Made by a program: the position numbers and the translations under genes
In this document: positions 1 through 64,000 of the stretch, in pieces
Numbering within the stretch: position 1 is the stretch's first letter
Layout: every line of letters starts with the position of its first letter
The notes under the pieces: model-generated
Databases searched by the model: none
Told to the model about the DNA's origin: nothing
What the model saw: the letters and a program-made list of their open reading frames with translations, nothing else
Source: a bacterium
Lineage (GTDB): Bacteria > Zhuqueibacterota > Zhuqueibacteria > Zhuqueibacterales > Zhuqueibacteraceae
DNA: 64,000 nt
Direction: 5' to 3'
NCBI GenBank assembly: GCA_044869275.1
Contig: JBIOXB010000034.1
Coordinates: 41,968-105,967, forward strand

Positions 1-1385
1 CACAAGATCATCAGCCCGGTCGCGCGCCGGCTCAGCTTTTTTCCTGCCTGAAAAATTTTGCCAATCATGCTCGTCCCGCACGCTGCGTGCCCTCTTGCTT
101 TCACGGTGCTGTGCTCCATGGTGTGATTCGCTTGCGAAAGTGAACTCATGCCCTGTCATCTCGGTTCATGCCGCCCCGACGACTTGCCAGTCGCTGTTTC
201 AAGCCGGAATCAATGCTTCAGAAAAGCCGCCCACAAACGGCGGCGGCTCCCTGAGCGGTTTTTCTCAAATGAAAAGACGCCACAACATTGACGCAATCGC
301 TATGCCATTGAAATAAATGCCAAATCGTAAAATCTTGCTGGCAGATTTCCGCATTCGGGCTGGTATTTTCACTTGTAATTACAGCCCGCGCGTTTCATTG
401 CGGACATTGTTTCAGCCGCAAACAGGAGGTTTGAAAATGTTGGGGGAAGCAGACGGTTGAAGGAGGATAGAGGTGAGACGAGTGATGTGTGTCGCGAGAA
501 AGGGGAAGAGAGAAAGGAGAAAGTGGAGTGGGTAGAGGGTCGGGCAGCAAGGGTTTTGAAAACCGCCGTTGCCTCAGAGTTATTCTATTTTCTCATGGAA
601 ACAATACTCGATAGATTGAAAGAAGCTTGGCTCCGGTACTACCCCTAAATGCGAGTGCTGAATCTACTGAAAAGATGTGATTGAAGTGAGACGTGGAATC
701 ATATCCCAACAGTTCACGCTCATGAAACGCATCGGCAAGAGATAGTTTTGTGGTTAAGAGTCAGCAGTATTTTCGATAAATAATTGCAATGAAAACTGCT
801 GTTTGCATATTTCTCGCAGACCCTCCTCTTCAATTTTACCGGCAAAACCCTTCTACTTGGCGCGCTTCTTGCTCTTAATTTCGATTAGCACGTTTCACAG
901 CAAGCCTCGTTACAGCGACAGACAAGAAGTTGAAAAGTGTAGTCCAATCGTCGCAACTGTAGCCAGGAGGTCTGCGCGACTATTCGTAGCTTACGACTGC
1001 ATCATTCGTGCCCACCCTTTCTTTCGCTGAATTCAAAATACCTAGCAGCGCTGTCACAGATCACGAGAAAAGCTTCCCGGGAATTGTAAGAAAAGACTAT
1101 CAATTTTATACAGCGGCGTACTTTTCTCGCACCTAATCTTTGATGCTTCCTTTTGGCGTGCAAAAATAGCCTGCGCACCTGCCAATATTACGCAGTCGCT
1201 ATGGAATGAAAGTAATTGAACCAGGAGAGAAGCGCCAGGCAGTTTTGCTCCGGCGCATGAGAATGTCGCATTCGATGCCAGTCCGGCACATGCAAGGGTC
1301 TCCTCTCCAAAAGCATGTTAGGAGGAGATTCTTCCTACGGTATCGCTTTCTACTCCGAGCGAAGAGCCAACAAAAGGAACCTGCC

Positions 1386-2330
1386 ATGAGCAAGCCCAAT
1401 CACCAGGGACGGCAGGAAAATCGCAACGGAATGCACCAGCCCCGGCACGAGGCTGCCGCCCAACCGGGCTTTGCCGCCGCGAAGCCGGACATTTCCTTTT
1501 TCTTTCCCGCGTTCGACGACGCCGGCACGGTGGAAAAACTCGCCCTCGCCGCGAGCGCGGTGCTGCGCGAAGTCGCGAACCAGTGGGAAGTGATCATCGT
1601 CAACGACGGCAGCTTCGACAACACCGGCGAAGTGGCCGACGCTTGCGCGCGGAAGTATGAAAACATCGTGGTCAAGCATCACCGGTACAATCAAGGCTAT
1701 GGCGCCGCGCTCAAAACCGGCTTCAAAACGGCGCGCTACGATTTGATTTTTTACACCGACGGCGACATGCAGTACGATCCGGAAGAATTGAAATTGCTGC
1801 TGCCGCTGTTGCGCGACGACGTCGCCATCGTCAGCGGCATCAAGTCCAAGCGTGCGGACCCTTGGGACCGCGTGGTGAGCGCGAAGATTTACAACTATGT
1901 CGTGCGTCTGTTCTTCCGCATCCACGTGCGCGACGTGGATGCGGCGTTCAAATTGATCCGCCACGAGGTGCTGCAAAATATGGAGCTGACCTCCAACGGC
2001 GGTTTCATTTGCGCCGAGCTGTTCGCCAAGGCGCGCCAACTGGGCTATCAGGTGGTACAGCATCCGGTGAGCCATTACCAGCGCACCTACGGCCGCTCCT
2101 CCGCGTTCAATCTGCTGTTTATCCTCCGCTCCACGCTCGAGCTCATGGACTTATGGTGGACGATCATGGCACGCGACAAATTCTTTGCCGCAAGACAGAA
2201 CTTTTGGAGACGCATCCTTTGGAGAAAACCCTCGCCCTTGCCGGAGGCCAGCCCGTCCGCCCCGAATTCCTGGTCTTCGGCAAACCCCGCCTCGAAGCAG
2301 CAGAAATCGACGAAGTCGTCGCCTGTCTGA
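1386..2330 (+). CDS. Glycosyltransferase family 2 (ArnC/DPM1-like polyprenol-phosphate glycosyltransferase)
   Basis: Motifs FFPAFDD, IIVNDGSFDNT, NQGYGAALKTG, YTDGDMQYDP, DVDAAFKLIR; start moved to ATG 1386 after AAAGGAA. Confidence 0.88.
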   Translation: MSKPNHQGRQENRNGMHQPRHEAAAQPGFAAAKPDISFFFPAFDDAGTVEKLALAASAVLREVANQWEVIIVNDGSFDNTGEVADACARKYENIVVKHHRYNQGYGAALKTGFKTARYDLIFYTDGDMQYDPEELKLLLPLLRDDVAIVSGIKSKRADPWDRVVSAKIYNYVVRLFFRIHVRDVDAAFKLIRHEVLQNMELTSNGGFICAELFAKARQLGYQVVQHPVSHYQRTYGRSSAFNLLFILRSTLELMDLWWTIMARDKFFAARQNFWRRILWRKPSPLPEASPSAPNSWSSANPASKQQKSTKSSPV

Positions 2331-3415
2331 AATCCGGCTGGATTTCCACCGGCCCGCGCGTGGCCAAGTTTGCCGCGCAGTTTCGCGATTACATCGGTTG
2401 CCAGCATGCCGTGCCGCTAAACTCGTGCACCGCGGGCTTGCACCTGGCGATGCTGGTGGCCGGCATCCAGCCCGGGGACGAAGTGATCACTTCGCCGCTC
2501 ACTTTTGCCGCTTCCGCCAATACCGTCATTCATTGCGGGGCCAAACCCGTATTCGTCGATGTCGATCCGCACACCTGCTTGATCAAAGCGGAAGAAATTG
2601 AAGCTCGGATCACCAGAAAAACGAAGGCGATCCTCCCCGTGCATTTCGCCGGCCGCGCATGCGACATGGACACGATCATGGCGATCGCACGCAAACACCA
2701 TCTCACCGTGATCGACGATGCCGCGCATGCGATCGAAACGGCCTATCACGGCACAAAGGTTGGGAACATCGCGGATCTCACGGCATTCAGTTTCTACGTC
2801 ACGAAAAACATCATCACCGGCGAAGGCGGGATGGTGACCACGAACAACGCGGAATGGGCGGAGAAGATTCAGATTTATGGCTTGCACGGCATGAGCAAAG
2901 ACGCGTGGAAGCGCTACTCCAGTGATGGCTTCAAGCATTATCAAATCGTATATCCCGGTTACAAGTACAATATGATGGATTTGCAGGCCGCACTGGGGAT
3001 ACACCAATTGGCGCACGTGCACGAGTATCTCAAAATCCGCGAACAAGTGTGGAAGGCATACGACGAGGCTTTTCGAGATCTACCGCTGTACACGCCGCCT
3101 CCCGCCGAAAAAGACACGCTGCATGCGCGGCATTTGTACACGCCCATGATCGATTTGTCCCGTTTGCAGGTGGACCGCGACACGGTGATGCAAGCACTGA
3201 TCAAAGAGAACATTGGCACGGGCATTCACTTCATCTCGCTGCACCTGCACGATTACTATCGCCGCACCTTTGGCTTCCAGCGCGACGATTTCCCCAATGC
3301 GCGCTGGGTTTCCGAGCGCACGATTTCATTGCCGCTGTCGGCAGCGTTGACGGACCAGGACGTGAATGACGTGATTACGGCAGTGCGGAAGGTGCTGCGG
3401 GCTTATCAGCGGTGA
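2219..3415 (+). CDS. DegT/DnrJ/EryC1/StrS (ArnB-like) PLP-dependent sugar aminotransferase
   Basis: SGWISTGP, NSCTAGLHLA, DDAAHA, FSFYVTKNIITGEGG, GYKYNM; probable TTG start at 2219 with GGAG upstream. Confidence 0.92.
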   Translation: MEKTLALAGGQPVRPEFLVFGKPRLEAAEIDEVVACLKSGWISTGPRVAKFAAQFRDYIGCQHAVPLNSCTAGLHLAMLVAGIQPGDEVITSPLTFAASANTVIHCGAKPVFVDVDPHTCLIKAEEIEARITRKTKAILPVHFAGRACDMDTIMAIARKHHLTVIDDAAHAIETAYHGTKVGNIADLTAFSFYVTKNIITGEGGMVTTNNAEWAEKIQIYGLHGMSKDAWKRYSSDGFKHYQIVYPGYKYNMMDLQAALGIHQLAHVHEYLKIREQVWKAYDEAFRDLPLYTPPPAEKDTLHARHLYTPMIDLSRLQVDRDTVMQALIKENIGTGIHFISLHLHDYYRRTFGFQRDDFPNARWVSERTISLPLSAALTDQDVNDVITAVRKVLRAYQR

Positions 3416-3507
3416 GCGGGAATAAGGCCAAAGAGTGGGTGGATAATCAATGATATACCTGTTTCAAGCAGTGGGTTTGAAGGAAGCGCGCAGCGGGGCG
3501 TTGACGT

Positions 3508-3959
3508 ATGCGAAATAAACTGCTTTATGGCGACAATTTGGACGTTCTGCGAAAGGACTGATCGGAAAAGCGGTAAGGTTTATCGCTACTATTTAGACGA
3601 AGGAAAGATCGCCGAGGATTACTGGATAGATATTGAAACCCTGAATCGAGAAGATAGAGAGCGTCTTGGATATCAAACTCAAAAGCCCGAAGCTTTGCTG
3701 GAACGTATTATCAAATCCAGCAGCAATGACGGCGATTTTGTCTTAGATGCTTATTGCGGCTGTGGCACGACCGTTGCAGTTGCTGAGAGACTAAAACGCA
3801 ACTGGATTGAAATTGATATAGCCTATCAAAGCATTAGCCTAATCTTGAAAGGATGAGACCGAAAAGGTGATTTCTCAAGTCAAGTCAGGCAGCGTCAATC
3901 GCGGAACGATAGCCACCTTGCGCGGTGACATGGAGCGCGAGAAAGCACAAATCGGTATA
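3508..3959 (+). pseudogene. Internally deleted site-specific DNA methyltransferase (N4/N6 type) with restriction-endonuclease-like C-terminal fragment
   Basis: Three frame-shifted pieces: MRNKLLYGDNLDVLR; RLGYQTQKPEALLERIIKSSSN..VLDAYCGCGTT; VISQVKSGSVNRGTIATLRGDMERE. The DPPF/Y catalytic region is absent. Confidence 0.8.
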
Positions 3960-3984
3960 AGGAATCAAAACATCACTGCAAAGG

Positions 3985-4647
3985 TCAACTCGCCTTGTAT
4001 AAATCGGCGGGATCTCCGGCGAGTATCAGCGCAATAATCTCTCTTTCACCGGGAAACTCCTGCGCAAATAGCCAATCCACACGCAGCCAGAAGCCAGGAA
4101 TAACCGTGGAACGAACCACGCCCATATGGTCGAGAGGAATGTCTTTCCAACTACCACCACTGTTCTTCCAGAAGCTTGCGGTTTGCCGAAAGGCATCAAT
4201 GACCCAGTATTCACGCACGCCGAACTTGGCGTACAGCTCTTTTTTCTCCATCAAATCCAAACGCCGGCTACCAGGCGAGACGAGCTCGATGACAAGATCG
4301 GCGGGACCCTCCAAGGCTTTGCCTTTGCTTTGCGGCAGTTTGGCGTTGCTGATAAACATAATATCCGGCTCGGGTGCGTCGATTTCGGATAATTTCATGG
4401 CGGCGCGCGAACCCAACACGTGCCCGATTTTTTTCTCTCGAACGTAACCGCGCAAAAGCATTAGCAGGAACCCAAACAAATCTTCGTGCTCAAAGGTGGG
4501 TGGAGCAGCCATATAAATAACCCCATTGATAAGATCGGCTTTTTGATCCTCACGAATGATCGTGCAAAACTCGTCGAAAGTGATCAGTTCTGGCGGCGGC
4601 GTTTGTCGCGGCAGAGGGCGAGTCAAAATACCAACATCGATAGCCAT
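3985..4647 (-). CDS. Uma2 family (DUF820) PD-(D/E)xK endonuclease-like protein
   Basis: DLINGVIYM..P..EHE, PEPDIMF, GPADLVIELVSPGS..D..EKKELYAKFGVREYWVID. Confidence 0.92.
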   Translation of the reverse strand: MAIDVGILTRPLPRQTPPPELITFDEFCTIIREDQKADLINGVIYMAAPPTFEHEDLFGFLLMLLRGYVREKKIGHVLGSRAAMKLSEIDAPEPDIMFISNAKLPQSKGKALEGPADLVIELVSPGSRRLDLMEKKELYAKFGVREYWVIDAFRQTASFWKNSGGSWKDIPLDHMGVVRSTVIPGFWLRVDWLFAQEFPGEREIIALILAGDPADLYKAS

Positions 4648-4755
4648 TTGTCTATGCTCTGTATTGAGTCCGTATTTTATTAAAAAGCCCCATTGCTAAA
4701 ATAGCAATAAATTTCAAACAAACAAGCTGTACTTCAATACGAAGCCGGCACCGAT

Positions 4756-5376
4756 TTAAGTGCCGTTGTTTCCTCGAAAAATCCCCACCATCTCTCTTCC
4801 TCCCGGAATAAAAAAAAATTTTTGAAATGCGGGAAAAGTTTTGAATACTTGTGCCAGCGATTCTTCGCGGAAGCGCTCGCCGGAATAGGAGGAATCTTCT
4901 TTTGTTGGATGCGTCAATATCTGGCTGAGCTTGGCGAGCCAGGCCAGGCGCGAATCGGAAAGGTTGCGCACGGGCTCGGCGATGATCACTTTACGGCGCG
5001 CGGCGGCGAGCATTTTGGCCACAATCTCTTCGGCACGCGGCAGGAACTGATAAAGGCTGGCCTGCATCAGCACGATGTCCGCGCGCGGAATTTCATCCTG
5101 CCAGACATTGAAAACGCGCGCATTCACCCCGTGTTTTTGCGCCGCACGCACGAACGCTGGCGACAAGTCCAGACCGAGATACTTCACGGATTTCGCGCAC
5201 AAATGCTGGCGATAAAGATAGCAATCCCCCGCGCACAGATCCACCACGGAAGATCCTTCCGGAATCTCGCTGGCAAGGGCACGATAACGTGCTGCAAAGT
5301 GGCGGCCGTATAACACGCGCATGAGCGCGCGATAGAGGCGTTCATTGGAATAGATGAGCGAAACCGATGGCGACAT
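4756..5376 (-). CDS. Class I SAM-dependent methyltransferase
   Basis: SVVDLCAGDC motif I, YLGLDLSP motif II. Confidence 0.8.
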   Translation of the reverse strand: MSPSVSLIYSNERLYRALMRVLYGRHFAARYRALASEIPEGSSVVDLCAGDCYLYRQHLCAKSVKYLGLDLSPAFVRAAQKHGVNARVFNVWQDEIPRADIVLMQASLYQFLPRAEEIVAKMLAAARRKVIIAEPVRNLSDSRLAWLAKLSQILTHPTKEDSSYSGERFREESLAQVFKTFPAFQKFFFIPGGREMVGIFRGNNGT

Positions 5377-5456
5377 GGTTGATCCATTCTAAAGCAATCG
5401 AAACAAGGCTTACTGAAAAAGCAAAGATTTCACGCTTAGATTGAAAGGCGAAGCGC

Positions 5457-7304
5457 CTATTGCGTTCCCCCTGCTTGCACCACGGAGGGATCCCGAATAT
5501 CGTAAATGCTAATAGTCGGGCGCTCTAGGAAGCCCATGCCCCAGGGATGCTGGTGCGCCGCGGGCGGCACGAATTCCTGCACTAGCCGGCCCTGCTCTTC
5601 TAGCTCGCTGTAAAACTCCTGCCACGATTTGGCCATTTCTGGATACTTGGCGCACGTGGCGGCGTCGAAGAACCTTCTCTTCAACAAACTGGAGCTGATC
5701 ACAAAGTGCACCCCGCGCTCGCGGTAATATGCCAGCGGGCGGGCGCGCCATGTGGAAAAGTCAGGCAAGTTCTGCAAAACAGCGCGCATCGAATCCAGCG
5801 CGGCGAAGTCGAGCTGATAGTCGAACCCGTGGCGCAGAATCCAGGCACTCAGAGGATTTTGCAGCAGCGCCAGTTTCATGGACAGCTTTTTCCTGCTGGA
5901 TTCCTCCGTGATGAGTTCCATTTGTGAGATGCTGAGTTGGCCCGGCGGTACCGGCGGCAGCATCCACGAGCCCGCGCGCATGGCGACGTTCGTTTCCCGG
6001 GGAATGTGGGCTTTGATCCAATCCGCCGCCTGTACGCGCGTGTCTTCCTGCATTGCGATCCAGCACCACTGGCCGGCGTAATAAATCGACGGCGCAGAGA
6101 AGAGCAATGCCAGCGCGGTCGCAGCCCATGCTGTGGGCCATCTAAAGCGCGTGATCATTTCCGATGCGCGCGTGATAAAAATGCCGGCATAAATGCACCA
6201 AAACGGCAGTACCGGAATGAGATAGCGGTCAACTTTGAGTGTGGCATTACCCATCAACAAATAAAAAAAGAACGGGAAACAGAGGAGCAGGAGGTCTCGG
6301 GTGCGGTGTTTCCACAGCGAGTACAGCATGCCGGCAAAAACTGCGCTCACCAACATCAATCCCAGCCCGCCGCTCGGCGTGACCGCGGTGAAATAGCCCC
6401 AGAAACCGGATTCTGGCACGCCGAGATGGCCGGATTTGGAATGAAAGATCTGGGACAGCAAGCCGCTGGCGAAGCTTTTGAAATCGAGCAAGGCATACGG
6501 TGTTCCCACCAAAAAGCCCGCGGCCGCGCACAGGGAGAGGATAGGAATCGCACGAGAAAAAATCGCACGGCGCCAGGAGGCACCGGCCGCGCGCTGCCGC
6601 AGGACATGGGCGGCGAGCACCGTCAACAGAATCAGGCCCACGGGATATTTCGCCGACGCCGCCAAGCCGGCCACGAAGGCCGCCCAGTGAAGGCCGCCGG
6701 GCTTTCGGGTTTGATAAGCGCGCACACAGAGATAATAAGCCCAGACGGCGAAAAAAGCGGAGGGCACATCCGTGGCGAGAAAATGCGAGTCCGTGAAATG
6801 CACGTAAGCGAAAGTCAAAAACCAGGCGGCGACCAGCGCGACCGTTGCGTTCCAACATCGCCGCGCGGAAAGATAAGTGAAATACACGGTGGCGGCACCG
6901 AGCGTCGCCGCCAGCAGGCGGCCGAGCAAGTGAAAATAAAAAATGTTTTGTACAGCGTAATCATAAAATTGCGACAGACTTCCGATGCTGCCGCACGCGT
7001 GCAGCGCCATTCCTGTCATCAAATAAAGAAACGCCGTGAGGTATATGCAGAGCGAAGGATACTCAAAAAAATGAGGATTCAAATCGTACGCCGGGCTTTT
7101 GAGCATGTCCAAGGCTTTTTGCGCGATGAATTGCTCGTCGGGATGCAACACGTAAGGATGGCCGAACCAGGTTCCCCACACACGAATAGCGAGAGCCAGA
7201 GCCAGAATCACGAACAGTGCTCTGGGAGATTTTTTCGGCAACAAGGCAACTGCCGGTGCGGTGGCGGTGGCGTGAGCTTTAGGTAGAATCATGGTAAGAA
7301 ACAT
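5457..7304 (-). CDS. GT-C membrane glycosyltransferase (family 39 / ArnT-PMT-like)
   Basis: HPDE loop, LNPHFFEYP, many TM segments, ATDVP, AASAKYP, RYLIPVLP, DTRVQAADWI. Confidence 0.85.
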   Translation of the reverse strand: MFLTMILPKAHATATAPAVALLPKKSPRALFVILALALAIRVWGTWFGHPYVLHPDEQFIAQKALDMLKSPAYDLNPHFFEYPSLCIYLTAFLYLMTGMALHACGSIGSLSQFYDYAVQNIFYFHLLGRLLAATLGAATVYFTYLSARRCWNATVALVAAWFLTFAYVHFTDSHFLATDVPSAFFAVWAYYLCVRAYQTRKPGGLHWAAFVAGLAASAKYPVGLILLTVLAAHVLRQRAAGASWRRAIFSRAIPILSLCAAAGFLVGTPYALLDFKSFASGLLSQIFHSKSGHLGVPESGFWGYFTAVTPSGGLGLMLVSAVFAGMLYSLWKHRTRDLLLLCFPFFFYLLMGNATLKVDRYLIPVLPFWCIYAGIFITRASEMITRFRWPTAWAATALALLFSAPSIYYAGQWCWIAMQEDTRVQAADWIKAHIPRETNVAMRAGSWMLPPVPPGQLSISQMELITEESSRKKLSMKLALLQNPLSAWILRHGFDYQLDFAALDSMRAVLQNLPDFSTWRARPLAYYRERGVHFVISSSLLKRRFFDAATCAKYPEMAKSWQEFYSELEEQGRLVQEFVPPAAHQHPWGMGFLERPTISIYDIRDPSVVQAGGTQ

Positions 7305-7656
7305 GAATGAGCAGAGCAGGGCGCGCGCGAAGCCCCAAGGATCAGAACGGACGTGTGCCCGGACAAATTTTAGCCGGGCCGTGCGGACTTTTCTTGCGGA
7401 AGCCCCGCCTTACCTAGTGATGATTTTTGCTACCGCCCCTCAGCGCGCGATCGGAAGAATGTTTGCCCGGTTGGGCGAAGAATTCTCTCAAAGAAATACC
7501 GGCGTTAAACCCCGACTGCGTAAAACTTGAGCTTTGCAGGAACGACATGAACGAGGCCGCACGTTGATCGAAAACACACTCCTCCCAAAGCGACAAAGAT
7601 TCCACGTGGGTGTTTTTGTTCGTGGGGGCTTTTGCAAAAAGTCAATAAATCCGGCG

Positions 7657-8481
7657 TCACTGCTGCAGACTATCCAATAATTTTCGGGCGGATTGATGGT
7701 AGAAATCGTGCGGCGGGCGGTGGAGGAGTTCTAACAAGGCGCCTCTGGCCTCTTCGAGGTGCCGCTGCTGCAGATGAGCGTGTGCCAGAAACCAAAAGAC
7801 TTCGGCGGGCGCCTCCTCCTTGGCCAAGGGGGACAATCGCTGCACCGCTTTTTCAAACTTGCGATTTTGCAGCAGGACGATTCCCCACAGCATTTGGATT
7901 TGAGGCTCCTGCGGATAGTGGTTCGCGAAAAGCTCGAGCGAATCCGCGACGGCGGCAAACTGTGCTTTGCGATAGAGCGGGTAGAGCGTGTTGAGCCGTT
8001 GCCGCAAACGCGCATCGCTGATCGCGGGAAAATCATCCGGCCAATCGAACGCCGGTGGAATGGGGGCGGAGCCGCCTTTCCCGGCGAGAAAAGCCTTGAA
8101 ATTTGCGTCGTCGCCCGATTCGTGCAACGTTTTCTCGGCTTCGTGAAAGAGCCAGACAACAGTGGTCACGATCAAAATCAACGCGGCATAATTGAACGCG
8201 GGCCGCCACTTTCCCAAGCTCCAAGACAGCCTTTCGAAACCGTGCGCGAAACGATCGGCATACCTGGCCAGAATGCCGGCGTCGGGCGCATAGGCGGGCG
8301 CAAAAATATATTGGCCGTGCCGCTCCATCAGCAGCGCGGTTTTTTGCACCCACAGAACGTTATGCGCGCATTCGTCACAGCCTAAAAAATGAGCTTCAAA
8401 AGCTTCCTGTTCTTCGGGCGGCAGTTCTTCACGAACATAGGCCACGATTTTATCAAACTGGTTGCGATATGGGCACTTCAT
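7657..8481 (-). CDS. Anti-sigma factor: N-terminal zf-HC2 (ZAS), one TM helix, C-terminal TPR-like domain
   Basis: AYVREEL..EEQEAFEAHFLGCDEC (HxxxCxxC); TM YAALILIVTTVVWLF; TPR-like helices (WGIVLLQNRKFEKA, FWFLAHAHLQQRHLEEAR); 24 bp downstream of an ECF sigma. Confidence 0.85.
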   Translation of the reverse strand: MKCPYRNQFDKIVAYVREELPPEEQEAFEAHFLGCDECAHNVLWVQKTALLMERHGQYIFAPAYAPDAGILARYADRFAHGFERLSWSLGKWRPAFNYAALILIVTTVVWLFHEAEKTLHESGDDANFKAFLAGKGGSAPIPPAFDWPDDFPAISDARLRQRLNTLYPLYRKAQFAAVADSLELFANHYPQEPQIQMLWGIVLLQNRKFEKAVQRLSPLAKEEAPAEVFWFLAHAHLQQRHLEEARGALLELLHRPPHDFYHQSARKLLDSLQQ

Positions 8482-8505
8482 GAGAGTTTCAACTCCAGTT
8501 GTCGC

Positions 8506-9054
8506 TCAGCCATACAGACTTCTCAGGACGGGGTCTTTTAAACAGAGCTTGCGCAGCCGCTTCAGGGCATCGGATTTCAGGCTATACACCTTGTCCGGCG
8601 GCAGATTCAGTTGCTGCGCTACCTCTCCTTCCTTATACCCTTTGTAGAACACCAATTCCAAAACCTGGACATATTTCTTCGGCAGCAGCTTGAGTTTTTC
8701 GCGCAGATAGTATTTAAGCTCCCCGGCCTCGGCCTCGTCGCGAAACAGGGAGTCCATGCCCTCCGCATAGGTGAGCGGTGCGGTGCGGCGTTGCTGCCGG
8801 CCTTTTTTGCGGAAATGCGTTTGCGCCACCTTGGTGGCGATGCCGCATAGAAACGTGCTGGGCTCGGCTTCGTTGCGGCCTTCGTAGTTCTGGAAGCTGC
8901 GCAAAGCTGCCACCATCGTGTCCTGCGTCACTTCCTCCAAATCGTGGCCCTCCAGGCCCCATTTTTTTTGCAGAAAGAATTTTATGAATGGCCGGCGGCC
9001 GGCGATCCAATCGGGGTCGATATTTTTACCGGGCTTGGCGATAGCTCCTCCCAC
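8506..9054 (-). CDS. ECF (sigma-70 group 4) RNA polymerase sigma factor
   Basis: Region 2 DLEEVTQDTMVAA..STFLCGIATK; region 4 LPKKYVQVLEL.FYKGYKEGEVAQQLNLP..KVYSLKSDALKRLR. Confidence 0.92.
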   Translation of the reverse strand: MGGAIAKPGKNIDPDWIAGRRPFIKFFLQKKWGLEGHDLEEVTQDTMVAALRSFQNYEGRNEAEPSTFLCGIATKVAQTHFRKKGRQQRRTAPLTYAEGMDSLFRDEAEAGELKYYLREKLKLLPKKYVQVLELVFYKGYKEGEVAQQLNLPPDKVYSLKSDALKRLRKLCLKDPVLRSLYG

Positions 9055-9357
9055 CTCCAGTTTACATTGAGACTCGCGCAGCGCACAGATGCAGGCTTTT
9101 GTATAATTTTGAAAAAAATATGTGAGAAATCAACCTCTGTTTTCGTCTATATGAGCAGAGAGAAGAAACAGGCGACACTCAGGGGCCCAGATTTGGCGCT
9201 TCGCCTTCCTTCACGGAATCGGGAAGAACAGGAGTGCACACGAGTGTCGATCTGATTTAGCTCGGCAATTTCAATCTATCACGACGCGCCGAGCTGCAGT
9301 CGGCCGGCTGTTCTGCATGTCAGGCAATTCAACTCTTATCCGGAAAGGATAACAAAC

Positions 9358-9543
9358 ATGCGAACAGTCATGTCTTTCTTGCTGGTGTTGTTGTTTGCGC
9401 TGCTGGCCGGGTGTGAAACTTACGCGCCCACCGCGCCGAACAACGAGAAGAAACCTGCTGTGCAAAGCGACAGGATCAATGAAGAATGCGGTACGTGCGG
9501 CAATCCTCCTCCTCCGGGCAGCGGTGGTGGTGGAGGTGGTTGA
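9358..9543 (+). CDS. Small lipoprotein (61 aa) with CxxC and Pro/Gly-rich C-terminus
   Basis: RBS AAAGGA; lipobox LLAG|C; mature part ends EECGTCGNPPPPGSGGGGGG; followed by a terminator-like hairpin. Confidence 0.75.
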   Translation: MRTVMSFLLVLLFALLAGCETYAPTAPNNEKKPAVQSDRINEECGTCGNPPPPGSGGGGGG

Positions 9544-9592
9544 TTCCCGTCACAACTCGTCGGCTTCATTATTGGTGATTGGTTTCTTCATG

Positions 9593-9627
9593 CGACTCCG
9601 CCGTTTATCCCGGCGGAGTCGTATTTT
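9593..9627 (+). terminator. Probable intrinsic terminator
   Basis: Perfect 11-bp stem CGACTCCGCCG/CGGCGGAGTCG, 7-nt loop, followed by TATTTT. Confidence 0.7.
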
Positions 9628-9814
9628 ACTAACTTGCTTCTCATATTATTGCTTGCCTTCAGAATTCTTTTTCATAATCTTGCGCCAACTTATTCTCTTC
9701 CTCCGGGCGGCGGTGGTTGATGCCGTTAACGCACTCGCTGCGGGCATTCGCAGTACTTCACTTCGTCGAGCGACTCTGCTGCTGAAAATGGCGGAATCGA
9801 GTTTTTACAGCGGT

Positions 9815-9908
9815 TGTCATTCTGGGAGAAGCTTCTCTCAGCTAGGGCATAAAGGCCCGTTGCGCAGATAGTGCCCGGTACTTGGGAAGATTCTTTCTGA
9901 GAATGACA
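9815..9908. repeat. REP/MITE-like element with TGTCATTCT...AGAATGACA ends
   Basis: Terminal inverted repeat related to the elements at 29333, 34899 and 59264. Confidence 0.6.
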
Positions 9909-9928
9909 GGACGCGGGCCACGATGGCA

Positions 9929-12900
9929 TTACCCTTGTAACAATTTTGCTTTTCTATTTTTTCGCCCAAACAGCATACTACCCGCCATCAGCAAAATCGC
10001 TATAATCGCGGCCAGCGCTATCCAATCTCTTGCACCCCACGGCAGGGGCAGTTCTACGCGCCAATCGCGGCCGTAATAAGCAAATGCGGCCCAATCGGTG
10101 AAATCATAATTGGGGTGATTCAGTATTTCGAGCTTCGCGGTTTGCAGGGCAGCCACGGTTGATTGTCCAGCGCGCAATGCTTGGTAGTAGGCTTTGAAAA
10201 ACTCCGCTGTGGAATAATCATCGACTTTCCACAAGCTGGCGATCATGCTCGGCGTGCCGGCGGCGCGAAAAGCCTGCACAAAACCCTCAAAGCCCTCGCT
10301 TTCCACGAATGTGCCGCGCACAGTTTCGCATCCGCTCAAAACCGCTATTTTCACCGGCAAGCTCATTTGAAAAATCTCAAACGCAAAAAGCCTTTCCGGC
10401 TCACTCATACCGCGTGGCGTGGACAAAAGGATTTCGCCGAACAAGGGCTCGGCCGACTGCCAAAAACTATGGCTGGCAATGTGCAGCCAGTCGCTTTGAT
10501 GCATAGCGGGCAGCAGGGATTTGCGTGTGAGCTTAGCGCCGGTCAAATCCGTCTGGCACTTCACCAAACGGCGTATCATTTCGGCTTCCAATTCACCTAC
10601 CGTTCCTCTCGGCCAACGCGCATTGCGTGGATTTGAACCGTTGGAGTTTTCGGACTGCAATACCGGTGCGGCTGCCAGCAAGAATGATTGTACCCGCAAA
10701 TCATCCTGCTCTTCTTGTTGCAAATCAGCAAGCGTGCTGCCGTAGCGCACTGCAAAGCGTTCAATCAAAAAGAACGCATCGCTCCGCTCTGTCGAGGTGA
10801 GCGGCAAGATTTCAAAAGGCAGAGCATGCAAAACGCCGTCTGGCACGAGGGACAAAGTGGTTTCCTTGCGTTCCGCCAGAAAATCTTGCAGCAGCAGGCG
10901 ATAGAGACGGCGCGCCGCAACGGTATCAAATTTAGCCACGCTTTCCCTAATGGCGTCGGCATTCTTGGTGTTCATGCCTTTGTGAATATCCAGCAGTTGT
11001 TGCTCCAGCGCATGACGGCCTACAGCAACGGAAGCTGCGCGCAGCGTATCCGCCGCGATGAAAAAGACCAAAGTCGAGGAATCACCCACAAAGAAGGTGA
11101 GCACCATTTCTCGGCGCGCGCGTAGATTCCGGCGAAAATCATGAATGGGAAAGGGAGGTGCGTCCAGCCAAAGCGCGGCATTCATGCCGAGCACACTGTC
11201 TTGCAAAGCTGCATGCTGGCGCTCCCAGGTCGCAATTTTTGTGGCCAAACCAATTTGGAATTCCGGCGAATCCGCAACTGCTTTTTGCACACGCGCCTTT
11301 TGTAGAAGAGAATCCAACATCGCGAGCTGGCAGGCTTTTGCGCTGTCTGTTGGCGCGTGACGAAGCTGTTGCACCTGCCAGCGCCTGCGCTTGACAATCA
11401 AATCGCGCGCCCGTTCGGTTTCAGCCAAAGCCCGCTCGACCTGACCATTCTTCACATAAGCCTGGCTTAGGCCGAAAAAGATTTCGCGTTCGACACTTGA
11501 TAAGGAAGACAGATGCTGGGGGCCGAAGCGGTGCGTTTGCGTCATGGTGGTTCTTGCAGCGTCTTCATATATTTTAATGGCTTCTGCACGTTGCCCGGTT
11601 TGCCAGGCAATCTCCGCAAGCAATGAGAGAATTCTTAAATTCGTTTCATACGCTGGTGTCTCTCGTATGGTTGCCAGTGCGTGGGCTAATCTATGTTTGG
11701 CTTGGCCATACTGTTGCGCGCCCATTTCGATTTGCGCGAGCAATATTTGCGCGAGCATAAATGGCGTCATCAGGTTGGCATTTTTCGCTGCAATAGTTGA
11801 TTCTGACAACAACGCATGCGCTCGGTGAGCTTGACCGAGACGCATCGCAATTTCACCACGCAAAAGCTTCAACTTCAGCAACTGCTCGAAATTAGGTTTT
11901 TTTTGTGCGAGCTCCTGTGCCTGTTCGCAATAGTTTAGTGCTTCGGAGTACCTTCCTAGTGCAGTTAAGAAGGAAGCGAGATTCTGACAGCCGAAAGAGA
12001 AATACGAATCCAAATTTCGACTACGCACATAGGTCATGGCTTTCTGCGCAATTTCGAGCGCTTGAATTTTGCGGTCTGCCTCAAATTCAATTAGGGCGAG
12101 ATCAAACAAAAGGGAGGCTGCGCTATCTTTTAGGCCCACAGAATCAGCGATCTCAAAAGCCCTATGTGCATAAGCCAGCGCATCGTTCCTTTTCCCTCTC
12201 TCAAGAGCCAATTCTGAAAGATAATCGTAGGCGTGAAACAACAACTCGCCATCGAGATATTGTCTGGCACGCTGAGCAGCAGTCGTCAAAGTTTGCTCCG
12301 CTTTCGACCATTGGTGCTGCTGAAGCTGGATCTGGCCCAGAAGCAACATCAGCCGGCCTTCCCATACCCGATTACCAATCCTATGCGCCGATTCGAAACC
12401 TTGCTCAAGCGTTGCAATTGCTTTCTGCCATTTCCCCAGCTTAAGTTCAGCCTGAGCACGGCCATGCAACAAACGCGCTCTACCTTCTTCATCCTTTGCG
12501 ACTTGGCAATGGGCGAGGCCATCTTCATGTACATTCTTCGCTTCCTGCCAGGATTCTAGATTTCCAAGGTTATATCCAAGAGCATAGTATATGCGCCAAT
12601 GACGGTCGTTGTTTGCGAGCAGAGCGCGCAGAGTATCACGGGCCAATTTGAAATCGTTATTTTTAGAATGGCACAACGCCAAGGCAAAAACCTGCCGCCA
12701 ATTTCTATGATGCTGTTGGTACTGCCGCCGCAGCAGCTCGAACGCGGCCGCGCTGTCCTTGAGCTCAAAGCTTTTATTGACGAAGATTTCGTAGGGATAG
12801 ACGCAGTGGCTGTTTTCAACCACGGCCAGCCGTGCGTATCGCAAGCTGCTATCGGGTCTTTGCTGCGATTCCCACAGAATGGCATGGCCGCCCGCTATGT

Positions 12901-13255
12901 CGCCTTGCCAATGCTTCGCCGCCAGCAAAGAATCAAAAAACACATGTCCCGCCGCAAATCTCCTTTCATAAACAAAAACATAAGCTGCGGTTTCGTACAA
13001 GGGTGGATATATTTCTTCTTTGCGAAGCAGGCTGTCAATGCGCGCATGCGCCTCGGCGAAATCGCCCCGGCCCATGGCATAACGGACTTCCAAATAGTCG
13101 CGCGGCACCTGCAGGTCTTTCGCCGGACCTTCTTGCTTCGCCTGGCCCAAGTCTGCCAGCAGCAAAAGAATGATCACGGCGGTGCATGCCGGTCCGGGGA
13201 GGCCATGGGCGCGGCTGCGAACGGGCAGTGATTTTTTGACAAGGATGAGAGTCAT
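9929..13255 (-). CDS. TPR-CHAT (caspase-like) protein, paralog 1; signal peptide and C-terminal TM anchor
   Basis: Long TPR array; CHAT motifs LVPDGVLHALPFEIL, DWLHIASH, AVLSGCET, AFRAAG.PSMIASLWKVDD, WAAFAYYG; C-terminal IALAAIIAILLMAGSMLF+RKNRK; start 13255 (ATG) or 13324. Confidence 0.9.
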   Translation of the reverse strand: MTLILVKKSLPVRSRAHGLPGPACTAVIILLLLADLGQAKQEGPAKDLQVPRDYLEVRYAMGRGDFAEAHARIDSLLRKEEIYPPLYETAAYVFVYERRFAAGHVFFDSLLAAKHWQGDIAGGHAILWESQQRPDSSLRYARLAVVENSHCVYPYEIFVNKSFELKDSAAAFELLRRQYQQHHRNWRQVFALALCHSKNNDFKLARDTLRALLANNDRHWRIYYALGYNLGNLESWQEAKNVHEDGLAHCQVAKDEEGRARLLHGRAQAELKLGKWQKAIATLEQGFESAHRIGNRVWEGRLMLLLGQIQLQQHQWSKAEQTLTTAAQRARQYLDGELLFHAYDYLSELALERGKRNDALAYAHRAFEIADSVGLKDSAASLLFDLALIEFEADRKIQALEIAQKAMTYVRSRNLDSYFSFGCQNLASFLTALGRYSEALNYCEQAQELAQKKPNFEQLLKLKLLRGEIAMRLGQAHRAHALLSESTIAAKNANLMTPFMLAQILLAQIEMGAQQYGQAKHRLAHALATIRETPAYETNLRILSLLAEIAWQTGQRAEAIKIYEDAARTTMTQTHRFGPQHLSSLSSVEREIFFGLSQAYVKNGQVERALAETERARDLIVKRRRWQVQQLRHAPTDSAKACQLAMLDSLLQKARVQKAVADSPEFQIGLATKIATWERQHAALQDSVLGMNAALWLDAPPFPIHDFRRNLRARREMVLTFFVGDSSTLVFFIAADTLRAASVAVGRHALEQQLLDIHKGMNTKNADAIRESVAKFDTVAARRLYRLLLQDFLAERKETTLSLVPDGVLHALPFEILPLTSTERSDAFFLIERFAVRYGSTLADLQQEEQDDLRVQSFLLAAAPVLQSENSNGSNPRNARWPRGTVGELEAEMIRRLVKCQTDLTGAKLTRKSLLPAMHQSDWLHIASHSFWQSAEPLFGEILLSTPRGMSEPERLFAFEIFQMSLPVKIAVLSGCETVRGTFVESEGFEGFVQAFRAAGTPSMIASLWKVDDYSTAEFFKAYYQALRAGQSTVAALQTAKLEILNHPNYDFTDWAAFAYYGRDWRVELPLPWGARDWIALAAIIAILLMAGSMLFGRKNRKAKLLQG

Positions 13256-13326
13256 TCTGCGGCAAATACATCTTCGCTTTCCGAGCAGCGCCCTAGGGAG
13301 AGGCAAGACTGCAAAACCTAACACGA

Positions 13327-16300
13327 CTATTTATTATGAAATTTGATTTCGTGTTTTCTTAGTCTGACAGCCACTTGCCAACCGGCCAAAAACAGAACCA
13401 CAATCATTCCCGCCAGCACCAGCGCTTCCTTTATGCCCCACGGCGCCGGCAGCTGCACACGCCAGTCGCGGCCATAATAAGCAAACGCGGCCCAATGCGT
13501 GAAATCATAATTGGGGTTAGCCAGCATCTCGAGCTTCGCGGTTTGCAGCGCGCGCATGGTGGATTGCCCGGCGCGCAAAGCTTTATAGTAAGCTCTGAAG
13601 AATTCTGAAGTGGGAAAGTCATCGACCTTCCACAAGCTGGCGATCACACTGGGCGCGCCCGCGGCGCGAAATGCCTGCACAAAGCCTTCAAAGCCCTCAC
13701 TGTCCACGAACGTGCCGCGCACGGTCTCGCATCCGCTCAATACCGCCATTTGCACCGGCAGCGCCATTTGAAAAATTTCAAAAGCAAAAAGCCGTTGCGG
13801 CTCGCTCCTTCCCGGCGGCGTGACCAAATCGATCTCGCCGAACAGAGGCTCGGCCGGCCGCCAGGTGCAGTGGCTGGCAATATGCAGCCAATCGCTCTGC
13901 TGCATTGCCAGCAACAAAGAGTCACGCGTGAGATTTGCGCCGGCCAGATCCGTTTTGCATTGCACCATACTGCGAATGATTTCGGCTTCCAAATGGCCCA
14001 CGGTTCCCGCCCGCCGGTCGGCATCGCGCTGTGCGATCAAGCCATTTGTCTCCGCCGGCGGCGCGGCCGGCGCGGCCGCCAGCAAGAACGATTTCACCGG
14101 CAAATAATCCTGCCCGTCTTGTTGCAAATCCGTTAGCGTGCTGCCGTAGCGCACGGCAAAACGCTCGACCAAGAATGGCGCGCGGCCTTGTCCTGAACTG
14201 AGCGTCAGGATTTCAAACGGCAGGGCATGCAAAGCGCCATCCGGAACGATGGCCAGCGCGGTTTCAGGCCGCTGCTCGAGAAAGTCTTGCAGCAGCAGAC
14301 GATAAAGATCATGGGCCGCTGCCGTATTGAGCTGCATTTTTCCCCGCGCCAGCGGTTCGGCATGTCCGGTACTCATGCCTGCATGAATGCGCAGCAACCC
14401 CTGCTCCAAGCTTCGGCGTCCAATGGCAATGGCTGCGAACTGCAGGGTGTCGGGCGCGAGAAAAAAGACCAGAGTAGAAGAGTCTCCCACAAAAAAGCTG
14501 AGCGCGATCTCCTGGCGGGAATTCAGGCTGCGGCGAAAGTGGCTGAGGTCAAAAGGAAGCGTCTCAAGCCAGGGCTTCACGGCACCTTGCACGGCCTGTT
14601 GCTGGCGCTCCCCTTCTGCAATTTTCGCCGCCCAATCGAGCTGGAGCGAAGTCGAATTCGTGGCCGCTCTCTGCAAGCGTGCTTCTTGCAGCATGGCATC
14701 GAGGCTGGCGAGCTTGCGGATTATCGTGCTATCCCTTGAGGCATGAGCGAGCTGCTGCGCATGCCAGCGTTTGCGCTTGACGATCAGATCACGCGCCCGC
14801 TCGGTCTCGACCAAGGCGCGTGCAATCTGCCCCATCTCGGCATAGGCACGGCTCAAACTAAAAAAGACTTCACGCTCGACTCGCGACAAGGAAGACAGAT
14901 GCTCCGACCCAAAGCCCGGCATTTGCGCAAGGATGATTTTGAGCGCATCTTCATATACTTTGAGTGCCTGCGGCCGTTCTCCGGTCCGCCACGCGATCTC
15001 AGCAAACAACGCGAGCATTCTCAGGTTCGTTTCATAGGCCGGTGTTTCAGGCAATGCCGCCAAGGTGCCGGCCAATCTTTGTTTCGCCTGGCGGTATTGT
15101 CCGGCACCCATCTCTCTTTGTGCAAATAGTATTTGTGCTTCGGTAAACGCCGCCATCAGCCCGGCATGCCGTGCTGACTCGGCCGCTTCGGCCAAGAGCG
15201 CGCGCGCTTCGCGCGTGCGTTTCAGAGGAAATAAAATTTTGGCGCGCAGCAATTTCAAATTCAACAATTGTTCGGCATTATTTCTTTTTCCCGCCAAACG
15301 CTGTGCTGCTTCGCAATGCAACAAGGCTTCTGGGTGTTTTCCCAGCAGATCCAAATTGCAGGCCAGATTTTGATGAAGATAAGGCAATTGCCAATCCAGC
15401 CCGTGGGCCAGTGCATATTGCAAGGCTTCTTGCAAGAGCTCGAGCGCTTGCGCTTCGCGGCCGGCGGACAATTCAATGAGCGCGACACGTTGTATGAGCG
15501 ATCCGGCGTAGGTCTTCATGCCCAGAGAATCGGCAACGTGATAGGCCATATACGTATATTGGAGCGCTTCGCTCCTCTTGCCAATATTGTCGGCCAATTG
15601 CGACAAGTAATAATAGGCATGCAGCAAGAGATCGCCCAGGGCATAGTTCCGGGCGCACTGGACGACGGCCTCGAAAGTTTGCCGCGCCTGCAACCATTGC
15701 TGCTGCTTGAGTTGAATCTCGCCCAGCAAAGAAAGCAGCCAGCCTTCACGCAAACGATTGCCGATGCGGCGCGTCAAATCCAAGCCCTGCTGCAAAGTCG
15801 CCACCGCCGCTTGCCACTGTCCCAATGCCTGTTCTGCCTGGGCGCGGCCGTATAACAACCGCACCTTCCCCTCCTCGTCATTCACCTGGTCACAATAAGC
15901 AAGGCCTTCATCATAAGCCCTCTTTGCTTCCTGCCAAGAGGCGGTGAGCCACAAGCCCTGTCCCAAAGAAAAATAAATTCGCCAATGCCTGATATTGCTC
16001 GCAAGCAGAGCACGCAAGGTATCCACTGCTACTTTGTGCTGGCTGTGCAGGGAATACCATGAAGCGATGGCATAAGCCAGCCGCCAGTTTTCCGGACGCT
16101 GCGGGCGCCATCGCTGCAGGAGCTCAAGTGCCGCCTGGTTACTTTTACACTCGAAACTCTTCTCCACAAAGATTTCGTAGGGATAGACACACTGGCTGTT
16201 TTCGAGCACGGCCAGCCTGGCGTACTTCACGGTGCTGTCTGGCCGCTGCTGCGTGAGCCAAAGAATGGCGTGACCGCCAGCGACATTGCCTTGATGGTGC

Positions 16301-16647
16301 CCGGCCGCCAGTAATGAATCAAAGAACGCATGCCCGGCGACGAATCTTCGTTGGTAAACGTAAATATAAGCCGTAGTCTCGTAGAGAGGGGGATAGACAT
16401 CTTTTTCCTGGAGCAGGCGCACCGTCAGTCGATGCGCTTCGGCGTAGTCGCCTCTTCCCATGGCTAAACGAACCTGGGGGTAGGTTTGGGGCATTTGCTG
16501 CTCCCGCGCCGCGCTGGGGCTGCCGGCGGACAAAGCGCAAACCGCGAGGGCAATGGCTGCCGGTTGGCGCAGAAACAGGATACACCTCGCCCTGGGGTTA
16601 GGTGCGCTGGTAGAATCGGAAATCCTTGGGGAAATGGCACTGATCAT
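13327..16647 (-). CDS. TPR-CHAT (caspase-like) protein, paralog 2; signal peptide and C-terminal TM anchor
   Basis: Same architecture: AAIALAVCALSAGSPSAA signal, TPRs, IVPDGALHALPFEIL, WLHIASH, VLSGCET, SLWKVDD, TM ALVLAGMIVVLFLAGW+RLRK. Confidence 0.9.
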   Translation of the reverse strand: MISAISPRISDSTSAPNPRARCILFLRQPAAIALAVCALSAGSPSAAREQQMPQTYPQVRLAMGRGDYAEAHRLTVRLLQEKDVYPPLYETTAYIYVYQRRFVAGHAFFDSLLAAGHHQGNVAGGHAILWLTQQRPDSTVKYARLAVLENSQCVYPYEIFVEKSFECKSNQAALELLQRWRPQRPENWRLAYAIASWYSLHSQHKVAVDTLRALLASNIRHWRIYFSLGQGLWLTASWQEAKRAYDEGLAYCDQVNDEEGKVRLLYGRAQAEQALGQWQAAVATLQQGLDLTRRIGNRLREGWLLSLLGEIQLKQQQWLQARQTFEAVVQCARNYALGDLLLHAYYYLSQLADNIGKRSEALQYTYMAYHVADSLGMKTYAGSLIQRVALIELSAGREAQALELLQEALQYALAHGLDWQLPYLHQNLACNLDLLGKHPEALLHCEAAQRLAGKRNNAEQLLNLKLLRAKILFPLKRTREARALLAEAAESARHAGLMAAFTEAQILFAQREMGAGQYRQAKQRLAGTLAALPETPAYETNLRMLALFAEIAWRTGERPQALKVYEDALKIILAQMPGFGSEHLSSLSRVEREVFFSLSRAYAEMGQIARALVETERARDLIVKRKRWHAQQLAHASRDSTIIRKLASLDAMLQEARLQRAATNSTSLQLDWAAKIAEGERQQQAVQGAVKPWLETLPFDLSHFRRSLNSRQEIALSFFVGDSSTLVFFLAPDTLQFAAIAIGRRSLEQGLLRIHAGMSTGHAEPLARGKMQLNTAAAHDLYRLLLQDFLEQRPETALAIVPDGALHALPFEILTLSSGQGRAPFLVERFAVRYGSTLTDLQQDGQDYLPVKSFLLAAAPAAPPAETNGLIAQRDADRRAGTVGHLEAEIIRSMVQCKTDLAGANLTRDSLLLAMQQSDWLHIASHCTWRPAEPLFGEIDLVTPPGRSEPQRLFAFEIFQMALPVQMAVLSGCETVRGTFVDSEGFEGFVQAFRAAGAPSVIASLWKVDDFPTSEFFRAYYKALRAGQSTMRALQTAKLEMLANPNYDFTHWAAFAYYGRDWRVQLPAPWGIKEALVLAGMIVVLFLAGWQVAVRLRKHEIKFHNK

Positions 16648-16789
16648 GTTTTTCGATTTTAAACAATAGTTTCCTCGTCACCCGGAAGCCCTCCTGGCCG
16701 GCGTTGCGGAAGAGAGACAACGCTTCGATAGACCTTGCCAAATTCACCAAGATTCTCTCAGACTGTCATCAGGCTGAAGCGGCCGTAAA

Positions 16790-17848
16790 TTATCGCCACT
16801 CCTCCATGATTTCCTCGAACGCCGCACGACCGGGGCGTACGCGCGACTCCGGCAGGGTGGCCAGCGGCGCGTCGATCATGTTCAAGACCTCGATGAAATC
16901 CGGCGAGGTCGTGGTGATATAGACCACACCGGTAAGCACCTCGCCTTTTTCACGGGCCTCGGCCAGGCGGCGCAGGGCATCGAACTTTTGCGAGGGATCG
17001 TAATTTTCCGGCAGCTTGCTGAGCAGCAAGCGCGAGCCGTCGTGCAATTCCACTTCTTTCGTCGTACCCGGCTCATACTCGACGGTAATGTCCTCAAAAA
17101 ACGGCACGAACCCGAGATCGCTCAATTTTTCTTCGTGATCCTTTACGTAGCTGTAGCTTTTGGTCGAGCCTTCGTGATCGTTGAAGGTGACACAGGGCGA
17201 AATGATGTCGAGCAGCGCCGTGCCGCGGTGTGAGATGGCCGCTTTCAAAATAGTGGTCAATTGCTTCTTGTCGCCGGAAAACGCGCGCGCCACGAACGTG
17301 GCGCCGAGATCGATGGCCATAGCGCAGGTATCCACGCCCGGCAGATCGTTGATCACCCCGGTTTTTAGTTTCGAGCCGCGCTCGGCCGTGGCGGAAAACT
17401 GGCCCTTGGTCAAGCCATACACGCCGTTGTCTTCAATAATATAGATCATGGGCAGATTGCGGCGCATCAAATGCACGAACTGCCCCATGCCGATGGAGGC
17501 GGTGTCGCCGTCGCCGCTCACTCCTAGAATGAACAGATCGCGATTGGCCAGTGCCGCGCCGGTGGCCACCGCCGGCATGCGGCCATGCACGGCGTTGAAG
17601 CCGTGCGAAGGCTCGAGAAAATACGCCGGCGATTTGCTGGAGCAGCCGATGCCGGAAAACTTGGCGACGTGATACGGATCGACACCCATTTCATAAAACG
17701 CATCGATGATGCGCTCGGAAATCGCATTGTGGCCGCAGCCGGCGCACAGCGTGGTTTTGCCGCCGCGATATACGCTTTGTTCTAAACCCAGGCGGTTGAC
17801 CTTGGGCTTGGGCGCGGAGGGGGGCAGTGTTTCAGTGGCGAGAGCCAT
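16790..17848 (-). CDS. korB: 2-oxoacid:ferredoxin oxidoreductase beta subunit
   Basis: LCAGCGH, SGIGCSSK, HGRMP, SGDGD TPP motif, NGVYGLTKGQ, SPCVTFN. Confidence 0.93.
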   Translation of the reverse strand: MALATETLPPSAPKPKVNRLGLEQSVYRGGKTTLCAGCGHNAISERIIDAFYEMGVDPYHVAKFSGIGCSSKSPAYFLEPSHGFNAVHGRMPAVATGAALANRDLFILGVSGDGDTASIGMGQFVHLMRRNLPMIYIIEDNGVYGLTKGQFSATAERGSKLKTGVINDLPGVDTCAMAIDLGATFVARAFSGDKKQLTTILKAAISHRGTALLDIISPCVTFNDHEGSTKSYSYVKDHEEKLSDLGFVPFFEDITVEYEPGTTKEVELHDGSRLLLSKLPENYDPSQKFDALRRLAEAREKGEVLTGVVYITTTSPDFIEVLNMIDAPLATLPESRVRPGRAAFEEIMEEWR

Positions 17849-19688
17849 TGGTATTCTCCTGGGATAAAATGTCGTTGACGAGGGCGCGCGCTGTGACCGG
17901 CAGGCCGGTATAGTAGCGCACGCTGCGCAGCCTGGGCCCGAGCTCGGCGGCGAGCTCCAAGCGCAACAGGCTGTGCATTTGGCCGTCGCGATTTTGGTCG
18001 ATGACGTAAATGCGCTCGTGCCGTTTGATGAAGTCCGAGACTTCGCCGTTGAAGGGAAAAGCGCGCAGGCGCAGATAGCTGGTTTCCAATTGCAATTCGT
18101 TCTCCATCATTTCGCGTGCTTCTTGAATCGCGTAATGGCTGGTGCCGTAGCCGATGATGCCGATTTCGGCAGTGGGTTGCATTTCAATCTCCGGCCGCGG
18201 CACATGCGCGCGCGCGGTGTCGAATTTCTTCGCGAGGCGATCCACGTTTTTGCGATAATCGCCCGGCCGCTCGGAATATTGCGCGCGCTCGTTGTGGCCG
18301 CTGCCGCGCGTGAAATACGGCGCCAGGCGGTGTTTGGTCAGCGGCAGCGTGCGATATGGAATGCCGTCGCCGTCGGCGTCGCGGTAGCGCGCAAACTCGC
18401 CGGCCTTTTCCAAATCTGCGGCGGACAAGACTTTGCCGCGCGCGATCGGCTTCTCCGGATATTCGAAAGCATCGGACATCCACAAATTCATGCCCAGATC
18501 CAAATCACTCATCACGAATACCGGCGTTTGAAATTTTTCGGCGAGATCGAAAGCTTCGATGGCCATGGCGAAACATTCGGCCACGGAATTGGGCAGCAAC
18601 ATGAGGTGTTTGGTGTCGCCGTGCGAAAGATACGCGGTCGATAAAATGTCGCCTTGCATGGTGCGCGTGGGCAAGCCGGTCGAAGGACCGACGCGCTGGA
18701 TGTCGAAAATGACCACGGGTATTTCCGCGTAATAACCCAGGCCCACGAATTCCGACATCAAGGAAATGCCCGGCCCGGAGGTGGAGGTCATGGCGCGTGC
18801 GCCGGCCCAGCCCGCGCCCAGAGCCATGCCCACCGCGGCCAGTTCATCCTCCGCCTGCACGATGGCAAACGTGGCCTTCTTGGTTTCAGGATCCAAACGA
18901 TAGCGCTTGGCATAGTCGATGAACGTTTCGCACAAGGACGAAGAAGGCGTGATCGGATACCAGGTGGCCACCGTCGCGCCTGCGAACATACAACCGAGCG
19001 CCGCTGCGGCATTGCCATCGATAATGAGCTTGCCCGCGGTCTTGTTCAAACGCTCGACGCGATAAGGGTCCCTTTTGACGAGATTTTTCTCCGCGTAAGC
19101 GTAGCCGGCTTTGGCCGCATCCATGTTCATGGCCGCGGCCTTGGCCTTGCTCTTGAATTGTTTGAGCAGGGCCTTTTCGATTTCCGCCATGTCAATGCCG
19201 AGCAAATACGCCAGCACGCCGTCGTAAATCATGTTGCGTACGAGCTTGCGCAATTTCGGCACGGGACATACGGGCGCGACGAGCTTGTCGAACGGCACGG
19301 GATAAAAAATGACGTCCTGGCGCAGCTTGTCGGAGGCGAGCGGCTCATCAAAAACCACGACGGCACCGGCTTCCGCCGTCATCACGTCTTCGTGCGCAGT
19401 GTCGGAATTCATCACCACCAGAATCTCATTGCGCTCGCGCCGCGCGATGTGACCGTCTTTATTGACGCGTATGGTGAACCAGGTCGGCAAGCCTTGAATA
19501 TTGGAAGGAAATAAGTTTTTGCCCGAGACCGGAATGCCCATCTGAAAGATGGCGCGCAGCAGCACCAAGTTCGAGCTTTGGCTGCCGGTGCCGTTGGCGG
19601 TGGCGACGTGGATGCTGAAGTCATTGATGCAGGGATGGCCATTCCGCGAAAGCGTGCTGGGCGCAGGTGCAGCAGCAACAGGTTCCAC
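17832..19688 (-). CDS. korA: 2-oxoacid:acceptor oxidoreductase alpha subunit (fused gamma domain)
   Basis: WYPITPSS, QAEDELAA, TSTSGPGISLM, QRVGPSTGLPT. Confidence 0.93.
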   Translation of the reverse strand: MEPVAAAPAPSTLSRNGHPCINDFSIHVATANGTGSQSSNLVLLRAIFQMGIPVSGKNLFPSNIQGLPTWFTIRVNKDGHIARRERNEILVVMNSDTAHEDVMTAEAGAVVVFDEPLASDKLRQDVIFYPVPFDKLVAPVCPVPKLRKLVRNMIYDGVLAYLLGIDMAEIEKALLKQFKSKAKAAAMNMDAAKAGYAYAEKNLVKRDPYRVERLNKTAGKLIIDGNAAAALGCMFAGATVATWYPITPSSSLCETFIDYAKRYRLDPETKKATFAIVQAEDELAAVGMALGAGWAGARAMTSTSGPGISLMSEFVGLGYYAEIPVVIFDIQRVGPSTGLPTRTMQGDILSTAYLSHGDTKHLMLLPNSVAECFAMAIEAFDLAEKFQTPVFVMSDLDLGMNLWMSDAFEYPEKPIARGKVLSAADLEKAGEFARYRDADGDGIPYRTLPLTKHRLAPYFTRGSGHNERAQYSERPGDYRKNVDRLAKKFDTARAHVPRPEIEMQPTAEIGIIGYGTSHYAIQEAREMMENELQLETSYLRLRAFPFNGEVSDFIKRHERIYVIDQNRDGQMHSLLRLELAAELGPRLRSVRYYTGLPVTARALVNDILSQENTNGSRH

Positions 19689-19862
19689 GATGTTCCTCTC
19701 CGAAGATAAACAAGCAATTGAGGTGATTTATACCCAAAAACCGCAATGGCAAATCCGCACGGCGAAAGCCATGGCGCTTGCGGCGCGTGTTGCATTTGCA
19801 AGAGCAGGTTTTGCAGATGTTCAACAAAGAATTATAAAATATAGCGAGGGAAGAGGCGAAAA

Positions 19863-20771
19863 TCAATTCCTTTCTTGAAACATTTCCATTTGATCGGAGC
19901 GGGGTCCGGCGGCGATCGCTTCCAATACCGGGAAACGCCGGCGCAAGTTCTCCGGGATGCGATGGCGCTTGCCCAGCAAGGCGAATTGCAGCTGCAGCGC
20001 ATTGGCTAGGGACTGGCCTTGGGGGTAATTGTGGAAAACAATGTAGCACGACCCGGCCCGGTTACTCAAGCTGCGCACCGTGGCGGAAAGATGGGCAATC
20101 TCTTCGGGCCCGTAGGCGTAATCATAACGCTCGTCGCGGCCGGCGCTTTGTGCCAGCCATTTCTGTTGATTGCGGCCGTTCAACCGCAGGTACGCGACAT
20201 TTTTCTGAACGGCTTCGCGCGGCTCGGGCTGATCTGCGTATTGCGGCTGATCCACAAAAGCCACGGCCACGCCGAGCGAAGGCAAGCGCGGCAACAGCGC
20301 CGACTGCCGCCAGGAAGCGTGCAACACTTCCACCACCACCGGAAATCCCACGAACGCATCCAGCAAGCGCCACAGCCATTCCTCGTTGCTGTTGGTATTT
20401 TGGAAGGAAGCGGAGAAGGGCAGGACCAATGCGCCGAGACGCCGGGATTCTTGCAGAGGCAGCAAACCGCGCTTGACGGTCTCGACGTCCGTTTTCCACG
20501 AAGAGGAGCGTTCGCGCACCAGCTTTTCCCACACGCGCACGGCAAAATGCAAATGCGGGTTTGCCTGTGTTTGCGCCAGCCAGTATTGCGTGGTTTTGGC
20601 GTCGGGAGGATGATAATAGGAAGAAGTGATTTCGATCACATCGAACAGCCTGCTCAGCGCGGCGATCTCGGAAGGCGCTTCCGGCGCGTTGAGCAAATTC
20701 TGCCAATCTGGGTGCGACCAGCCCGCCACACCGATGAACAGATTTGGAGCAATCATGAAGGCGGCGCCCAT
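19863..20771 (-). CDS. DUF72 (YecE-like) protein
   Basis: IGVAGWSHPDW, FDVIEITSSYY, VEVLHASW, YLRLNGRN, RYDYAY, FHNYPQGQSLANA. Confidence 0.88.
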   Translation of the reverse strand: MGAAFMIAPNLFIGVAGWSHPDWQNLLNAPEAPSEIAALSRLFDVIEITSSYYHPPDAKTTQYWLAQTQANPHLHFAVRVWEKLVRERSSSWKTDVETVKRGLLPLQESRRLGALVLPFSASFQNTNSNEEWLWRLLDAFVGFPVVVEVLHASWRQSALLPRLPSLGVAVAFVDQPQYADQPEPREAVQKNVAYLRLNGRNQQKWLAQSAGRDERYDYAYGPEEIAHLSATVRSLSNRAGSCYIVFHNYPQGQSLANALQLQFALLGKRHRIPENLRRRFPVLEAIAAGPRSDQMEMFQERN

Positions 20772-20920
20772 GAAGAATCAATAAAACGCGCTTATCATCC
20801 TTCTGGTTTTCATTCCTCTTGCCCGCTAAGGTGGCGGAATATAACAGAAAACCCTGCGCGGCACAAGCGCTTTCTCCCTAAAGTTGCTCTGATTGCGCCA
20901 CCTCAAATTTCTTGGATTTT

Positions 20921-20946
20921 GGATGCCTGCCTTGGCAGGCATGACA
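20921..20946. repeat. REP-like palindrome
   Basis: GGATGCCTGCC-TT-GGCAGGCATGAC hairpin in an intergenic region. Confidence 0.55.
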
Positions 20947-21348
20947 TTAAGAAGGAGTTTTTCGGCAACCCGTTGAACCGCGCCGGTGTTCGTCGCAGAC
21001 TCACCGCAACTTGAAATGAAATGGCAATACCACCCAAACCGCCACCGGCGTATCCTGCTGCAAGGCGGGAATGAAAAGCCACTGCCGCGCAGCTGCAAGC
21101 GCCAGTTTTTGAAATCGGAATTTAATCGTGGTTGCATTTTGCAGGCCGGCGCTAGCACAGGCCATATCATTGCTTCAGAAGCAAGTGTTCACGAATGAGA
21201 TTGCACGCTCGCCGTCATGGTCGTCCGTCATCGCAACAAGATGAGTTTTCTGGATTGGGATAATTTTGCGCCAGCCAGAAACGGGTGGGTGATGGTGTTT
21301 CTTTGCGGAGCAAATGCTAGCGAGCATGAAGGCCTTTGTGGGCAAGCA

Positions 21349-22152
21349 TTAGTACAACGCCGAAGAAAACTTGCGGCGATAATTCTGTGTCAGCGCGTGT
21401 TCGCTTCCCAAAAATGTGAACAATGCCACGCAGGCGCGGCGCGCGCCGTCGTCATCCAACTGGCGATTGGTCAGCATGGTTTCGATCCAGGCTTCGAACG
21501 CGGCGGCAAAATCGCCGCGGCGCAGAGCTTCGATGCCCTGCCAGTATAATTCCCACCCTGGCGCATTCCCGGCCGGCGGGGTGTTTTCCATTTGCAGCAA
21601 ACGATGCAAAGTCCGCAGCGCTTGCACACGATCATACAGCGGGCTGGATTCATCGAGGCCTTCGATAGCAGCCAGCGCTTGCTCAGCATTCTCCAAAAAA
21701 ACCTGCTCGGCCAGCAATACGCGCGCTTCGAGATTCTGGCCGTCTGCTTGGATCGCGCTGTGCAAGAGCTTCCTGGCTTTTTCTCCTTCGCCGCGCGCGA
21801 GCGCTGCCTTGGCCTCTTGCAGCTTTGATTTCGAAGCACTCGGCAAATGCGTCTCCAGCCAGCGTCGCACTTGCGTCTCCGGCAATGCGCCGGTAAATTC
21901 CGCGATCATTTCACCCTGATGGAACATTTTCACCGCGGGGATGCCGCGAATGCCCCAGGCGGCCGAGAGCTCGGGATTGGCATCGGTGTTGATTTTGACC
22001 AAACGCCATTGACCCGAGGCCTGTTTCTCTAATTTCTCCAAGACTGGCCCGAGAATCAGACAGGGCTGGCACCATGGCGCCCAGAAATCGACGAGCACCG
22101 GCTGTTGCCGGCTGGCCGCAAGGACGTCTTTTTCAAAGTTTTGCACTTCCAT
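21349..22152 (-). CDS. Thioredoxin-TPR chaperedoxin (CnoX/YbbN-like)
   Basis: PVLVDFWAPWCQPC, GIRGIPAVK, TPR C-terminus ending YRRKFSSALY. Confidence 0.9.
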   Translation of the reverse strand: MEVQNFEKDVLAASRQQPVLVDFWAPWCQPCLILGPVLEKLEKQASGQWRLVKINTDANPELSAAWGIRGIPAVKMFHQGEMIAEFTGALPETQVRRWLETHLPSASKSKLQEAKAALARGEGEKARKLLHSAIQADGQNLEARVLLAEQVFLENAEQALAAIEGLDESSPLYDRVQALRTLHRLLQMENTPPAGNAPGWELYWQGIEALRRGDFAAAFEAWIETMLTNRQLDDDGARRACVALFTFLGSEHALTQNYRRKFSSALY

Positions 22153-22179
22153 ATCAACATCCGCTTTTTACGAACTTCC

Positions 22180-23388
22180 TCATTCCACTTGGTGGCCCTC
22201 AACGAGGGCTGTGGTTTTCGGCGGAAGGCAATTCTCCTGATCTATGGCCGCCTTGTCACTGACCAATGTTTGGGCCAGTTCCAAATGCGATTTGAATTCT
22301 TCGCCATAAATGTCGAGCATGGTCAAAAACAGCGCCGCAATCACCGGCCCGACGATGAAGCCCATGACGCCAAATAAAGAAATGCCACCCAAGGTCGCGA
22401 AGAAAATCATGAGATCGTGCATGCCGCTGTCGCGGCCGACCAATTTGGGGCGCAGCAGATTGTCGATGTTGCCTATGATCAATGCGCCGATCAAAAGAAT
22501 CGCCACGCCCTGCCAGGTTTGGCCGATGATGATCAGATAAATCGCGACCGGGTATAACACCAGCCACGCCCCCACCATGGGAATGATGGAGAGCAGCACC
22601 ATCACCATGCCCCACAAAATCGGCGAGCGCACGCCGAAAGCCCACAACGTCAGCCCGCCGAGCACGCCCTGCAGCAGCGCGATCACCAGCGTGCCCTTGA
22701 TGGTCGCGCGCGACACCGATACAAAGCGCAAAATCAAGGCTTCTTCATAGACTTCATCCAGCGGGATGAGGAATTTCAAGCGCTGAATCAGGGCGGCGCC
22801 GTCTTTGAAGAAATAGTACATCGTGAACAGGGTCACGAACAAATTGGTGATGAGATCGAAGGTGCCTTGCGAGGTTTTGTTGATCACACTCGCCAGAAAA
22901 GCGCCGGCGCTGGTGGCAATTTCTTGCAAGGTCGCCTGCCAATCGACAGTGCTCAGGCCCAGGCGCTGTCCCCAGGTCGAATTCGCGAGCTCGTCCCAGG
23001 CGCCGCTGTTTGCTCTGGCCACGATGTCGCGCACCCATTGCTCGGCATTTTGGTAAAATGCAATCGCCTCCGTGGCCACGAGATCGGCCAAGAAATACAC
23101 CGGGATCAGCAAGCCCAACAGCAAAACCACGCAGCATGCCAGTGCGCTCAGGCTGGCGCGACCGCGGGTGATGGTCATGAAGCGCGCATACAAGGGATAA
23201 AATATCGCGGTAAACACCGCGGCCATCAGTACGGGAACCAAAAACATGCTGATCATCTTAAAGAAGACGATAGTGACGATGATGACCGCCACCAATAAAA
23301 ACCAGCGGCTGAAGCGTGCCGCTTCCTGGCGCCGCAATTCTTGCACTTGCGTACCGGGGACCGCCGGTGGCCGCGGAGAATCATTCAT
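22180..23388 (-). CDS. AI-2E family transporter
   Basis: Multi-TM; IDNLLRPKLVG, FATLGGISLFGVMGFIVGP. Confidence 0.9.
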   Translation of the reverse strand: MNDSPRPPAVPGTQVQELRRQEAARFSRWFLLVAVIIVTIVFFKMISMFLVPVLMAAVFTAIFYPLYARFMTITRGRASLSALACCVVLLLGLLIPVYFLADLVATEAIAFYQNAEQWVRDIVARANSGAWDELANSTWGQRLGLSTVDWQATLQEIATSAGAFLASVINKTSQGTFDLITNLFVTLFTMYYFFKDGAALIQRLKFLIPLDEVYEEALILRFVSVSRATIKGTLVIALLQGVLGGLTLWAFGVRSPILWGMVMVLLSIIPMVGAWLVLYPVAIYLIIIGQTWQGVAILLIGALIIGNIDNLLRPKLVGRDSGMHDLMIFFATLGGISLFGVMGFIVGPVIAALFLTMLDIYGEEFKSHLELAQTLVSDKAAIDQENCLPPKTTALVEGHQVE

Positions 23389-23966
23389 GGTCTTCTCATT
23401 CTTTTCAAATCTCCTCTCCCAAACAGCACGAGACGCTGGCCTTGCTCACTGTGCACAAAATAGGCGGCGCGCGCAAAAAAGTCAATAGCGCAGCATTTGC
23501 CGGCATGAGGCCAGCGGAAATCTGCTCGGATCTGCACATTTAGATTCTTTGTGACTATTCAGCTTAAAAATTGCCACAGAAGCACACTGAATCTGATCGA
23601 TTTTTGAAAATGCTGCCGACACTCACGACTATTTTTCCTGGTATTCCTTGTGGTTCTGTGGCCAGAAATAGTTGAAATCCTTGAGCACGAAGCAGCTTTA
23701 CAAACAGAGCAAGTTTCTTCCAGCGTCCGCAAATCGCGCGGGAAGCTGCCGGGAAAATCCCGCCGAAACCGCCCGCTTCGAGTGTGAGCGGCACGAGCAG
23801 AAATTTTAACACAATTCAAATGATGCCTGCGAAGCCATGCTTGACTTTGGCCCCAAAAGAGTTATTTTAAAGCAAGAAAGCGGAACGGGCTTGCGCGCAA
23901 GCGGCCAAGAACTTTGCAGAATCTTTCGGCGCAAATCCGGCTGCATAGAAACCGGAGAAGGAAACG

Positions 23967-25181
23967 ATGGATAAGTTGACGATCGACGACATTGTTTTGA
24001 ATGAAAAGCGAGTCCTGACGCGAGTGGATTTCAATGTGCCCGTGGAAAACGGCGTGGTGACGGACGACACGCGCATTCGCGCCACCCTGCCCACGCTGCA
24101 AAAAATTTTCAAAGAAAAAGGCAAGGCGATCTTGATGTCGCATTTCGGCCGGCCCAAAGGGAAACCTGAGGCCAAATACTCTCTTGCGCCCACCGCAAAA
24201 AAACTATCGGAATTGCTCGGGCGCGAAGTGAAAATGGCGCCGGATTGCATCGGCGATGAGGTTGAGGCCATAGTGAATGCGATGCAGCCCGGTGAGATGG
24301 TCTTGCTGGAAAACGTGCGCTTTCATGCCGAAGAAGAAAAGAACGATCCGGAATTTTCCAAAAAACTCGCGGCCTTGGGTGAAGTTTATGTGAATGACGC
24401 CTTCGGCTCGGCGCATCGCGCCCATGCTTCCACGCAGGGTGTGGCGAAAATTCATAAGGACGCAGCCGTGGCCGGATATTTAATGAAAGCGGAATTGACC
24501 GCGCTGGGCAAATTGCTGGGCGAAGCGCCGCGGCCTTATGTCGTCATCCTGGGTGGCGCAAAGGTTTCTGATAAGATCGAAGTGATTCACAATTTGATCA
24601 CCAAAATCTCTCATTTGCTGATTGGCGGCGGCATGGCTTACACCTTTCTCAAAGCCTTGGGCCATGAAATCGGAAATTCCCTGGTGGAAGAGGACAAAAT
24701 TAGCGTGGCGTTGAACATTATGAAAGTCGCGGAGTTCTCCAATCCGCGCAAGCCGGTGAAGCTGGAACTGCCGGTGGATCACGTGATCGCGAGCTCGACG
24801 GCAGGAACGGATGCGGCTGTTCACAAGGAACGTCTTGTCCCCGCGGGCAAACTTGCCGGCGATATCGGACCCAAGACCCTCGAGCATTTTCGCGCGATCA
24901 TCTTGCAAGCCAAAACCATTTTTTGGAACGGCCCCATGGGCATTTTCGAGAAAGAAGCTTTTGCGGCGGGCACGATGAAAATCGCGGAGGCGGTTGCCGA
25001 AGTCACTGGCCGCGGCGCGTTTAGCGTGGTGGGCGGCGGTGATTCGGTGGCTGCACTTGGCCGCTCGGGGCTGACTTCGAAGATTTCCCATGTCTCCACC
25101 GGTGGCGGCGCTTCGCTGGAGTTTTTGGGCGGACGTGAACTGCCAGGAGTGGAAGCGTTGACCAAAGCGCCGAAAAAATGA
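23967..25181 (+). CDS. pgk: Phosphoglycerate kinase
   Basis: RVDFNVP, SHFGRP, LLENVRF, NDAFGSAHRAHAS, GGAKVSDK, HVSTGGGASLE. Confidence 0.98.
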   Translation: MDKLTIDDIVLNEKRVLTRVDFNVPVENGVVTDDTRIRATLPTLQKIFKEKGKAILMSHFGRPKGKPEAKYSLAPTAKKLSELLGREVKMAPDCIGDEVEAIVNAMQPGEMVLLENVRFHAEEEKNDPEFSKKLAALGEVYVNDAFGSAHRAHASTQGVAKIHKDAAVAGYLMKAELTALGKLLGEAPRPYVVILGGAKVSDKIEVIHNLITKISHLLIGGGMAYTFLKALGHEIGNSLVEEDKISVALNIMKVAEFSNPRKPVKLELPVDHVIASSTAGTDAAVHKERLVPAGKLAGDIGPKTLEHFRAIILQAKTIFWNGPMGIFEKEAFAAGTMKIAEAVAEVTGRGAFSVVGGGDSVAALGRSGLTSKISHVSTGGGASLEFLGGRELPGVEALTKAPKK

Positions 25182-25373
25182 TTTGACAGTTTCAGCTTAC
25201 GTGAAAAACTTCCCTCCTGCAATTGGGTATTTCGGTAAATTTTACATGACGCGCTTGGTATGCTCTGCGGCTCGTGGCGAGAGCTGTTTTTGCCAACGCC
25301 GCTAAAATCATACGATTATCCAACCTCCCTTCGCCGCATCGCCGGCTGGCATTGCCCTTGCTTGTTTTCCGGC

Positions 25374-25613
25374 ATGATCAACCCCGAACGCTACATTGGC
25401 AAAGTCATTCTGTTTCGGAATGGCGAGCATTTGCCGACTCATTTTTTCATGCAATATCGCAATGGCCGGTTCTCGTACGTCGCGGAAACCGAGATACTGA
25501 CGTGCCCGGGCAAACCGCGGCACGGGAGAAAGATCGTTTCTTCCGCCGATCGCTTGATAGAGCTCATACGCGCGCATCGCCAAAATGTGGAATCTTTTGC
25601 AGTGAGGTCATGA
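25374..25613 (+). CDS. Hypothetical small protein
   Basis: 79-aa ORF from ATG 25374, 3 bp before the next ORF; no family recognised. Confidence 0.4.
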   Translation: MINPERYIGKVILFRNGEHLPTHFFMQYRNGRFSYVAETEILTCPGKPRHGRKIVSSADRLIELIRAHRQNVESFAVRS

Positions 25614-25616
25614 CTC

Positions 25617-25826
25617 ATGAAACGAACGGGAATACTCGTAACGATGGCCGCCTTCGTCTTTTTCTTGGTGGCAGGAGCTTATAGCAATCAGGAAGAGCTG
25701 GCCGTGCGGCAGCAACAAGAGCAAATGGAAAAAATAGGGAGGAAGCTCGAAGAGTTGACCACTCGAGCAAACCAATTGGCTAAACGGATTCGACAGGCAG
25801 AGACTATCGTGGAACAGGGGAGATAG
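25617..25826 (+). CDS. Small secreted/membrane-anchored coiled-coil protein
   Basis: GAGG RBS; N-terminal hydrophobic segment then Q/E/R-rich helix. Confidence 0.55.
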   Translation: MKRTGILVTMAAFVFFLVAGAYSNQEELAVRQQQEQMEKIGRKLEELTTRANQLAKRIRQAETIVEQGR

Positions 25827-26004
25827 AATCTTCGACCGGACAGATGAAGCTCATCACAGGCGATTGTGCCTTGCTCCTGAGCTATGCGGGGTATGCCGCT
25901 GCCGCGGTGGCTTCGCGTGAATTGCTGAGTAGAACGGCAGCAACCGCCGCGTGCATCAAGAATACCATTGTCCGCGTCACGAAACGCTCGGCCGGGCCAT
26001 TCCC

Positions 26005-26340
26005 AAGGACGATGCCGTCGTCTGAGCTGGGGCCGAATGTGGCGGTTTGATACTTCAGCACGGCGCGCAGCGTGCGTTCGCCAAAACCGCCATCCCCAAT
26101 GCCTTCATAAAAAAGTTTGTCCTGCAATGCTTGCTGCAATTCCTTTGATCAATTCGCCGGAGGAGCCGAAACGCACACGAACCGACAGCGGCATACCCTC
26201 GTTCAAGGCCACTTGCAAGGCATCGCGCCCATCCAATAGCACATCAGGAAAACTGTTTTGTGCCAGTTTACAAGCATTTTCTTTGAAGGCCTTCCAGGGT
26301 CCTTCATCAGGAAGATGATGGCGGTCCGCGGTTTGATTGC
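26005..26340 (-). pseudogene. Frameshifted fragment of a peptidoglycan-binding-domain protein
   Basis: VRFGSSGELIK / (frameshift ~26140) LQQALQDKLFYEGIGDGGFGERTLRAVLKYQ..DDGIV matches the PG_binding_1 pattern. Confidence 0.65.
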
Positions 26341-26346
26341 GAACTA

Positions 26347-26442
26347 TCAGCACAAGAGTATCCCCAATTCTTCGGATGCGAATTGTGGAATTTCATCCAA
26401 AGAATGAACCAATCGACGTTGTTTGAGTCGTTTCTGAGACAT
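26347..26442 (-). pseudogene. Truncated CopG/BrnA-type antitoxin
   Basis: MSQKRLKQRRLVHSLDEIPQFASEE.. then early stop; directly downstream of a BrnT-like fragment. Confidence 0.55.
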
Positions 26443-26450
26443 AGAATCCC

Positions 26451-26620
26451 CTACTTCTTCTGATACTGGCGGCGCTGGCTCGCGTTCATTTCAACGGCAC
26501 TGATCGGCCTGATCAAGAAATCGCCATCAATGCTTTCTTTTAAAACATAGACGATTCTCAAATACTTTCCCGAAGTCGAAGTACGTCCCAACAGGATAAA
26601 CCGCTTTTCCGATTGCAAAG
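26451..26620 (-). pseudogene. BrnT-family toxin, C-terminal fragment
   Basis: EKRFILLGRT..GKYLRIVYVLK...IRPISAVEMNASQRRQY; N-terminus missing. Confidence 0.65.
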
Positions 26621-26623
26621 AAT

Positions 26624-26956
26624 TTAACCAGGCCTTTGATCCGATCCTTGACACAATGCACACTCGCACAACCCCCGCAAGCGCGCAAAAGTGTAAATGC
26701 CCGTGCTATGACCGTCCGACCATTCGAAGCTCACGCCGTACCGTCCCACGGGCCGCATTTCTCTCGGCTTGATGTCCGGCGCAATGTCTTTGAGCTCAAT
26801 CAACCGCTCGCCGGTGATTTCGCTGACACAATGCGCACATTGGCACGCCAGCCGCAGATGAACAGGATCATAAACGCTCGCGTGCCCGTCGCTCCAAGTG
26901 ATCGACAAACGGCCGGCATCGAAGGCCGCCTCCGTCGGAATGGTAGGTTCAGGCAT
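26624..26956 (-). CDS. DUF971 / GBBH-like N-terminal Zn-binding domain protein
   Basis: ITWSDGH, LRLACQCAHC, VGRYGV.FEWSDGHSTGIYTF. Confidence 0.9.
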   Translation of the reverse strand: MPEPTIPTEAAFDAGRLSITWSDGHASVYDPVHLRLACQCAHCVSEITGERLIELKDIAPDIKPREMRPVGRYGVSFEWSDGHSTGIYTFARLRGLCECALCQGSDQRPG

Positions 26957-26989
26957 GAAGTTTTCTCACTCACAATTCCTTCAGCGCGC

Positions 26990-28402
26990 TCAGGGAAAGA
27001 TACCAAGCTCCATATAGCTGCGTGCAACCTTATTGATGGCACTGATGAACGCCGCCGTGCGCAAGTCGACCTTGTCGCCGTGCCGCTTTTTGATCTCGCG
27101 CATCTCATTGTATGCCGTGATCATGGTTTCCTCCAGGCCGGAATTGACCAGATCCTCTTCATCCGCGCCGTGCGCGATTTGCTTGAAAATCTCTGTCGGG
27201 ATTTTTTTGCCGGTGAGTTCTTCCACCGCCTGCAGGATTTGGCGGTTGACGTTCTCCTCGAAGCGCTTGCCCATACGGCCGAAGCGCACATGCGAAAGGT
27301 TCTTCAGCCATTCGAAATAAGAAACGGTGACACCGCCGGCGTTGAGAAACATGTCGGGAATGATCAGCACGCCGCGTTGCAGCAGCATTTCATTGGCGTC
27401 CGCGGTCAACGGCCCGTTGGCGCCTTCGGCGATGATTTTGGCTTTGATCCGCGGCGCATTTTCCGAGCTGATTTGATTCTCCAGTGCGGCCGGAACGATA
27501 ATGTCGGCTGCCAATTCCAGGGCCGCGGCATTGCTCGGCAAATTTGCCGCCCCGGGGAAATTCAAAATCGATTTCGTCTCCGTGCGATGCGCCATCACTT
27601 TCTCAAGATCGAGGCCCTTGGGATTGTAAATTGCACCTTCATATTCTGCCAGGCCCACCAGCTCCGCTCCGCCTTCGCGCAAAAATTTGGCGGTATAGTA
27701 CCCCACGTTGCCCAGGCCCTGGACCACCACGGTTTTGGCCGCCAGCCCCGGCGCGAGACCGAGCCTTTTCATGTCTTCGGCGTTGTTGCACGCCTCCCGG
27801 ATCCCGAAATAGACACCACGCCCCGTGGCTTCGGTGCGGCCGCGCACGCCGCCCTGCGTGAGCGGCTTGCCGGTGACGCTGGCCAGGGAATCGAGCTCGG
27901 AATGGATGGCGCTGTAGGTGTCCATCATCCACGCCATCTCGCGCGGGCCGGTGCCATAATCCGGAGCGGGCACATCGATGCCCGGCCCGATAAAATTCTT
28001 TTTCACCAGTTCATAGGCATAACGCCGCGTCAGCCGTTCCAATTCCGCGTCGGAATAATTTCTCTTTTCGATTTTGATCGCGCCTTTCGCGCCGCCGAAG
28101 GGAATATCGACGATCGCGCACTTGTACGTCATCAACGCGGCCAGGGCCATCACCTCGTCTTCGCTGGCGTTGGGGCTGTAACGCACGCCGCCTTTCACCG
28201 GCAATTTGTGATGGCTGTGCTCCGCGCGCCAGCCATCGATGGCCTCGATCGAGCCATCGTCGCGCTTGAGCGGAAAAGTGATGTGATACACGCTGTTGCA
28301 AATCTTGATCTGTTTCAACAAACCGGCGGGATATTGGGTGTAAGCTGCTGCTTTGTCAAAATTGCGGTTGACTTGCTCGAAGAATTTGATCTTTTCCGAC
28401 AT
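26990..28402 (-). CDS. gdhA: Glu/Leu/Phe/Val dehydrogenase (glutamate dehydrogenase)
   Basis: [54 protein letters not shown]. Confidence 0.95.
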
Positions 28403-28438
28403 AAGCGCTCCCTTGCTCGTTTGCGGCCAGGCGTTCGT

Positions 28439-29308
28439 TCACAAAATCGGCCGGCGTTCCCGCGCCATGTTTTCTTGCAAGGCGGCCAGAGCCTGCTCGA
28501 CATATTCCGGCGCGATGCCGAAAACTTCGTGAATGGTTTGATGCAAATTTCGCTTGAGGTTGACACGGCGTTTGCCCGTGCGCGAAGTGATGCGCATGTA
28601 ATCCTTCAAAATAAAAACCAGCTCGTCCTCCTGCACCCGCGTCAGGCACAGGCCGTGCATGCTGTTGCGGTGAAAAGAAGCCTGCCAATGCGTGAGAAAT
28701 TCCTGCGCGGGCACGGGCCGGTCAACAAAACGATAGCGCCATTTTACGCCCGCGGGAGTGAACGTGAATAAATCATAGCTGTGCGCGAGCGGGTCGAAGC
28801 GCAGCTCCACGCCGTTATGCTCGTTGTGATAGAGCCGCGGCTGGGCGGGATCGAGCGCCATGGGCCGGCGCAGCACGTAGCCCGGATCGACCAAATACTT
28901 TATGCCGTCCAGCATCACGACCAGCGCGCAATGGATGTTGCGCCCGGCCTTCATATCGCCCATGACGACATAGCAGGAGAAGCCGTGCTGCAGCAAAATG
29001 CTTTGCAGGAAGAACGTCAACGAGAAACAGGTGCCGCCGGTGCGATAATGCAGATGATCCTCCATCACCTCCTCGGGCAAGCGCAAGCGGCTGTGCTGAT
29101 CTTCGGCGTGGCGATTGAATTTGAGAATCTTGCTGAGATTTTCATAGGGCAGATGCGAAAAAGCGGCAAGGATTTGCTGCAGAGAAACCAGCGCCGGCCG
29201 GGCCGGCGCCAAGGAAAAATGCGTGAGAAAGCGCCGGCCGCCCGCCGTATGGCGGAGGGGGTCGATCTCGAAACTTCCGGACACGCTAATTTGAGGCATC
29301 ATGATCAT
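28439..29308 (-). CDS. Arylamine N-acetyltransferase family protein
   Basis: PYENL, GGTCF (Cys), IHCALVV (His), YLVDPG (Asp) triad. Confidence 0.85.
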   Translation of the reverse strand: MIMMPQISVSGSFEIDPLRHTAGGRRFLTHFSLAPARPALVSLQQILAAFSHLPYENLSKILKFNRHAEDQHSRLRLPEEVMEDHLHYRTGGTCFSLTFFLQSILLQHGFSCYVVMGDMKAGRNIHCALVVMLDGIKYLVDPGYVLRRPMALDPAQPRLYHNEHNGVELRFDPLAHSYDLFTFTPAGVKWRYRFVDRPVPAQEFLTHWQASFHRNSMHGLCLTRVQEDELVFILKDYMRITSRTGKRRVNLKRNLHQTIHEVFGIAPEYVEQALAALQENMARERRPIL

Positions 29309-29332
29309 GGCCGAGCGCTTTAGGCGTTTAGC

Positions 29333-29402
29333 TCATCGCGGAGGGATCTTTTTCTGCACTTGATGCCGTGCTTATGCTGAAAAAGCTCCTTCCGGGGTGA
29401 CA
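29333..29402. repeat. Dispersed REP/MITE-like element
   Basis: TCATCGCGGAGGGATCTTTTTCTGCACTTG..GTGCTTA is near-identical to 59267-59310. Confidence 0.75.
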
Positions 29403-29558
29403 AAAAGTGCTTGCGACACCCAACTCAACATTGTCGAGCCAAGCGTGACGTTGAATATAAAGTCCGCACGGCAAAGGGGCAATGGGATTTTTGCCATCGC
29501 CATTTTTCCGCACCGTGAAAAGGCTTGTCCAGAGGCGGATTTTTGGCTACTATTTGGC

Positions 29559-30488
29559 ATGATTCTCACCGTCACTCCCAACCCCATGCTCGACAAGACG
29601 CTGTGGCTCGAGGAGCTGCGCACCGGCGAAACTCATCGCGCGCAACGCCTGGAAGTCATTGCCGGCGGCAAGGGCATCAACGTGGCGCGTGCACTGCGGG
29701 GCTTGGGTGAAAATACCTTGGCAACCGGGTTTCTCGGCGGCCCCGCCGGCACGACCATGCGCGCCTTGCTGGATAGCGATAGCATTCCGCACGAGTTCAT
29801 TGAGACTGCCGGCACCACGCGCGAAGGCTTCACCGTGGTTGAGAATAAATCCGGCAGGCGTACGGCCGTATTCGAGCCCGGACCGCAATTGTACCCAAAG
29901 GAAGTGGAAGCTTTGCTGGCATTTGTGCAAAGGCGCTTGCCTGAATCTCGTGCGCTTGCCCTGTGCGGCAGCATGCCCAGTCCGGGCTATGACGAGTTGT
30001 ATGCCGAAATGATTCACCTGGCGCATGCCGCGCACGTGCCGGTTTTTCTGGACAGCTATCTGGAGCCATTGAAATTGGGATTGGCGGCGCGGCCGCAATT
30101 TCTCAAGCCCAATCGTGAAGAAGCCTTGCAGACTTTCGGCATCGATACGCGCGCTGCCGGCGGCATGCAAAAAGTCATGCACCGGCTGGCGAGTTTTGGC
30201 ACGCAATGCTTCTTCCTCACGGACGCCGATCGCCCCATAGGCGTGGGGCTGCATGGCAAACAATATCTCGCCACCCCGCCACCCGTCGCCTGCCGCAACC
30301 CGCTCGGCAGCGGCGATGCCATGGTGGCCGGTTTCTTATATGCCTGGCTGCAGGGCTGGCCGGCGGAGGAATTGATCCGCTTTGCGGTAGCCGCCGGCAG
30401 CGTGAATGCCCGGCACACGATGCCCGGCTATGCGAATTTGGAAGAAATCAAAGCGCTGGCAGTGCAGGTAAAGATAGAGTCTTCGTAA
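29559..30488 (+). CDS. 1-phosphofructokinase family (PfkB) hexose kinase
   Basis: MILTVTPNPMLD, AGGKGINVA, LKPNREE, NPLGSGDAMVAG. Confidence 0.92.
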   Translation: MILTVTPNPMLDKTLWLEELRTGETHRAQRLEVIAGGKGINVARALRGLGENTLATGFLGGPAGTTMRALLDSDSIPHEFIETAGTTREGFTVVENKSGRRTAVFEPGPQLYPKEVEALLAFVQRRLPESRALALCGSMPSPGYDELYAEMIHLAHAAHVPVFLDSYLEPLKLGLAARPQFLKPNREEALQTFGIDTRAAGGMQKVMHRLASFGTQCFFLTDADRPIGVGLHGKQYLATPPPVACRNPLGSGDAMVAGFLYAWLQGWPAEELIRFAVAAGSVNARHTMPGYANLEEIKALAVQVKIESS

Positions 30489-30549
30489 CGATTCGAATGC
30501 CATTCGCATGACTTGTTGTTTATCAACCTCAACCTTCACAGGAGGGCTT

Positions 30550-31239
30550 ATGAGAAGAACTCTTATGGCAGTTGTTTTTTGCCTGCTTCCCGGATTGGCG
30601 GCCGCACAGGTGACGCCGAAATTCCAACGCGGCGGGAAGGCCTTGTTGTTTTCCTTTGCCGGTCTGGACAATCTGAACGCGAATAGCTTCAATGGCGGCT
30701 TTGGGGGAAAGTATTATCTTTCGCCGACCAAGGCACTGCGCGGGGGAATACAGCTTGCCACAGCAAGCCGTGACATTCCGTCAAATGCATCTGCCGGCGT
30801 CGAAGCGCAAGACGGCAAAATATCGGGAACAACCATTGGCCTCAGCGGCGCCATCGAGGTGCACAGCGGGTCCGGTCGCGTGAGTCCATTTATTGGCGCC
30901 GGTGCCGCCTTTGCAACGACGTCAACGGAAAACAAAGAGGCGAATATCGGTGCCCCCTCCGGGCAAACGACCGTCAAAAACAATCCTGCTGGCGAAACGA
31001 TCGGCGGTATCACTTTTGTGCCGGGGAATCGATTTGACATTTTTGCCCTGTTGGGTGTTGAGTTTTTTATCGTCAAAGAACTGAGTCTGGCCGCCGAGTA
31101 CCGACTTGGTTTCAGCAATGTCTCCGGCAAAGACGTCGAGGTGACGCAGGGTACCTCTTCAACTATCTCCAAGGTGGGCGACGCCAGCGGTATGGGCATC
31201 GCCACGGCCGGGGTGCTGACCTTGGCTTTCTATTTTTAG
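30550..31239 (+). CDS. Outer membrane beta-barrel protein
   Basis: GGAGG RBS, signal peptide, alternating beta strands, C-terminal LAFYF. Confidence 0.8.
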   Translation: MRRTLMAVVFCLLPGLAAAQVTPKFQRGGKALLFSFAGLDNLNANSFNGGFGGKYYLSPTKALRGGIQLATASRDIPSNASAGVEAQDGKISGTTIGLSGAIEVHSGSGRVSPFIGAGAAFATTSTENKEANIGAPSGQTTVKNNPAGETIGGITFVPGNRFDIFALLGVEFFIVKELSLAAEYRLGFSNVSGKDVEVTQGTSSTISKVGDASGMGIATAGVLTLAFYF

Positions 31240-31518
31240 ATCCCACGAGCCCAATGACATGGTAAGAGGCGAGCCTGCGATCGTGCCGCCGGTCGATTGG
31301 ATTTACAACTGGCCGAGGCCTCCGTAGGAAAATGCGCGCTTACCATGAGCATAGGCAATCAGGACACGTGTGAATGGCTTGCATAATCCGCGGAGCGCTG
31401 CTCTGCCACAGCATAGCGGCGCTCCGCTCTCCATTGAAAGGAATGAAAGAATTCGTTTCTTCAAACGCCCACCATCAATAATCATAAGCTAATCGCATAA
31501 CCCAGGACAGGCCGGAAA

Positions 31519-31582
31519 CACAAAATTCAAAACACAAAATCCAAAACTGGTTTTGAATTTTGAGCTTTGGATTTTGAATTTT
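31519..31582. repeat. Inverted array of 7-nt repeats (CAAAATT-like / TTTTGAA-like)
   Basis: caaaatt caaaaca caaaatc caaaact followed by its reverse complement. Confidence 0.75.
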
Positions 31583-31702
31583 TCCCAAAAAGGCACAGAC
31601 TTCACCTGTAATCCGCATAACCCAATCGTCATTCGGTGCTTTTTTATTTTGGATTTTTCACTTACGTTGCCGCGGTATATTTCACTCACCAGGGAAAGAC
31701 GA

Positions 31703-33325
31703 ATGAAACTGACCTTAAGACTCGCCGCACTGCCGTTGCTCGTTTTTTCATATTCTGTCCTCGCCCAGAACACTCCCAACTTGCGCTTGTTGCAGGCGAT
31801 CGACCCTGTGCCCACGCCCGGCAATCCGTTTCGCTATGGCGAAGTCACGGGCTGTGGCGATATCGCCGTGATCGCCGGATGGAGCTTCGACGGCACGGGC
31901 AGAAATGTGTATCTGTACGACGTCAGTGCGCCGCAGTCGCCTCGGCAGCTCGCGGTGGTGCCCAGCCCCATCTCGGTTTATGACGTGCAAATTCACGGCC
32001 GCTATCTCTATTTCGCCGTGCAAAATCAAGGCTACATCGACGTTGTCGATATCATCGATCCCACTGCGCCCGTGCTGGTCAATCGTTTTCAGCCCTCCAA
32101 TCCGGCGATCAGCCCGCACACGTTTTTTGTGGCAGGCAAGGGTCTTTACATTGCGAATAATTACGCGCCAGGCGTCACCGTCTTCGACCTCACCGACAAG
32201 AATAATATTGTTTATAGAGGCCTTTTCAATACCGATTTTGGCACTCCCCACGACAACACGGTCATTCACAACACGCTGTATGCCGCGTTTATTTTCTCCC
32301 CCGCCGGACTTTGGCTGGCAGACGTCAGCGATCTCTCCTCGCCGAAATCCCTCGCCGAAGCGAAATATCCCGGCGCCGGCACACACAACGCCTGGCCCAC
32401 GGAAGACGAGCGTTACGTGCTCACCACGGATGAAATCGGCACCACCTCGCACAACATTAAGATCTGGGACACGCAGGGCGCAGCGCCGGAACTGGTGGCC
32501 GAATACGCCGCCAATCCCAGCGCGATCGTACACAATGTTTACGTGCGCGGCCGTTACGCTTACATGAGCTATTATTGCGAGGGCATCCGCATCATCGATA
32601 TTCAGGATCCCCGCAATCCCGTGGAAGTGGCGGCTTATGACCTCAACGGCAATGAGCCGTGCTCGAGCTACCGTTCGACCTGGGGCATGTATCCTTTTTC
32701 AAAGTACATTTACGCCAGCGACATGAACCTGGGACTTCATATCTTCGAATTCGATCAACACCCGCCCGCAAATCTCACCGGCACGGTGAAAGATGCGCAA
32801 ACCGGCACCGCGATTCCCGGCGCGTATGTTTATTTTCCGGATGAATACGCCACGACGAGAAGCAACACGAACGGCGAATATGAAATTCCATGGTTCAAAA
32901 ACGATCGCGTGCGCGTGGCCGCGGATGCGCTCGGGTATCAAGCGGATACGTTGGAGACCAATACCACTGCCACCGGCAGCATACAACTCAATTTCACTCT
33001 ACGTAAGAGCGGCACCGCCGTTGACGAAGAGCCCGCCAACCGGCCGCAGGAATTCGCTCTGCATGCAAACTATCCCAACCCTTTTAATCCCGCTACTACG
33101 ATCTCATATGATGTGCCGCGCGCCTCTCAGCTAACGTTGAAGATTTACAACATGCTTGGCGTGGAGGTGCGTACGTTGGTTGAGGCCTGGCAAGAACCCG
33201 GATACAAAACCCTGCAATGGGATGGCCGCGACAATGCTGGACAGATTCTGCCCAGCGGTATTTACTTCTATCGCCTGCAGGCGGACGGTTTTGCGCAGAC
33301 CAAGAAGCTGGCGGTGGTCAGGTAG
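31703..33325 (+). CDS. Secreted LVIVD-repeat / choice-of-anchor B-like protein with carboxypeptidase-regulatory-like and FlgD/T9SS-type C-terminal domains
   Basis: Signal peptide; HNAWPTED..TTDE, VHNVYV, SYYCEGIRIIDI, WGMYPF; GTVKDAQTG.AIPGA; NYPNPFNPATTISY..WDGRD..SGIYFYRL. Confidence 0.85.
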   Translation: MKLTLRLAALPLLVFSYSVLAQNTPNLRLLQAIDPVPTPGNPFRYGEVTGCGDIAVIAGWSFDGTGRNVYLYDVSAPQSPRQLAVVPSPISVYDVQIHGRYLYFAVQNQGYIDVVDIIDPTAPVLVNRFQPSNPAISPHTFFVAGKGLYIANNYAPGVTVFDLTDKNNIVYRGLFNTDFGTPHDNTVIHNTLYAAFIFSPAGLWLADVSDLSSPKSLAEAKYPGAGTHNAWPTEDERYVLTTDEIGTTSHNIKIWDTQGAAPELVAEYAANPSAIVHNVYVRGRYAYMSYYCEGIRIIDIQDPRNPVEVAAYDLNGNEPCSSYRSTWGMYPFSKYIYASDMNLGLHIFEFDQHPPANLTGTVKDAQTGTAIPGAYVYFPDEYATTRSNTNGEYEIPWFKNDRVRVAADALGYQADTLETNTTATGSIQLNFTLRKSGTAVDEEPANRPQEFALHANYPNPFNPATTISYDVPRASQLTLKIYNMLGVEVRTLVEAWQEPGYKTLQWDGRDNAGQILPSGIYFYRLQADGFAQTKKLAVVR

Positions 33326-33349
33326 TGACCAGCAGCATGTGCTGATTCC

Positions 33350-34117
33350 ATGATTCAACTCACACCGCAAAAATTGGCGACTTTGAGCGGCTGGTTCGCG
33401 CTGCGCCGTCCCGGGCCGCAGATAGGCCTGCATATCTTGCGAACGGGAAATGGCGCATGTTTCGTTGACCGTTGGCCGAACCCGCGTTCATTGCTCATGG
33501 GTACTGCAGGAAACTATTCCCTCGCAGGCGATCCGGAAGCGCTGAGTCCGGTTGATTTGCGACCTCGCATTGCTGGCTTCGTTGAGGCAGAGGAACAATT
33601 TGTACCGGTTTTGCTGGCGGCGTTTACCAAGGTGAATCCCTGGGAGCGCATAATCTTTGAATTGCAGGCAAAACCACGTTTCTCATTGCCGCAGGCGCAA
33701 ATTATTCGCCGTCTCGAACCGGCTGACGCATTCAATCTTTGGGGATTGAGCCCCGATGTGAATTGGATCTGCAAGACCTGGGGCGGTCCTGCCGGCTTAG
33801 CGGCGAGCGGCTGCGCGTGGGGAGCGTTTGCAGAAGAACGGCTCGTCGCAGTGGCGTGTTCATTTTACGTCGGCGAACACTACGAGGACATTGGCGTCGT
33901 GACCGAGCCGGAATTTCGCGGCTTGGGGCTCAGCCGTGCTTGCGCTGGCGCGCTTTGTGAAGATATTCAGAGCAGAGGACGCCGGCCAAGCTGGACCACC
34001 TCGCCTGACAACATCGCCAGCATGCGAGTGGCGGAGAAGCTGGGTTTCGCGCTGCAAAGAAGCGATTTGCTTTATGCGATCGGTGTTCCGATCCCCGCGC
34101 CGCCTCGGCGAGAGTAA
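33350..34117 (+). CDS. GNAT family N-acetyltransferase
   Basis: DIGVVTEPEFRGLGLS, NIASMRVAEKLGF. Confidence 0.88.
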   Translation: MIQLTPQKLATLSGWFALRRPGPQIGLHILRTGNGACFVDRWPNPRSLLMGTAGNYSLAGDPEALSPVDLRPRIAGFVEAEEQFVPVLLAAFTKVNPWERIIFELQAKPRFSLPQAQIIRRLEPADAFNLWGLSPDVNWICKTWGGPAGLAASGCAWGAFAEERLVAVACSFYVGEHYEDIGVVTEPEFRGLGLSRACAGALCEDIQSRGRRPSWTTSPDNIASMRVAEKLGFALQRSDLLYAIGVPIPAPPRRE

Positions 34118-34175
34118 TACAGATGACGAATTGCTGGTCAACCCACGCCGCAACGGCGAAAACGGAGAATCGACC

Positions 34176-34865
34176 ATGAAAACCATTGGCGTTCTCGGCG
34201 GGCTTGGCCCGCAAGCGACCATGGACTTTGAGGCGCGTGTGCATCGAGTTGCCCAACGCCTCCTCCCGCAGCATCAAAACAGCGGCTATCCGCCGATGAT
34301 CGTCTTTTACTATCGCCATCCACCCATTCTCCTGCATGAAGACCATTCACCGCGGTTGCCGATACAACCCGATCCTCGCTTGCTCGAGGTTGCCAAACGG
34401 GCGGGAGCTGTGGCCGATTTTCTGGTCATTACTTCCAACACTCCACACCTGATTCAAAAAGAAATCGAGCAAGCCGCCGGTTGCAAAGTGTTGAGCATGA
34501 TCGCAGCAACCTTGGAAGAAACCCAGCGGCGCCAATGGCGCAAGATAGGAGTCTTGGGGTACGGCGAACCCATCGTCTATACCCAACCGATGGCAGAATT
34601 GAATATCGCCTACGAAACGATAGACCCCGGGCTGCGCACCAAACTTGACGGAGTGATCATGAAACTGATGGAAGGCCGCAATGATGCCGCCTCAACCGCG
34701 ATCGCGCGCGAGGCGATCGCCGTGCTGCGCGCCAAGAAGGTAGAGGGAATTATTCTCGGCTGCACGGAAATACCGTTGATGCTTCATGAGCATGGAGAGG
34801 CGCCTGATCTGGTTAACCCTGCTCAGTTGCTGGCGGAAGCAACGGTGAGGTCTGCTTTGGCTTAA
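34176..34865 (+). CDS. Aspartate/glutamate racemase family protein
   Basis: MKTIGVLGGLGPQAT, ITSNTPH, ILGCTEIPL. Confidence 0.88.
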   Translation: MKTIGVLGGLGPQATMDFEARVHRVAQRLLPQHQNSGYPPMIVFYYRHPPILLHEDHSPRLPIQPDPRLLEVAKRAGAVADFLVITSNTPHLIQKEIEQAAGCKVLSMIAATLEETQRRQWRKIGVLGYGEPIVYTQPMAELNIAYETIDPGLRTKLDGVIMKLMEGRNDAASTAIAREAIAVLRAKKVEGIILGCTEIPLMLHEHGEAPDLVNPAQLLAEATVRSALA

Positions 34866-34898
34866 GCGCAGTACTGCTTTGTTGATATCCCCTTAGCC

Positions 34899-34976
34899 AT
34901 GTCATCCCGCCGTTGCGGGATCTTGGTAGAATCAAGCACTGTGATTATGCTGCACAAGATTCCTTCTGAATGATAT
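34899..34976. repeat. REP/MITE-like element (uninterrupted relative of 59264-59459)
   Basis: ATGTCATCCCG...GCACTGTG..CACAAGATTCCTTCTGAATGA. Confidence 0.7.
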
Positions 34977-35027
34977 CGTCAAGTTCCTACAAGAATTACG
35001 GTGACATTACACTAATGGATGATCGCA

Positions 35028-35435
35028 ATGAGAAAGATTGTCTATCACGTGGGCATGACGCTCGACAATTATATAGCTCACGAAGATGGCTCCATTGGCG
35101 GTTTCTCGAATTTCGCGGAAGGGGAGCACGTGACGGAGTATCTTGAAAGTCTCAAGGCGTACGATACGGTGTTGATGGGCAGAGCGACGTATGAGTTTGG
35201 TTATCAATATGGCCTAAAACCGGGGCAGCCCGCCTATCCTCACATGCAGCACTATATCTTCTCCAAGACTTTGCGATTCGACGCGACGCCCGGGGCCCGC
35301 GTCAAGATCGTCGCCAAAGACTTATCAAAACGGAGCAGTGTTATTGACCTACAAGTTGAACTATGGCTAGAAACCCTCTCAAGGCGGCGGGCAACGACCT
35401 CGTTCCCAACACCTCATGAACGAACGGGAGCATGA
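35028..35435 (+). pseudogene. Dihydrofolate reductase-like (RibD C-terminal) protein, 3' truncated
   Basis: MRKIVYHVGMTLDNYIA, DTVLMGRATYE, YIFSKTL; lacks the C-terminal GGG-containing half. Confidence 0.65.
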
Positions 35436-35519
35436 CTTGCGGTGAAATGATTTTTGTTTGCATTTAGCCCAGAATATGCGCTCATTTTATCGCGCTTTGT
35501 GTTGTGTCTGCCTGAATTT

Positions 35520-35669
35520 TGCAACGAAAGGAGAACCGCAACGAAAAAAGCCTTTAGAACCGCGATCTTCATCGAGCATGCTTAAAAACACCAAGCCACC
35601 CATTGGGTGAGTTTCGATAAAGCTTTCGAATTGAAAACCTTCTTTCGTTGCGGTTCCTTTTTCGTTGCA
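35520..35669. repeat. ~150-bp element with ~31-bp imperfect terminal inverted repeats
   Basis: TGCAACGAAAGGAGAACCGCAACGAAA ... TTTCGTTGCGGTTCCTTTTTCGTTGCA. Confidence 0.7.
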
Positions 35670-35749
35670 GGCAATTTTTTGAGTGCACAATTCAGGTTCC
35701 AGCTACTCTTCTCACGACATAAATGGAGTCTTTTATTTCGCCGCCATTC

Positions 35750-37408
35750 ATGGAACACCAACTTTCAAAGCCCGGCTGGTTGCTGCAAATCGAGAGCATC
35801 TTCGACGCCATGAGCGAGGGCGTGGCCGTTCTGGAAGCGGGCCGCGTCCTGTTCGTCAATGAGGCGATGCTGCATATGACCGGCTTTCAGCGCCGGGACA
35901 TGATTGGCCGTGCCAGCACCGACTTCTTCGCGCCGGAAGACTTGCCATTCATTCAGCAGCAAGTTGAGCTCCGCGAACGCAAAGGGCACGTTCGTTTTGA
36001 GTATTACGTGCTGGGCAAGAACGGCGCGAAGGTGCCGACCATCATCAGCAGCCGCACCTTCCGCGGCCCAGAGCAGCGCCAGTTCGCCATCGTCACCTGT
36101 GCCGACATCCGCGAGCAGAAGCTGGCGGAGGCGAGATTGCGCGAGGTCAACGCGCACCTGCAGGAGAGTGAGGCCCGCAAGGATGCGATGATGCAATCCG
36201 CGCTCGATTGCATCATCTCCATCGATCATCAAGGCAAGATTATAGAGTTCAACCCCGCAGCCGAGAAAACTTTTGGCTACAAGCGCGCACGGGTTTTGGG
36301 CAAAGAACTGGCGGCAACCATTGTTCCTCCTGCTCTGCGAGAAGCGCACCGGCGCGGGCTGGCACATTATCTCGCCACCGGCCAGGGTCCGGTTCTGGGC
36401 AAACGTATTGAGATCACTGGCATGCGCGCGGATGGTGCTGAGTTTCCCGTGGAGCTGGCCATCGTGTCAATTCATTTGGGAGATCATCCCATATTTACCG
36501 CTTATCTTCGCGATATTACCGCACGCAAGCGCGCGGAGAAAGAATTGCGCCAGGCCAAAGAAGTGGCGGAGACGGCCAACCATGTCAAAGGCGAATTGCT
36601 GGCCGAGCTGAAAGCGAGGCACGATGAGCTTGAAACAACTTTGCACCAGCTCAAAATCATTCAGCACAAATTAGAGACAGAAAACGCGCGCAAGGCCCGT
36701 GAGCTGGAAGAAGCGCGCCGGCTGCAGCTTGCCCTGTTGCCCAAGACCATTCCGAAACTGCCGCACCTTGACATCGCAGTCTTCATGCAAACGGCCACTG
36801 AAGTCGGCGGCGACTACTATGACTTCAATGTGAATGCCGAGGGGGTCCTGACCGTGGCCATCGGAGATGCGACCGGCCACGGCTTGCAAGCCGGAACGAT
36901 CGTCGCTTCCACCAAAAGCCTGTTCAAGGCTTTGGTGGATGAGCCGCATCCTGCTCAAGTTTTAAGAAAGATGTCGCTCGCCTTGAAATCCATGGGATTT
37001 CGCAAAATGTTCATGGCGATGACCGTGGCGAAATTTCATGATCATCGCCTGACCGTATCGGCTGCGGGCATGCCTTTTACATTGGTGCACCGGGCGTCGA
37101 CCGGCCACACTGAAAAAGTGATTCTAAAAGCCGTGCCCCTGGGAAGTTTTCCTGATTTCGAATATCAGCAAAAGGTTTTGAAATTGCGGCCCGGGGACAC
37201 GGTGCTTTTTGTGAGTGATGGTCTGCATGAAACGTTCAATAGGCGAGAGGAGATGCTGGGGGAAAGCCGAGTGATTAAATTGTTTACTGAAATTGCCCAA
37301 AAGCGACCCGACCGGATCGTCGCGCATTTGAGCCAGGCGGCAAAGGCCTGGGCCAACGGACGAATGCAGCATGACGATATGACGATTCTGGCTATGAAAA
37401 TTCGGTAG
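35750..37408 (+). CDS. PAS-PAS SpoIIE/PP2C (RsbU-like) phosphatase
   Basis: Two PAS domains (FNPAAEKTFGY, RADGAEFPVEL), coiled coil, EVGGDYYD, IGDATGHG, VSDGL, DDMT. Confidence 0.92.
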   Translation: MEHQLSKPGWLLQIESIFDAMSEGVAVLEAGRVLFVNEAMLHMTGFQRRDMIGRASTDFFAPEDLPFIQQQVELRERKGHVRFEYYVLGKNGAKVPTIISSRTFRGPEQRQFAIVTCADIREQKLAEARLREVNAHLQESEARKDAMMQSALDCIISIDHQGKIIEFNPAAEKTFGYKRARVLGKELAATIVPPALREAHRRGLAHYLATGQGPVLGKRIEITGMRADGAEFPVELAIVSIHLGDHPIFTAYLRDITARKRAEKELRQAKEVAETANHVKGELLAELKARHDELETTLHQLKIIQHKLETENARKARELEEARRLQLALLPKTIPKLPHLDIAVFMQTATEVGGDYYDFNVNAEGVLTVAIGDATGHGLQAGTIVASTKSLFKALVDEPHPAQVLRKMSLALKSMGFRKMFMAMTVAKFHDHRLTVSAAGMPFTLVHRASTGHTEKVILKAVPLGSFPDFEYQQKVLKLRPGDTVLFVSDGLHETFNRREEMLGESRVIKLFTEIAQKRPDRIVAHLSQAAKAWANGRMQHDDMTILAMKIR

Positions 37409-37620
37409 AGACGTCCCGGCGGGACGTCTCTACTCGTTCCACCGCTCTGCGGTGGAATGCATGCGGTGACGCTCTGCGTCCTGAAAAGTTAGGCTTTAAA
37501 AAGTATTGCGAAAACAAATTGTGGTCGAACAAAAAGCTGGAAGGCAGAGCGTTTCAACAAGCATCACGACCCCGACGGTTCTGGGTCGTGACGAGAGCGC
37601 GTTTTTACACAGGCTGATTC
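37405..37620. repeat. Cluster of REP-like palindromes
   Basis: GTAGAGACGTCCCG-G-CGGGACGTCTCTAC; TTCCACCGC-TCT-GCGGTGGAA; TCACGACCC..GGGTCGTGA. Confidence 0.7.
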
Positions 37621-37751
37621 TTTCAGCATGACAAATGACAACGACAGGGCGGTTTAGCTGAATACGAAAATAAGAACGATATAATCAGTACAAATAATAT
37701 CTGCGTTCATCCGCGCCATCCGCGAAAGTGGATTTCCCGGAACTTGCGCCT

Positions 37752-38546
37752 TCAATTCGCCTTCACCGGCCGGCTCAATTTGATCGCGCGCCGCGCGATC
37801 TTGTGGTACAAGCCCGCAGGCACGATTTGCGCCACGCGATACAGTATCTTCATCGGCAGCGGATAAATCACCACGCGCTGGCGCTTGGCCACGGCCTTAA
37901 TCATCAACTGCGCCGCCTGCGGCGGCTGCATGAGCCAGATGCGATTGGGATTGCCCTGATTGATGGGCGTGTCCACGAAACCGGGATGAATGATGGTGAA
38001 TTGAATCTCCGGCAGCTCCACGGCCATGCTTTCCAGAAAATAATGCAGCCCAATTTTAGTGAGACTGTAAACCCCGCGCGCACCCAGGCCGCGCATCGAA
38101 GAAGCCGAGCCGATGCCGATAATCGTTCCCGCCTTCTGAGGCACCATCACTTCCAAGCATGCCATGGTCGTGTAAATCGCGCCGTGGAGATTGGTGGCGA
38201 TGAGATTCTCGTAATTTTCCCACTTCCATTTGCGAAAAGAAGTATCTCCCCCCACACCGCTGTTGATCCATGCGGCATCGAGGCGGCCGGCGGCCCGATG
38301 GAAATCCCGCACGGCGGCATAAACTTCCTCGCGATTGCGCACGTCGCACGAGCGCATCCAAAACACACTGCCCTGGTTCGCAAGCCGGTCCGCCAGTTCT
38401 TTCATTTTCTCTTCGCGGCGGCTCAATAAACCGAATTTGACCGCAAACGGCGCCAGCGCTGCCGTGATCGCCGCACCCAGGCCCGAAGACGCGCCCGTGA
38501 TGAGAACCGCTTTGCCATGCCAGTAAGATTTTAAGAGACTGCTCAC
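37752..38546 (-). CDS. SDR family oxidoreductase
   Basis: ITGASSGLG, NSG, YSLTK (YxxxK), PGFVDTP. Confidence 0.92.
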   Translation of the reverse strand: MSSLLKSYWHGKAVLITGASSGLGAAITAALAPFAVKFGLLSRREEKMKELADRLANQGSVFWMRSCDVRNREEVYAAVRDFHRAAGRLDAAWINSGVGGDTSFRKWKWENYENLIATNLHGAIYTTMACLEVMVPQKAGTIIGIGSASSMRGLGARGVYSLTKIGLHYFLESMAVELPEIQFTIIHPGFVDTPINQGNPNRIWLMQPPQAAQLMIKAVAKRQRVVIYPLPMKILYRVAQIVPAGLYHKIARRAIKLSRPVKAN

Positions 38547-38825
38547 TTTTCATCCTCACATATTTTGTAAGCGGATTGAACGGATCGAGCGGATGATTTT
38601 GCCGCATATACACACGGCCAATCCACTTGCTTCAAAAATAGTGAGAATATACAGATGAGTCAAGCCGGCGTGGCGTCCGCTTGACGCCACCGGTAAACTG
38701 GCGCTTGCGTCTATCCCATGGAATTCTATTCTTCATGCAACGATGCTCAGAGATTTTGAATCTTCTGGTGCGGAAAAATGTTTCCGAAAATTGCTCCGGA
38801 GTCACCTCAAACACTTTCGAACAAA

Positions 38826-40085
38826 ATGCTTCGCAATTTTGTGACTACTTTGCACTGCGTGGTGTGCGAACGTGACTATCCGGCAGATGACATTTATACC
38901 TGTCCGCCGTGTGGCGAGGCTGGTATCCTCGAGGTGCGATACGACTATACTGCCCTTGCGACACGAATCGCACAAGCAGATTTTTCCCAGCGATCACATG
39001 ATCTTTGGCGCTATTGCGAGTTTCTGCCCATCAACCCAGAAACCTCTCGCCCACATTTGCAAACCGGCTGGACCCCCATTTACAAAACGCCCAGCCTCGC
39101 GCCGGAAATCGGCATAGCTGAAATTTTTGTCAAAGACGAAGGCCGCAATCCCACCGGTTCTTTCAAGGATCGCGCGAGCGCCATCGGAGCCATCAAAGCC
39201 AAAGAATTTGGCTATCATGAAATCGCCTGCGCCTCTGCCGGCAATGCCGCTGCCTCGATGGCAGGCATGGCGGCGGCACTGGGTTTGCGCAGCTTCATTT
39301 TCGTGCCGGCGCGCACGCCCGAGCCCAAGCTCGCGCAACTGCTCGCTTTCGGCGCGACGGTGTTCAAAGTCAACGGCAGTTATGATGAAGCTTATGATCT
39401 TTGCATGCTAGCCTGCGCACAGTTCGGCTGGTATAATCGCAATGCCGCCATCAACGCTTATCTCGTCGAAGGCAAGAAAACTGCCGGCCTCGAGATCGCG
39501 GAGCAAATGGCGGGCAACATGCCGGATTGGGTGAGTGTGGCCGTGGGTGATGGCTGCACCATAGCCGGAATCTGGAGAGGATTGCAGGAAATGCACCAAC
39601 TTGGCTTCATCCAAAAGCTGCCGCATATGCTCGGCGTGCAAGCAGAAGGAGCGGCGCCGTTGGTGCCGGCCTTTCATACAAATCGCGATCCGCAAGCTGT
39701 CGTCGCGGAAACTTTGGCCGACAGCATTTGTGTGGGCCGGCCGCGCAATTGGCGCAAAGCGTTGGGTGCCATTCGCGCTTCGGGAGGGACGATCCTTGCC
39801 GTGAGTGATGATGAAATCCTGCTCGCCCAGCGCCTGCTCGGGCAAAAAGCGGCGGTGTTCAGCGAGCCTGCGGGCGCGGCTGCGCTGGCGGGATTGCAAA
39901 AAGCAGCGACGATGGGCGAGATTTCAAAGCATTCGCGCGCACTGGCCGTGATTACCGGAAACGGATTGAAAGATGTGCAATCCGTGATACGCACGAACAT
40001 ACACGCTCACACTATTACGCCGAATCTCAAGAGTCTAGAGCAAGCGTTGGGGCAGAATAAACACAAAACGCAAACCTCGTTTTAA
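38826..40085 (+). CDS. thrC: Threonine synthase (PLP-dependent, fold type II)
   Basis: N-terminal CxxC..CxxC, KDEGRNPTGSFKDR, ASAGNAA, EGKKT, VITGNGLKD. Confidence 0.88.
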   Translation: MLRNFVTTLHCVVCERDYPADDIYTCPPCGEAGILEVRYDYTALATRIAQADFSQRSHDLWRYCEFLPINPETSRPHLQTGWTPIYKTPSLAPEIGIAEIFVKDEGRNPTGSFKDRASAIGAIKAKEFGYHEIACASAGNAAASMAGMAAALGLRSFIFVPARTPEPKLAQLLAFGATVFKVNGSYDEAYDLCMLACAQFGWYNRNAAINAYLVEGKKTAGLEIAEQMAGNMPDWVSVAVGDGCTIAGIWRGLQEMHQLGFIQKLPHMLGVQAEGAAPLVPAFHTNRDPQAVVAETLADSICVGRPRNWRKALGAIRASGGTILAVSDDEILLAQRLLGQKAAVFSEPAGAAALAGLQKAATMGEISKHSRALAVITGNGLKDVQSVIRTNIHAHTITPNLKSLEQALGQNKHKTQTSF

Positions 40086-40405
40086 ACCATCGCCTTGCGC
40101 AGCGCCTTCTTCAGATTCTTGATCTGCATGCGCACTGCTTTGAGCTGGTTGTGGTCGTGCGCTGCCAGGGCCTGGTCCCGTTCTTTTTTCAAGGCGCGGA
40201 TTTTCATTTTGATACTGGTCTTGTCGAGGCCTTTCACCTCATGATGTTCGTGCATTTCAATGCCGAGCGCGGTGCAAAGGGCTTTCAAGAGATGCTCTTT
40301 GTTCAACTGCGTATAGCCTTGCACAGCCTCGTGCTGAATGCCTTTCGCAATCTCGCGCAGCTCGGCCAGGGTTTTGTGCTTGAGGTCTTTGAACGTGTAC
40401 GTCAT
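40082..40405 (-). CDS. Small basic protein with Rho-N-like helical domain
   Basis: LKHKTLAELREIAK..GYTQLNKEHLLKAL; GAGGA RBS. Confidence 0.7.
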   Translation of the reverse strand: MTYTFKDLKHKTLAELREIAKGIQHEAVQGYTQLNKEHLLKALCTALGIEMHEHHEVKGLDKTSIKMKIRALKKERDQALAAHDHNQLKAVRMQIKNLKKALRKAMV

Positions 40406-40687
40406 AGTTTATATCCTCTCGTTAAGAGATACTTTCCAAACAGCTCGAACTGCTTTGTGATCCCTGCTTCAGATCCTGGTCAGACTTGGCCTCGAAGGAA
40501 GAAAAGAGTGTGCTATAGTTAGTGTAAAGTCCTGCAAAAAGTCAAGAGCATTTCGCCATTCGCGTTTTTGGGCTTGATTTTAGAAGCAGAACTTGCAATT
40601 GTTACTGCCATACCAAATGGTCATACAGAAATCATATAATGCGTGAAGAACTTCGGGAATATTGCTAACTGCTCAAGGAGTATGCTT

Positions 40688-42490
40688 ATGCCGCACGGGT
40701 TGAAACTCGAGCTCGTTGGCGCCGCCATGCTGATGCTTATTCCTTTTTTCGTTTTGCTCGCGGGCACGCTGCCGCAAGTGATTTCCATTCAACCTGCCGC
40801 GCATAGCACCACACCGGTCTTGTCGCCGGAAATCGTCATCCGCTTCGATGCACCTATCGATCCCACTAGCATCGTGGCGCGCTCATTCTCGGTGTTCGGC
40901 CGCTGGACCGGCGTATGCCCGGGGCAGTACGCTTTCGAAGACGGGAATCAGCAAATTCGTTTCACGCCGGCCCGCGCTTTTTCAGCAGGCGAATGGATTA
41001 CGGTGTCGCTTTCCAAAAACGTCAAAAGCGCGAGTGGCGAAAGCATGGCCAAGGGCTATGCTTGGAATTTCATGACGGCGGCGCAGCCCGGCTCATTCGA
41101 GATGGCGGAAAGCAAGCGCCTTCCGGTGCGGCGCGCCGGCGAAGGCCCGATACGAACCTACGGCGCTTATGCCGGGGATCTCAATGCCGACGGCTTTCAT
41201 GATTTTACCATGCCCAACGAGGAGGCCAACGATATTCGCGTGTTCTTGAATGACGGTGCCGGCAGCTATTCGACCGATTTCAACATTTTCGCTTTGCCCG
41301 TCAATTCCACACCCAGCACCAACGAGGGCGCGGATTTCAACGGCGACGGGTTGCTTGATTTCGCGGTGGGTAATATTCGAGGCGGAAACGCCGGCGTCTT
41401 TCTCGGCGATGGCCAGGGCGGGTTTGCGGCGGCGCAGGTCTATGCCACCGGCGCCGGGACGCGCGGGCTGGGTGTCTTGGATTTGAACGGCGATGGCACG
41501 CCGGACCTGGTTACTGCCAACCGCAGCGCGAGCAACGTCACCAGCTTGCTCAATCGAGGGGACGGCAGCTTCGCGCCGCGGGTAATATTGGATTCCGGCG
41601 TGCAGGGCGAAACTTCATGCGTGATCGCGGATGCTAATGAAGACGGCGTGATGGACGTGTTCGTGGGCGGTTATGACAGTGATGAGATCGCAGTGTTGCT
41701 GGGCGATGGCAATGGCAATTTGAGTTTTTCAACAAAAGTTAGTTGCCAGGGCGACGCCTGGATGATTGCTGCCGGCGACGTTGATGGAGATCACCATGTC
41801 GACGTCGTTTCTGCCAATGCCGGCCAGCGCACTTTTTCCGTGCTGCGCGGCAATGGCGCCGGTCAGCTCGGTGTGGCGCAAGTTTTCAATACCGGCATTT
41901 TCTCCCTGGCGATCGATCTCGGTGATCTCGACGGCGACGGCGATCTGGATTTGGCCACCAGTAATTATTCTTCGCGCGATTTCATTCTTTACGAAAATGA
42001 CGGCGCCGGGCAATTTACCGAACGCAAAAAACTCTTCGCCACCGTTGCCGCTTCGTGCGCGGTATTGCACGACCGTGACCGCGACGGTGATCTCGACATG
42101 ACCGGGATCGATGAGGAAGCCGACTTGCTCTTCCTGTTCGAGAATCCGGGAACGGGCAATCGCGTAGACCAGCCCCTGGCCTTGATGCCGCCCGGCGATT
42201 TTGAGCTGTTGCAGAGCTATCCGAATCCGTTCGTCGCCGGCTTGCCGCAAGACCAGCAGCATGCCGGCCGCATCGTCATTCCCTTTGTGCTGCGGCAAGC
42301 GGCGGAAGTTCGATTGGAAATCGTCAACCTGCGCGGCGAAGTCATGACGGTTTTGTTGCACGGCCCTCGGCCCGCCGGCATGCATCGCACCGAGTTTTCC
42401 TTCAGAAATCTGACGGCCGGAGTTTATTTTTATCGCCTGCGGGCGGGCGGGCTGTCTACCACGCGCAAGCTCCTGGTGTTGCACAGATGA
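40688..42490 (+). CDS. Secreted FG-GAP repeat protein with Ig-like (Big_5) and FlgD/T9SS-type C-terminal domains
   Basis: Repeated DLNxDGxxD motifs; IRFDAPIDP; QSYPNPF..AGVYFYRL. Confidence 0.88.
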   Translation: MPHGLKLELVGAAMLMLIPFFVLLAGTLPQVISIQPAAHSTTPVLSPEIVIRFDAPIDPTSIVARSFSVFGRWTGVCPGQYAFEDGNQQIRFTPARAFSAGEWITVSLSKNVKSASGESMAKGYAWNFMTAAQPGSFEMAESKRLPVRRAGEGPIRTYGAYAGDLNADGFHDFTMPNEEANDIRVFLNDGAGSYSTDFNIFALPVNSTPSTNEGADFNGDGLLDFAVGNIRGGNAGVFLGDGQGGFAAAQVYATGAGTRGLGVLDLNGDGTPDLVTANRSASNVTSLLNRGDGSFAPRVILDSGVQGETSCVIADANEDGVMDVFVGGYDSDEIAVLLGDGNGNLSFSTKVSCQGDAWMIAAGDVDGDHHVDVVSANAGQRTFSVLRGNGAGQLGVAQVFNTGIFSLAIDLGDLDGDGDLDLATSNYSSRDFILYENDGAGQFTERKKLFATVAASCAVLHDRDRDGDLDMTGIDEEADLLFLFENPGTGNRVDQPLALMPPGDFELLQSYPNPFVAGLPQDQQHAGRIVIPFVLRQAAEVRLEIVNLRGEVMTVLLHGPRPAGMHRTEFSFRNLTAGVYFYRLRAGGLSTTRKLLVLHR

Positions 42491-42667
42491 TGCCTGCTGC
42501 CTGGTTTGAGCTTGAACAACTTGAAGCAAGAGGGCTGAAATTGAAGCTTCTTCAGCAACACTAAAATTCCACTTGACGAAAACCAAATTCATTGCTTTAT
42601 TAAATGCGAGACGCGGCTCTCGCCAGATCCACTTGGATGTTTTTCATTTCACCTCAAGGAGGCTGTT

Positions 42668-43207
42668 ATGCGAAAGAATGTCTTGCTCAGCGTGGCCTGT
42701 ATCTTGTTGCTCGCCATGTCTGCGCTCGCACAGGACAAAGAGGTGGCGAAAGATGCCATGCCTGCGCCACCGGCACCGCTCGCCGACGACCTGTTCCAAT
42801 GGATGGTCGGCGAATGGGAAGGTTCTTCCACTACCGCCATGGGAAAATCCCAAGATTGGCAAAAAGTCGAGATGAGCCTGGACAATCAATGGGTCACCAC
42901 GCATTACACTGCCAACATGGGCGCCATGAAATACAAAGGCATGGGCCCAATGACCATTAATCCGGCGACCAATGAAGTCACCGGCTACTGGTTCGACAAT
43001 TTTCGCGGTGTCTACAAAGGCATGGGCAAGCGCGACGGCAACAAAATCACCATGACGTGGGAAGGTCCGATGGGCACCAGAACCGACACCACGGAAAAAG
43101 TGAGCCAGGACAAAATGGTCGTGACTTACACCAACAAAGAACCCGACGGCAAAGTGTCGGAAGGCCGCACGGAATTGACGCGCAAAAAAATGGCGGGCAA
43201 AACTTGA
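42668..43207 (+). CDS. Secreted DUF1579-like beta-barrel protein
   Basis: AAGGAGG RBS, signal peptide, WMVGEWEG, GYWFDNFRG. Confidence 0.75.
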   Translation: MRKNVLLSVACILLLAMSALAQDKEVAKDAMPAPPAPLADDLFQWMVGEWEGSSTTAMGKSQDWQKVEMSLDNQWVTTHYTANMGAMKYKGMGPMTINPATNEVTGYWFDNFRGVYKGMGKRDGNKITMTWEGPMGTRTDTTEKVSQDKMVVTYTNKEPDGKVSEGRTELTRKKMAGKT

Positions 43208-43369
43208 TCGCACCGGTACGAACTCCGCCGCGGGCCAGCTTGGGACCGGCCCTTTAATTCCTCATGGCGAATGAGCCGTCTTCAGTAAAAAGAGAATCCC
43301 GCTGCTCCTGCATGAGCGGGATTCTAATTCTTTCCGTATGAAGCCCGGGACACATTGCAAGGACAAAAC

Positions 43370-43891
43370 ATGAAAACACGCATGCTGCTTCTGTTCATTG
43401 TGGCGGTATTTTTTTCATTGCCTGCGATAGCGCAATCGCAAAACGCGCCGCCGGCGCCCCAGGCGCTCGAGGACGCCTTGTGGCAATCCCTGGTCGGTGA
43501 ATGGCAAGGCTGGTCTGAAAACGCCGCGGGGCGCTCGGAGGTCGAGATGGAAATCGAGTGGGAATTGCACAAGCAATTTCTCCGCACCAAAGTCACGGTC
43601 AAAAACCAAAGCCAGGAATACAAAGTTGTCGGCTACGCCACGAAAGATCCGGCCACGGGCGCGATGACGAGCCATTGGTTCGATAGCTTTCGCGGCGTTT
43701 ATCGCGGCACGGAAACACGCAGCGGCAACAAATTCACACTTAAAATGGAAGGCCCGGCGACGGTCGAGCGCACGTTTGAGTTGAGCGACAACAAATTGGC
43801 TGGAACTTACAAAGTCGTCCAGCCGGATGGTCAAATTGTCGAAGGCAAATCGGAGTTCATACGTAAGGTTAAAGCGCCGAAGAAATCCTAA
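43370..43891 (+). CDS. Secreted DUF1579-like protein (paralog of 42668-43207)
   Basis: Signal peptide, SLVGEWQG, SHWFDSFRGVY, PDGQIVEG. Confidence 0.75.
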   Translation: MKTRMLLLFIVAVFFSLPAIAQSQNAPPAPQALEDALWQSLVGEWQGWSENAAGRSEVEMEIEWELHKQFLRTKVTVKNQSQEYKVVGYATKDPATGAMTSHWFDSFRGVYRGTETRSGNKFTLKMEGPATVERTFELSDNKLAGTYKVVQPDGQIVEGKSEFIRKVKAPKKS

Positions 43892-43896
43892 GCGCG

Positions 43897-44184
43897 GTGT
43901 GGGGGGAAGGCGTATTTTCGGAAGAAGTATTGACGGTCGCGGTCAGCAACCTGCGCCATGCCTTGCGGGACGACGCGCGGGCCCCGAAGTTCCTTAAGAC
44001 CATCCCGCGCTTTGGTTATTGCATGCTGGCTGCAGAGGCCCCGGCTTCGGCCAGGGAACAGCGCAAGAGTTTTCTGGAAATTCTCGACGATCGCGTTGGC
44101 CTGCGTTTTCTCCTCGTTGCTTTTATTGTTATTCTATTTTTGATCGTTCTGCTCACCCGCCGGCACTTTGGCCCCTTGCATTGA
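43897..44184 (+). pseudogene. 5'-truncated CadC/ToxR-like winged-helix regulator with TM helix
   Basis: VWGEGVFSEEVLTVAVSNLRHALRDDARAPKFLKTIPRFGY (C-terminal half of trans_reg_C) followed by a TM segment. Confidence 0.65.
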
Positions 44185-44510
44185 TCTTTCCTTGAGGGCG
44201 CCGCTCACACTTCCGGCAAGCCGTCGATTGCAACGGCCTTGGCGCATTTCCTGTTATGAAAAAGTGCTGGAGCTGCTGCCGCAAAATGTGCATGACAGCA
44301 CGGAATTCAACAGAGGGCTGGCGGAGAATGCGCGCGAGAAACTCAAACTGCTGGAGCCTTAGCGGGCATTTCGGGTGAAGAACATTGCTCGCGTTAGGCA
44401 GAACCGCCGAGCCGCAAGCACACGGCCTCGATGGAGAAGTTGCAGCGGCGAGGTTCGCGCGCCAAGATTTTTCACCTTGCCTGGCCACGTCGAGATCAGT
44501 ATATTGCTGT

Positions 44511-45563
44511 ATGCAGGTTAGCGACTTTTCCCAATCGGTGCAAAGCCTTTTTGAGTCGGCGCAGCGCGGCGAGCGGCATTCGCTCGATCAATTCTTGACG
44601 CATCTACGCCCCCAAATTTTGATGACGTGCTATCGCATGCTCGGCAACGTCGAGGACGCAGAAGATGCGGCGCAAGAAGCCTTGATTTCGATCTTGGCCG
44701 GCATCAATCCCGCGGCGCCCTCGGGGAATTGGCGGCCGCTCGTATTCGGCAGCGCCGTCGAAGCCAGCTTGCTCGCCATTTCCGAGCGCGCCGAGAGCCA
44801 AAACCCTGCGGAGAGCCCTCCCGAATCCGTGGAGGCATCGCGTACGCACGCTCGGCAGACGGAGCCCTTGCTCACGGGAGAAATGCCGCTGCAAGAAATA
44901 GATGATCTGGAATATTTTTCCGAGCGCGCGATTTCGACGCGTGAGAGTTTGGCGCTGATCTTCATCCAACTGCTCCAGCTTCTGAAACCCGAAGCGCGCG
45001 CCGCTTATCTGCTCGCCGATATTTTGAATTGCGACCCCGAGACAGTCATACGGGCCACACACTTGCGACCGCCGCAAGTCCAGGAGCATTTGGCGTTCGT
45101 GCGTCGCGTTATGCAGGCGGCGCGCGCCAAGCTTCCTGCTCAAGTGCTCCCGCCGGCTCATCCGATGGCAAAGAAAATTCTGCAGCGGCTGGGAAAAAGC
45201 CTGATCGCACAGAATGCCATGCGCGCCGCCGGTTTGTTCGATTTGGACGCGGTGCTGGCGATTCCGGGCTTGGGCTCATTCACCGGCCCTGAGGCGATTG
45301 CCACACAATTCGCGCGCATGTTCACGGTGGGGCTCACGCCGCAGGCCATATCCCTCATCGAAATCAACGGCCAGCCCGGGCTGGTTTGTTTTCAGAAGAA
45401 GGAAGAACGGCATAAGTTGCGCTACTTTGCCAATCTCGTCATGGCCGTGACCATTTCCGCGCACGCGCCGGAGGCCAACAAGATTGTGCGCGTGGATGTG
45501 GTGACCGACAGCAAGATGGTGAAGAAGACCGGCGCGGCGGCGCGGCGGGTGAAGAAAGGTTAG
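44511..45563 (+). CDS. ECF sigma factor-like protein with SnoaL-like C-terminal extension (SigG/SigJ-like), divergent
   Basis: CYRMLGNVEDAEDAAQEAL, RESLALIFIQLLQLLKPEARAAYLL, SnoaL-like FTGPEAIA..INGQPG. Confidence 0.75.
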   Translation: MQVSDFSQSVQSLFESAQRGERHSLDQFLTHLRPQILMTCYRMLGNVEDAEDAAQEALISILAGINPAAPSGNWRPLVFGSAVEASLLAISERAESQNPAESPPESVEASRTHARQTEPLLTGEMPLQEIDDLEYFSERAISTRESLALIFIQLLQLLKPEARAAYLLADILNCDPETVIRATHLRPPQVQEHLAFVRRVMQAARAKLPAQVLPPAHPMAKKILQRLGKSLIAQNAMRAAGLFDLDAVLAIPGLGSFTGPEAIATQFARMFTVGLTPQAISLIEINGQPGLVCFQKKEERHKLRYFANLVMAVTISAHAPEANKIVRVDVVTDSKMVKKTGAAARRVKKG

Positions 45564-45592
45564 CGCAACACAGTACGGAGTAGAATTCGAAC

Positions 45593-46086
45593 ATGGCCGC
45601 CATGATGCAAGCATTCTACTGGGACTGTCCCCGCGAAGAGCATTGCGAAGGCCAGTGGTGGAACCACGTGCGCACCAAAATCGCCGGCTTGACGCACGAA
45701 GGTTTTCCCTGCGTCTTTTGGCAAAATTTTTACAATCGGGGCTTGGCAATGGAGAACACGCCGCACGGCATTGCCGCGCTGGTGCAGGCGCACCACCAAT
45801 ACGCCGGCGGCGGAACGCAAGTACTGTCGGTGGATGATGATTTGTACGTCATGCAGCGCGGCGGCCACGCGGAACAGCCGGGTTTGATTTATGTTTGAAC
45901 AACCGCGGCGACGCTTGGAACGGCAATTGGGTGGCGACGCAATGGCAGAATACCGCATTCCGGCCGGTGGCATGGTGGAGCAAAGCCGGACTGCCTCCGC
46001 CCGAGGTGCAGCGCTCTTCTGCCAACGGCCGCGCGCAGTTTTGGGCACCGCCGCGAGGATACGCCGTGTACGTGCCGCAGATCTAA
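45593..46086 (+). pseudogene. Alpha-amylase (GH13) remnant with large internal deletion and frameshift
   Basis: N-terminus MMQAFYWDCP..WW fused directly to C-terminal LTHEGFPCVFW..DDDLYVMQR..GLIYV/LNN; catalytic barrel missing. Confidence 0.8.
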
Positions 46087-46127
46087 AGCTTGCGACGAGA
46101 AAAATCGTCCACGAAGAATGAATAAAC

Positions 46128-47549
46128 TTATTGTTGCCGATTTTTTCCCGCCGCCGATCTCGTCCAATAAAAATAAAACGGCAGCCCCAACAGCAGCAGC
46201 CCGATCCCAATCAGCGCATTCCTCGTGTCTTCCACCAGCGTGTTATAAACGAACCAGCCGGCAATTCCCACGAACAATAAAGTAGCATACGGATAACCCC
46301 AAGCCTTGTAAGGCCGTTCGGCGTTGGGCATTTTGCGGCGCAAGACGATCACGCTGATCGCCGTCATGGCGTAAAATCCCCAGGAGCCGAACACGACGTA
46401 GGAAGTAATTTGATCGTACGTGCCGCTGAGCGTCAAAATCGCGCCCCAAAGGCCGAGCGAGAGGATGGCGACGTACGGCGTATGGAACCGCGGATGGACT
46501 TTGCTGAATTTTTTGGCGAAGGTGCCGTCGGCGCCGCCGGCATAAAGTGAGCGCGGACCGGCGAGCAGCATGCCGTTGGTCGAACCAAAGGTCGAACACA
46601 TGATCCCGAAAACGATCAACGAAGCGCCGATCGGCCCGAGCACGGCCTGCGCCACGTCTGCCGCAATGCGTTTGGAGCCCGCCATCTCATGCAGCGGAAT
46701 CACGGCGGCATACGCCAGATTCGCGGCGAGATAGATGGCAATGATCGCCACGGTGCCGAGCAGTAACGACAAGGGCACGTTGCGCTGGGGATTCTTGAAT
46801 TCACCGGCAATCGTAGTGACGTCGATCCAGCCATCGTAAGCCCACAATGCGGAGATCATGGCCAGGCCGAACGCCGCCGTCATGCCACTGGTCCAATCCT
46901 CCGGCCACCACGGCAAAAAGTTGGTGCTGTTGGTCTTGCCGGAAAAGAGAACAACCAAAATCAGGCCCACCAACGCCACGACTTTGGCGGTGGTGAAAAC
47001 GTTCATGACCATGCCTCCGAATTTGACGCCGCGCATGTTGATGTACGTGACCAGGGCGATCACCAGCATCGCCACGATCTGGTTCCATCCAAAGGCGAAT
47101 TCCAGGTGCTCGCCCAAAAGCGACCATTCCTGGCGATAGAATACATTCTCCGGGCTGACCGCGGGAATGAAATGGCCCAAATACGTGGCAAAGCCGACGG
47201 AGATCGCGGCCGCCGAACCGGCCTTATTGATGAAGAAATCATTCCAGCTAAATAAAAAGGCCCAAATACGCCCGAAGCTATGGCGCAAGTAAACATACGG
47301 CCCGCCGGTTTGCGGCAGCACGGCGCTCAGTTCCGCGAGCGTGAGCGCACCGAAGAAAGTGAGCAGGCCGGCGACGACCCACACCAGCAAGATCGGGCCC
47401 ATGGCGCCCAGGCGCCCGGCAATGGTCGCGGGCACCAAAAAAATTCCGGAACCGATGATGACACCCATGTGAATGGCGATGCCTTCGCGCAGGCCCAGCG
47501 CGCGCAGCAATTCGGGTTGGTGGGTGGACGGCGTGTGCGAGGTTGTCAT
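46128..47549 (-). CDS. APC family amino acid permease
   Basis: IIGSGIF, AELSAVLPQTGGPYVYL, WAYDGW, EFKNPQRNVP, RPYKAWGYP. Confidence 0.93.
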   Translation of the reverse strand: MTTSHTPSTHQPELLRALGLREGIAIHMGVIIGSGIFLVPATIAGRLGAMGPILLVWVVAGLLTFFGALTLAELSAVLPQTGGPYVYLRHSFGRIWAFLFSWNDFFINKAGSAAAISVGFATYLGHFIPAVSPENVFYRQEWSLLGEHLEFAFGWNQIVAMLVIALVTYINMRGVKFGGMVMNVFTTAKVVALVGLILVVLFSGKTNSTNFLPWWPEDWTSGMTAAFGLAMISALWAYDGWIDVTTIAGEFKNPQRNVPLSLLLGTVAIIAIYLAANLAYAAVIPLHEMAGSKRIAADVAQAVLGPIGASLIVFGIMCSTFGSTNGMLLAGPRSLYAGGADGTFAKKFSKVHPRFHTPYVAILSLGLWGAILTLSGTYDQITSYVVFGSWGFYAMTAISVIVLRRKMPNAERPYKAWGYPYATLLFVGIAGWFVYNTLVEDTRNALIGIGLLLLGLPFYFYWTRSAAGKNRQQ

Positions 47550-47613
47550 GAGATTGGGGAGGTGATTAAAAGTGGTAAGTGACAATGGCTCAGGGATTTC
47601 TTCGCGTGTCGAT

Positions 47614-48501
47614 TCAAAAATACAACACCATGCCCGCGCGGCTCGGCAGTGCGCGGTAGATGGCCTTGGCGTCCTCCTGCGCCAATTCCAGTTCGATCAG
47701 CACACGGTGCTGGGGCAGCTCACCATGGGCCATGCTTTCGACGGCTTCGCGCGCGGCAGCCAGCAGGCGGCGCGACTGGTACCATACTTTTTCCCACCAG
47801 CCTGTGAAAGAAGATGCTTGCGTTTGTTCGATGGCGAGCACTAAATCGCGATCGAAGGCGAGCATGTAATGCACGTCGCGTTTTTCGAGAGCAACCTCGG
47901 AGGCGGGGCGCTTTTGCGCTTCGATCGTATCTGCCGGCGCTTCGATCACGCGGACTGGTGCTCTGGGCAAAGTCGCCAGGTGTCCCTGCAAGGTGAACGG
48001 TGTTGCCAGCCAGCTCTGCAAACGCCCTTGTGCGCGCAAGCGTCGAAATGCGCTGCCGATATGAAAGCGTTGAATGCGGCATACACGCAGCGGCACGCCT
48101 TTCACTTCGAGGCTGGCCAGGCTATCTTTCAAATTCACCACCAGGCCAATGGAATCACCTTGGGCGAGCTGCAGGCGTGCTTGCCAAAATGCCGCGGTGG
48201 TTTCCAGATGAATGAGTGCTTGGCGCAAATCCGCATGCTTCGCGCTATCTGCGGGCGCCACGAATTCAGCCGGCGCTTTGGGTTCCTCCTCCGCGTCCAC
48301 CGTGGTAATTTCGTCGTAGGGATTTTTGACGACCGGCAAGATAACCGCAACCGCCAGCAAGATCAGGGAGGGCAACAAAATAAAAAGGAGAAGAAAAGTG
48401 CCGGCAACGGGATGCCGGCGAAGTTTGGCAAAATAGCGCACGAATGGCTGCGCGAGCTTGTTCCCGAGGTGCTTGAGAAAAGTGGCAGGTGAGCAGGGCA
48501 T
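47614..48501 (-). CDS. Membrane-anchored protein with probable inactive YkuD-like (L,D-transpeptidase-like) domain
   Basis: N-terminal TM; GLVVNLKDSLASLEVKGVPL and C-terminal ELAQEDAKAIYRALP..MVLYF resemble the YkuD ends, without the HG..GC motif. Confidence 0.6.
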   Translation of the reverse strand: MPCSPATFLKHLGNKLAQPFVRYFAKLRRHPVAGTFLLLFILLPSLILLAVAVILPVVKNPYDEITTVDAEEEPKAPAEFVAPADSAKHADLRQALIHLETTAAFWQARLQLAQGDSIGLVVNLKDSLASLEVKGVPLRVCRIQRFHIGSAFRRLRAQGRLQSWLATPFTLQGHLATLPRAPVRVIEAPADTIEAQKRPASEVALEKRDVHYMLAFDRDLVLAIEQTQASSFTGWWEKVWYQSRRLLAAAREAVESMAHGELPQHRVLIELELAQEDAKAIYRALPSRAGMVLYF

Positions 48502-48609
48502 CAGTTGAGATTAGAATACGTTGTGGCGTACGGCCCCCGTTTAAGCCAGTCGGGGGGGAATCCGCAAGCCGCCAAAAGAATATGGTTGGTTGCGCCTTGA
48601 TCGTGTGGG

Positions 48610-49422
48610 TCAATAGATGAAAATACGCGAGCCCAGCTGCAGGTTTTTGTACACGACTTCGAGCTCTGGGTCGTCCAGCCGCACGCACCCATGCGTGACC
48701 GGCATGCCAAGCATGCGTTTGTAGAGTGTGCCGTGAATGAGATAGCCGTTGCCGAAAGCGAGGGCGTAGTCGCCCAGCACGCCGGTTTCGTAGCGTTCCG
48801 GCGATTCGGGCGGCGGCACCGGCCGGCCCTCTTCGATGAAGGCCCAATCCGGCATGCGCCACACTGGCGATTTGACTTTGCCGATGACGCGAAACATGCC
48901 GCGCGGCGTGGCGAACATCCATTCGCGATTGTCGGAAGCCTTGAGCAATACATTGCTGCCGGTCGAGCACAGGCCTTCGTGAATCAGTTTGTTCCCGGCC
49001 TTTACGTAAATTTTGTTTTCGGAGGAATTGACGATCAAGTAGGATTCGCGCGGCATCAGCCGTTCGAATTTGGCGCGCCGGGCGGCCAGATTTTTTTCCA
49101 TCTGGCGCACGGTTTTGCGCAGATTTTCCGTACTGGCCAAATGAATCGCCTGCAAATGCTCGGAGGCCGGCAGCAAGGCGAAAGCCCATTCGCGCAATTT
49201 CGGCGCCGCAAACAGCGTCGCCAGCGCCAGGGAAATGCCGAACAACAAACCCCACCAAACAGATTTATAAGTAAACCGGTCTTGGCGCAGACCTGCTTTT
49301 GCCTTTGCACCAGCAGCGGGCGGGGTTTTTTGCACTTTGCCGTTTTCGGCAATTTCCGGCGGCGGGAGCGCTTGCGCCGTTTTTTCATCCGGCGGAAAAG
49401 TGCCTCTGCGCGGCAGTTCCAT
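48610..49422 (-). CDS. L,D-transpeptidase (YkuD family), membrane anchored
   Basis: CSTG, FATPRGMF, PVWRMPDW, YLIHGT..THGCVRL. Confidence 0.92.
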   Translation of the reverse strand: MELPRRGTFPPDEKTAQALPPPEIAENGKVQKTPPAAGAKAKAGLRQDRFTYKSVWWGLLFGISLALATLFAAPKLREWAFALLPASEHLQAIHLASTENLRKTVRQMEKNLAARRAKFERLMPRESYLIVNSSENKIYVKAGNKLIHEGLCSTGSNVLLKASDNREWMFATPRGMFRVIGKVKSPVWRMPDWAFIEEGRPVPPPESPERYETGVLGDYALAFGNGYLIHGTLYKRMLGMPVTHGCVRLDDPELEVVYKNLQLGSRIFIY

Positions 49423-49542
49423 TGCTGCACCCTATTGTTTCACAGTCCAACTACATTGCCAAAAGTAAATTTCCTTTTGGCGAGAAATACTTGCCAGACC
49501 AGTCGCGCCATCAGTTTATTTGCAGTCCTTATGCGCTTGCTT

Positions 49543-51063
49543 TCAGCTCTTTTTGCGATTTACCGCGCCATTGGTGGCGGTTCGGGCCACACCGTTCGTT
49601 TTCAATTCCTGTACCAGCAATCCGTTCAAGGAGCCGACGATGGTAACGGGAGTCCCAACTTTGGCGAACTCGAAAACCTCGTCCATATCGTGATTGCGCA
49701 AGGCCACGCAACCGGCAGTCCAGTTCGCGCCCTTGCCGCCTTCGCCATGAATTTCGATCAACCCGCCGATGTGTGCTCCGCGTGGGAGCTCGCCGCGCGC
49801 GATCGCCTGGCGAAAAGCCTCTTGATCGTTTTCATTGGGATAGTTGATTTCGAGCGCTTTATGATAAATCGTGCGAGAGGGGTCTTTTTTTCGAATGACG
49901 CGATACTGCCCCTCGGGCGTCGCGCCGTCGCCACGGCGCCGTTTATGGCCGACCCAACGCGGGCCCAGCTCCGCGGTATATTCCACTTGCAGAACGCCGG
50001 CTTTGTAAATTCGAACATTGGCTGCCATTTTGTCGACAACAATGGCGATATCCTGTTGCTGCTTGGACCATTCTATTGTTTCGGCCACCCAACTGCGCCA
50101 TTTGGGAAGATTGGCAAGATAGGCCTGCATGGTTTTGCTGGCTTGCTCGCCGGCGCTGCCGATATCTGTTGCGGCTTGTTGATACTTCGCCAAGGCGCGG
50201 AAGTAGTCCCTGCGATTGAAGGCGAATTCGCTTTCGAGAATTGCCAATTCGCCGGCCAGAAACTTCTGGCGCAGTGCGGCTTGCACCGGCAAATGATCGA
50301 ACTGCGCCTTGAAGGAGTCGATCTTGTCTTTTACCAAGGTGATTCCGGTGGCGGACAGCCAGTGCAAAGAATCGCGAATCGCCCGGGCGCGCGTCGAGGC
50401 TTGCTGCGCCGTGGCGGTCGCGATTTTTATGGAATCAATCACACCCTGATAATCGCGGCGAAAACGCCAGCGTTGATTCTCGTAGTGCCAGCTGATCCGC
50501 GCTCTTTCCCAGCGGGATTCCGCCGTTTGCAGCAGCTTGGGCGTGTAGATTTTGGCTCCGGCCTGGCGCGCTTCGCCCAAAGCCAGGTTTGCTTCTGCAA
50601 AGGCTGAATAAGGATGGGTTGGGTTTGGCCACATCGCCCACAGCGATAAACTCGACGCCAACACTCCACCACCGGCAACGGCCAATATCCTTTTCTGCTG
50701 TTGCGCGAGCTGCCACATCTGCGCCCATGGGATGCTCGCCAAGCGCGTCCGGGTTGTGGCCGAAATAGTCCGGAGCTGCTGCGCGAGCTTCGCGCCTTTC
50801 GCCAGTCTGATCTGGGCGAGGTGTCCGGCTATGCTGGCAAAGAATCGTCTGAGTTTCTGAGCTCGGCGCGCCAGCTCGAGGCGCGCGAAGGTCTCCCGTG
50901 CCTGCGCCGAGATCCTCTGGCGCTCCTGCACGAACTTCGGCCCGAGCGTCCGCCGGATTTTTGTCCAGAAATCTTGCATGTTGACCAAAGTCCTTTTGAG
51001 CTCCTGCGCGAGCTTCCGTTCCTGCACCCGCTTGATTTGCGCCAAGAATTCCTGAGTTTTCAT
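49543..51063 (-). CDS. YafK/LdtF(DpaA)-like YkuD enzyme with N-terminal repeats, TM and DUF4398-like helical domain
   Basis: IVVDK, HKRRRGDGATPEGQY, YHKALEINYPNEND, GGLIEIHG..WTAGCVAL. Confidence 0.88.
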   Translation of the reverse strand: MKTQEFLAQIKRVQERKLAQELKRTLVNMQDFWTKIRRTLGPKFVQERQRISAQARETFARLELARRAQKLRRFFASIAGHLAQIRLAKGAKLAQQLRTISATTRTRLASIPWAQMWQLAQQQKRILAVAGGGVLASSLSLWAMWPNPTHPYSAFAEANLALGEARQAGAKIYTPKLLQTAESRWERARISWHYENQRWRFRRDYQGVIDSIKIATATAQQASTRARAIRDSLHWLSATGITLVKDKIDSFKAQFDHLPVQAALRQKFLAGELAILESEFAFNRRDYFRALAKYQQAATDIGSAGEQASKTMQAYLANLPKWRSWVAETIEWSKQQQDIAIVVDKMAANVRIYKAGVLQVEYTAELGPRWVGHKRRRGDGATPEGQYRVIRKKDPSRTIYHKALEINYPNENDQEAFRQAIARGELPRGAHIGGLIEIHGEGGKGANWTAGCVALRNHDMDEVFEFAKVGTPVTIVGSLNGLLVQELKTNGVARTATNGAVNRKKS

Positions 51064-51186
51064 AGGCGGTAAAACCGTTCGTCTTCAAACAGAAAACCTC
51101 GGCGCACGCCTGCGCCTCTCTACAGCGTAGCATGTGCCGAGGTTTTATTTAAGAGCAAAATGCCTCGTTTGCGGATAGCCGGGTGG

Positions 51187-51786
51187 CTATCTCGACTTTT
51201 TGGCGATGGCCTGATTGAGCTCTTCGACGATGGAATTGATCTTGGCCAGGCTGGCTTTCGCCTTGTCGCGTGCAGCGATGAAATCGCCACTGGCCATGGT
51301 CGTGTTGATTTCGGCGACCGAAGCTTCGACCGCATTGATGTCGTTTTGAATCATTTCCAGCGCTGCTTTGCCTTCTTTGCCGCGCGGCGCTTTGGTCATC
51401 AGCTTCTTTGCGGTTTCAATGCCAGCCACCAATGCCTTTGCCAGGGTATCGGCTTCCACGCGAACCGCTTCCTTGTTGGCAGCAGCCGCGTCTTTTGCGC
51501 TGTTGAAAGAGCCCACGGCGCTGTCCAACAATTGCTGCGCGTGGCCGTAATTGCGCATCAGTGCGAACTTGGCGTTTTGATTCTCCACTTCGGCCATCGC
51601 CGAATTCAATGAATCTTTCGCCGCGTTGAACAAGTCCGGCGAATAGCGGTCGGCTTCCGCGGCCTTGGCCGCTTCCATCGCGGCGTTTGCCGCATCAATC
51701 GCCTGCTTGGGCGCTTCAGCGCAGCCAGCCAAGAATGCCAACAGCAACATCGCGCACATCGTTTTCACTAAACCTCTGGCGTTCAT
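51187..51786 (-). CDS. Alanine-rich helical lipoprotein (DUF4398-like)
   Basis: AAGGAGG RBS; lipobox FLAG|C; AAKAAEADRYSPDLFNAA; ends AKKSR. Confidence 0.85.
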   Translation of the reverse strand: MNARGLVKTMCAMLLLAFLAGCAEAPKQAIDAANAAMEAAKAAEADRYSPDLFNAAKDSLNSAMAEVENQNAKFALMRNYGHAQQLLDSAVGSFNSAKDAAAANKEAVRVEADTLAKALVAGIETAKKLMTKAPRGKEGKAALEMIQNDINAVEASVAEINTTMASGDFIAARDKAKASLAKINSIVEELNQAIAKKSR

Positions 51787-52293
51787 AAAAACTTGCCTCC
51801 TTCAGAATTTTGGATTTGAAATGTGATAAAGAAATCCGGCGTCACGCGCGCATGATCATGCGTAAGAGAAAGTTGCAATGCGCATGGCGTGACTTATGCA
51901 TCGCACATGTTTTCCGATATTCAGTCCAAAAAAAAAGCACAACCGAATTGCGGGCCATGCTTCCTTTGCCGTCAAGATTTTTCTGCGTCAATCCGTCCGC
52001 GGCTCTGGCTCTGATTATTCAGCAAAAGTGCAACAAATATAACGATGCGCCTCCCCCCAGTCAAGTAAAATCTTTAGCACTTTTGGACACTCCTCCACCC
52101 CTTGTCTGCCAGCGAGTGCCCCACGCAGATTGACCCACAGTACATTGTTTCCAAGTTTTGGCTTAAAACTGCAAGCGCCTCGTGCTTGCATATCGCCAAG
52201 ATTTTGCTATTTTGTTCACGCATTATTGTGCAAGCTGCAGCAACACTCCGATTTGCCCCAACACTTCTCGTAACCGACGCCGCAGGAAGGAAA

Positions 52294-53844
52294 ATGATGA
52301 AGCGACGCTGGCTGCAAGGCACCCCTGGGTTTATTACTGTTCTGCTCTGGTCTTCCCTATCTACAATTGATGCGCGTGCAGAAGTCCCGCAACGCTTGTC
52401 AGGTTTTTCGTCTCCCGTGGCGGCAACGTTAGCCGCGCCCGATACCGTGGCACAGGAACACTCGGCAGGGACCGGGCACGGCGGCGATCTTGGCCGTATG
52501 CTGCCGTTGTGGAGCGGTTTTCCATTTGCCGGCATTTTACTGTCGATTGCGCTGTTTCCCTTGTTGGCGCCGCAGTTTTGGCACCATCACTTCGGCAAGG
52601 TGAGCGCGGCGTGGGCCCTGGTTTTCGCAGTGCCGTTCTTGTGGGCATTCAAAGACGAAGCCTGGCATGAGATCTTGCACATCTTTTTGAAGGATTATAT
52701 TCCTTTCATTGTGCTTTTGTGGGCGCTTTATACGGTGGCCGGCGGCATTTTGATCGAAGGCGCATGGGCCGGCACGCCGCGCGCCAATATGCTCATGCTT
52801 GCCATCGGCACCCTGATCGCCTCGTGGGTGGGCACCACCGGGGCCTCGATGCTGTTGATCCGGCCAGTGCTGCGCATGAACAAAGCGCGCAAGCACAAAG
52901 TGCACGTGGTCATCTTTTTCATCTTTTTGGTCAGCAATCTGGGCGGCTCGCTCACGCCGCTCGGCGATCCACCGCTGTTCCTCGGTTTTCTGCACGGCGT
53001 GCCGTTTTTTTGGACTTTCAATCTGCTGCCGGAAATGCTGCTCGTTTCCATCGTGGTGCTGGCTTGCTTTTTTGTTTTTGACACGATCATGTTTCGCCGC
53101 GAATCGTCCGGCGCCGCCACCGCGCACCAAGCACCTGGGCCGCACACTGCTGCGGGCAGCACCTTTCGCCTGCGCGGCCTGCACAATTTGTTCTTCCTGG
53201 CCGGCATTGTCGGCGGCGTGCTCATGAGCGGATTTGTCAAACTGGGTGAGTTCGATTTTCTCGGCATTCATCTTGCCGTGCAGGATGAAATCCGCGACTT
53301 CATTTTGATTGCGATGGGTTTGCTCAGCTTGAAATCCACGGATGAAAGCATTCGCCAGGGCAACGGCTTCACTTGGGGACCAATTCAAGAAGTGGCGATT
53401 TTATTTGCCGGTATTTTCATGACCATCATTCCCATGCTCGCCATGTTGCGCGCGGGCACACAGGGGGCCCTGGCCTTCATCATCATTCTGCAGCGCGAGC
53501 CGGTGCATTATTTCTGGGCCACGGGCGGACTCTCCAGTTTTTTGGACAACGCGCCGACTTATCTCACTTTTTTGAGTACCGTGCTCGGCAGGCTGTATCC
53601 CGGCATGCCGGAATTGGAAGCCATACACAGATTGATCGCTGAAAACCCGATATATTTGAAAGCGATTTCCTGTGGCGCGGTGTTCATGGGCGCCAACACC
53701 TACATCGGCAACGCGCCGAATTTCATGGTCAAATCCATTGCCGAAGAAAACGGCGTCAATATGCCGAGCTTTTTCGGGTACATGGTTTACGCCCTGCTGA
53801 TTTTAGTTCCGAGTTTTGTGTTGGTGACGTTCATCTTTTTCTGA
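52294..53844 (+). CDS. Putative sodium:proton antiporter (IT superfamily)
   Basis: PFAGILLSIAL, GTTGASMLLIRP, SNLGGSLTPLGDPPLFLG, SSFLDNAPTY, GANTYIGNAPNFMVK; start uncertain. Confidence 0.85.
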   Translation: MMKRRWLQGTPGFITVLLWSSLSTIDARAEVPQRLSGFSSPVAATLAAPDTVAQEHSAGTGHGGDLGRMLPLWSGFPFAGILLSIALFPLLAPQFWHHHFGKVSAAWALVFAVPFLWAFKDEAWHEILHIFLKDYIPFIVLLWALYTVAGGILIEGAWAGTPRANMLMLAIGTLIASWVGTTGASMLLIRPVLRMNKARKHKVHVVIFFIFLVSNLGGSLTPLGDPPLFLGFLHGVPFFWTFNLLPEMLLVSIVVLACFFVFDTIMFRRESSGAATAHQAPGPHTAAGSTFRLRGLHNLFFLAGIVGGVLMSGFVKLGEFDFLGIHLAVQDEIRDFILIAMGLLSLKSTDESIRQGNGFTWGPIQEVAILFAGIFMTIIPMLAMLRAGTQGALAFIIILQREPVHYFWATGGLSSFLDNAPTYLTFLSTVLGRLYPGMPELEAIHRLIAENPIYLKAISCGAVFMGANTYIGNAPNFMVKSIAEENGVNMPSFFGYMVYALLILVPSFVLVTFIFF

Positions 53845-53857
53845 GCCTTTTCATGCT

Positions 53858-53916
53858 TTACAAATTACACATTACACGTTACACTTTACACGTGTAAAGT
53901 GTAACGTGTAACGTGT
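53858..53916. repeat. Inverted TTACACN heptamer array containing a 40-bp perfect palindrome
   Basis: TTACACGTTACACTTTACAC|GTGTAAAGTGTAACGTGTAA at 53872-53911. Confidence 0.85.
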
Positions 53917-54047
53917 TTCCAAACCCCATATTAAAGCGGAAATACAGAGTAAAAACTCTTTGTGAAACTCTGTGAAGCTTCGTACCTTTCCCTCTGAATG
54001 AATGCTACACTGGTTCCGGTCATTTCGCAATCACCACATGATGTGCC

Positions 54048-55940
54048 ATGATCAGCCTGCGCTATAAAATCGGCATCGGGTACGCCGTGTTGGTGTGCCT
54101 GCTCATCGCCATCAGCATTTTCGCGCTCTACAACTTCGGGCGATTGAGCCACACCGTCAGCCGTATTCTCAAGGAGGGTTATCAGAGCATGCTGGCGGCG
54201 GATTATATGATCAAAGCCGTCGAGCGGCAGGAAAATGCCCAGGTGCTGATGCTCCGGGAAAACATCGAGCCCCATTACGAAACCTTCAAAAAGAACCGCG
54301 ATCTGTTCCTGGAGTGGTACCAAACTGCGAATGAGGGCCTGGCCCTGCCCATCAAGCCGGTGATTCTCGACAGCATCATCGCCAGATATCGCTTCTACAT
54401 TCAATCTTCCGATTCGCTCTATCGCCTGCTGCAATCCCCCGGCGCGCGGCCGGCAGCGACGGCTTATCAATTCAGCGTGGTGCGCGCGCATATTTACAAA
54501 CTCAAAGAGCACCTGTTTCAACTGCTCGAAGTGAATCAAAACGCGGTGTTATACGCCGATCGCCGCGCGGAAGAGTTCTCGAAAAAAGCCACTTTGGCGC
54601 TCATGACCGCGGCCGTGCTGGCCATCGCACTCAGCATCGTCGCGAGCATCCAGTTCACCAAAAGCCTGCTGCGGCCGGTGATGAAATTGACACAAACCGT
54701 GCGCCGCATCCAGCGCGGGCATCTGCACCAAAAAATAGACGTCACCGCCGAGGACGAAATGGGCGGCTTGTTGCGGGAATTCAACAAGATGACCGAGCGC
54801 CTGCGCGAATACGAAGAACTGAACGTGCACCGCCTGATTTCGGAAAAGAAAAAATCGGAGGCCATCGTCACCAGTATTCCCGAGCCGGTGATTGTCACGG
54901 ATCGAACACAGGGGCTGGTCTTGATGAATCATGCCGCGGCCGAACTCATGCAAGTAACCGGTGAGAACTGGCAGGGCAAATCATTGCCCGAAGTCGTGCA
55001 AAATGAGAAATGGCTGAAGTTGTTCGGCGAAAACGGCGGGGTGGCGGGCGGGCACATGCTGCACGACGATCTGTTGAGCTATGCGCAGGACAATAATGTA
55101 TTGTATTTCCGCCCGCGACAAACGCAAATTGCCGACGAGCATGGCCGGGTGGAATGGGTGGTGACCCTGCTCGAAGACGTCACGCGCTTCAAGCAGCTCG
55201 ATCAAATGAAATCGGAATTCATCGCCACGGTTTCACACGAATTTCGCACGCCTTTGACTTCGATCAAAATGGTCGTCGGCATTTTGCTGGAAGAGGTGCT
55301 GGGCCGCCTGAACGAAAAGCAGTACGATTTGCTCAAGTCCGCGCGCGAAGATTGCGAGCGGCTGACCAAGCTGGTGAAAGAGTTGCTGGATTTCGCCAAG
55401 ATCGAAGCGGGCACCTATCAACGCAAAAACGAGCCGATCCGCCTGTACACACTCGTGACGGAAGCGCTGGCGCCTTTGCGGCTGTTGTTCCAACAGCAAG
55501 ATATCGAGCTGCGCGCGGAGGTTCCGCCGGATTTGCCGCAAGTCTGGGGCGATCCGCAACAACTTTCCTGGGTCATCAACAACCTGGTGAATAATGCCCT
55601 GCGCTACACGCCTCCCCGAGGCAAAGTCAATATCAGGGCCGAGCAAGAAAACGGTGCACTGAAAGTCTTCGTATCCGACACCGGCCGCGGGATACCGGCG
55701 GAGGCGCTGGAAACGATCTTCGAAAAATTCGTGCAGGTGAAAGACGCGAATGAAACGACGCCCGGCAGCGTGGGTTTGGGATTGGCCATCGCCAAAGAAG
55801 TGGTCGAAGCGCATGGCGGAAAAATCGGGGTCACCAGCACAGTGGGCAGCGGCAGCACTTTCTTTTTCACGATACCGTTGGGGCAAAACAGCATCGGCCA
55901 CGGCGACGCCCCGGATCTTCCGGCAAATGGAGAAGCCTGA
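54048..55940 (+). CDS. Sensor histidine kinase (TM-sensor-TM, HAMP, PAS, HisKA, HATPase), KinB-like
   Basis: VSHEFRTPLTSI, NLVNNALRY, DTGRGI, GLGLAIAK. Confidence 0.95.
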   Translation: MISLRYKIGIGYAVLVCLLIAISIFALYNFGRLSHTVSRILKEGYQSMLAADYMIKAVERQENAQVLMLRENIEPHYETFKKNRDLFLEWYQTANEGLALPIKPVILDSIIARYRFYIQSSDSLYRLLQSPGARPAATAYQFSVVRAHIYKLKEHLFQLLEVNQNAVLYADRRAEEFSKKATLALMTAAVLAIALSIVASIQFTKSLLRPVMKLTQTVRRIQRGHLHQKIDVTAEDEMGGLLREFNKMTERLREYEELNVHRLISEKKKSEAIVTSIPEPVIVTDRTQGLVLMNHAAAELMQVTGENWQGKSLPEVVQNEKWLKLFGENGGVAGGHMLHDDLLSYAQDNNVLYFRPRQTQIADEHGRVEWVVTLLEDVTRFKQLDQMKSEFIATVSHEFRTPLTSIKMVVGILLEEVLGRLNEKQYDLLKSAREDCERLTKLVKELLDFAKIEAGTYQRKNEPIRLYTLVTEALAPLRLLFQQQDIELRAEVPPDLPQVWGDPQQLSWVINNLVNNALRYTPPRGKVNIRAEQENGALKVFVSDTGRGIPAEALETIFEKFVQVKDANETTPGSVGLGLAIAKEVVEAHGGKIGVTSTVGSGSTFFFTIPLGQNSIGHGDAPDLPANGEA

Positions 55941-55976
55941 GCGCTCGCGCGCGAGGGCTCGGTGAAGCGCATCCTC

Positions 55977-57317
<1,341 letters not shown>

Positions 57318-57433
57318 GCAGCCGCCAAACAAAAACGCAGGTGCGAAATCTGCTCTTTCAAATATTGCAGTACCGGGCCACTCATGGCTTCGACACACCG
57401 AGGGGGAATGACCATACCCTGGGATTCTAGTCA

Positions 57434-58615
57434 ATGCCCTTTTCTTTACGAGAGTTGCGCGCCGGCCGGAAAACCTACGCGCAATGCTTTTTGATGTGCT
57501 GTGCCTTCGCGCTGTGCAGCCCGCCGGACCGGGAGGCGCGCGCGCAGGAAGATGCGGGAGAAGCCGCGCCCAACGGAGAAAATTCTCCGAAGGCCGACAG
57601 CGCGGCAGCGCAACAACCCAAAGCCGCGGTGCAAGATCCTTTGGATATGCGCGTGCGGCGGCTGTATCAGAAACTCGAATCGGAATTCGCCTTTTTGCTG
57701 CCGGAAGGCGAGTTTGATGTCACGCTGGAGAAAAAACTCGGTTACTGGCTCGCCGATGCGCATGCGCATTACAATTTTCTGCGCGGTGAAATGGGTTTCA
57801 GCGTGCGCAGTTTTTACAATCGTTTCGGACTTTTGCCGCAAGTGCAGTTTCACGACCGGCTGATGTTCGTACCGTTGTTTTCCAGCGACCGTGTCTGGCG
57901 CCGCGAGCAAAATGTGAGTCTGAGCGGCAGCATTTTTTTCAAACGGTCATTCTACACCACGACCAATTTCGCCGGCCAGCGCATTTCTTTTCCCTCGAGC
58001 GTCAACATACGTGAGTTGGATTCCCAGCAAATCAACAGCATCGGCCAGACTTTCGGCGCACGGCTGGATTCTTTGCGCGGCTGGAGCTTTCGCCATACCG
58101 GAAACCTCGAGACCGAAGTGATTCGTGCGGTACGCGCGGGCGGCGGTAAGACGCGCTTCACACAGTTGCGGCTGGCCTCACGTGGCGCTTCGGAAAATCA
58201 TATCATGCGTCTCTCCGGGCAATTTGCTTTCCTGTCCTTGCTGGGCGGCAGGGGCGCGCCGCTGGTTTTTCTCGGCGGCCGCGACAAGCTCTCTGGTTTC
58301 GAGACCAACGAGTTCTCCGGCATTGACATGGTTTATCTGGCCCAGCGCTATTCCTTCTTTATCAAGAGAAACCCTTCGAAATTGATGAGCAATTTTGCAC
58401 TTGCCACTTTCAATTGGATGGTGCATGCTGAGGTCGGCCAGGTCGGCGCCGACAAGGAGCTGCGCGATTTGTCAACGTATCATCTTTCATTGGGAGCGGG
58501 TTGGGACGGCATGATCACCTATCGCGGCCAGTCCGCCTTTCAATTTTTTCTATATTTTTATAAGGGCCTCGAGCACCACCGGACTCCGCGTTACTATTTC
58601 GGCGTAAAGATTTAG
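57434..58615 (+). CDS. Hypothetical secreted / outer-membrane beta-rich protein
   Basis: Signal-like N-terminus, aromatic alternating strands, LGGRDKLSGF loop reminiscent of Omp85-type barrels. Confidence 0.6.
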   Translation: MPFSLRELRAGRKTYAQCFLMCCAFALCSPPDREARAQEDAGEAAPNGENSPKADSAAAQQPKAAVQDPLDMRVRRLYQKLESEFAFLLPEGEFDVTLEKKLGYWLADAHAHYNFLRGEMGFSVRSFYNRFGLLPQVQFHDRLMFVPLFSSDRVWRREQNVSLSGSIFFKRSFYTTTNFAGQRISFPSSVNIRELDSQQINSIGQTFGARLDSLRGWSFRHTGNLETEVIRAVRAGGGKTRFTQLRLASRGASENHIMRLSGQFAFLSLLGGRGAPLVFLGGRDKLSGFETNEFSGIDMVYLAQRYSFFIKRNPSKLMSNFALATFNWMVHAEVGQVGADKELRDLSTYHLSLGAGWDGMITYRGQSAFQFFLYFYKGLEHHRTPRYYFGVKI

Positions 58616-58709
58616 ATTTATTCTGTGTTTATTTCGCTAAGCGCTTACACATATGCCAGAAGGCCGAATTGGTGCGAGCAGAAAACTAAATTCCAGCAAC
58701 CGTAAAGCG

Positions 58710-59129
58710 ATGGCCAAGTTTTCCAGAGGCACAAGGACGGCGATCATGATGTTGATCCTGACAGGTTGCGTGAGCACTCTGCAAGTCCGCGACCTGATCG
58801 ATTTGCCGCCGCCGCAAAATGTGCGCGCGATGCGCCAGCATCATGACATTACCGTGACTTGGCAGGCGCCGGCGGCGGGCAAGCAGCTGGCTTTTAGCGG
58901 TTATCTTTTGTATTTTGCGCCGCGCAGCTTGGCAACCACTCCTCTGGCGCAGTTGCCGTCACCACTCGAGCTCGCGCCGCAACTTTCGCAGTTCACTTTT
59001 GCCGTGGCGGATTCTTCTGCGATTTTCATTCACCTGCGCACGCGCGCCGGTCGCAAGCACGTCAGCTTGCCTTCGCTGCCGGAAGTGATCGTGCCGGCAT
59101 GGCGTGAGCACGCCGACGTGATGCGCTAA
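58710..59129 (+). CDS. Lipoprotein with FN3-like domain
   Basis: Lipobox ILTG|C; PPPQNVRA..ITVTWQAP..GYLLY. Confidence 0.7.
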   Translation: MAKFSRGTRTAIMMLILTGCVSTLQVRDLIDLPPPQNVRAMRQHHDITVTWQAPAAGKQLAFSGYLLYFAPRSLATTPLAQLPSPLELAPQLSQFTFAVADSSAIFIHLRTRAGRKHVSLPSLPEVIVPAWREHADVMR

Positions 59130-59263
59130 TACCCGGCAGCTTTTGGGAGTCTCAAGTCAGGTAGATCGTGGATGGTTGATCGTAGATGGTGGGTTGATGG
59201 TGGCTTTGACTTAGCGTTGTAGTATTAACTCGACAATGTTAACTTATCTGGCCTCCCCGATTC

Positions 59264-59459
59264 ATGTCATCCCGGAGGGATCTTTTTCTGCACTTGGCAC
59301 TGTGCTTACGCTTCACAAGATTCAGACTGTGTGAATACGCTTGGTTTCAACGCCGGCTGAGCTTGTCGAAGCGGGATTTCTTGAGCTTAGCACCCTTCGA
59401 CAAGCTCAGGGTGCGGCCTTCCCAAGTTTTCACACAGTCTGATACCTTCTGAATGACAT
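59264..59459. mobile_element. Nested REP/MITE: ATGTCAT..ATGACAT element interrupted by a CAGACTGTGTGAA..TTCACACAGTCTG mini-element
   Basis: Outer ends match the 34899 and 29333 copies; inner 59323-59441 has 13-bp TIRs and an internal CTGAGCTTGTCGAAG/CTTCGACAAGCTCAG pair. Confidence 0.75.
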
Positions 59460-59476
59460 CGTGAAGAGCTTACTAA

Positions 59477-60538
<1,062 letters not shown>

Positions 60539-60626
60539 AAGATTGAGGATCGAAGATAGAGAATCGAGGATCGAAAACTGGAATTGAAAGTGGGCGAACT
60601 TCGATTCTCAGAAGAAACAAAGGGGG

Positions 60627-61730
60627 TTGTTTTTGAAGCAATACGAACTTCACGCGCTGTTGCGCTTGTTGCAGACACCCGGCATCGGTTCAGCGCGCAT
60701 CCGTGCGCTGGTGAGCCATTTTCGCACGGCACAATCTGCCATGTCTGCTTCTCTGCCGGAACTGTGCCAAGTGCCCGGCATCGATCGCACCCTCGCGGAA
60801 AATATTTTGCATGAGGACTCCGCCGATTTTGCGCACCGCCAGCTGGAGATGCTCGCGCGCACGCCCGCGCAGGTTTTGACTTTTTGGGATCGCCTATATC
60901 CCGCTCTCTTGAAAAAGATTCCGGACCCGCCCATTTTGCTTTTTTCCCGGGGCAAGTTGCAAGCAGGAGATCAAAATGCGCTCGCGATCGTGGGCACGCG
61001 CGGGCCGACACAATACGGCAAAATGGCCACCGAACGTCTCGCCATGGAACTGAGTGCGCATGGGTTTGCGATCGTGAGCGGCTTGGCGCGTGGTGTGGAT
61101 ACCATTGCGCATCGCACGGCCCTCAAGCACGGCGGGCGTACCATTGCGATTCTGGGTTCGGGCCTGGACGTTTTCTATCCACCTGAAAACGAAAAGCTGT
61201 TTCACGAAATTTGCGAATCCGGAGCGATCCTGACGGAATATCCCTTCGGCGCGAAGCCCGATGCCGTTAATTTTCCGCGCCGCAATCGCATCATCAGCGG
61301 TATGGCCCTGGGTGTGTTGGTAATCGAAGCCGGCCTGGAGAGCGGCGCGATGATCACGGCGCATTTGGCGCTCGACCAGAACCGCGAGGTCTTCGCCGTG
61401 CCCGGCAGCATCTTCAATCCCAAAAGCGCCGGCCCGCATCAGCTCATACAAGAAGGCGCGAAATTGGTACACTGCATCGACGATATTGTCGTCGAGCTGC
61501 ACGCCCAGCTCAATCTATTCGAGGCCTCAGAGCTTGAAGCCAAAGCCCCCATCGAGCTGGATGAGCCGAGCCGGAAAGTTTTCGACGCGCTGTCTTCCGA
61601 GGCACGGCACATCGACGAGCTCACGCGCCAACTGCAAATGAATCTCACGCAATTGATGGCGATTTTGCTGGATCTCGAATTCAAAGATCTGATCAAACAA
61701 TTGCCCGGGAAGCTTTTTGTGAAGATGTAA
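60627..61730 (+). CDS. dprA: DNA-processing protein DprA
   Basis: YPALLKKIPDPP, AIVGTR, VSGLARGVDTIAH, FPRRNRIISG, REVFAVPG. Confidence 0.95.
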   Translation: MFLKQYELHALLRLLQTPGIGSARIRALVSHFRTAQSAMSASLPELCQVPGIDRTLAENILHEDSADFAHRQLEMLARTPAQVLTFWDRLYPALLKKIPDPPILLFSRGKLQAGDQNALAIVGTRGPTQYGKMATERLAMELSAHGFAIVSGLARGVDTIAHRTALKHGGRTIAILGSGLDVFYPPENEKLFHEICESGAILTEYPFGAKPDAVNFPRRNRIISGMALGVLVIEAGLESGAMITAHLALDQNREVFAVPGSIFNPKSAGPHQLIQEGAKLVHCIDDIVVELHAQLNLFEASELEAKAPIELDEPSRKVFDALSSEARHIDELTRQLQMNLTQLMAILLDLEFKDLIKQLPGKLFVKM

Positions 61731-61742
61731 GGAGAAATAACC

Positions 61743-62816
61743 ATGAGCTCCAATCAAGAACAAGGCATTACCGCTCTGAATCAGGATTTTAGCCGCTACG
61801 ATCAGGTCAAAAAAGAACAAACCTACCATCTGGCAGAAAGCGCAACGGAGGATCAATTTGACGAGGATTATGAGATCAAAACCTGTGACCTGCGCCAATT
61901 CTTTGCGGGCGGCGAGGAAGGCAAGCAGAAATTCGCTCGAGAGCTGGGCGCAGCACTGGAGGGAATCGGCTTCGCCATTTTGAGCGGCCACGGCGTTGAT
62001 CCCAAACTGTATGCGGAAGCCAGGGAGAAAACCTGCGAGCTCTTTGCCAAAACCACTCGTGACGAGAGAATGAAATACCGTGCGCAAAGGTTCGGCTCGG
62101 TGAATCAAGGTTATTTCCCCATGAAGGAGACCACCATCATTCATCCCGATCTCGTCGAAGGCTGGGTGTTTTGTCGCAGAGCCTTTAATCTCGATGTTGA
62201 TGCGGATTACCAGGAAGAGCGTTTTTGGCCCTTGCCTGGCTTCGAACCATTTTTCCGGCAGATCTGCTTCCATCACGAAAAGCTCATTCTCCCGATCATG
62301 CAGAGCATTCTCCGCTACCTCGGCTGCGATCCGCATCTCTACGACCGAAAATTAACGCGCACGAATTTTGGATTTCGCCTAAACTACTATCCGCCCATCG
62401 GTCAAGATGATGCGGCCTCCGGCGCCGGCCGCATGTTGGGCCACGAAGACGTCGATCTCTTTACTTTCCTGCCCTCGCAGGAAGTCGATGGCCTGCAAGT
62501 GCTGAATCGGGAAAATATGAAATGGATTCGCTTGAACCCGCCAGTGGGAACGATTATCCTGAATACCGGCGATTATATGCAGCGGATCACCAATGACCGT
62601 TTGCCTTCCACCACCCATCGCGTGAGCAAGCCAATGCAGGCCAGGCTTTATGATCAACCGCGTGTCACCTTTCCCATGGCCATCTACGTTTGGGAAGAAG
62701 AAATTCTGGAAGTCCTTCCCGGTTTGGGCACGCCGAAATATGAACCGATTTCTGCGATCAAGTTTCATACCAAGATCACCAGCAAGTATTATGGGGATGA
62801 TTATGCGGTGAAGTGA
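61743..62816 (+). CDS. Isopenicillin N synthase family 2OG-Fe(II) oxygenase
   Basis: IGFAILSGHGV, FRLNYYPP, HEDVD (HxD), NTGDYMQR, STTHRV. Confidence 0.9.
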   Translation: MSSNQEQGITALNQDFSRYDQVKKEQTYHLAESATEDQFDEDYEIKTCDLRQFFAGGEEGKQKFARELGAALEGIGFAILSGHGVDPKLYAEAREKTCELFAKTTRDERMKYRAQRFGSVNQGYFPMKETTIIHPDLVEGWVFCRRAFNLDVDADYQEERFWPLPGFEPFFRQICFHHEKLILPIMQSILRYLGCDPHLYDRKLTRTNFGFRLNYYPPIGQDDAASGAGRMLGHEDVDLFTFLPSQEVDGLQVLNRENMKWIRLNPPVGTIILNTGDYMQRITNDRLPSTTHRVSKPMQARLYDQPRVTFPMAIYVWEEEILEVLPGLGTPKYEPISAIKFHTKITSKYYGDDYAVK

Positions 62817-62939
62817 GACGGGAGACGTGAGAGGTGAGCCGTGAAACGTGAGAGTCGAAAAGCGCAATGCACCCTGGTCTATATACCACAATTACGCCTT
62901 CCGTTTCTCACGTTTCACGTTTCACGTCTCACCTCTTAC
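62813..62939. repeat. Inverted heptamer arrays (GTGAGAC-like / GTTTCAC-like)
   Basis: gtgagac gggagac gtgagag gtgagcc gtgaaac gtgagag ... tctcacg tttcacg tttcacg tctcacc. Confidence 0.8.
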
Positions 62940-62961
62940 CTGTTAAATTAGGGAGCGAACC

Positions 62962-63393
62962 ATGTCAACCTCAAAACCAGCGCTACAACCAGGTCTCGAA
63001 CACCACGATGGCATTGCTGTCATTCGCGGCGGCGGAAACAATCGAGAATGGAACGGGATCCATTACAAGCAGGGCATGTCTGCAAAGAACGTGAGCGCGA
63101 AAGCGCTTTCGATCAATGTTGCCACCATTCCGCCTGGGGGAGTTGCCGGTGCGCACATTCATGTTGGTTTTGAAGTCATGCTTTATATCGTGCAGGGACG
63201 TGTCCGGCACGAGTATGGCCCGGGCTTGACCCAATCCGTGGAAAACGAAGCCGGTGACTTCATCTTTATTGAGCCAGGCGTGCCTCACGAAGTCTTCAAC
63301 ATGAGCAATAGCGAGCCAGTCGTCGCATTTGTCGCGCGCTCCAGCGCCGAGGAATGGGATAATATTATTCCTTATGATCGAAATTGCAGTTGA
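62962..63393 (+). CDS. Cupin domain protein
   Basis: AHIHVGFE..YIVQG, GDFIFIEPGVPHEVFN. Confidence 0.9.
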   Translation: MSTSKPALQPGLEHHDGIAVIRGGGNNREWNGIHYKQGMSAKNVSAKALSINVATIPPGGVAGAHIHVGFEVMLYIVQGRVRHEYGPGLTQSVENEAGDFIFIEPGVPHEVFNMSNSEPVVAFVARSSAEEWDNIIPYDRNCS

Positions 63394-63454
63394 TGAGTAC
63401 GTAAGCCGAAATGCGACTTTGGCCCTTGGGCAGCTTCAAATCAAACACCTGTGA

Positions 63455-63710
63455 ACACGGATGACGCGGATCGTCACGAATTTTAATATTTATGCCTTTA
63501 AAGAATCTAACATAGAATAAAATTCTGAAAGTTCAGCCCACGGAAATGGAACTCCCACGGAAAGAAGCTTTTCATTTCAGTGGGAATTCCATTTCCGTGG
63601 GCTAAAGCTTTGCTGCTCGAAGAGCTTCAGTTTTCATCCCGACCCTTCGGGATGAAAACCTGGCGTAGGTTTTATCCGTGTTAATCCGCACCACCCGTGT
63701 CATCCGCGTG
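63455..63710. repeat. Composite palindromic element
   Basis: ACACGGATGACGCGGAT ... ATCCGTGT..GTGTCATCCGCGT flanks; inner 24-bp IR 63535-63603 and hairpin GTTTTCATCCCGA/TCGGGATGAAAAC at 63630-63659. Confidence 0.7.
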
Positions 63711-63771
63711 CAAAGAAATTTTCAGATTTCTTCTTTCAAGTTTTGCGCTTTTTGGTCTGACTGGAGGCGAA

Positions 63772-63873
63772 TTGAGCAACAGCCCACGCGAGACTTTTAC
63801 TTCCAAGTTCGCTGTCCTCATGACCATGATCGGAGTTGCGGTTGGCCTGGGAAATTTCTGGCGCTTTCCTTAC
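63772..63873 (+). pseudogene. 5' fragment of a sodium-dependent (NSS/SNF) transporter, interrupted
   Basis: GGAGG RBS + [32 protein letters not shown] signature, then unrelated sequence and a stop at 63912. Confidence 0.75.
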
Positions 63874-64000
63874 CTGGACTTTATCCAAAATGTTCTTTGT
63901 CAAGCCGCGTAACAAAGCGTATCGGCGATGCGCTGGAGCAGAACTTCCGATACTTTTTGCACGTCCATCTGCGGCAACGACAATTGAAAACCCGATTGCT
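63874..64000 (-). mobile_element. Probable insertion sequence end with the 3' end of an ORF (possibly a transposase)
   Basis: Abrupt junction within the NSS gene; minus-strand frame ..[17 protein letters not shown] stops at 63900, ~26 bp from the junction; rest lies outside the window. Confidence 0.45.

Follow-up and report, generated by a model that had tools for sequence, protein, structure and literature searches.

A conserved lipopeptide and TPR-CHAT protease cassette with an ECF sigma factor in uncultured KSB1 bacteria, and its possible role as a split DdvA-DdvS-like signaling system

TPR-CHAT proteins are described in the literature as widespread and poorly understood. In the DdvA-DdvS system of Myxococcus xanthus, the one periplasmic case that has been characterized, a periplasmic TPR-CHAT region is part of a zinc anti-sigma factor and has been proposed to act in site-1 cleavage (PMC11506125, PMC6061681). 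The RseP step of DdvA cleavage has been shown; CHAT-dependent cleavage of DdvA was not seen in M. xanthus, and since the activating signal is unknown, site-1 cleavage by the CHAT domain could not be tested (PMC11506125). Craspase of type III-E CRISPR systems (Csx29-Csx30-CASP-sigma) has a TPR-CHAT fold and the same protease, anti-sigma and sigma logic, and it is cytoplasmic and triggered by RNA via Cas7-11 (PMC10028731). HetF of Anabaena is a membrane-bound CHAT protease that cuts a specific regulator, PatU3, and its TPRs are periplasmic with the CHAT domain across the membrane from them (PMC9457339). ECF genes are also found near caspase-like genes in neighborhoods with DUF1822 (PMC8195603). 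In the ECF54 group, which is found only in Actinobacteria, the ECF is encoded near a TPR-CHAT gene along with subtilase and carboxypeptidase-like neighbors, there is no anti-sigma factor, and proteolytic control has been proposed (PMC7826278, PMC8999054).

A related cassette is retained within one family (f1) of uncultured KSB1 bacteria. An earlier note had described it as two TPR-CHAT genes, a small lipoprotein gene, and genes for an ECF sigma factor and its anti-sigma factor, and all five open reading frames were found in the same positions and orientations in the window (the whole 64,000-nucleotide stretch of DNA that was analyzed). A neighborhood survey confirmed that the linkage is conserved. 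The lipopeptide gene is convergent on a gene for an exported, C-terminally anchored TPR-CHAT protein in 27 of 27 scorable loci, which is far beyond chance, and the ECF/anti-sigma pair adjoins them in 22 of 26 scorable loci. Peptide and CHAT remain paired at the four loci that lack an adjoining ECF pair (G001, G004, L061, and L065), and both are absent from the locus in genus g2. The stable core of the cassette is the peptide and the protease, and the cassette is almost certainly a real functional module.

The cassette has most in common with DdvA-DdvS. Both have an ECF sigma factor, a CHCC zinc anti-sigma factor with a single transmembrane (TM) helix, a periplasmic TPR-CHAT region with a His/Cys dyad, an available RseP, and proposed site-1 cleavage by CHAT. 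Unlike the DdvA fusion, the TPR-CHAT of the cassette is a separate exported protein with a signal peptide and its own C-terminal anchor, the anti-sigma factor ends at 274 amino acids and keeps only a short TPR region, and there is an additional lipopeptide that is putatively under sigma control. The fetched neighborhoods showed no CRISPR or CBASS genes. The logic of sigma factor, zinc anti-sigma factor, and periplasmic TPR-CHAT protease is already known in fused form, and the lipopeptide part appears new. The earlier note saw the topology and the peptide as apparently uncharacterized; it did not mention DdvA-DdvS, the closest precedent, in which a periplasmic TPR-CHAT region on a zinc anti-sigma factor has the same proposed site-1 role. 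Neither the lipopeptide nor its promoter was found in the literature searched. The cassette has none of the Craspase features of cytoplasmic location, RNA triggering via Cas7-11, and genes for Cas7-11 and Csx30 alongside. Its CHAT proteins have a signal peptide and TM helix, its neighbors are metabolic genes, and its ECF scores 31 bits against the CASP-sigma model NF041236, for which the cut-off is 100. In contrast to HetF, the TPR and CHAT regions are both predicted to be on the exported side, and no lipopeptide is mentioned in the parts consulted of the HetF-PatU3 and DUF1822 reports (PMC9457339, PMC8195603). The cassette also differs from ECF54 in that it is found in KSB1 and has an anti-sigma factor, and no subtilase or carboxypeptidase-like neighbors were seen.

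The two large genes encode putative CHAT-family proteases, as judged from their domains and catalytic dyad. CHAT-B (9929..13324, minus strand) and CHAT-A (13327..16647, minus strand) both match Pfam TPR_12 and CHAT (E about 1e-51; PF12770, 173-179 bits), and by hydropathy each has a hydrophobic segment at the N-terminus, consistent with a signal peptide, and a C-terminal TM helix, which in CHAT-B is followed by a basic tail. The CHAT domain follows a TPR superhelix, as in CHAT proteases (caspase-like, clan CD), and the dyad (His952 and Cys999 in CHAT-B, His926 and Cys973 in CHAT-A) is invariant in 26 of 26 sequences of the clade, so the dyad implied by the earlier note is intact. CHAT-A is a tandem duplicate of CHAT-B (59% identical by BLASTP). 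Both genes are real, and the pair is a local duplication. An orthologue was present in 14 related genomes, each with a single full-length match, so a second protease is not characteristic of the system. The genome carries 13 CHAT matches. The AlphaFold model of CHAT-A (pLDDT 87, pTM 0.85) resembles Csx29, separase, and DdvA in fold. Csx29 ranks first among the structural matches (Z 27.3, rmsd 12.6, 588 residues aligned); with DdvA the alignment spans 635 residues (Z 20.8, rmsd 5.1). The TPR part matches the peptide-binding proteins Rap and NprR with Z about 21-22, which is a generic helical match.

The sigma and anti-sigma factors are as described earlier. The ECF (182 amino acids; 8506..9054, minus strand) consists of sigma2 and sigma4 only, with Pfam sigma70 r2/r4 and TIGR02937 matches above cut-off, and its orthologues are 58-76% identical. 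The anti-sigma factor (7657..8481, minus strand) has a CHCC zinc domain, a single TM helix at residues 94-112 by hydropathy, a variable linker, and a short periplasmic TPR region. The HxxxCxxC motif, single helix, and TPR domain noted earlier were thus recovered: the zinc domain matches Pfam zf-HC2 (E 9e-8), the site C3..H31-x3-C35-x2-C38 is invariant in 22 of 22 aligned sequences, and the TPR matches are sub-threshold. No conserved candidate P1 residue was found in the linker among 13 full-length sequences. CHCC zinc domains of anti-sigma factors hold ECF sigma factors. The genome encodes an RseP homologue, above cut-off, and also Lgt.

The sigma factor very probably drives the lipopeptide gene. 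A predicted ECF promoter, TGTGA-N19-GTCT (9121..9148, plus strand), faces this gene and scores highest in the genome under a matrix from which it was left out. The motif is exact in 12 of the 14 clade-1 loci with enough sequence, the other two having one-base variants; its spacing is fixed, and it is also held in loci outside the derivation set. The ECFs of the cassette and of a sister cassette (clade 2) form sister clades (support 0.96), and the promoter of the peptide gene changes with the sigma paralogue, being TGTGA-N19-GTCT with one and CAAGAT-N14-GAC with the other. Sigma control of the peptide gene, as proposed in the earlier note, is therefore well supported, although indirectly. The idea of partner swapping between the sigma factors was rejected because the sister clades fit an old duplication with differential loss. 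At 10 of 12 loci the promoter motif also precedes the ECF gene of clade 2, and at 3 of 8 g2 loci that of clade 1; in the 11 intact cassettes scanned, only two loose matches to the clade-1 motif face the ECF gene. Scanning the genome with the matrix revealed no clear wider regulon.

The lipopeptide is made as a short conserved precursor. It has 61 amino acids in the window (9358..9543, plus strand) and 50-64 across family loci, with a lipobox Cys19, a PxxP motif, an acidic linker, and a poly-Pro/poly-Gly tail. C19, P53, and G59 are invariant in a 38-member alignment, the gene is under purifying selection (pN/pS 0.30), and the genes at the listed loci have AGGA-type ribosome-binding sites. In distant relatives the tail is variable, poly-Pro missing in some and poly-Gly in others. 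Tandem peptides also occur in Zixibacteria (MEZ5359988.1 and MEZ5359989.1); if they adjoin a TM-anchored TPR-CHAT gene, they would carry the module into a second phylum. No Pfam family was assigned to the 61-residue peptide, and ESM Atlas matches were all below 0.9. CATRA/CATASP systems are defined by a CATASP small protein with CATRA domains; CATASP was absent from the 21 Pfam families listed when the 38 peptides were compared at E values up to 1. Complex prediction with CHAT-B (135-1090) and the mature peptide (20-61) gave a score of 0.11 (mark 0.32), and it is counted neither for nor against binding. The peptide profile was unmatched at distant Bacteroidota CHAT-TM loci (L042-L056 and L071-L077). 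The idea that similar Pro-rich lipopeptides accompany Bacteroidota TPR histidine kinases yielded no convincing case in 50 fetched loci.

The preferred reading is that the cassette is a vertically inherited, split version of a DdvA-DdvS-like envelope signaling system to which a peptide regulator has been added. TPR-CHAT would be exported and anchored through its C-terminal helix to the inner membrane, sharing the periplasm with the anti-sigma ectodomain; this placement in one compartment, part of the earlier proposal, agrees with the predicted signal and TM segments. The zinc domain would hold the sigma factor. Once the TPR superhelix is released or engaged, CHAT may clip the anti-sigma linker, and RseP may complete the cleavage as it does for DdvA. 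The freed sigma factor would transcribe the lipopeptide gene, and the lipid-tethered, unstructured Pro/Gly peptide would bind TPR-CHAT and feed back. Damping is the favored sign of the feedback, as a guess. The peptide would then be a pseudo-substrate in the manner of securin, and its level or trafficking might report on the envelope. A direct action of the peptide on CHAT is somewhat probable. Cleavage of the anti-sigma factor by CHAT, suggested by analogy, has a little under an even chance of being correct, and the whole loop is put forward tentatively, with the balance tilted slightly against it.

RRNPP systems (Rap/Phr, NprR/NprX) and separase-securin are controlled by a small cognate peptide or pseudo-substrate. 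RRNPP proteins are cytoplasmic and their peptides are re-imported, whereas the peptide of the cassette is predicted to be lipid-anchored and the output would be a periplasmic protease. Comparison of the cassette to these systems, as a TPR superhelix governed by a small peptide, is an analogy only.

Two lines of evidence partly contradict the role of CHAT as an obligatory site-1 protease. In clade 2 the anti-sigma factor is a zinc domain of 66-78 amino acids, with neither TM helix nor ectodomain and with no TM-TPR gene after it (11 of 11 loci), and so offers nothing periplasmic to cut. In genus g2 the orthologous ECF and full TM-TPR anti-sigma factor are kept without an adjacent CHAT or peptide (8 of 8 genomes), and the queries used found no CHAT of this clade in four of the eight (75-99% complete). 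The cleavage step is weakened by both. These observations, and a peptide-CHAT linkage tighter than that of CHAT with the anti-sigma factor, would be explained if the system were feed-forward only: the sigma/anti-sigma pair would sense its own cue (zinc, redox, or another site-1 protease), and the induced lipopeptide would switch CHAT on or off against another envelope substrate. This is rather unlikely, as no substrate gene other than the anti-sigma factor is conserved across the fetched loci. Furthermore, among 60 KSB1 CHAT loci that are more distantly related, 37 have an ECF within the fetched 4-14 kb. Many of the 37 lack a peptide and have the order ECF, anti-sigma-like gene, CHAT, which suggests that the anti-sigma factor is the old substrate. 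Together with the fusion in DdvA, these operons indicate that the tie between CHAT and the anti-sigma factor is old.

The remaining alternatives give the peptide or the cassette another role. The lipopeptide might be the substrate of CHAT, a lipid-anchored pro-peptide whose Pro/Gly tail is released as a diffusible signal or effector, in line with other modules that pair a protease with a small protein. The tight one-to-one linkage, the existence of tandem peptide copies, and the acidic residue that often precedes the prolines fit this reading, and there are known cases of caspase-like proteases cleaving small effectors, as far as the consulted part of one report goes (PMC12642450). Unrelated small proteins with Pro/Gly/acidic tails also occur just upstream of a separate TM-CHAT lineage (11 of 29 genes, compared with 0/33 and 0/9 in two other lineages and 13/547 and 2/126 in controls), although the filter was devised after some of those loci had been seen. 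Several of these proteins lack a signal peptide or apparently have the tail in the cytoplasm and may not meet a periplasmic protease, and no invariant P1 residue precedes the tail in the 38-member alignment, making the substrate role distinctly unlikely. It is very unlikely that the cassette is an anti-phage sentinel, in which the TPRs sense a periplasmic phage protein and the sigma factor activates defense genes. The fold is common to CHAT, DdvA, and Csx29, and DdvA-DdvS, which controls a CBASS/CRISPR defense island, and Csx29-Csx30-CASP-sigma are defense regulators (PMC11506125, PMC10028731), but CHAT lies directly 3' of 2-oxoacid:ferredoxin oxidoreductase genes in genera g1, g3, and g4, no defense regulon appears among the 30 best promoter sites, no adjoining defense genes were seen, and PADLOC gave only a weak generic TPR match, though distant targets may exist. 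Finally, the peptide could be simply a sigma-induced minimal lipoprotein, a tether with a low-complexity tail, that is next to the protease by chance. Longer KSB1 lipoproteins often begin with C-x4-PxxP (weak matches). This explanation is highly improbable, because full-length matches are confined to f1 among 167 KSB1 genomes, each adjoining a TM-anchored TPR-CHAT gene except at a contig break (G010), and because the peptide has stayed with CHAT where loci are rearranged and a homologous lipopeptide adjoins a CHAT of another lineage at L108.

The split cassette makes the trigger of a periplasmic TPR-CHAT protein directly testable in Escherichia coli or in vitro. Its candidate ligand, of about 40 residues, is open to synthesis, its protease and putative substrate are separate proteins, and its predicted promoter could drive a reporter. 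The two natural paralogous sets with differing promoters are built-in specificity controls. A broader class of envelope peptide-gated caspases may be imagined, in which membrane-anchored periplasmic TPR-CHATs read a Pro/Gly/acidic tail on interchangeable small carriers with feedback via the ECF that makes the peptide. Candidate carriers would be the 40-residue lipopeptide here and 190-residue lipoproteins and secreted or TM peptides in a separate lineage. Such a class is speculative and on balance doubtful; if it is real, a bacterial TPR-CHAT sensor would for the first time have an endogenous ligand, and the missing trigger of DdvA-like systems could be approached.

Other elements surround the peptide gene. 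A palindromic element, GT[CT]GGCCG[AG]CTGT.C[CT]GCAT (9299..9318, plus strand), about 60 nucleotides before the ATG, is a candidate operator or leader element. It is near-invariant in 11 of 11 aligned leaders and was not seen in clade 2, and its 12-nucleotide core occurs four times in the 6.67-Mb genome. An Rfam search of 7300-10000 gave no credible match, palindrome included, and a sigma-54 reading was rejected because the spacing is one base off the generally known consensus. The Pro/Gly tail does not appear to be an RNA hairpin, as in 17 of 23 peptides the synonymous shuffles folded more stably than the native sequence, and z was never below -1.4. A translation-arrest leader was rejected in this clade since the peptide gene is convergent on CHAT and has nothing downstream to control; distant upstream peptides might have such a role. 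A strong stem-loop after the peptide gene (9590..9624, plus strand) probably ends transcription between the convergent genes; when 9575-9640 was folded, z was -6.3 relative to 200 shuffles. Beyond it is a probable decayed second peptide copy (9634..9720, plus strand; 28 codons from a TTG; repeat families D9 and D20), whose translation has a hydrophobic start and a PPGGGG end and lacks the lipobox Cys. Second peptide copies are found at the same place, after the peptide gene, in L001 and L061.

The window carries a five-gene cassette, as the earlier note had claimed: an anti-sigma factor (7657-8481, minus strand), an ECF sigma factor (8506-9054, minus), a 61-aa lipopeptide (9358-9543, plus), and the tandem proteins CHAT-B (9929-13324, minus) and CHAT-A (13327-16647, minus). 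Pfam searches identify a zinc-finger domain and weak TPR matches in the anti-sigma factor, an ECF sigma factor, and two TPR-CHAT proteins, and they assign no family to the 61-aa ORF. By hydropathy the anti-sigma factor has a single TM segment, which together with the TPR matches agrees with the architecture proposed for it, and each CHAT protein has a hydrophobic N-terminal segment and a C-terminal TM segment with a basic tail. This pattern predicts that TPR and protease are periplasmic, alongside the anti-sigma ectodomain. CHAT-A and CHAT-B are 59% identical. The claimed tandem is present here, but it is local: among the related genomes, 14 have an orthologue, and every one of these yields a single full-length match. 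AlphaFold models mature CHAT-A with confidence (pLDDT 87, pTM 0.85), and the model matches the type III-E CRISPR protease Csx29 (Z 27.3, rmsd 12.6, 588 aligned), DdvA of Myxococcus xanthus (Z 20.8, rmsd 5.1, 635 aligned), and separase. The dyad His and Cys are found in 26/26 clade CHAT sequences. Downstream of the anti-sigma gene (1206-7304) are genes for a glycosyltransferase of family 2, a DegT aminotransferase, a Uma2 nuclease-like protein, a methyltransferase-like protein, and a PMT-family glycosyltransferase, none of which was seen adjoining the cassette in relatives.

The cassette is real and its conservation is beyond chance. Among 167 KSB1 genomes, clade CHAT orthologues occur in 15, all of one family (f1), and they are also found at 14 metagenome loci. 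Two of these 29 loci stop short of the peptide position, and in all 27 scorable loci a lipopeptide of 50-64 aa converges on the CHAT 3' end, separated from it by a 204-aa ORF in one case. When the peptide is the starting point instead, full-length matches among the 167 genomes are confined to f1 (the window's own genome and 15 of 18 others), and all adjoin a TM-anchored TPR-CHAT gene except in genome G010, at a contig break; weaker matches are signal peptides of longer lipoproteins. The pN/pS of 0.30 (10 disjoint pairs), the lipobox Cys invariant in 38/38 lipopeptides, and the preceding AGGA-type ribosome binding site indicate that the lipopeptide is a real gene. Against 1.84 billion representatives, an exhaustive profile search found 49 matches, 16 of them at E up to 1e-10, and therefore the family is small. 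The ECF and anti-sigma genes adjoin the cassette in 22 of 26 scorable loci, so that the neighbourhood survey bears out the proposed linkage to CHAT; they are missing from the spot in genomes G001 and G004 and loci L061 and L065, all of which retain the pairing of CHAT with peptide.

Additional peptide genes and rearrangements were also observed. The window has a probable second copy in a decayed state (9634-9720, plus), lacking the lipobox Cys; L001 and L061 also have second copies, and L007 has a degenerate one. G001, the closest relative, has kept CHAT, two peptides and the promoter at the old locus, while its ECF orthologue precedes a kinase-like ORF on one contig (L021:8626-10323) and its anti-sigma gene lies behind a short ECF fragment on another (L189:1344-2322). 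One Candidatus Zixiibacteriota genome encodes tandem 64-aa poly-Pro-tailed lipopeptides, P0102 and P0130 (MEZ5359988.1, MEZ5359989.1).

The CHAT and ECF trees alike split into sister clades, each with its own promoter motif. Clade 1 includes this window and genera g1, g3 and g4; its anti-sigma factor is of the TM-TPR type, and its CHAT gene is located behind 2-oxoacid:ferredoxin oxidoreductase genes. Clade 2 consists of genus g2 and metagenome loci. Its sigma factor is about 30-36% identical to that of clade 1, and its anti-sigma factor is a zinc domain of 66-78 aa alone in 11/11 loci, none of which carries a TM-TPR gene after it. Genus g2 also retains the clade-1 ECF and TM-TPR anti-sigma pair in 8/8 genomes; the fetched flanks of this pair contain neither CHAT nor peptide in any of the eight, and the queries used found no clade CHAT in four of them. 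Clade-1 peptides are preceded by TGTGA-N19-GTCT. Of the 14 loci with sufficient sequence, 12 have it exactly and two differ at one base; five of the 14 were left out of the motif derivation. The expected frequency of a looser version in this genome is 0.008 per 420 nt, and ranking with a matrix that excluded the window's site put that site first genome-wide. Clade-2 peptides have CAAGAT-N14-GAC instead (12/12), and a back-to-back copy faces the clade-2 ECF gene in 10/12 loci. The clade-1 sigma of g2 lacks a neighbouring peptide, and in 3/8 of its loci the clade-1 motif stands before the sigma gene itself. Motif and sigma factor therefore co-vary. This is good indirect support for the suggestion that the sigma factor transcribes the lipopeptide gene; the loci are related to one another, and their counts are therefore not those of independent trials. 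A palindromic element (9299-9318, plus) lies about 60 nt before the peptide ATG and is near-invariant in 11/11 clade-1 leaders; none was seen in clade 2, and it has no Rfam match. It is possibly the operator of some regulator.

The most likely reading of the window is a DdvA-like relay in split form. The periplasmic TPR-CHAT protein would clip the anti-sigma linker, RseP, which is present in the genome, would complete the release of sigma, and the freed sigma would transcribe the lipopeptide, which, lipid-tethered (Lgt is also present), would feed back on the protease. The main rival is that sigma and lipopeptide exert feed-forward control over a CHAT protease with a different substrate; next comes the possibility that the lipopeptide itself is the CHAT substrate. 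The zinc-only anti-sigma of clade 2 and the CHAT-free g2 pair are the main evidence that the CHAT cut of the anti-sigma factor, as proposed in the earlier note, is not obligatory. Both are consistent with an old duplication followed by differential loss, and CHAT may cleave the anti-sigma factor in trans.

In the accessible text on DdvA (PMC11506125, PMC6061681), the periplasmic TPR-CHAT is fused to an anti-sigma factor with the same zinc motif as the window's, RseP cleavage is demonstrated for truncated DdvA, site-1 cleavage by CHAT is a proposal only, and the signal is not known. The cassette resembles DdvA-DdvS in this motif and in its proposed relay logic, but it is not a member because its TPR-CHAT is unfused and no defence island was seen. 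Accessible portions of other sources describe the Csx29-Csx30-sigma system (PMC10028731), HetF cleavage of PatU3 after Arg117 (PMC9457339), caspase genes accompanied by ECF and DUF1822 (PMC8195603), modules of protease and small effector (PMC12642450), and ECF54 encoded near TPR-CHAT (PMC8999054, PMC7826278). The searchable full-text literature, mostly without subscription papers, yielded no example of a TPR-CHAT that is a separate, exported, TM-anchored protein and is accompanied by a sigma-controlled Pro/Gly lipopeptide, and genome-survey supplements could contain one. What is new relative to DdvA-DdvS is that the protease is split off and that there is a lipopeptide, which has a predicted sigma promoter of its own.

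CHAT adjoining ECF is a general theme. Of 60 loci fetched for more distant KSB1 CHATs, 37 contain an ECF gene, drawn from several ECF lineages, and the proximity recurs in several Bacteroidota loci and at four other places in the window's genome (G000), which has 13 CHAT matches in total. These four clusters of ECF, anti-sigma-like and TPR-CHAT genes (C14:83232-90897, C75:52235-56941, C222:4599-9464, C255:9250-16498) lack the C-terminal TM segment and the lipopeptide. Anti-sigma look-alikes are common in Acidobacteriota, Gemmatimonadota and Bacteroidota, and the lipopeptide is absent from most distant CHAT-ECF loci. In a separate TM-CHAT lineage, an unrelated protein with a Pro/Gly/acidic tail lies directly upstream of 11/29 CHAT genes; the same filter gave 0/33 and 0/9 for the upstream slot in two other lineages and 13/547 and 2/126 in controls. 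One of these tailed proteins, at L108, is a true lipopeptide homologue. The filter was fixed after some of the loci had been seen and several of the small proteins have no signal peptide, so the enrichment is a lead and not proof. A family of about 190 aa lies directly upstream of TM-anchored TPR-CHAT genes in L019 (938-1534), L151, L153 and L160; it has a Gly/acidic stretch and then PFP at the end, and three members are lipoproteins. A distinct ECF clade (L017, L018, L112, L137-L139, L142-L144, L147, L148, L150, L155, L159, L160) has operons that, where read, encode in this order ECF, a small soluble His/Cys protein of 130-180 aa, a TM-TPR protein of 350-400 aa, a variable small ORF, and TPR-CHAT-TM. 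Its His/Cys and TM-TPR genes look like a two-gene anti-sigma factor.
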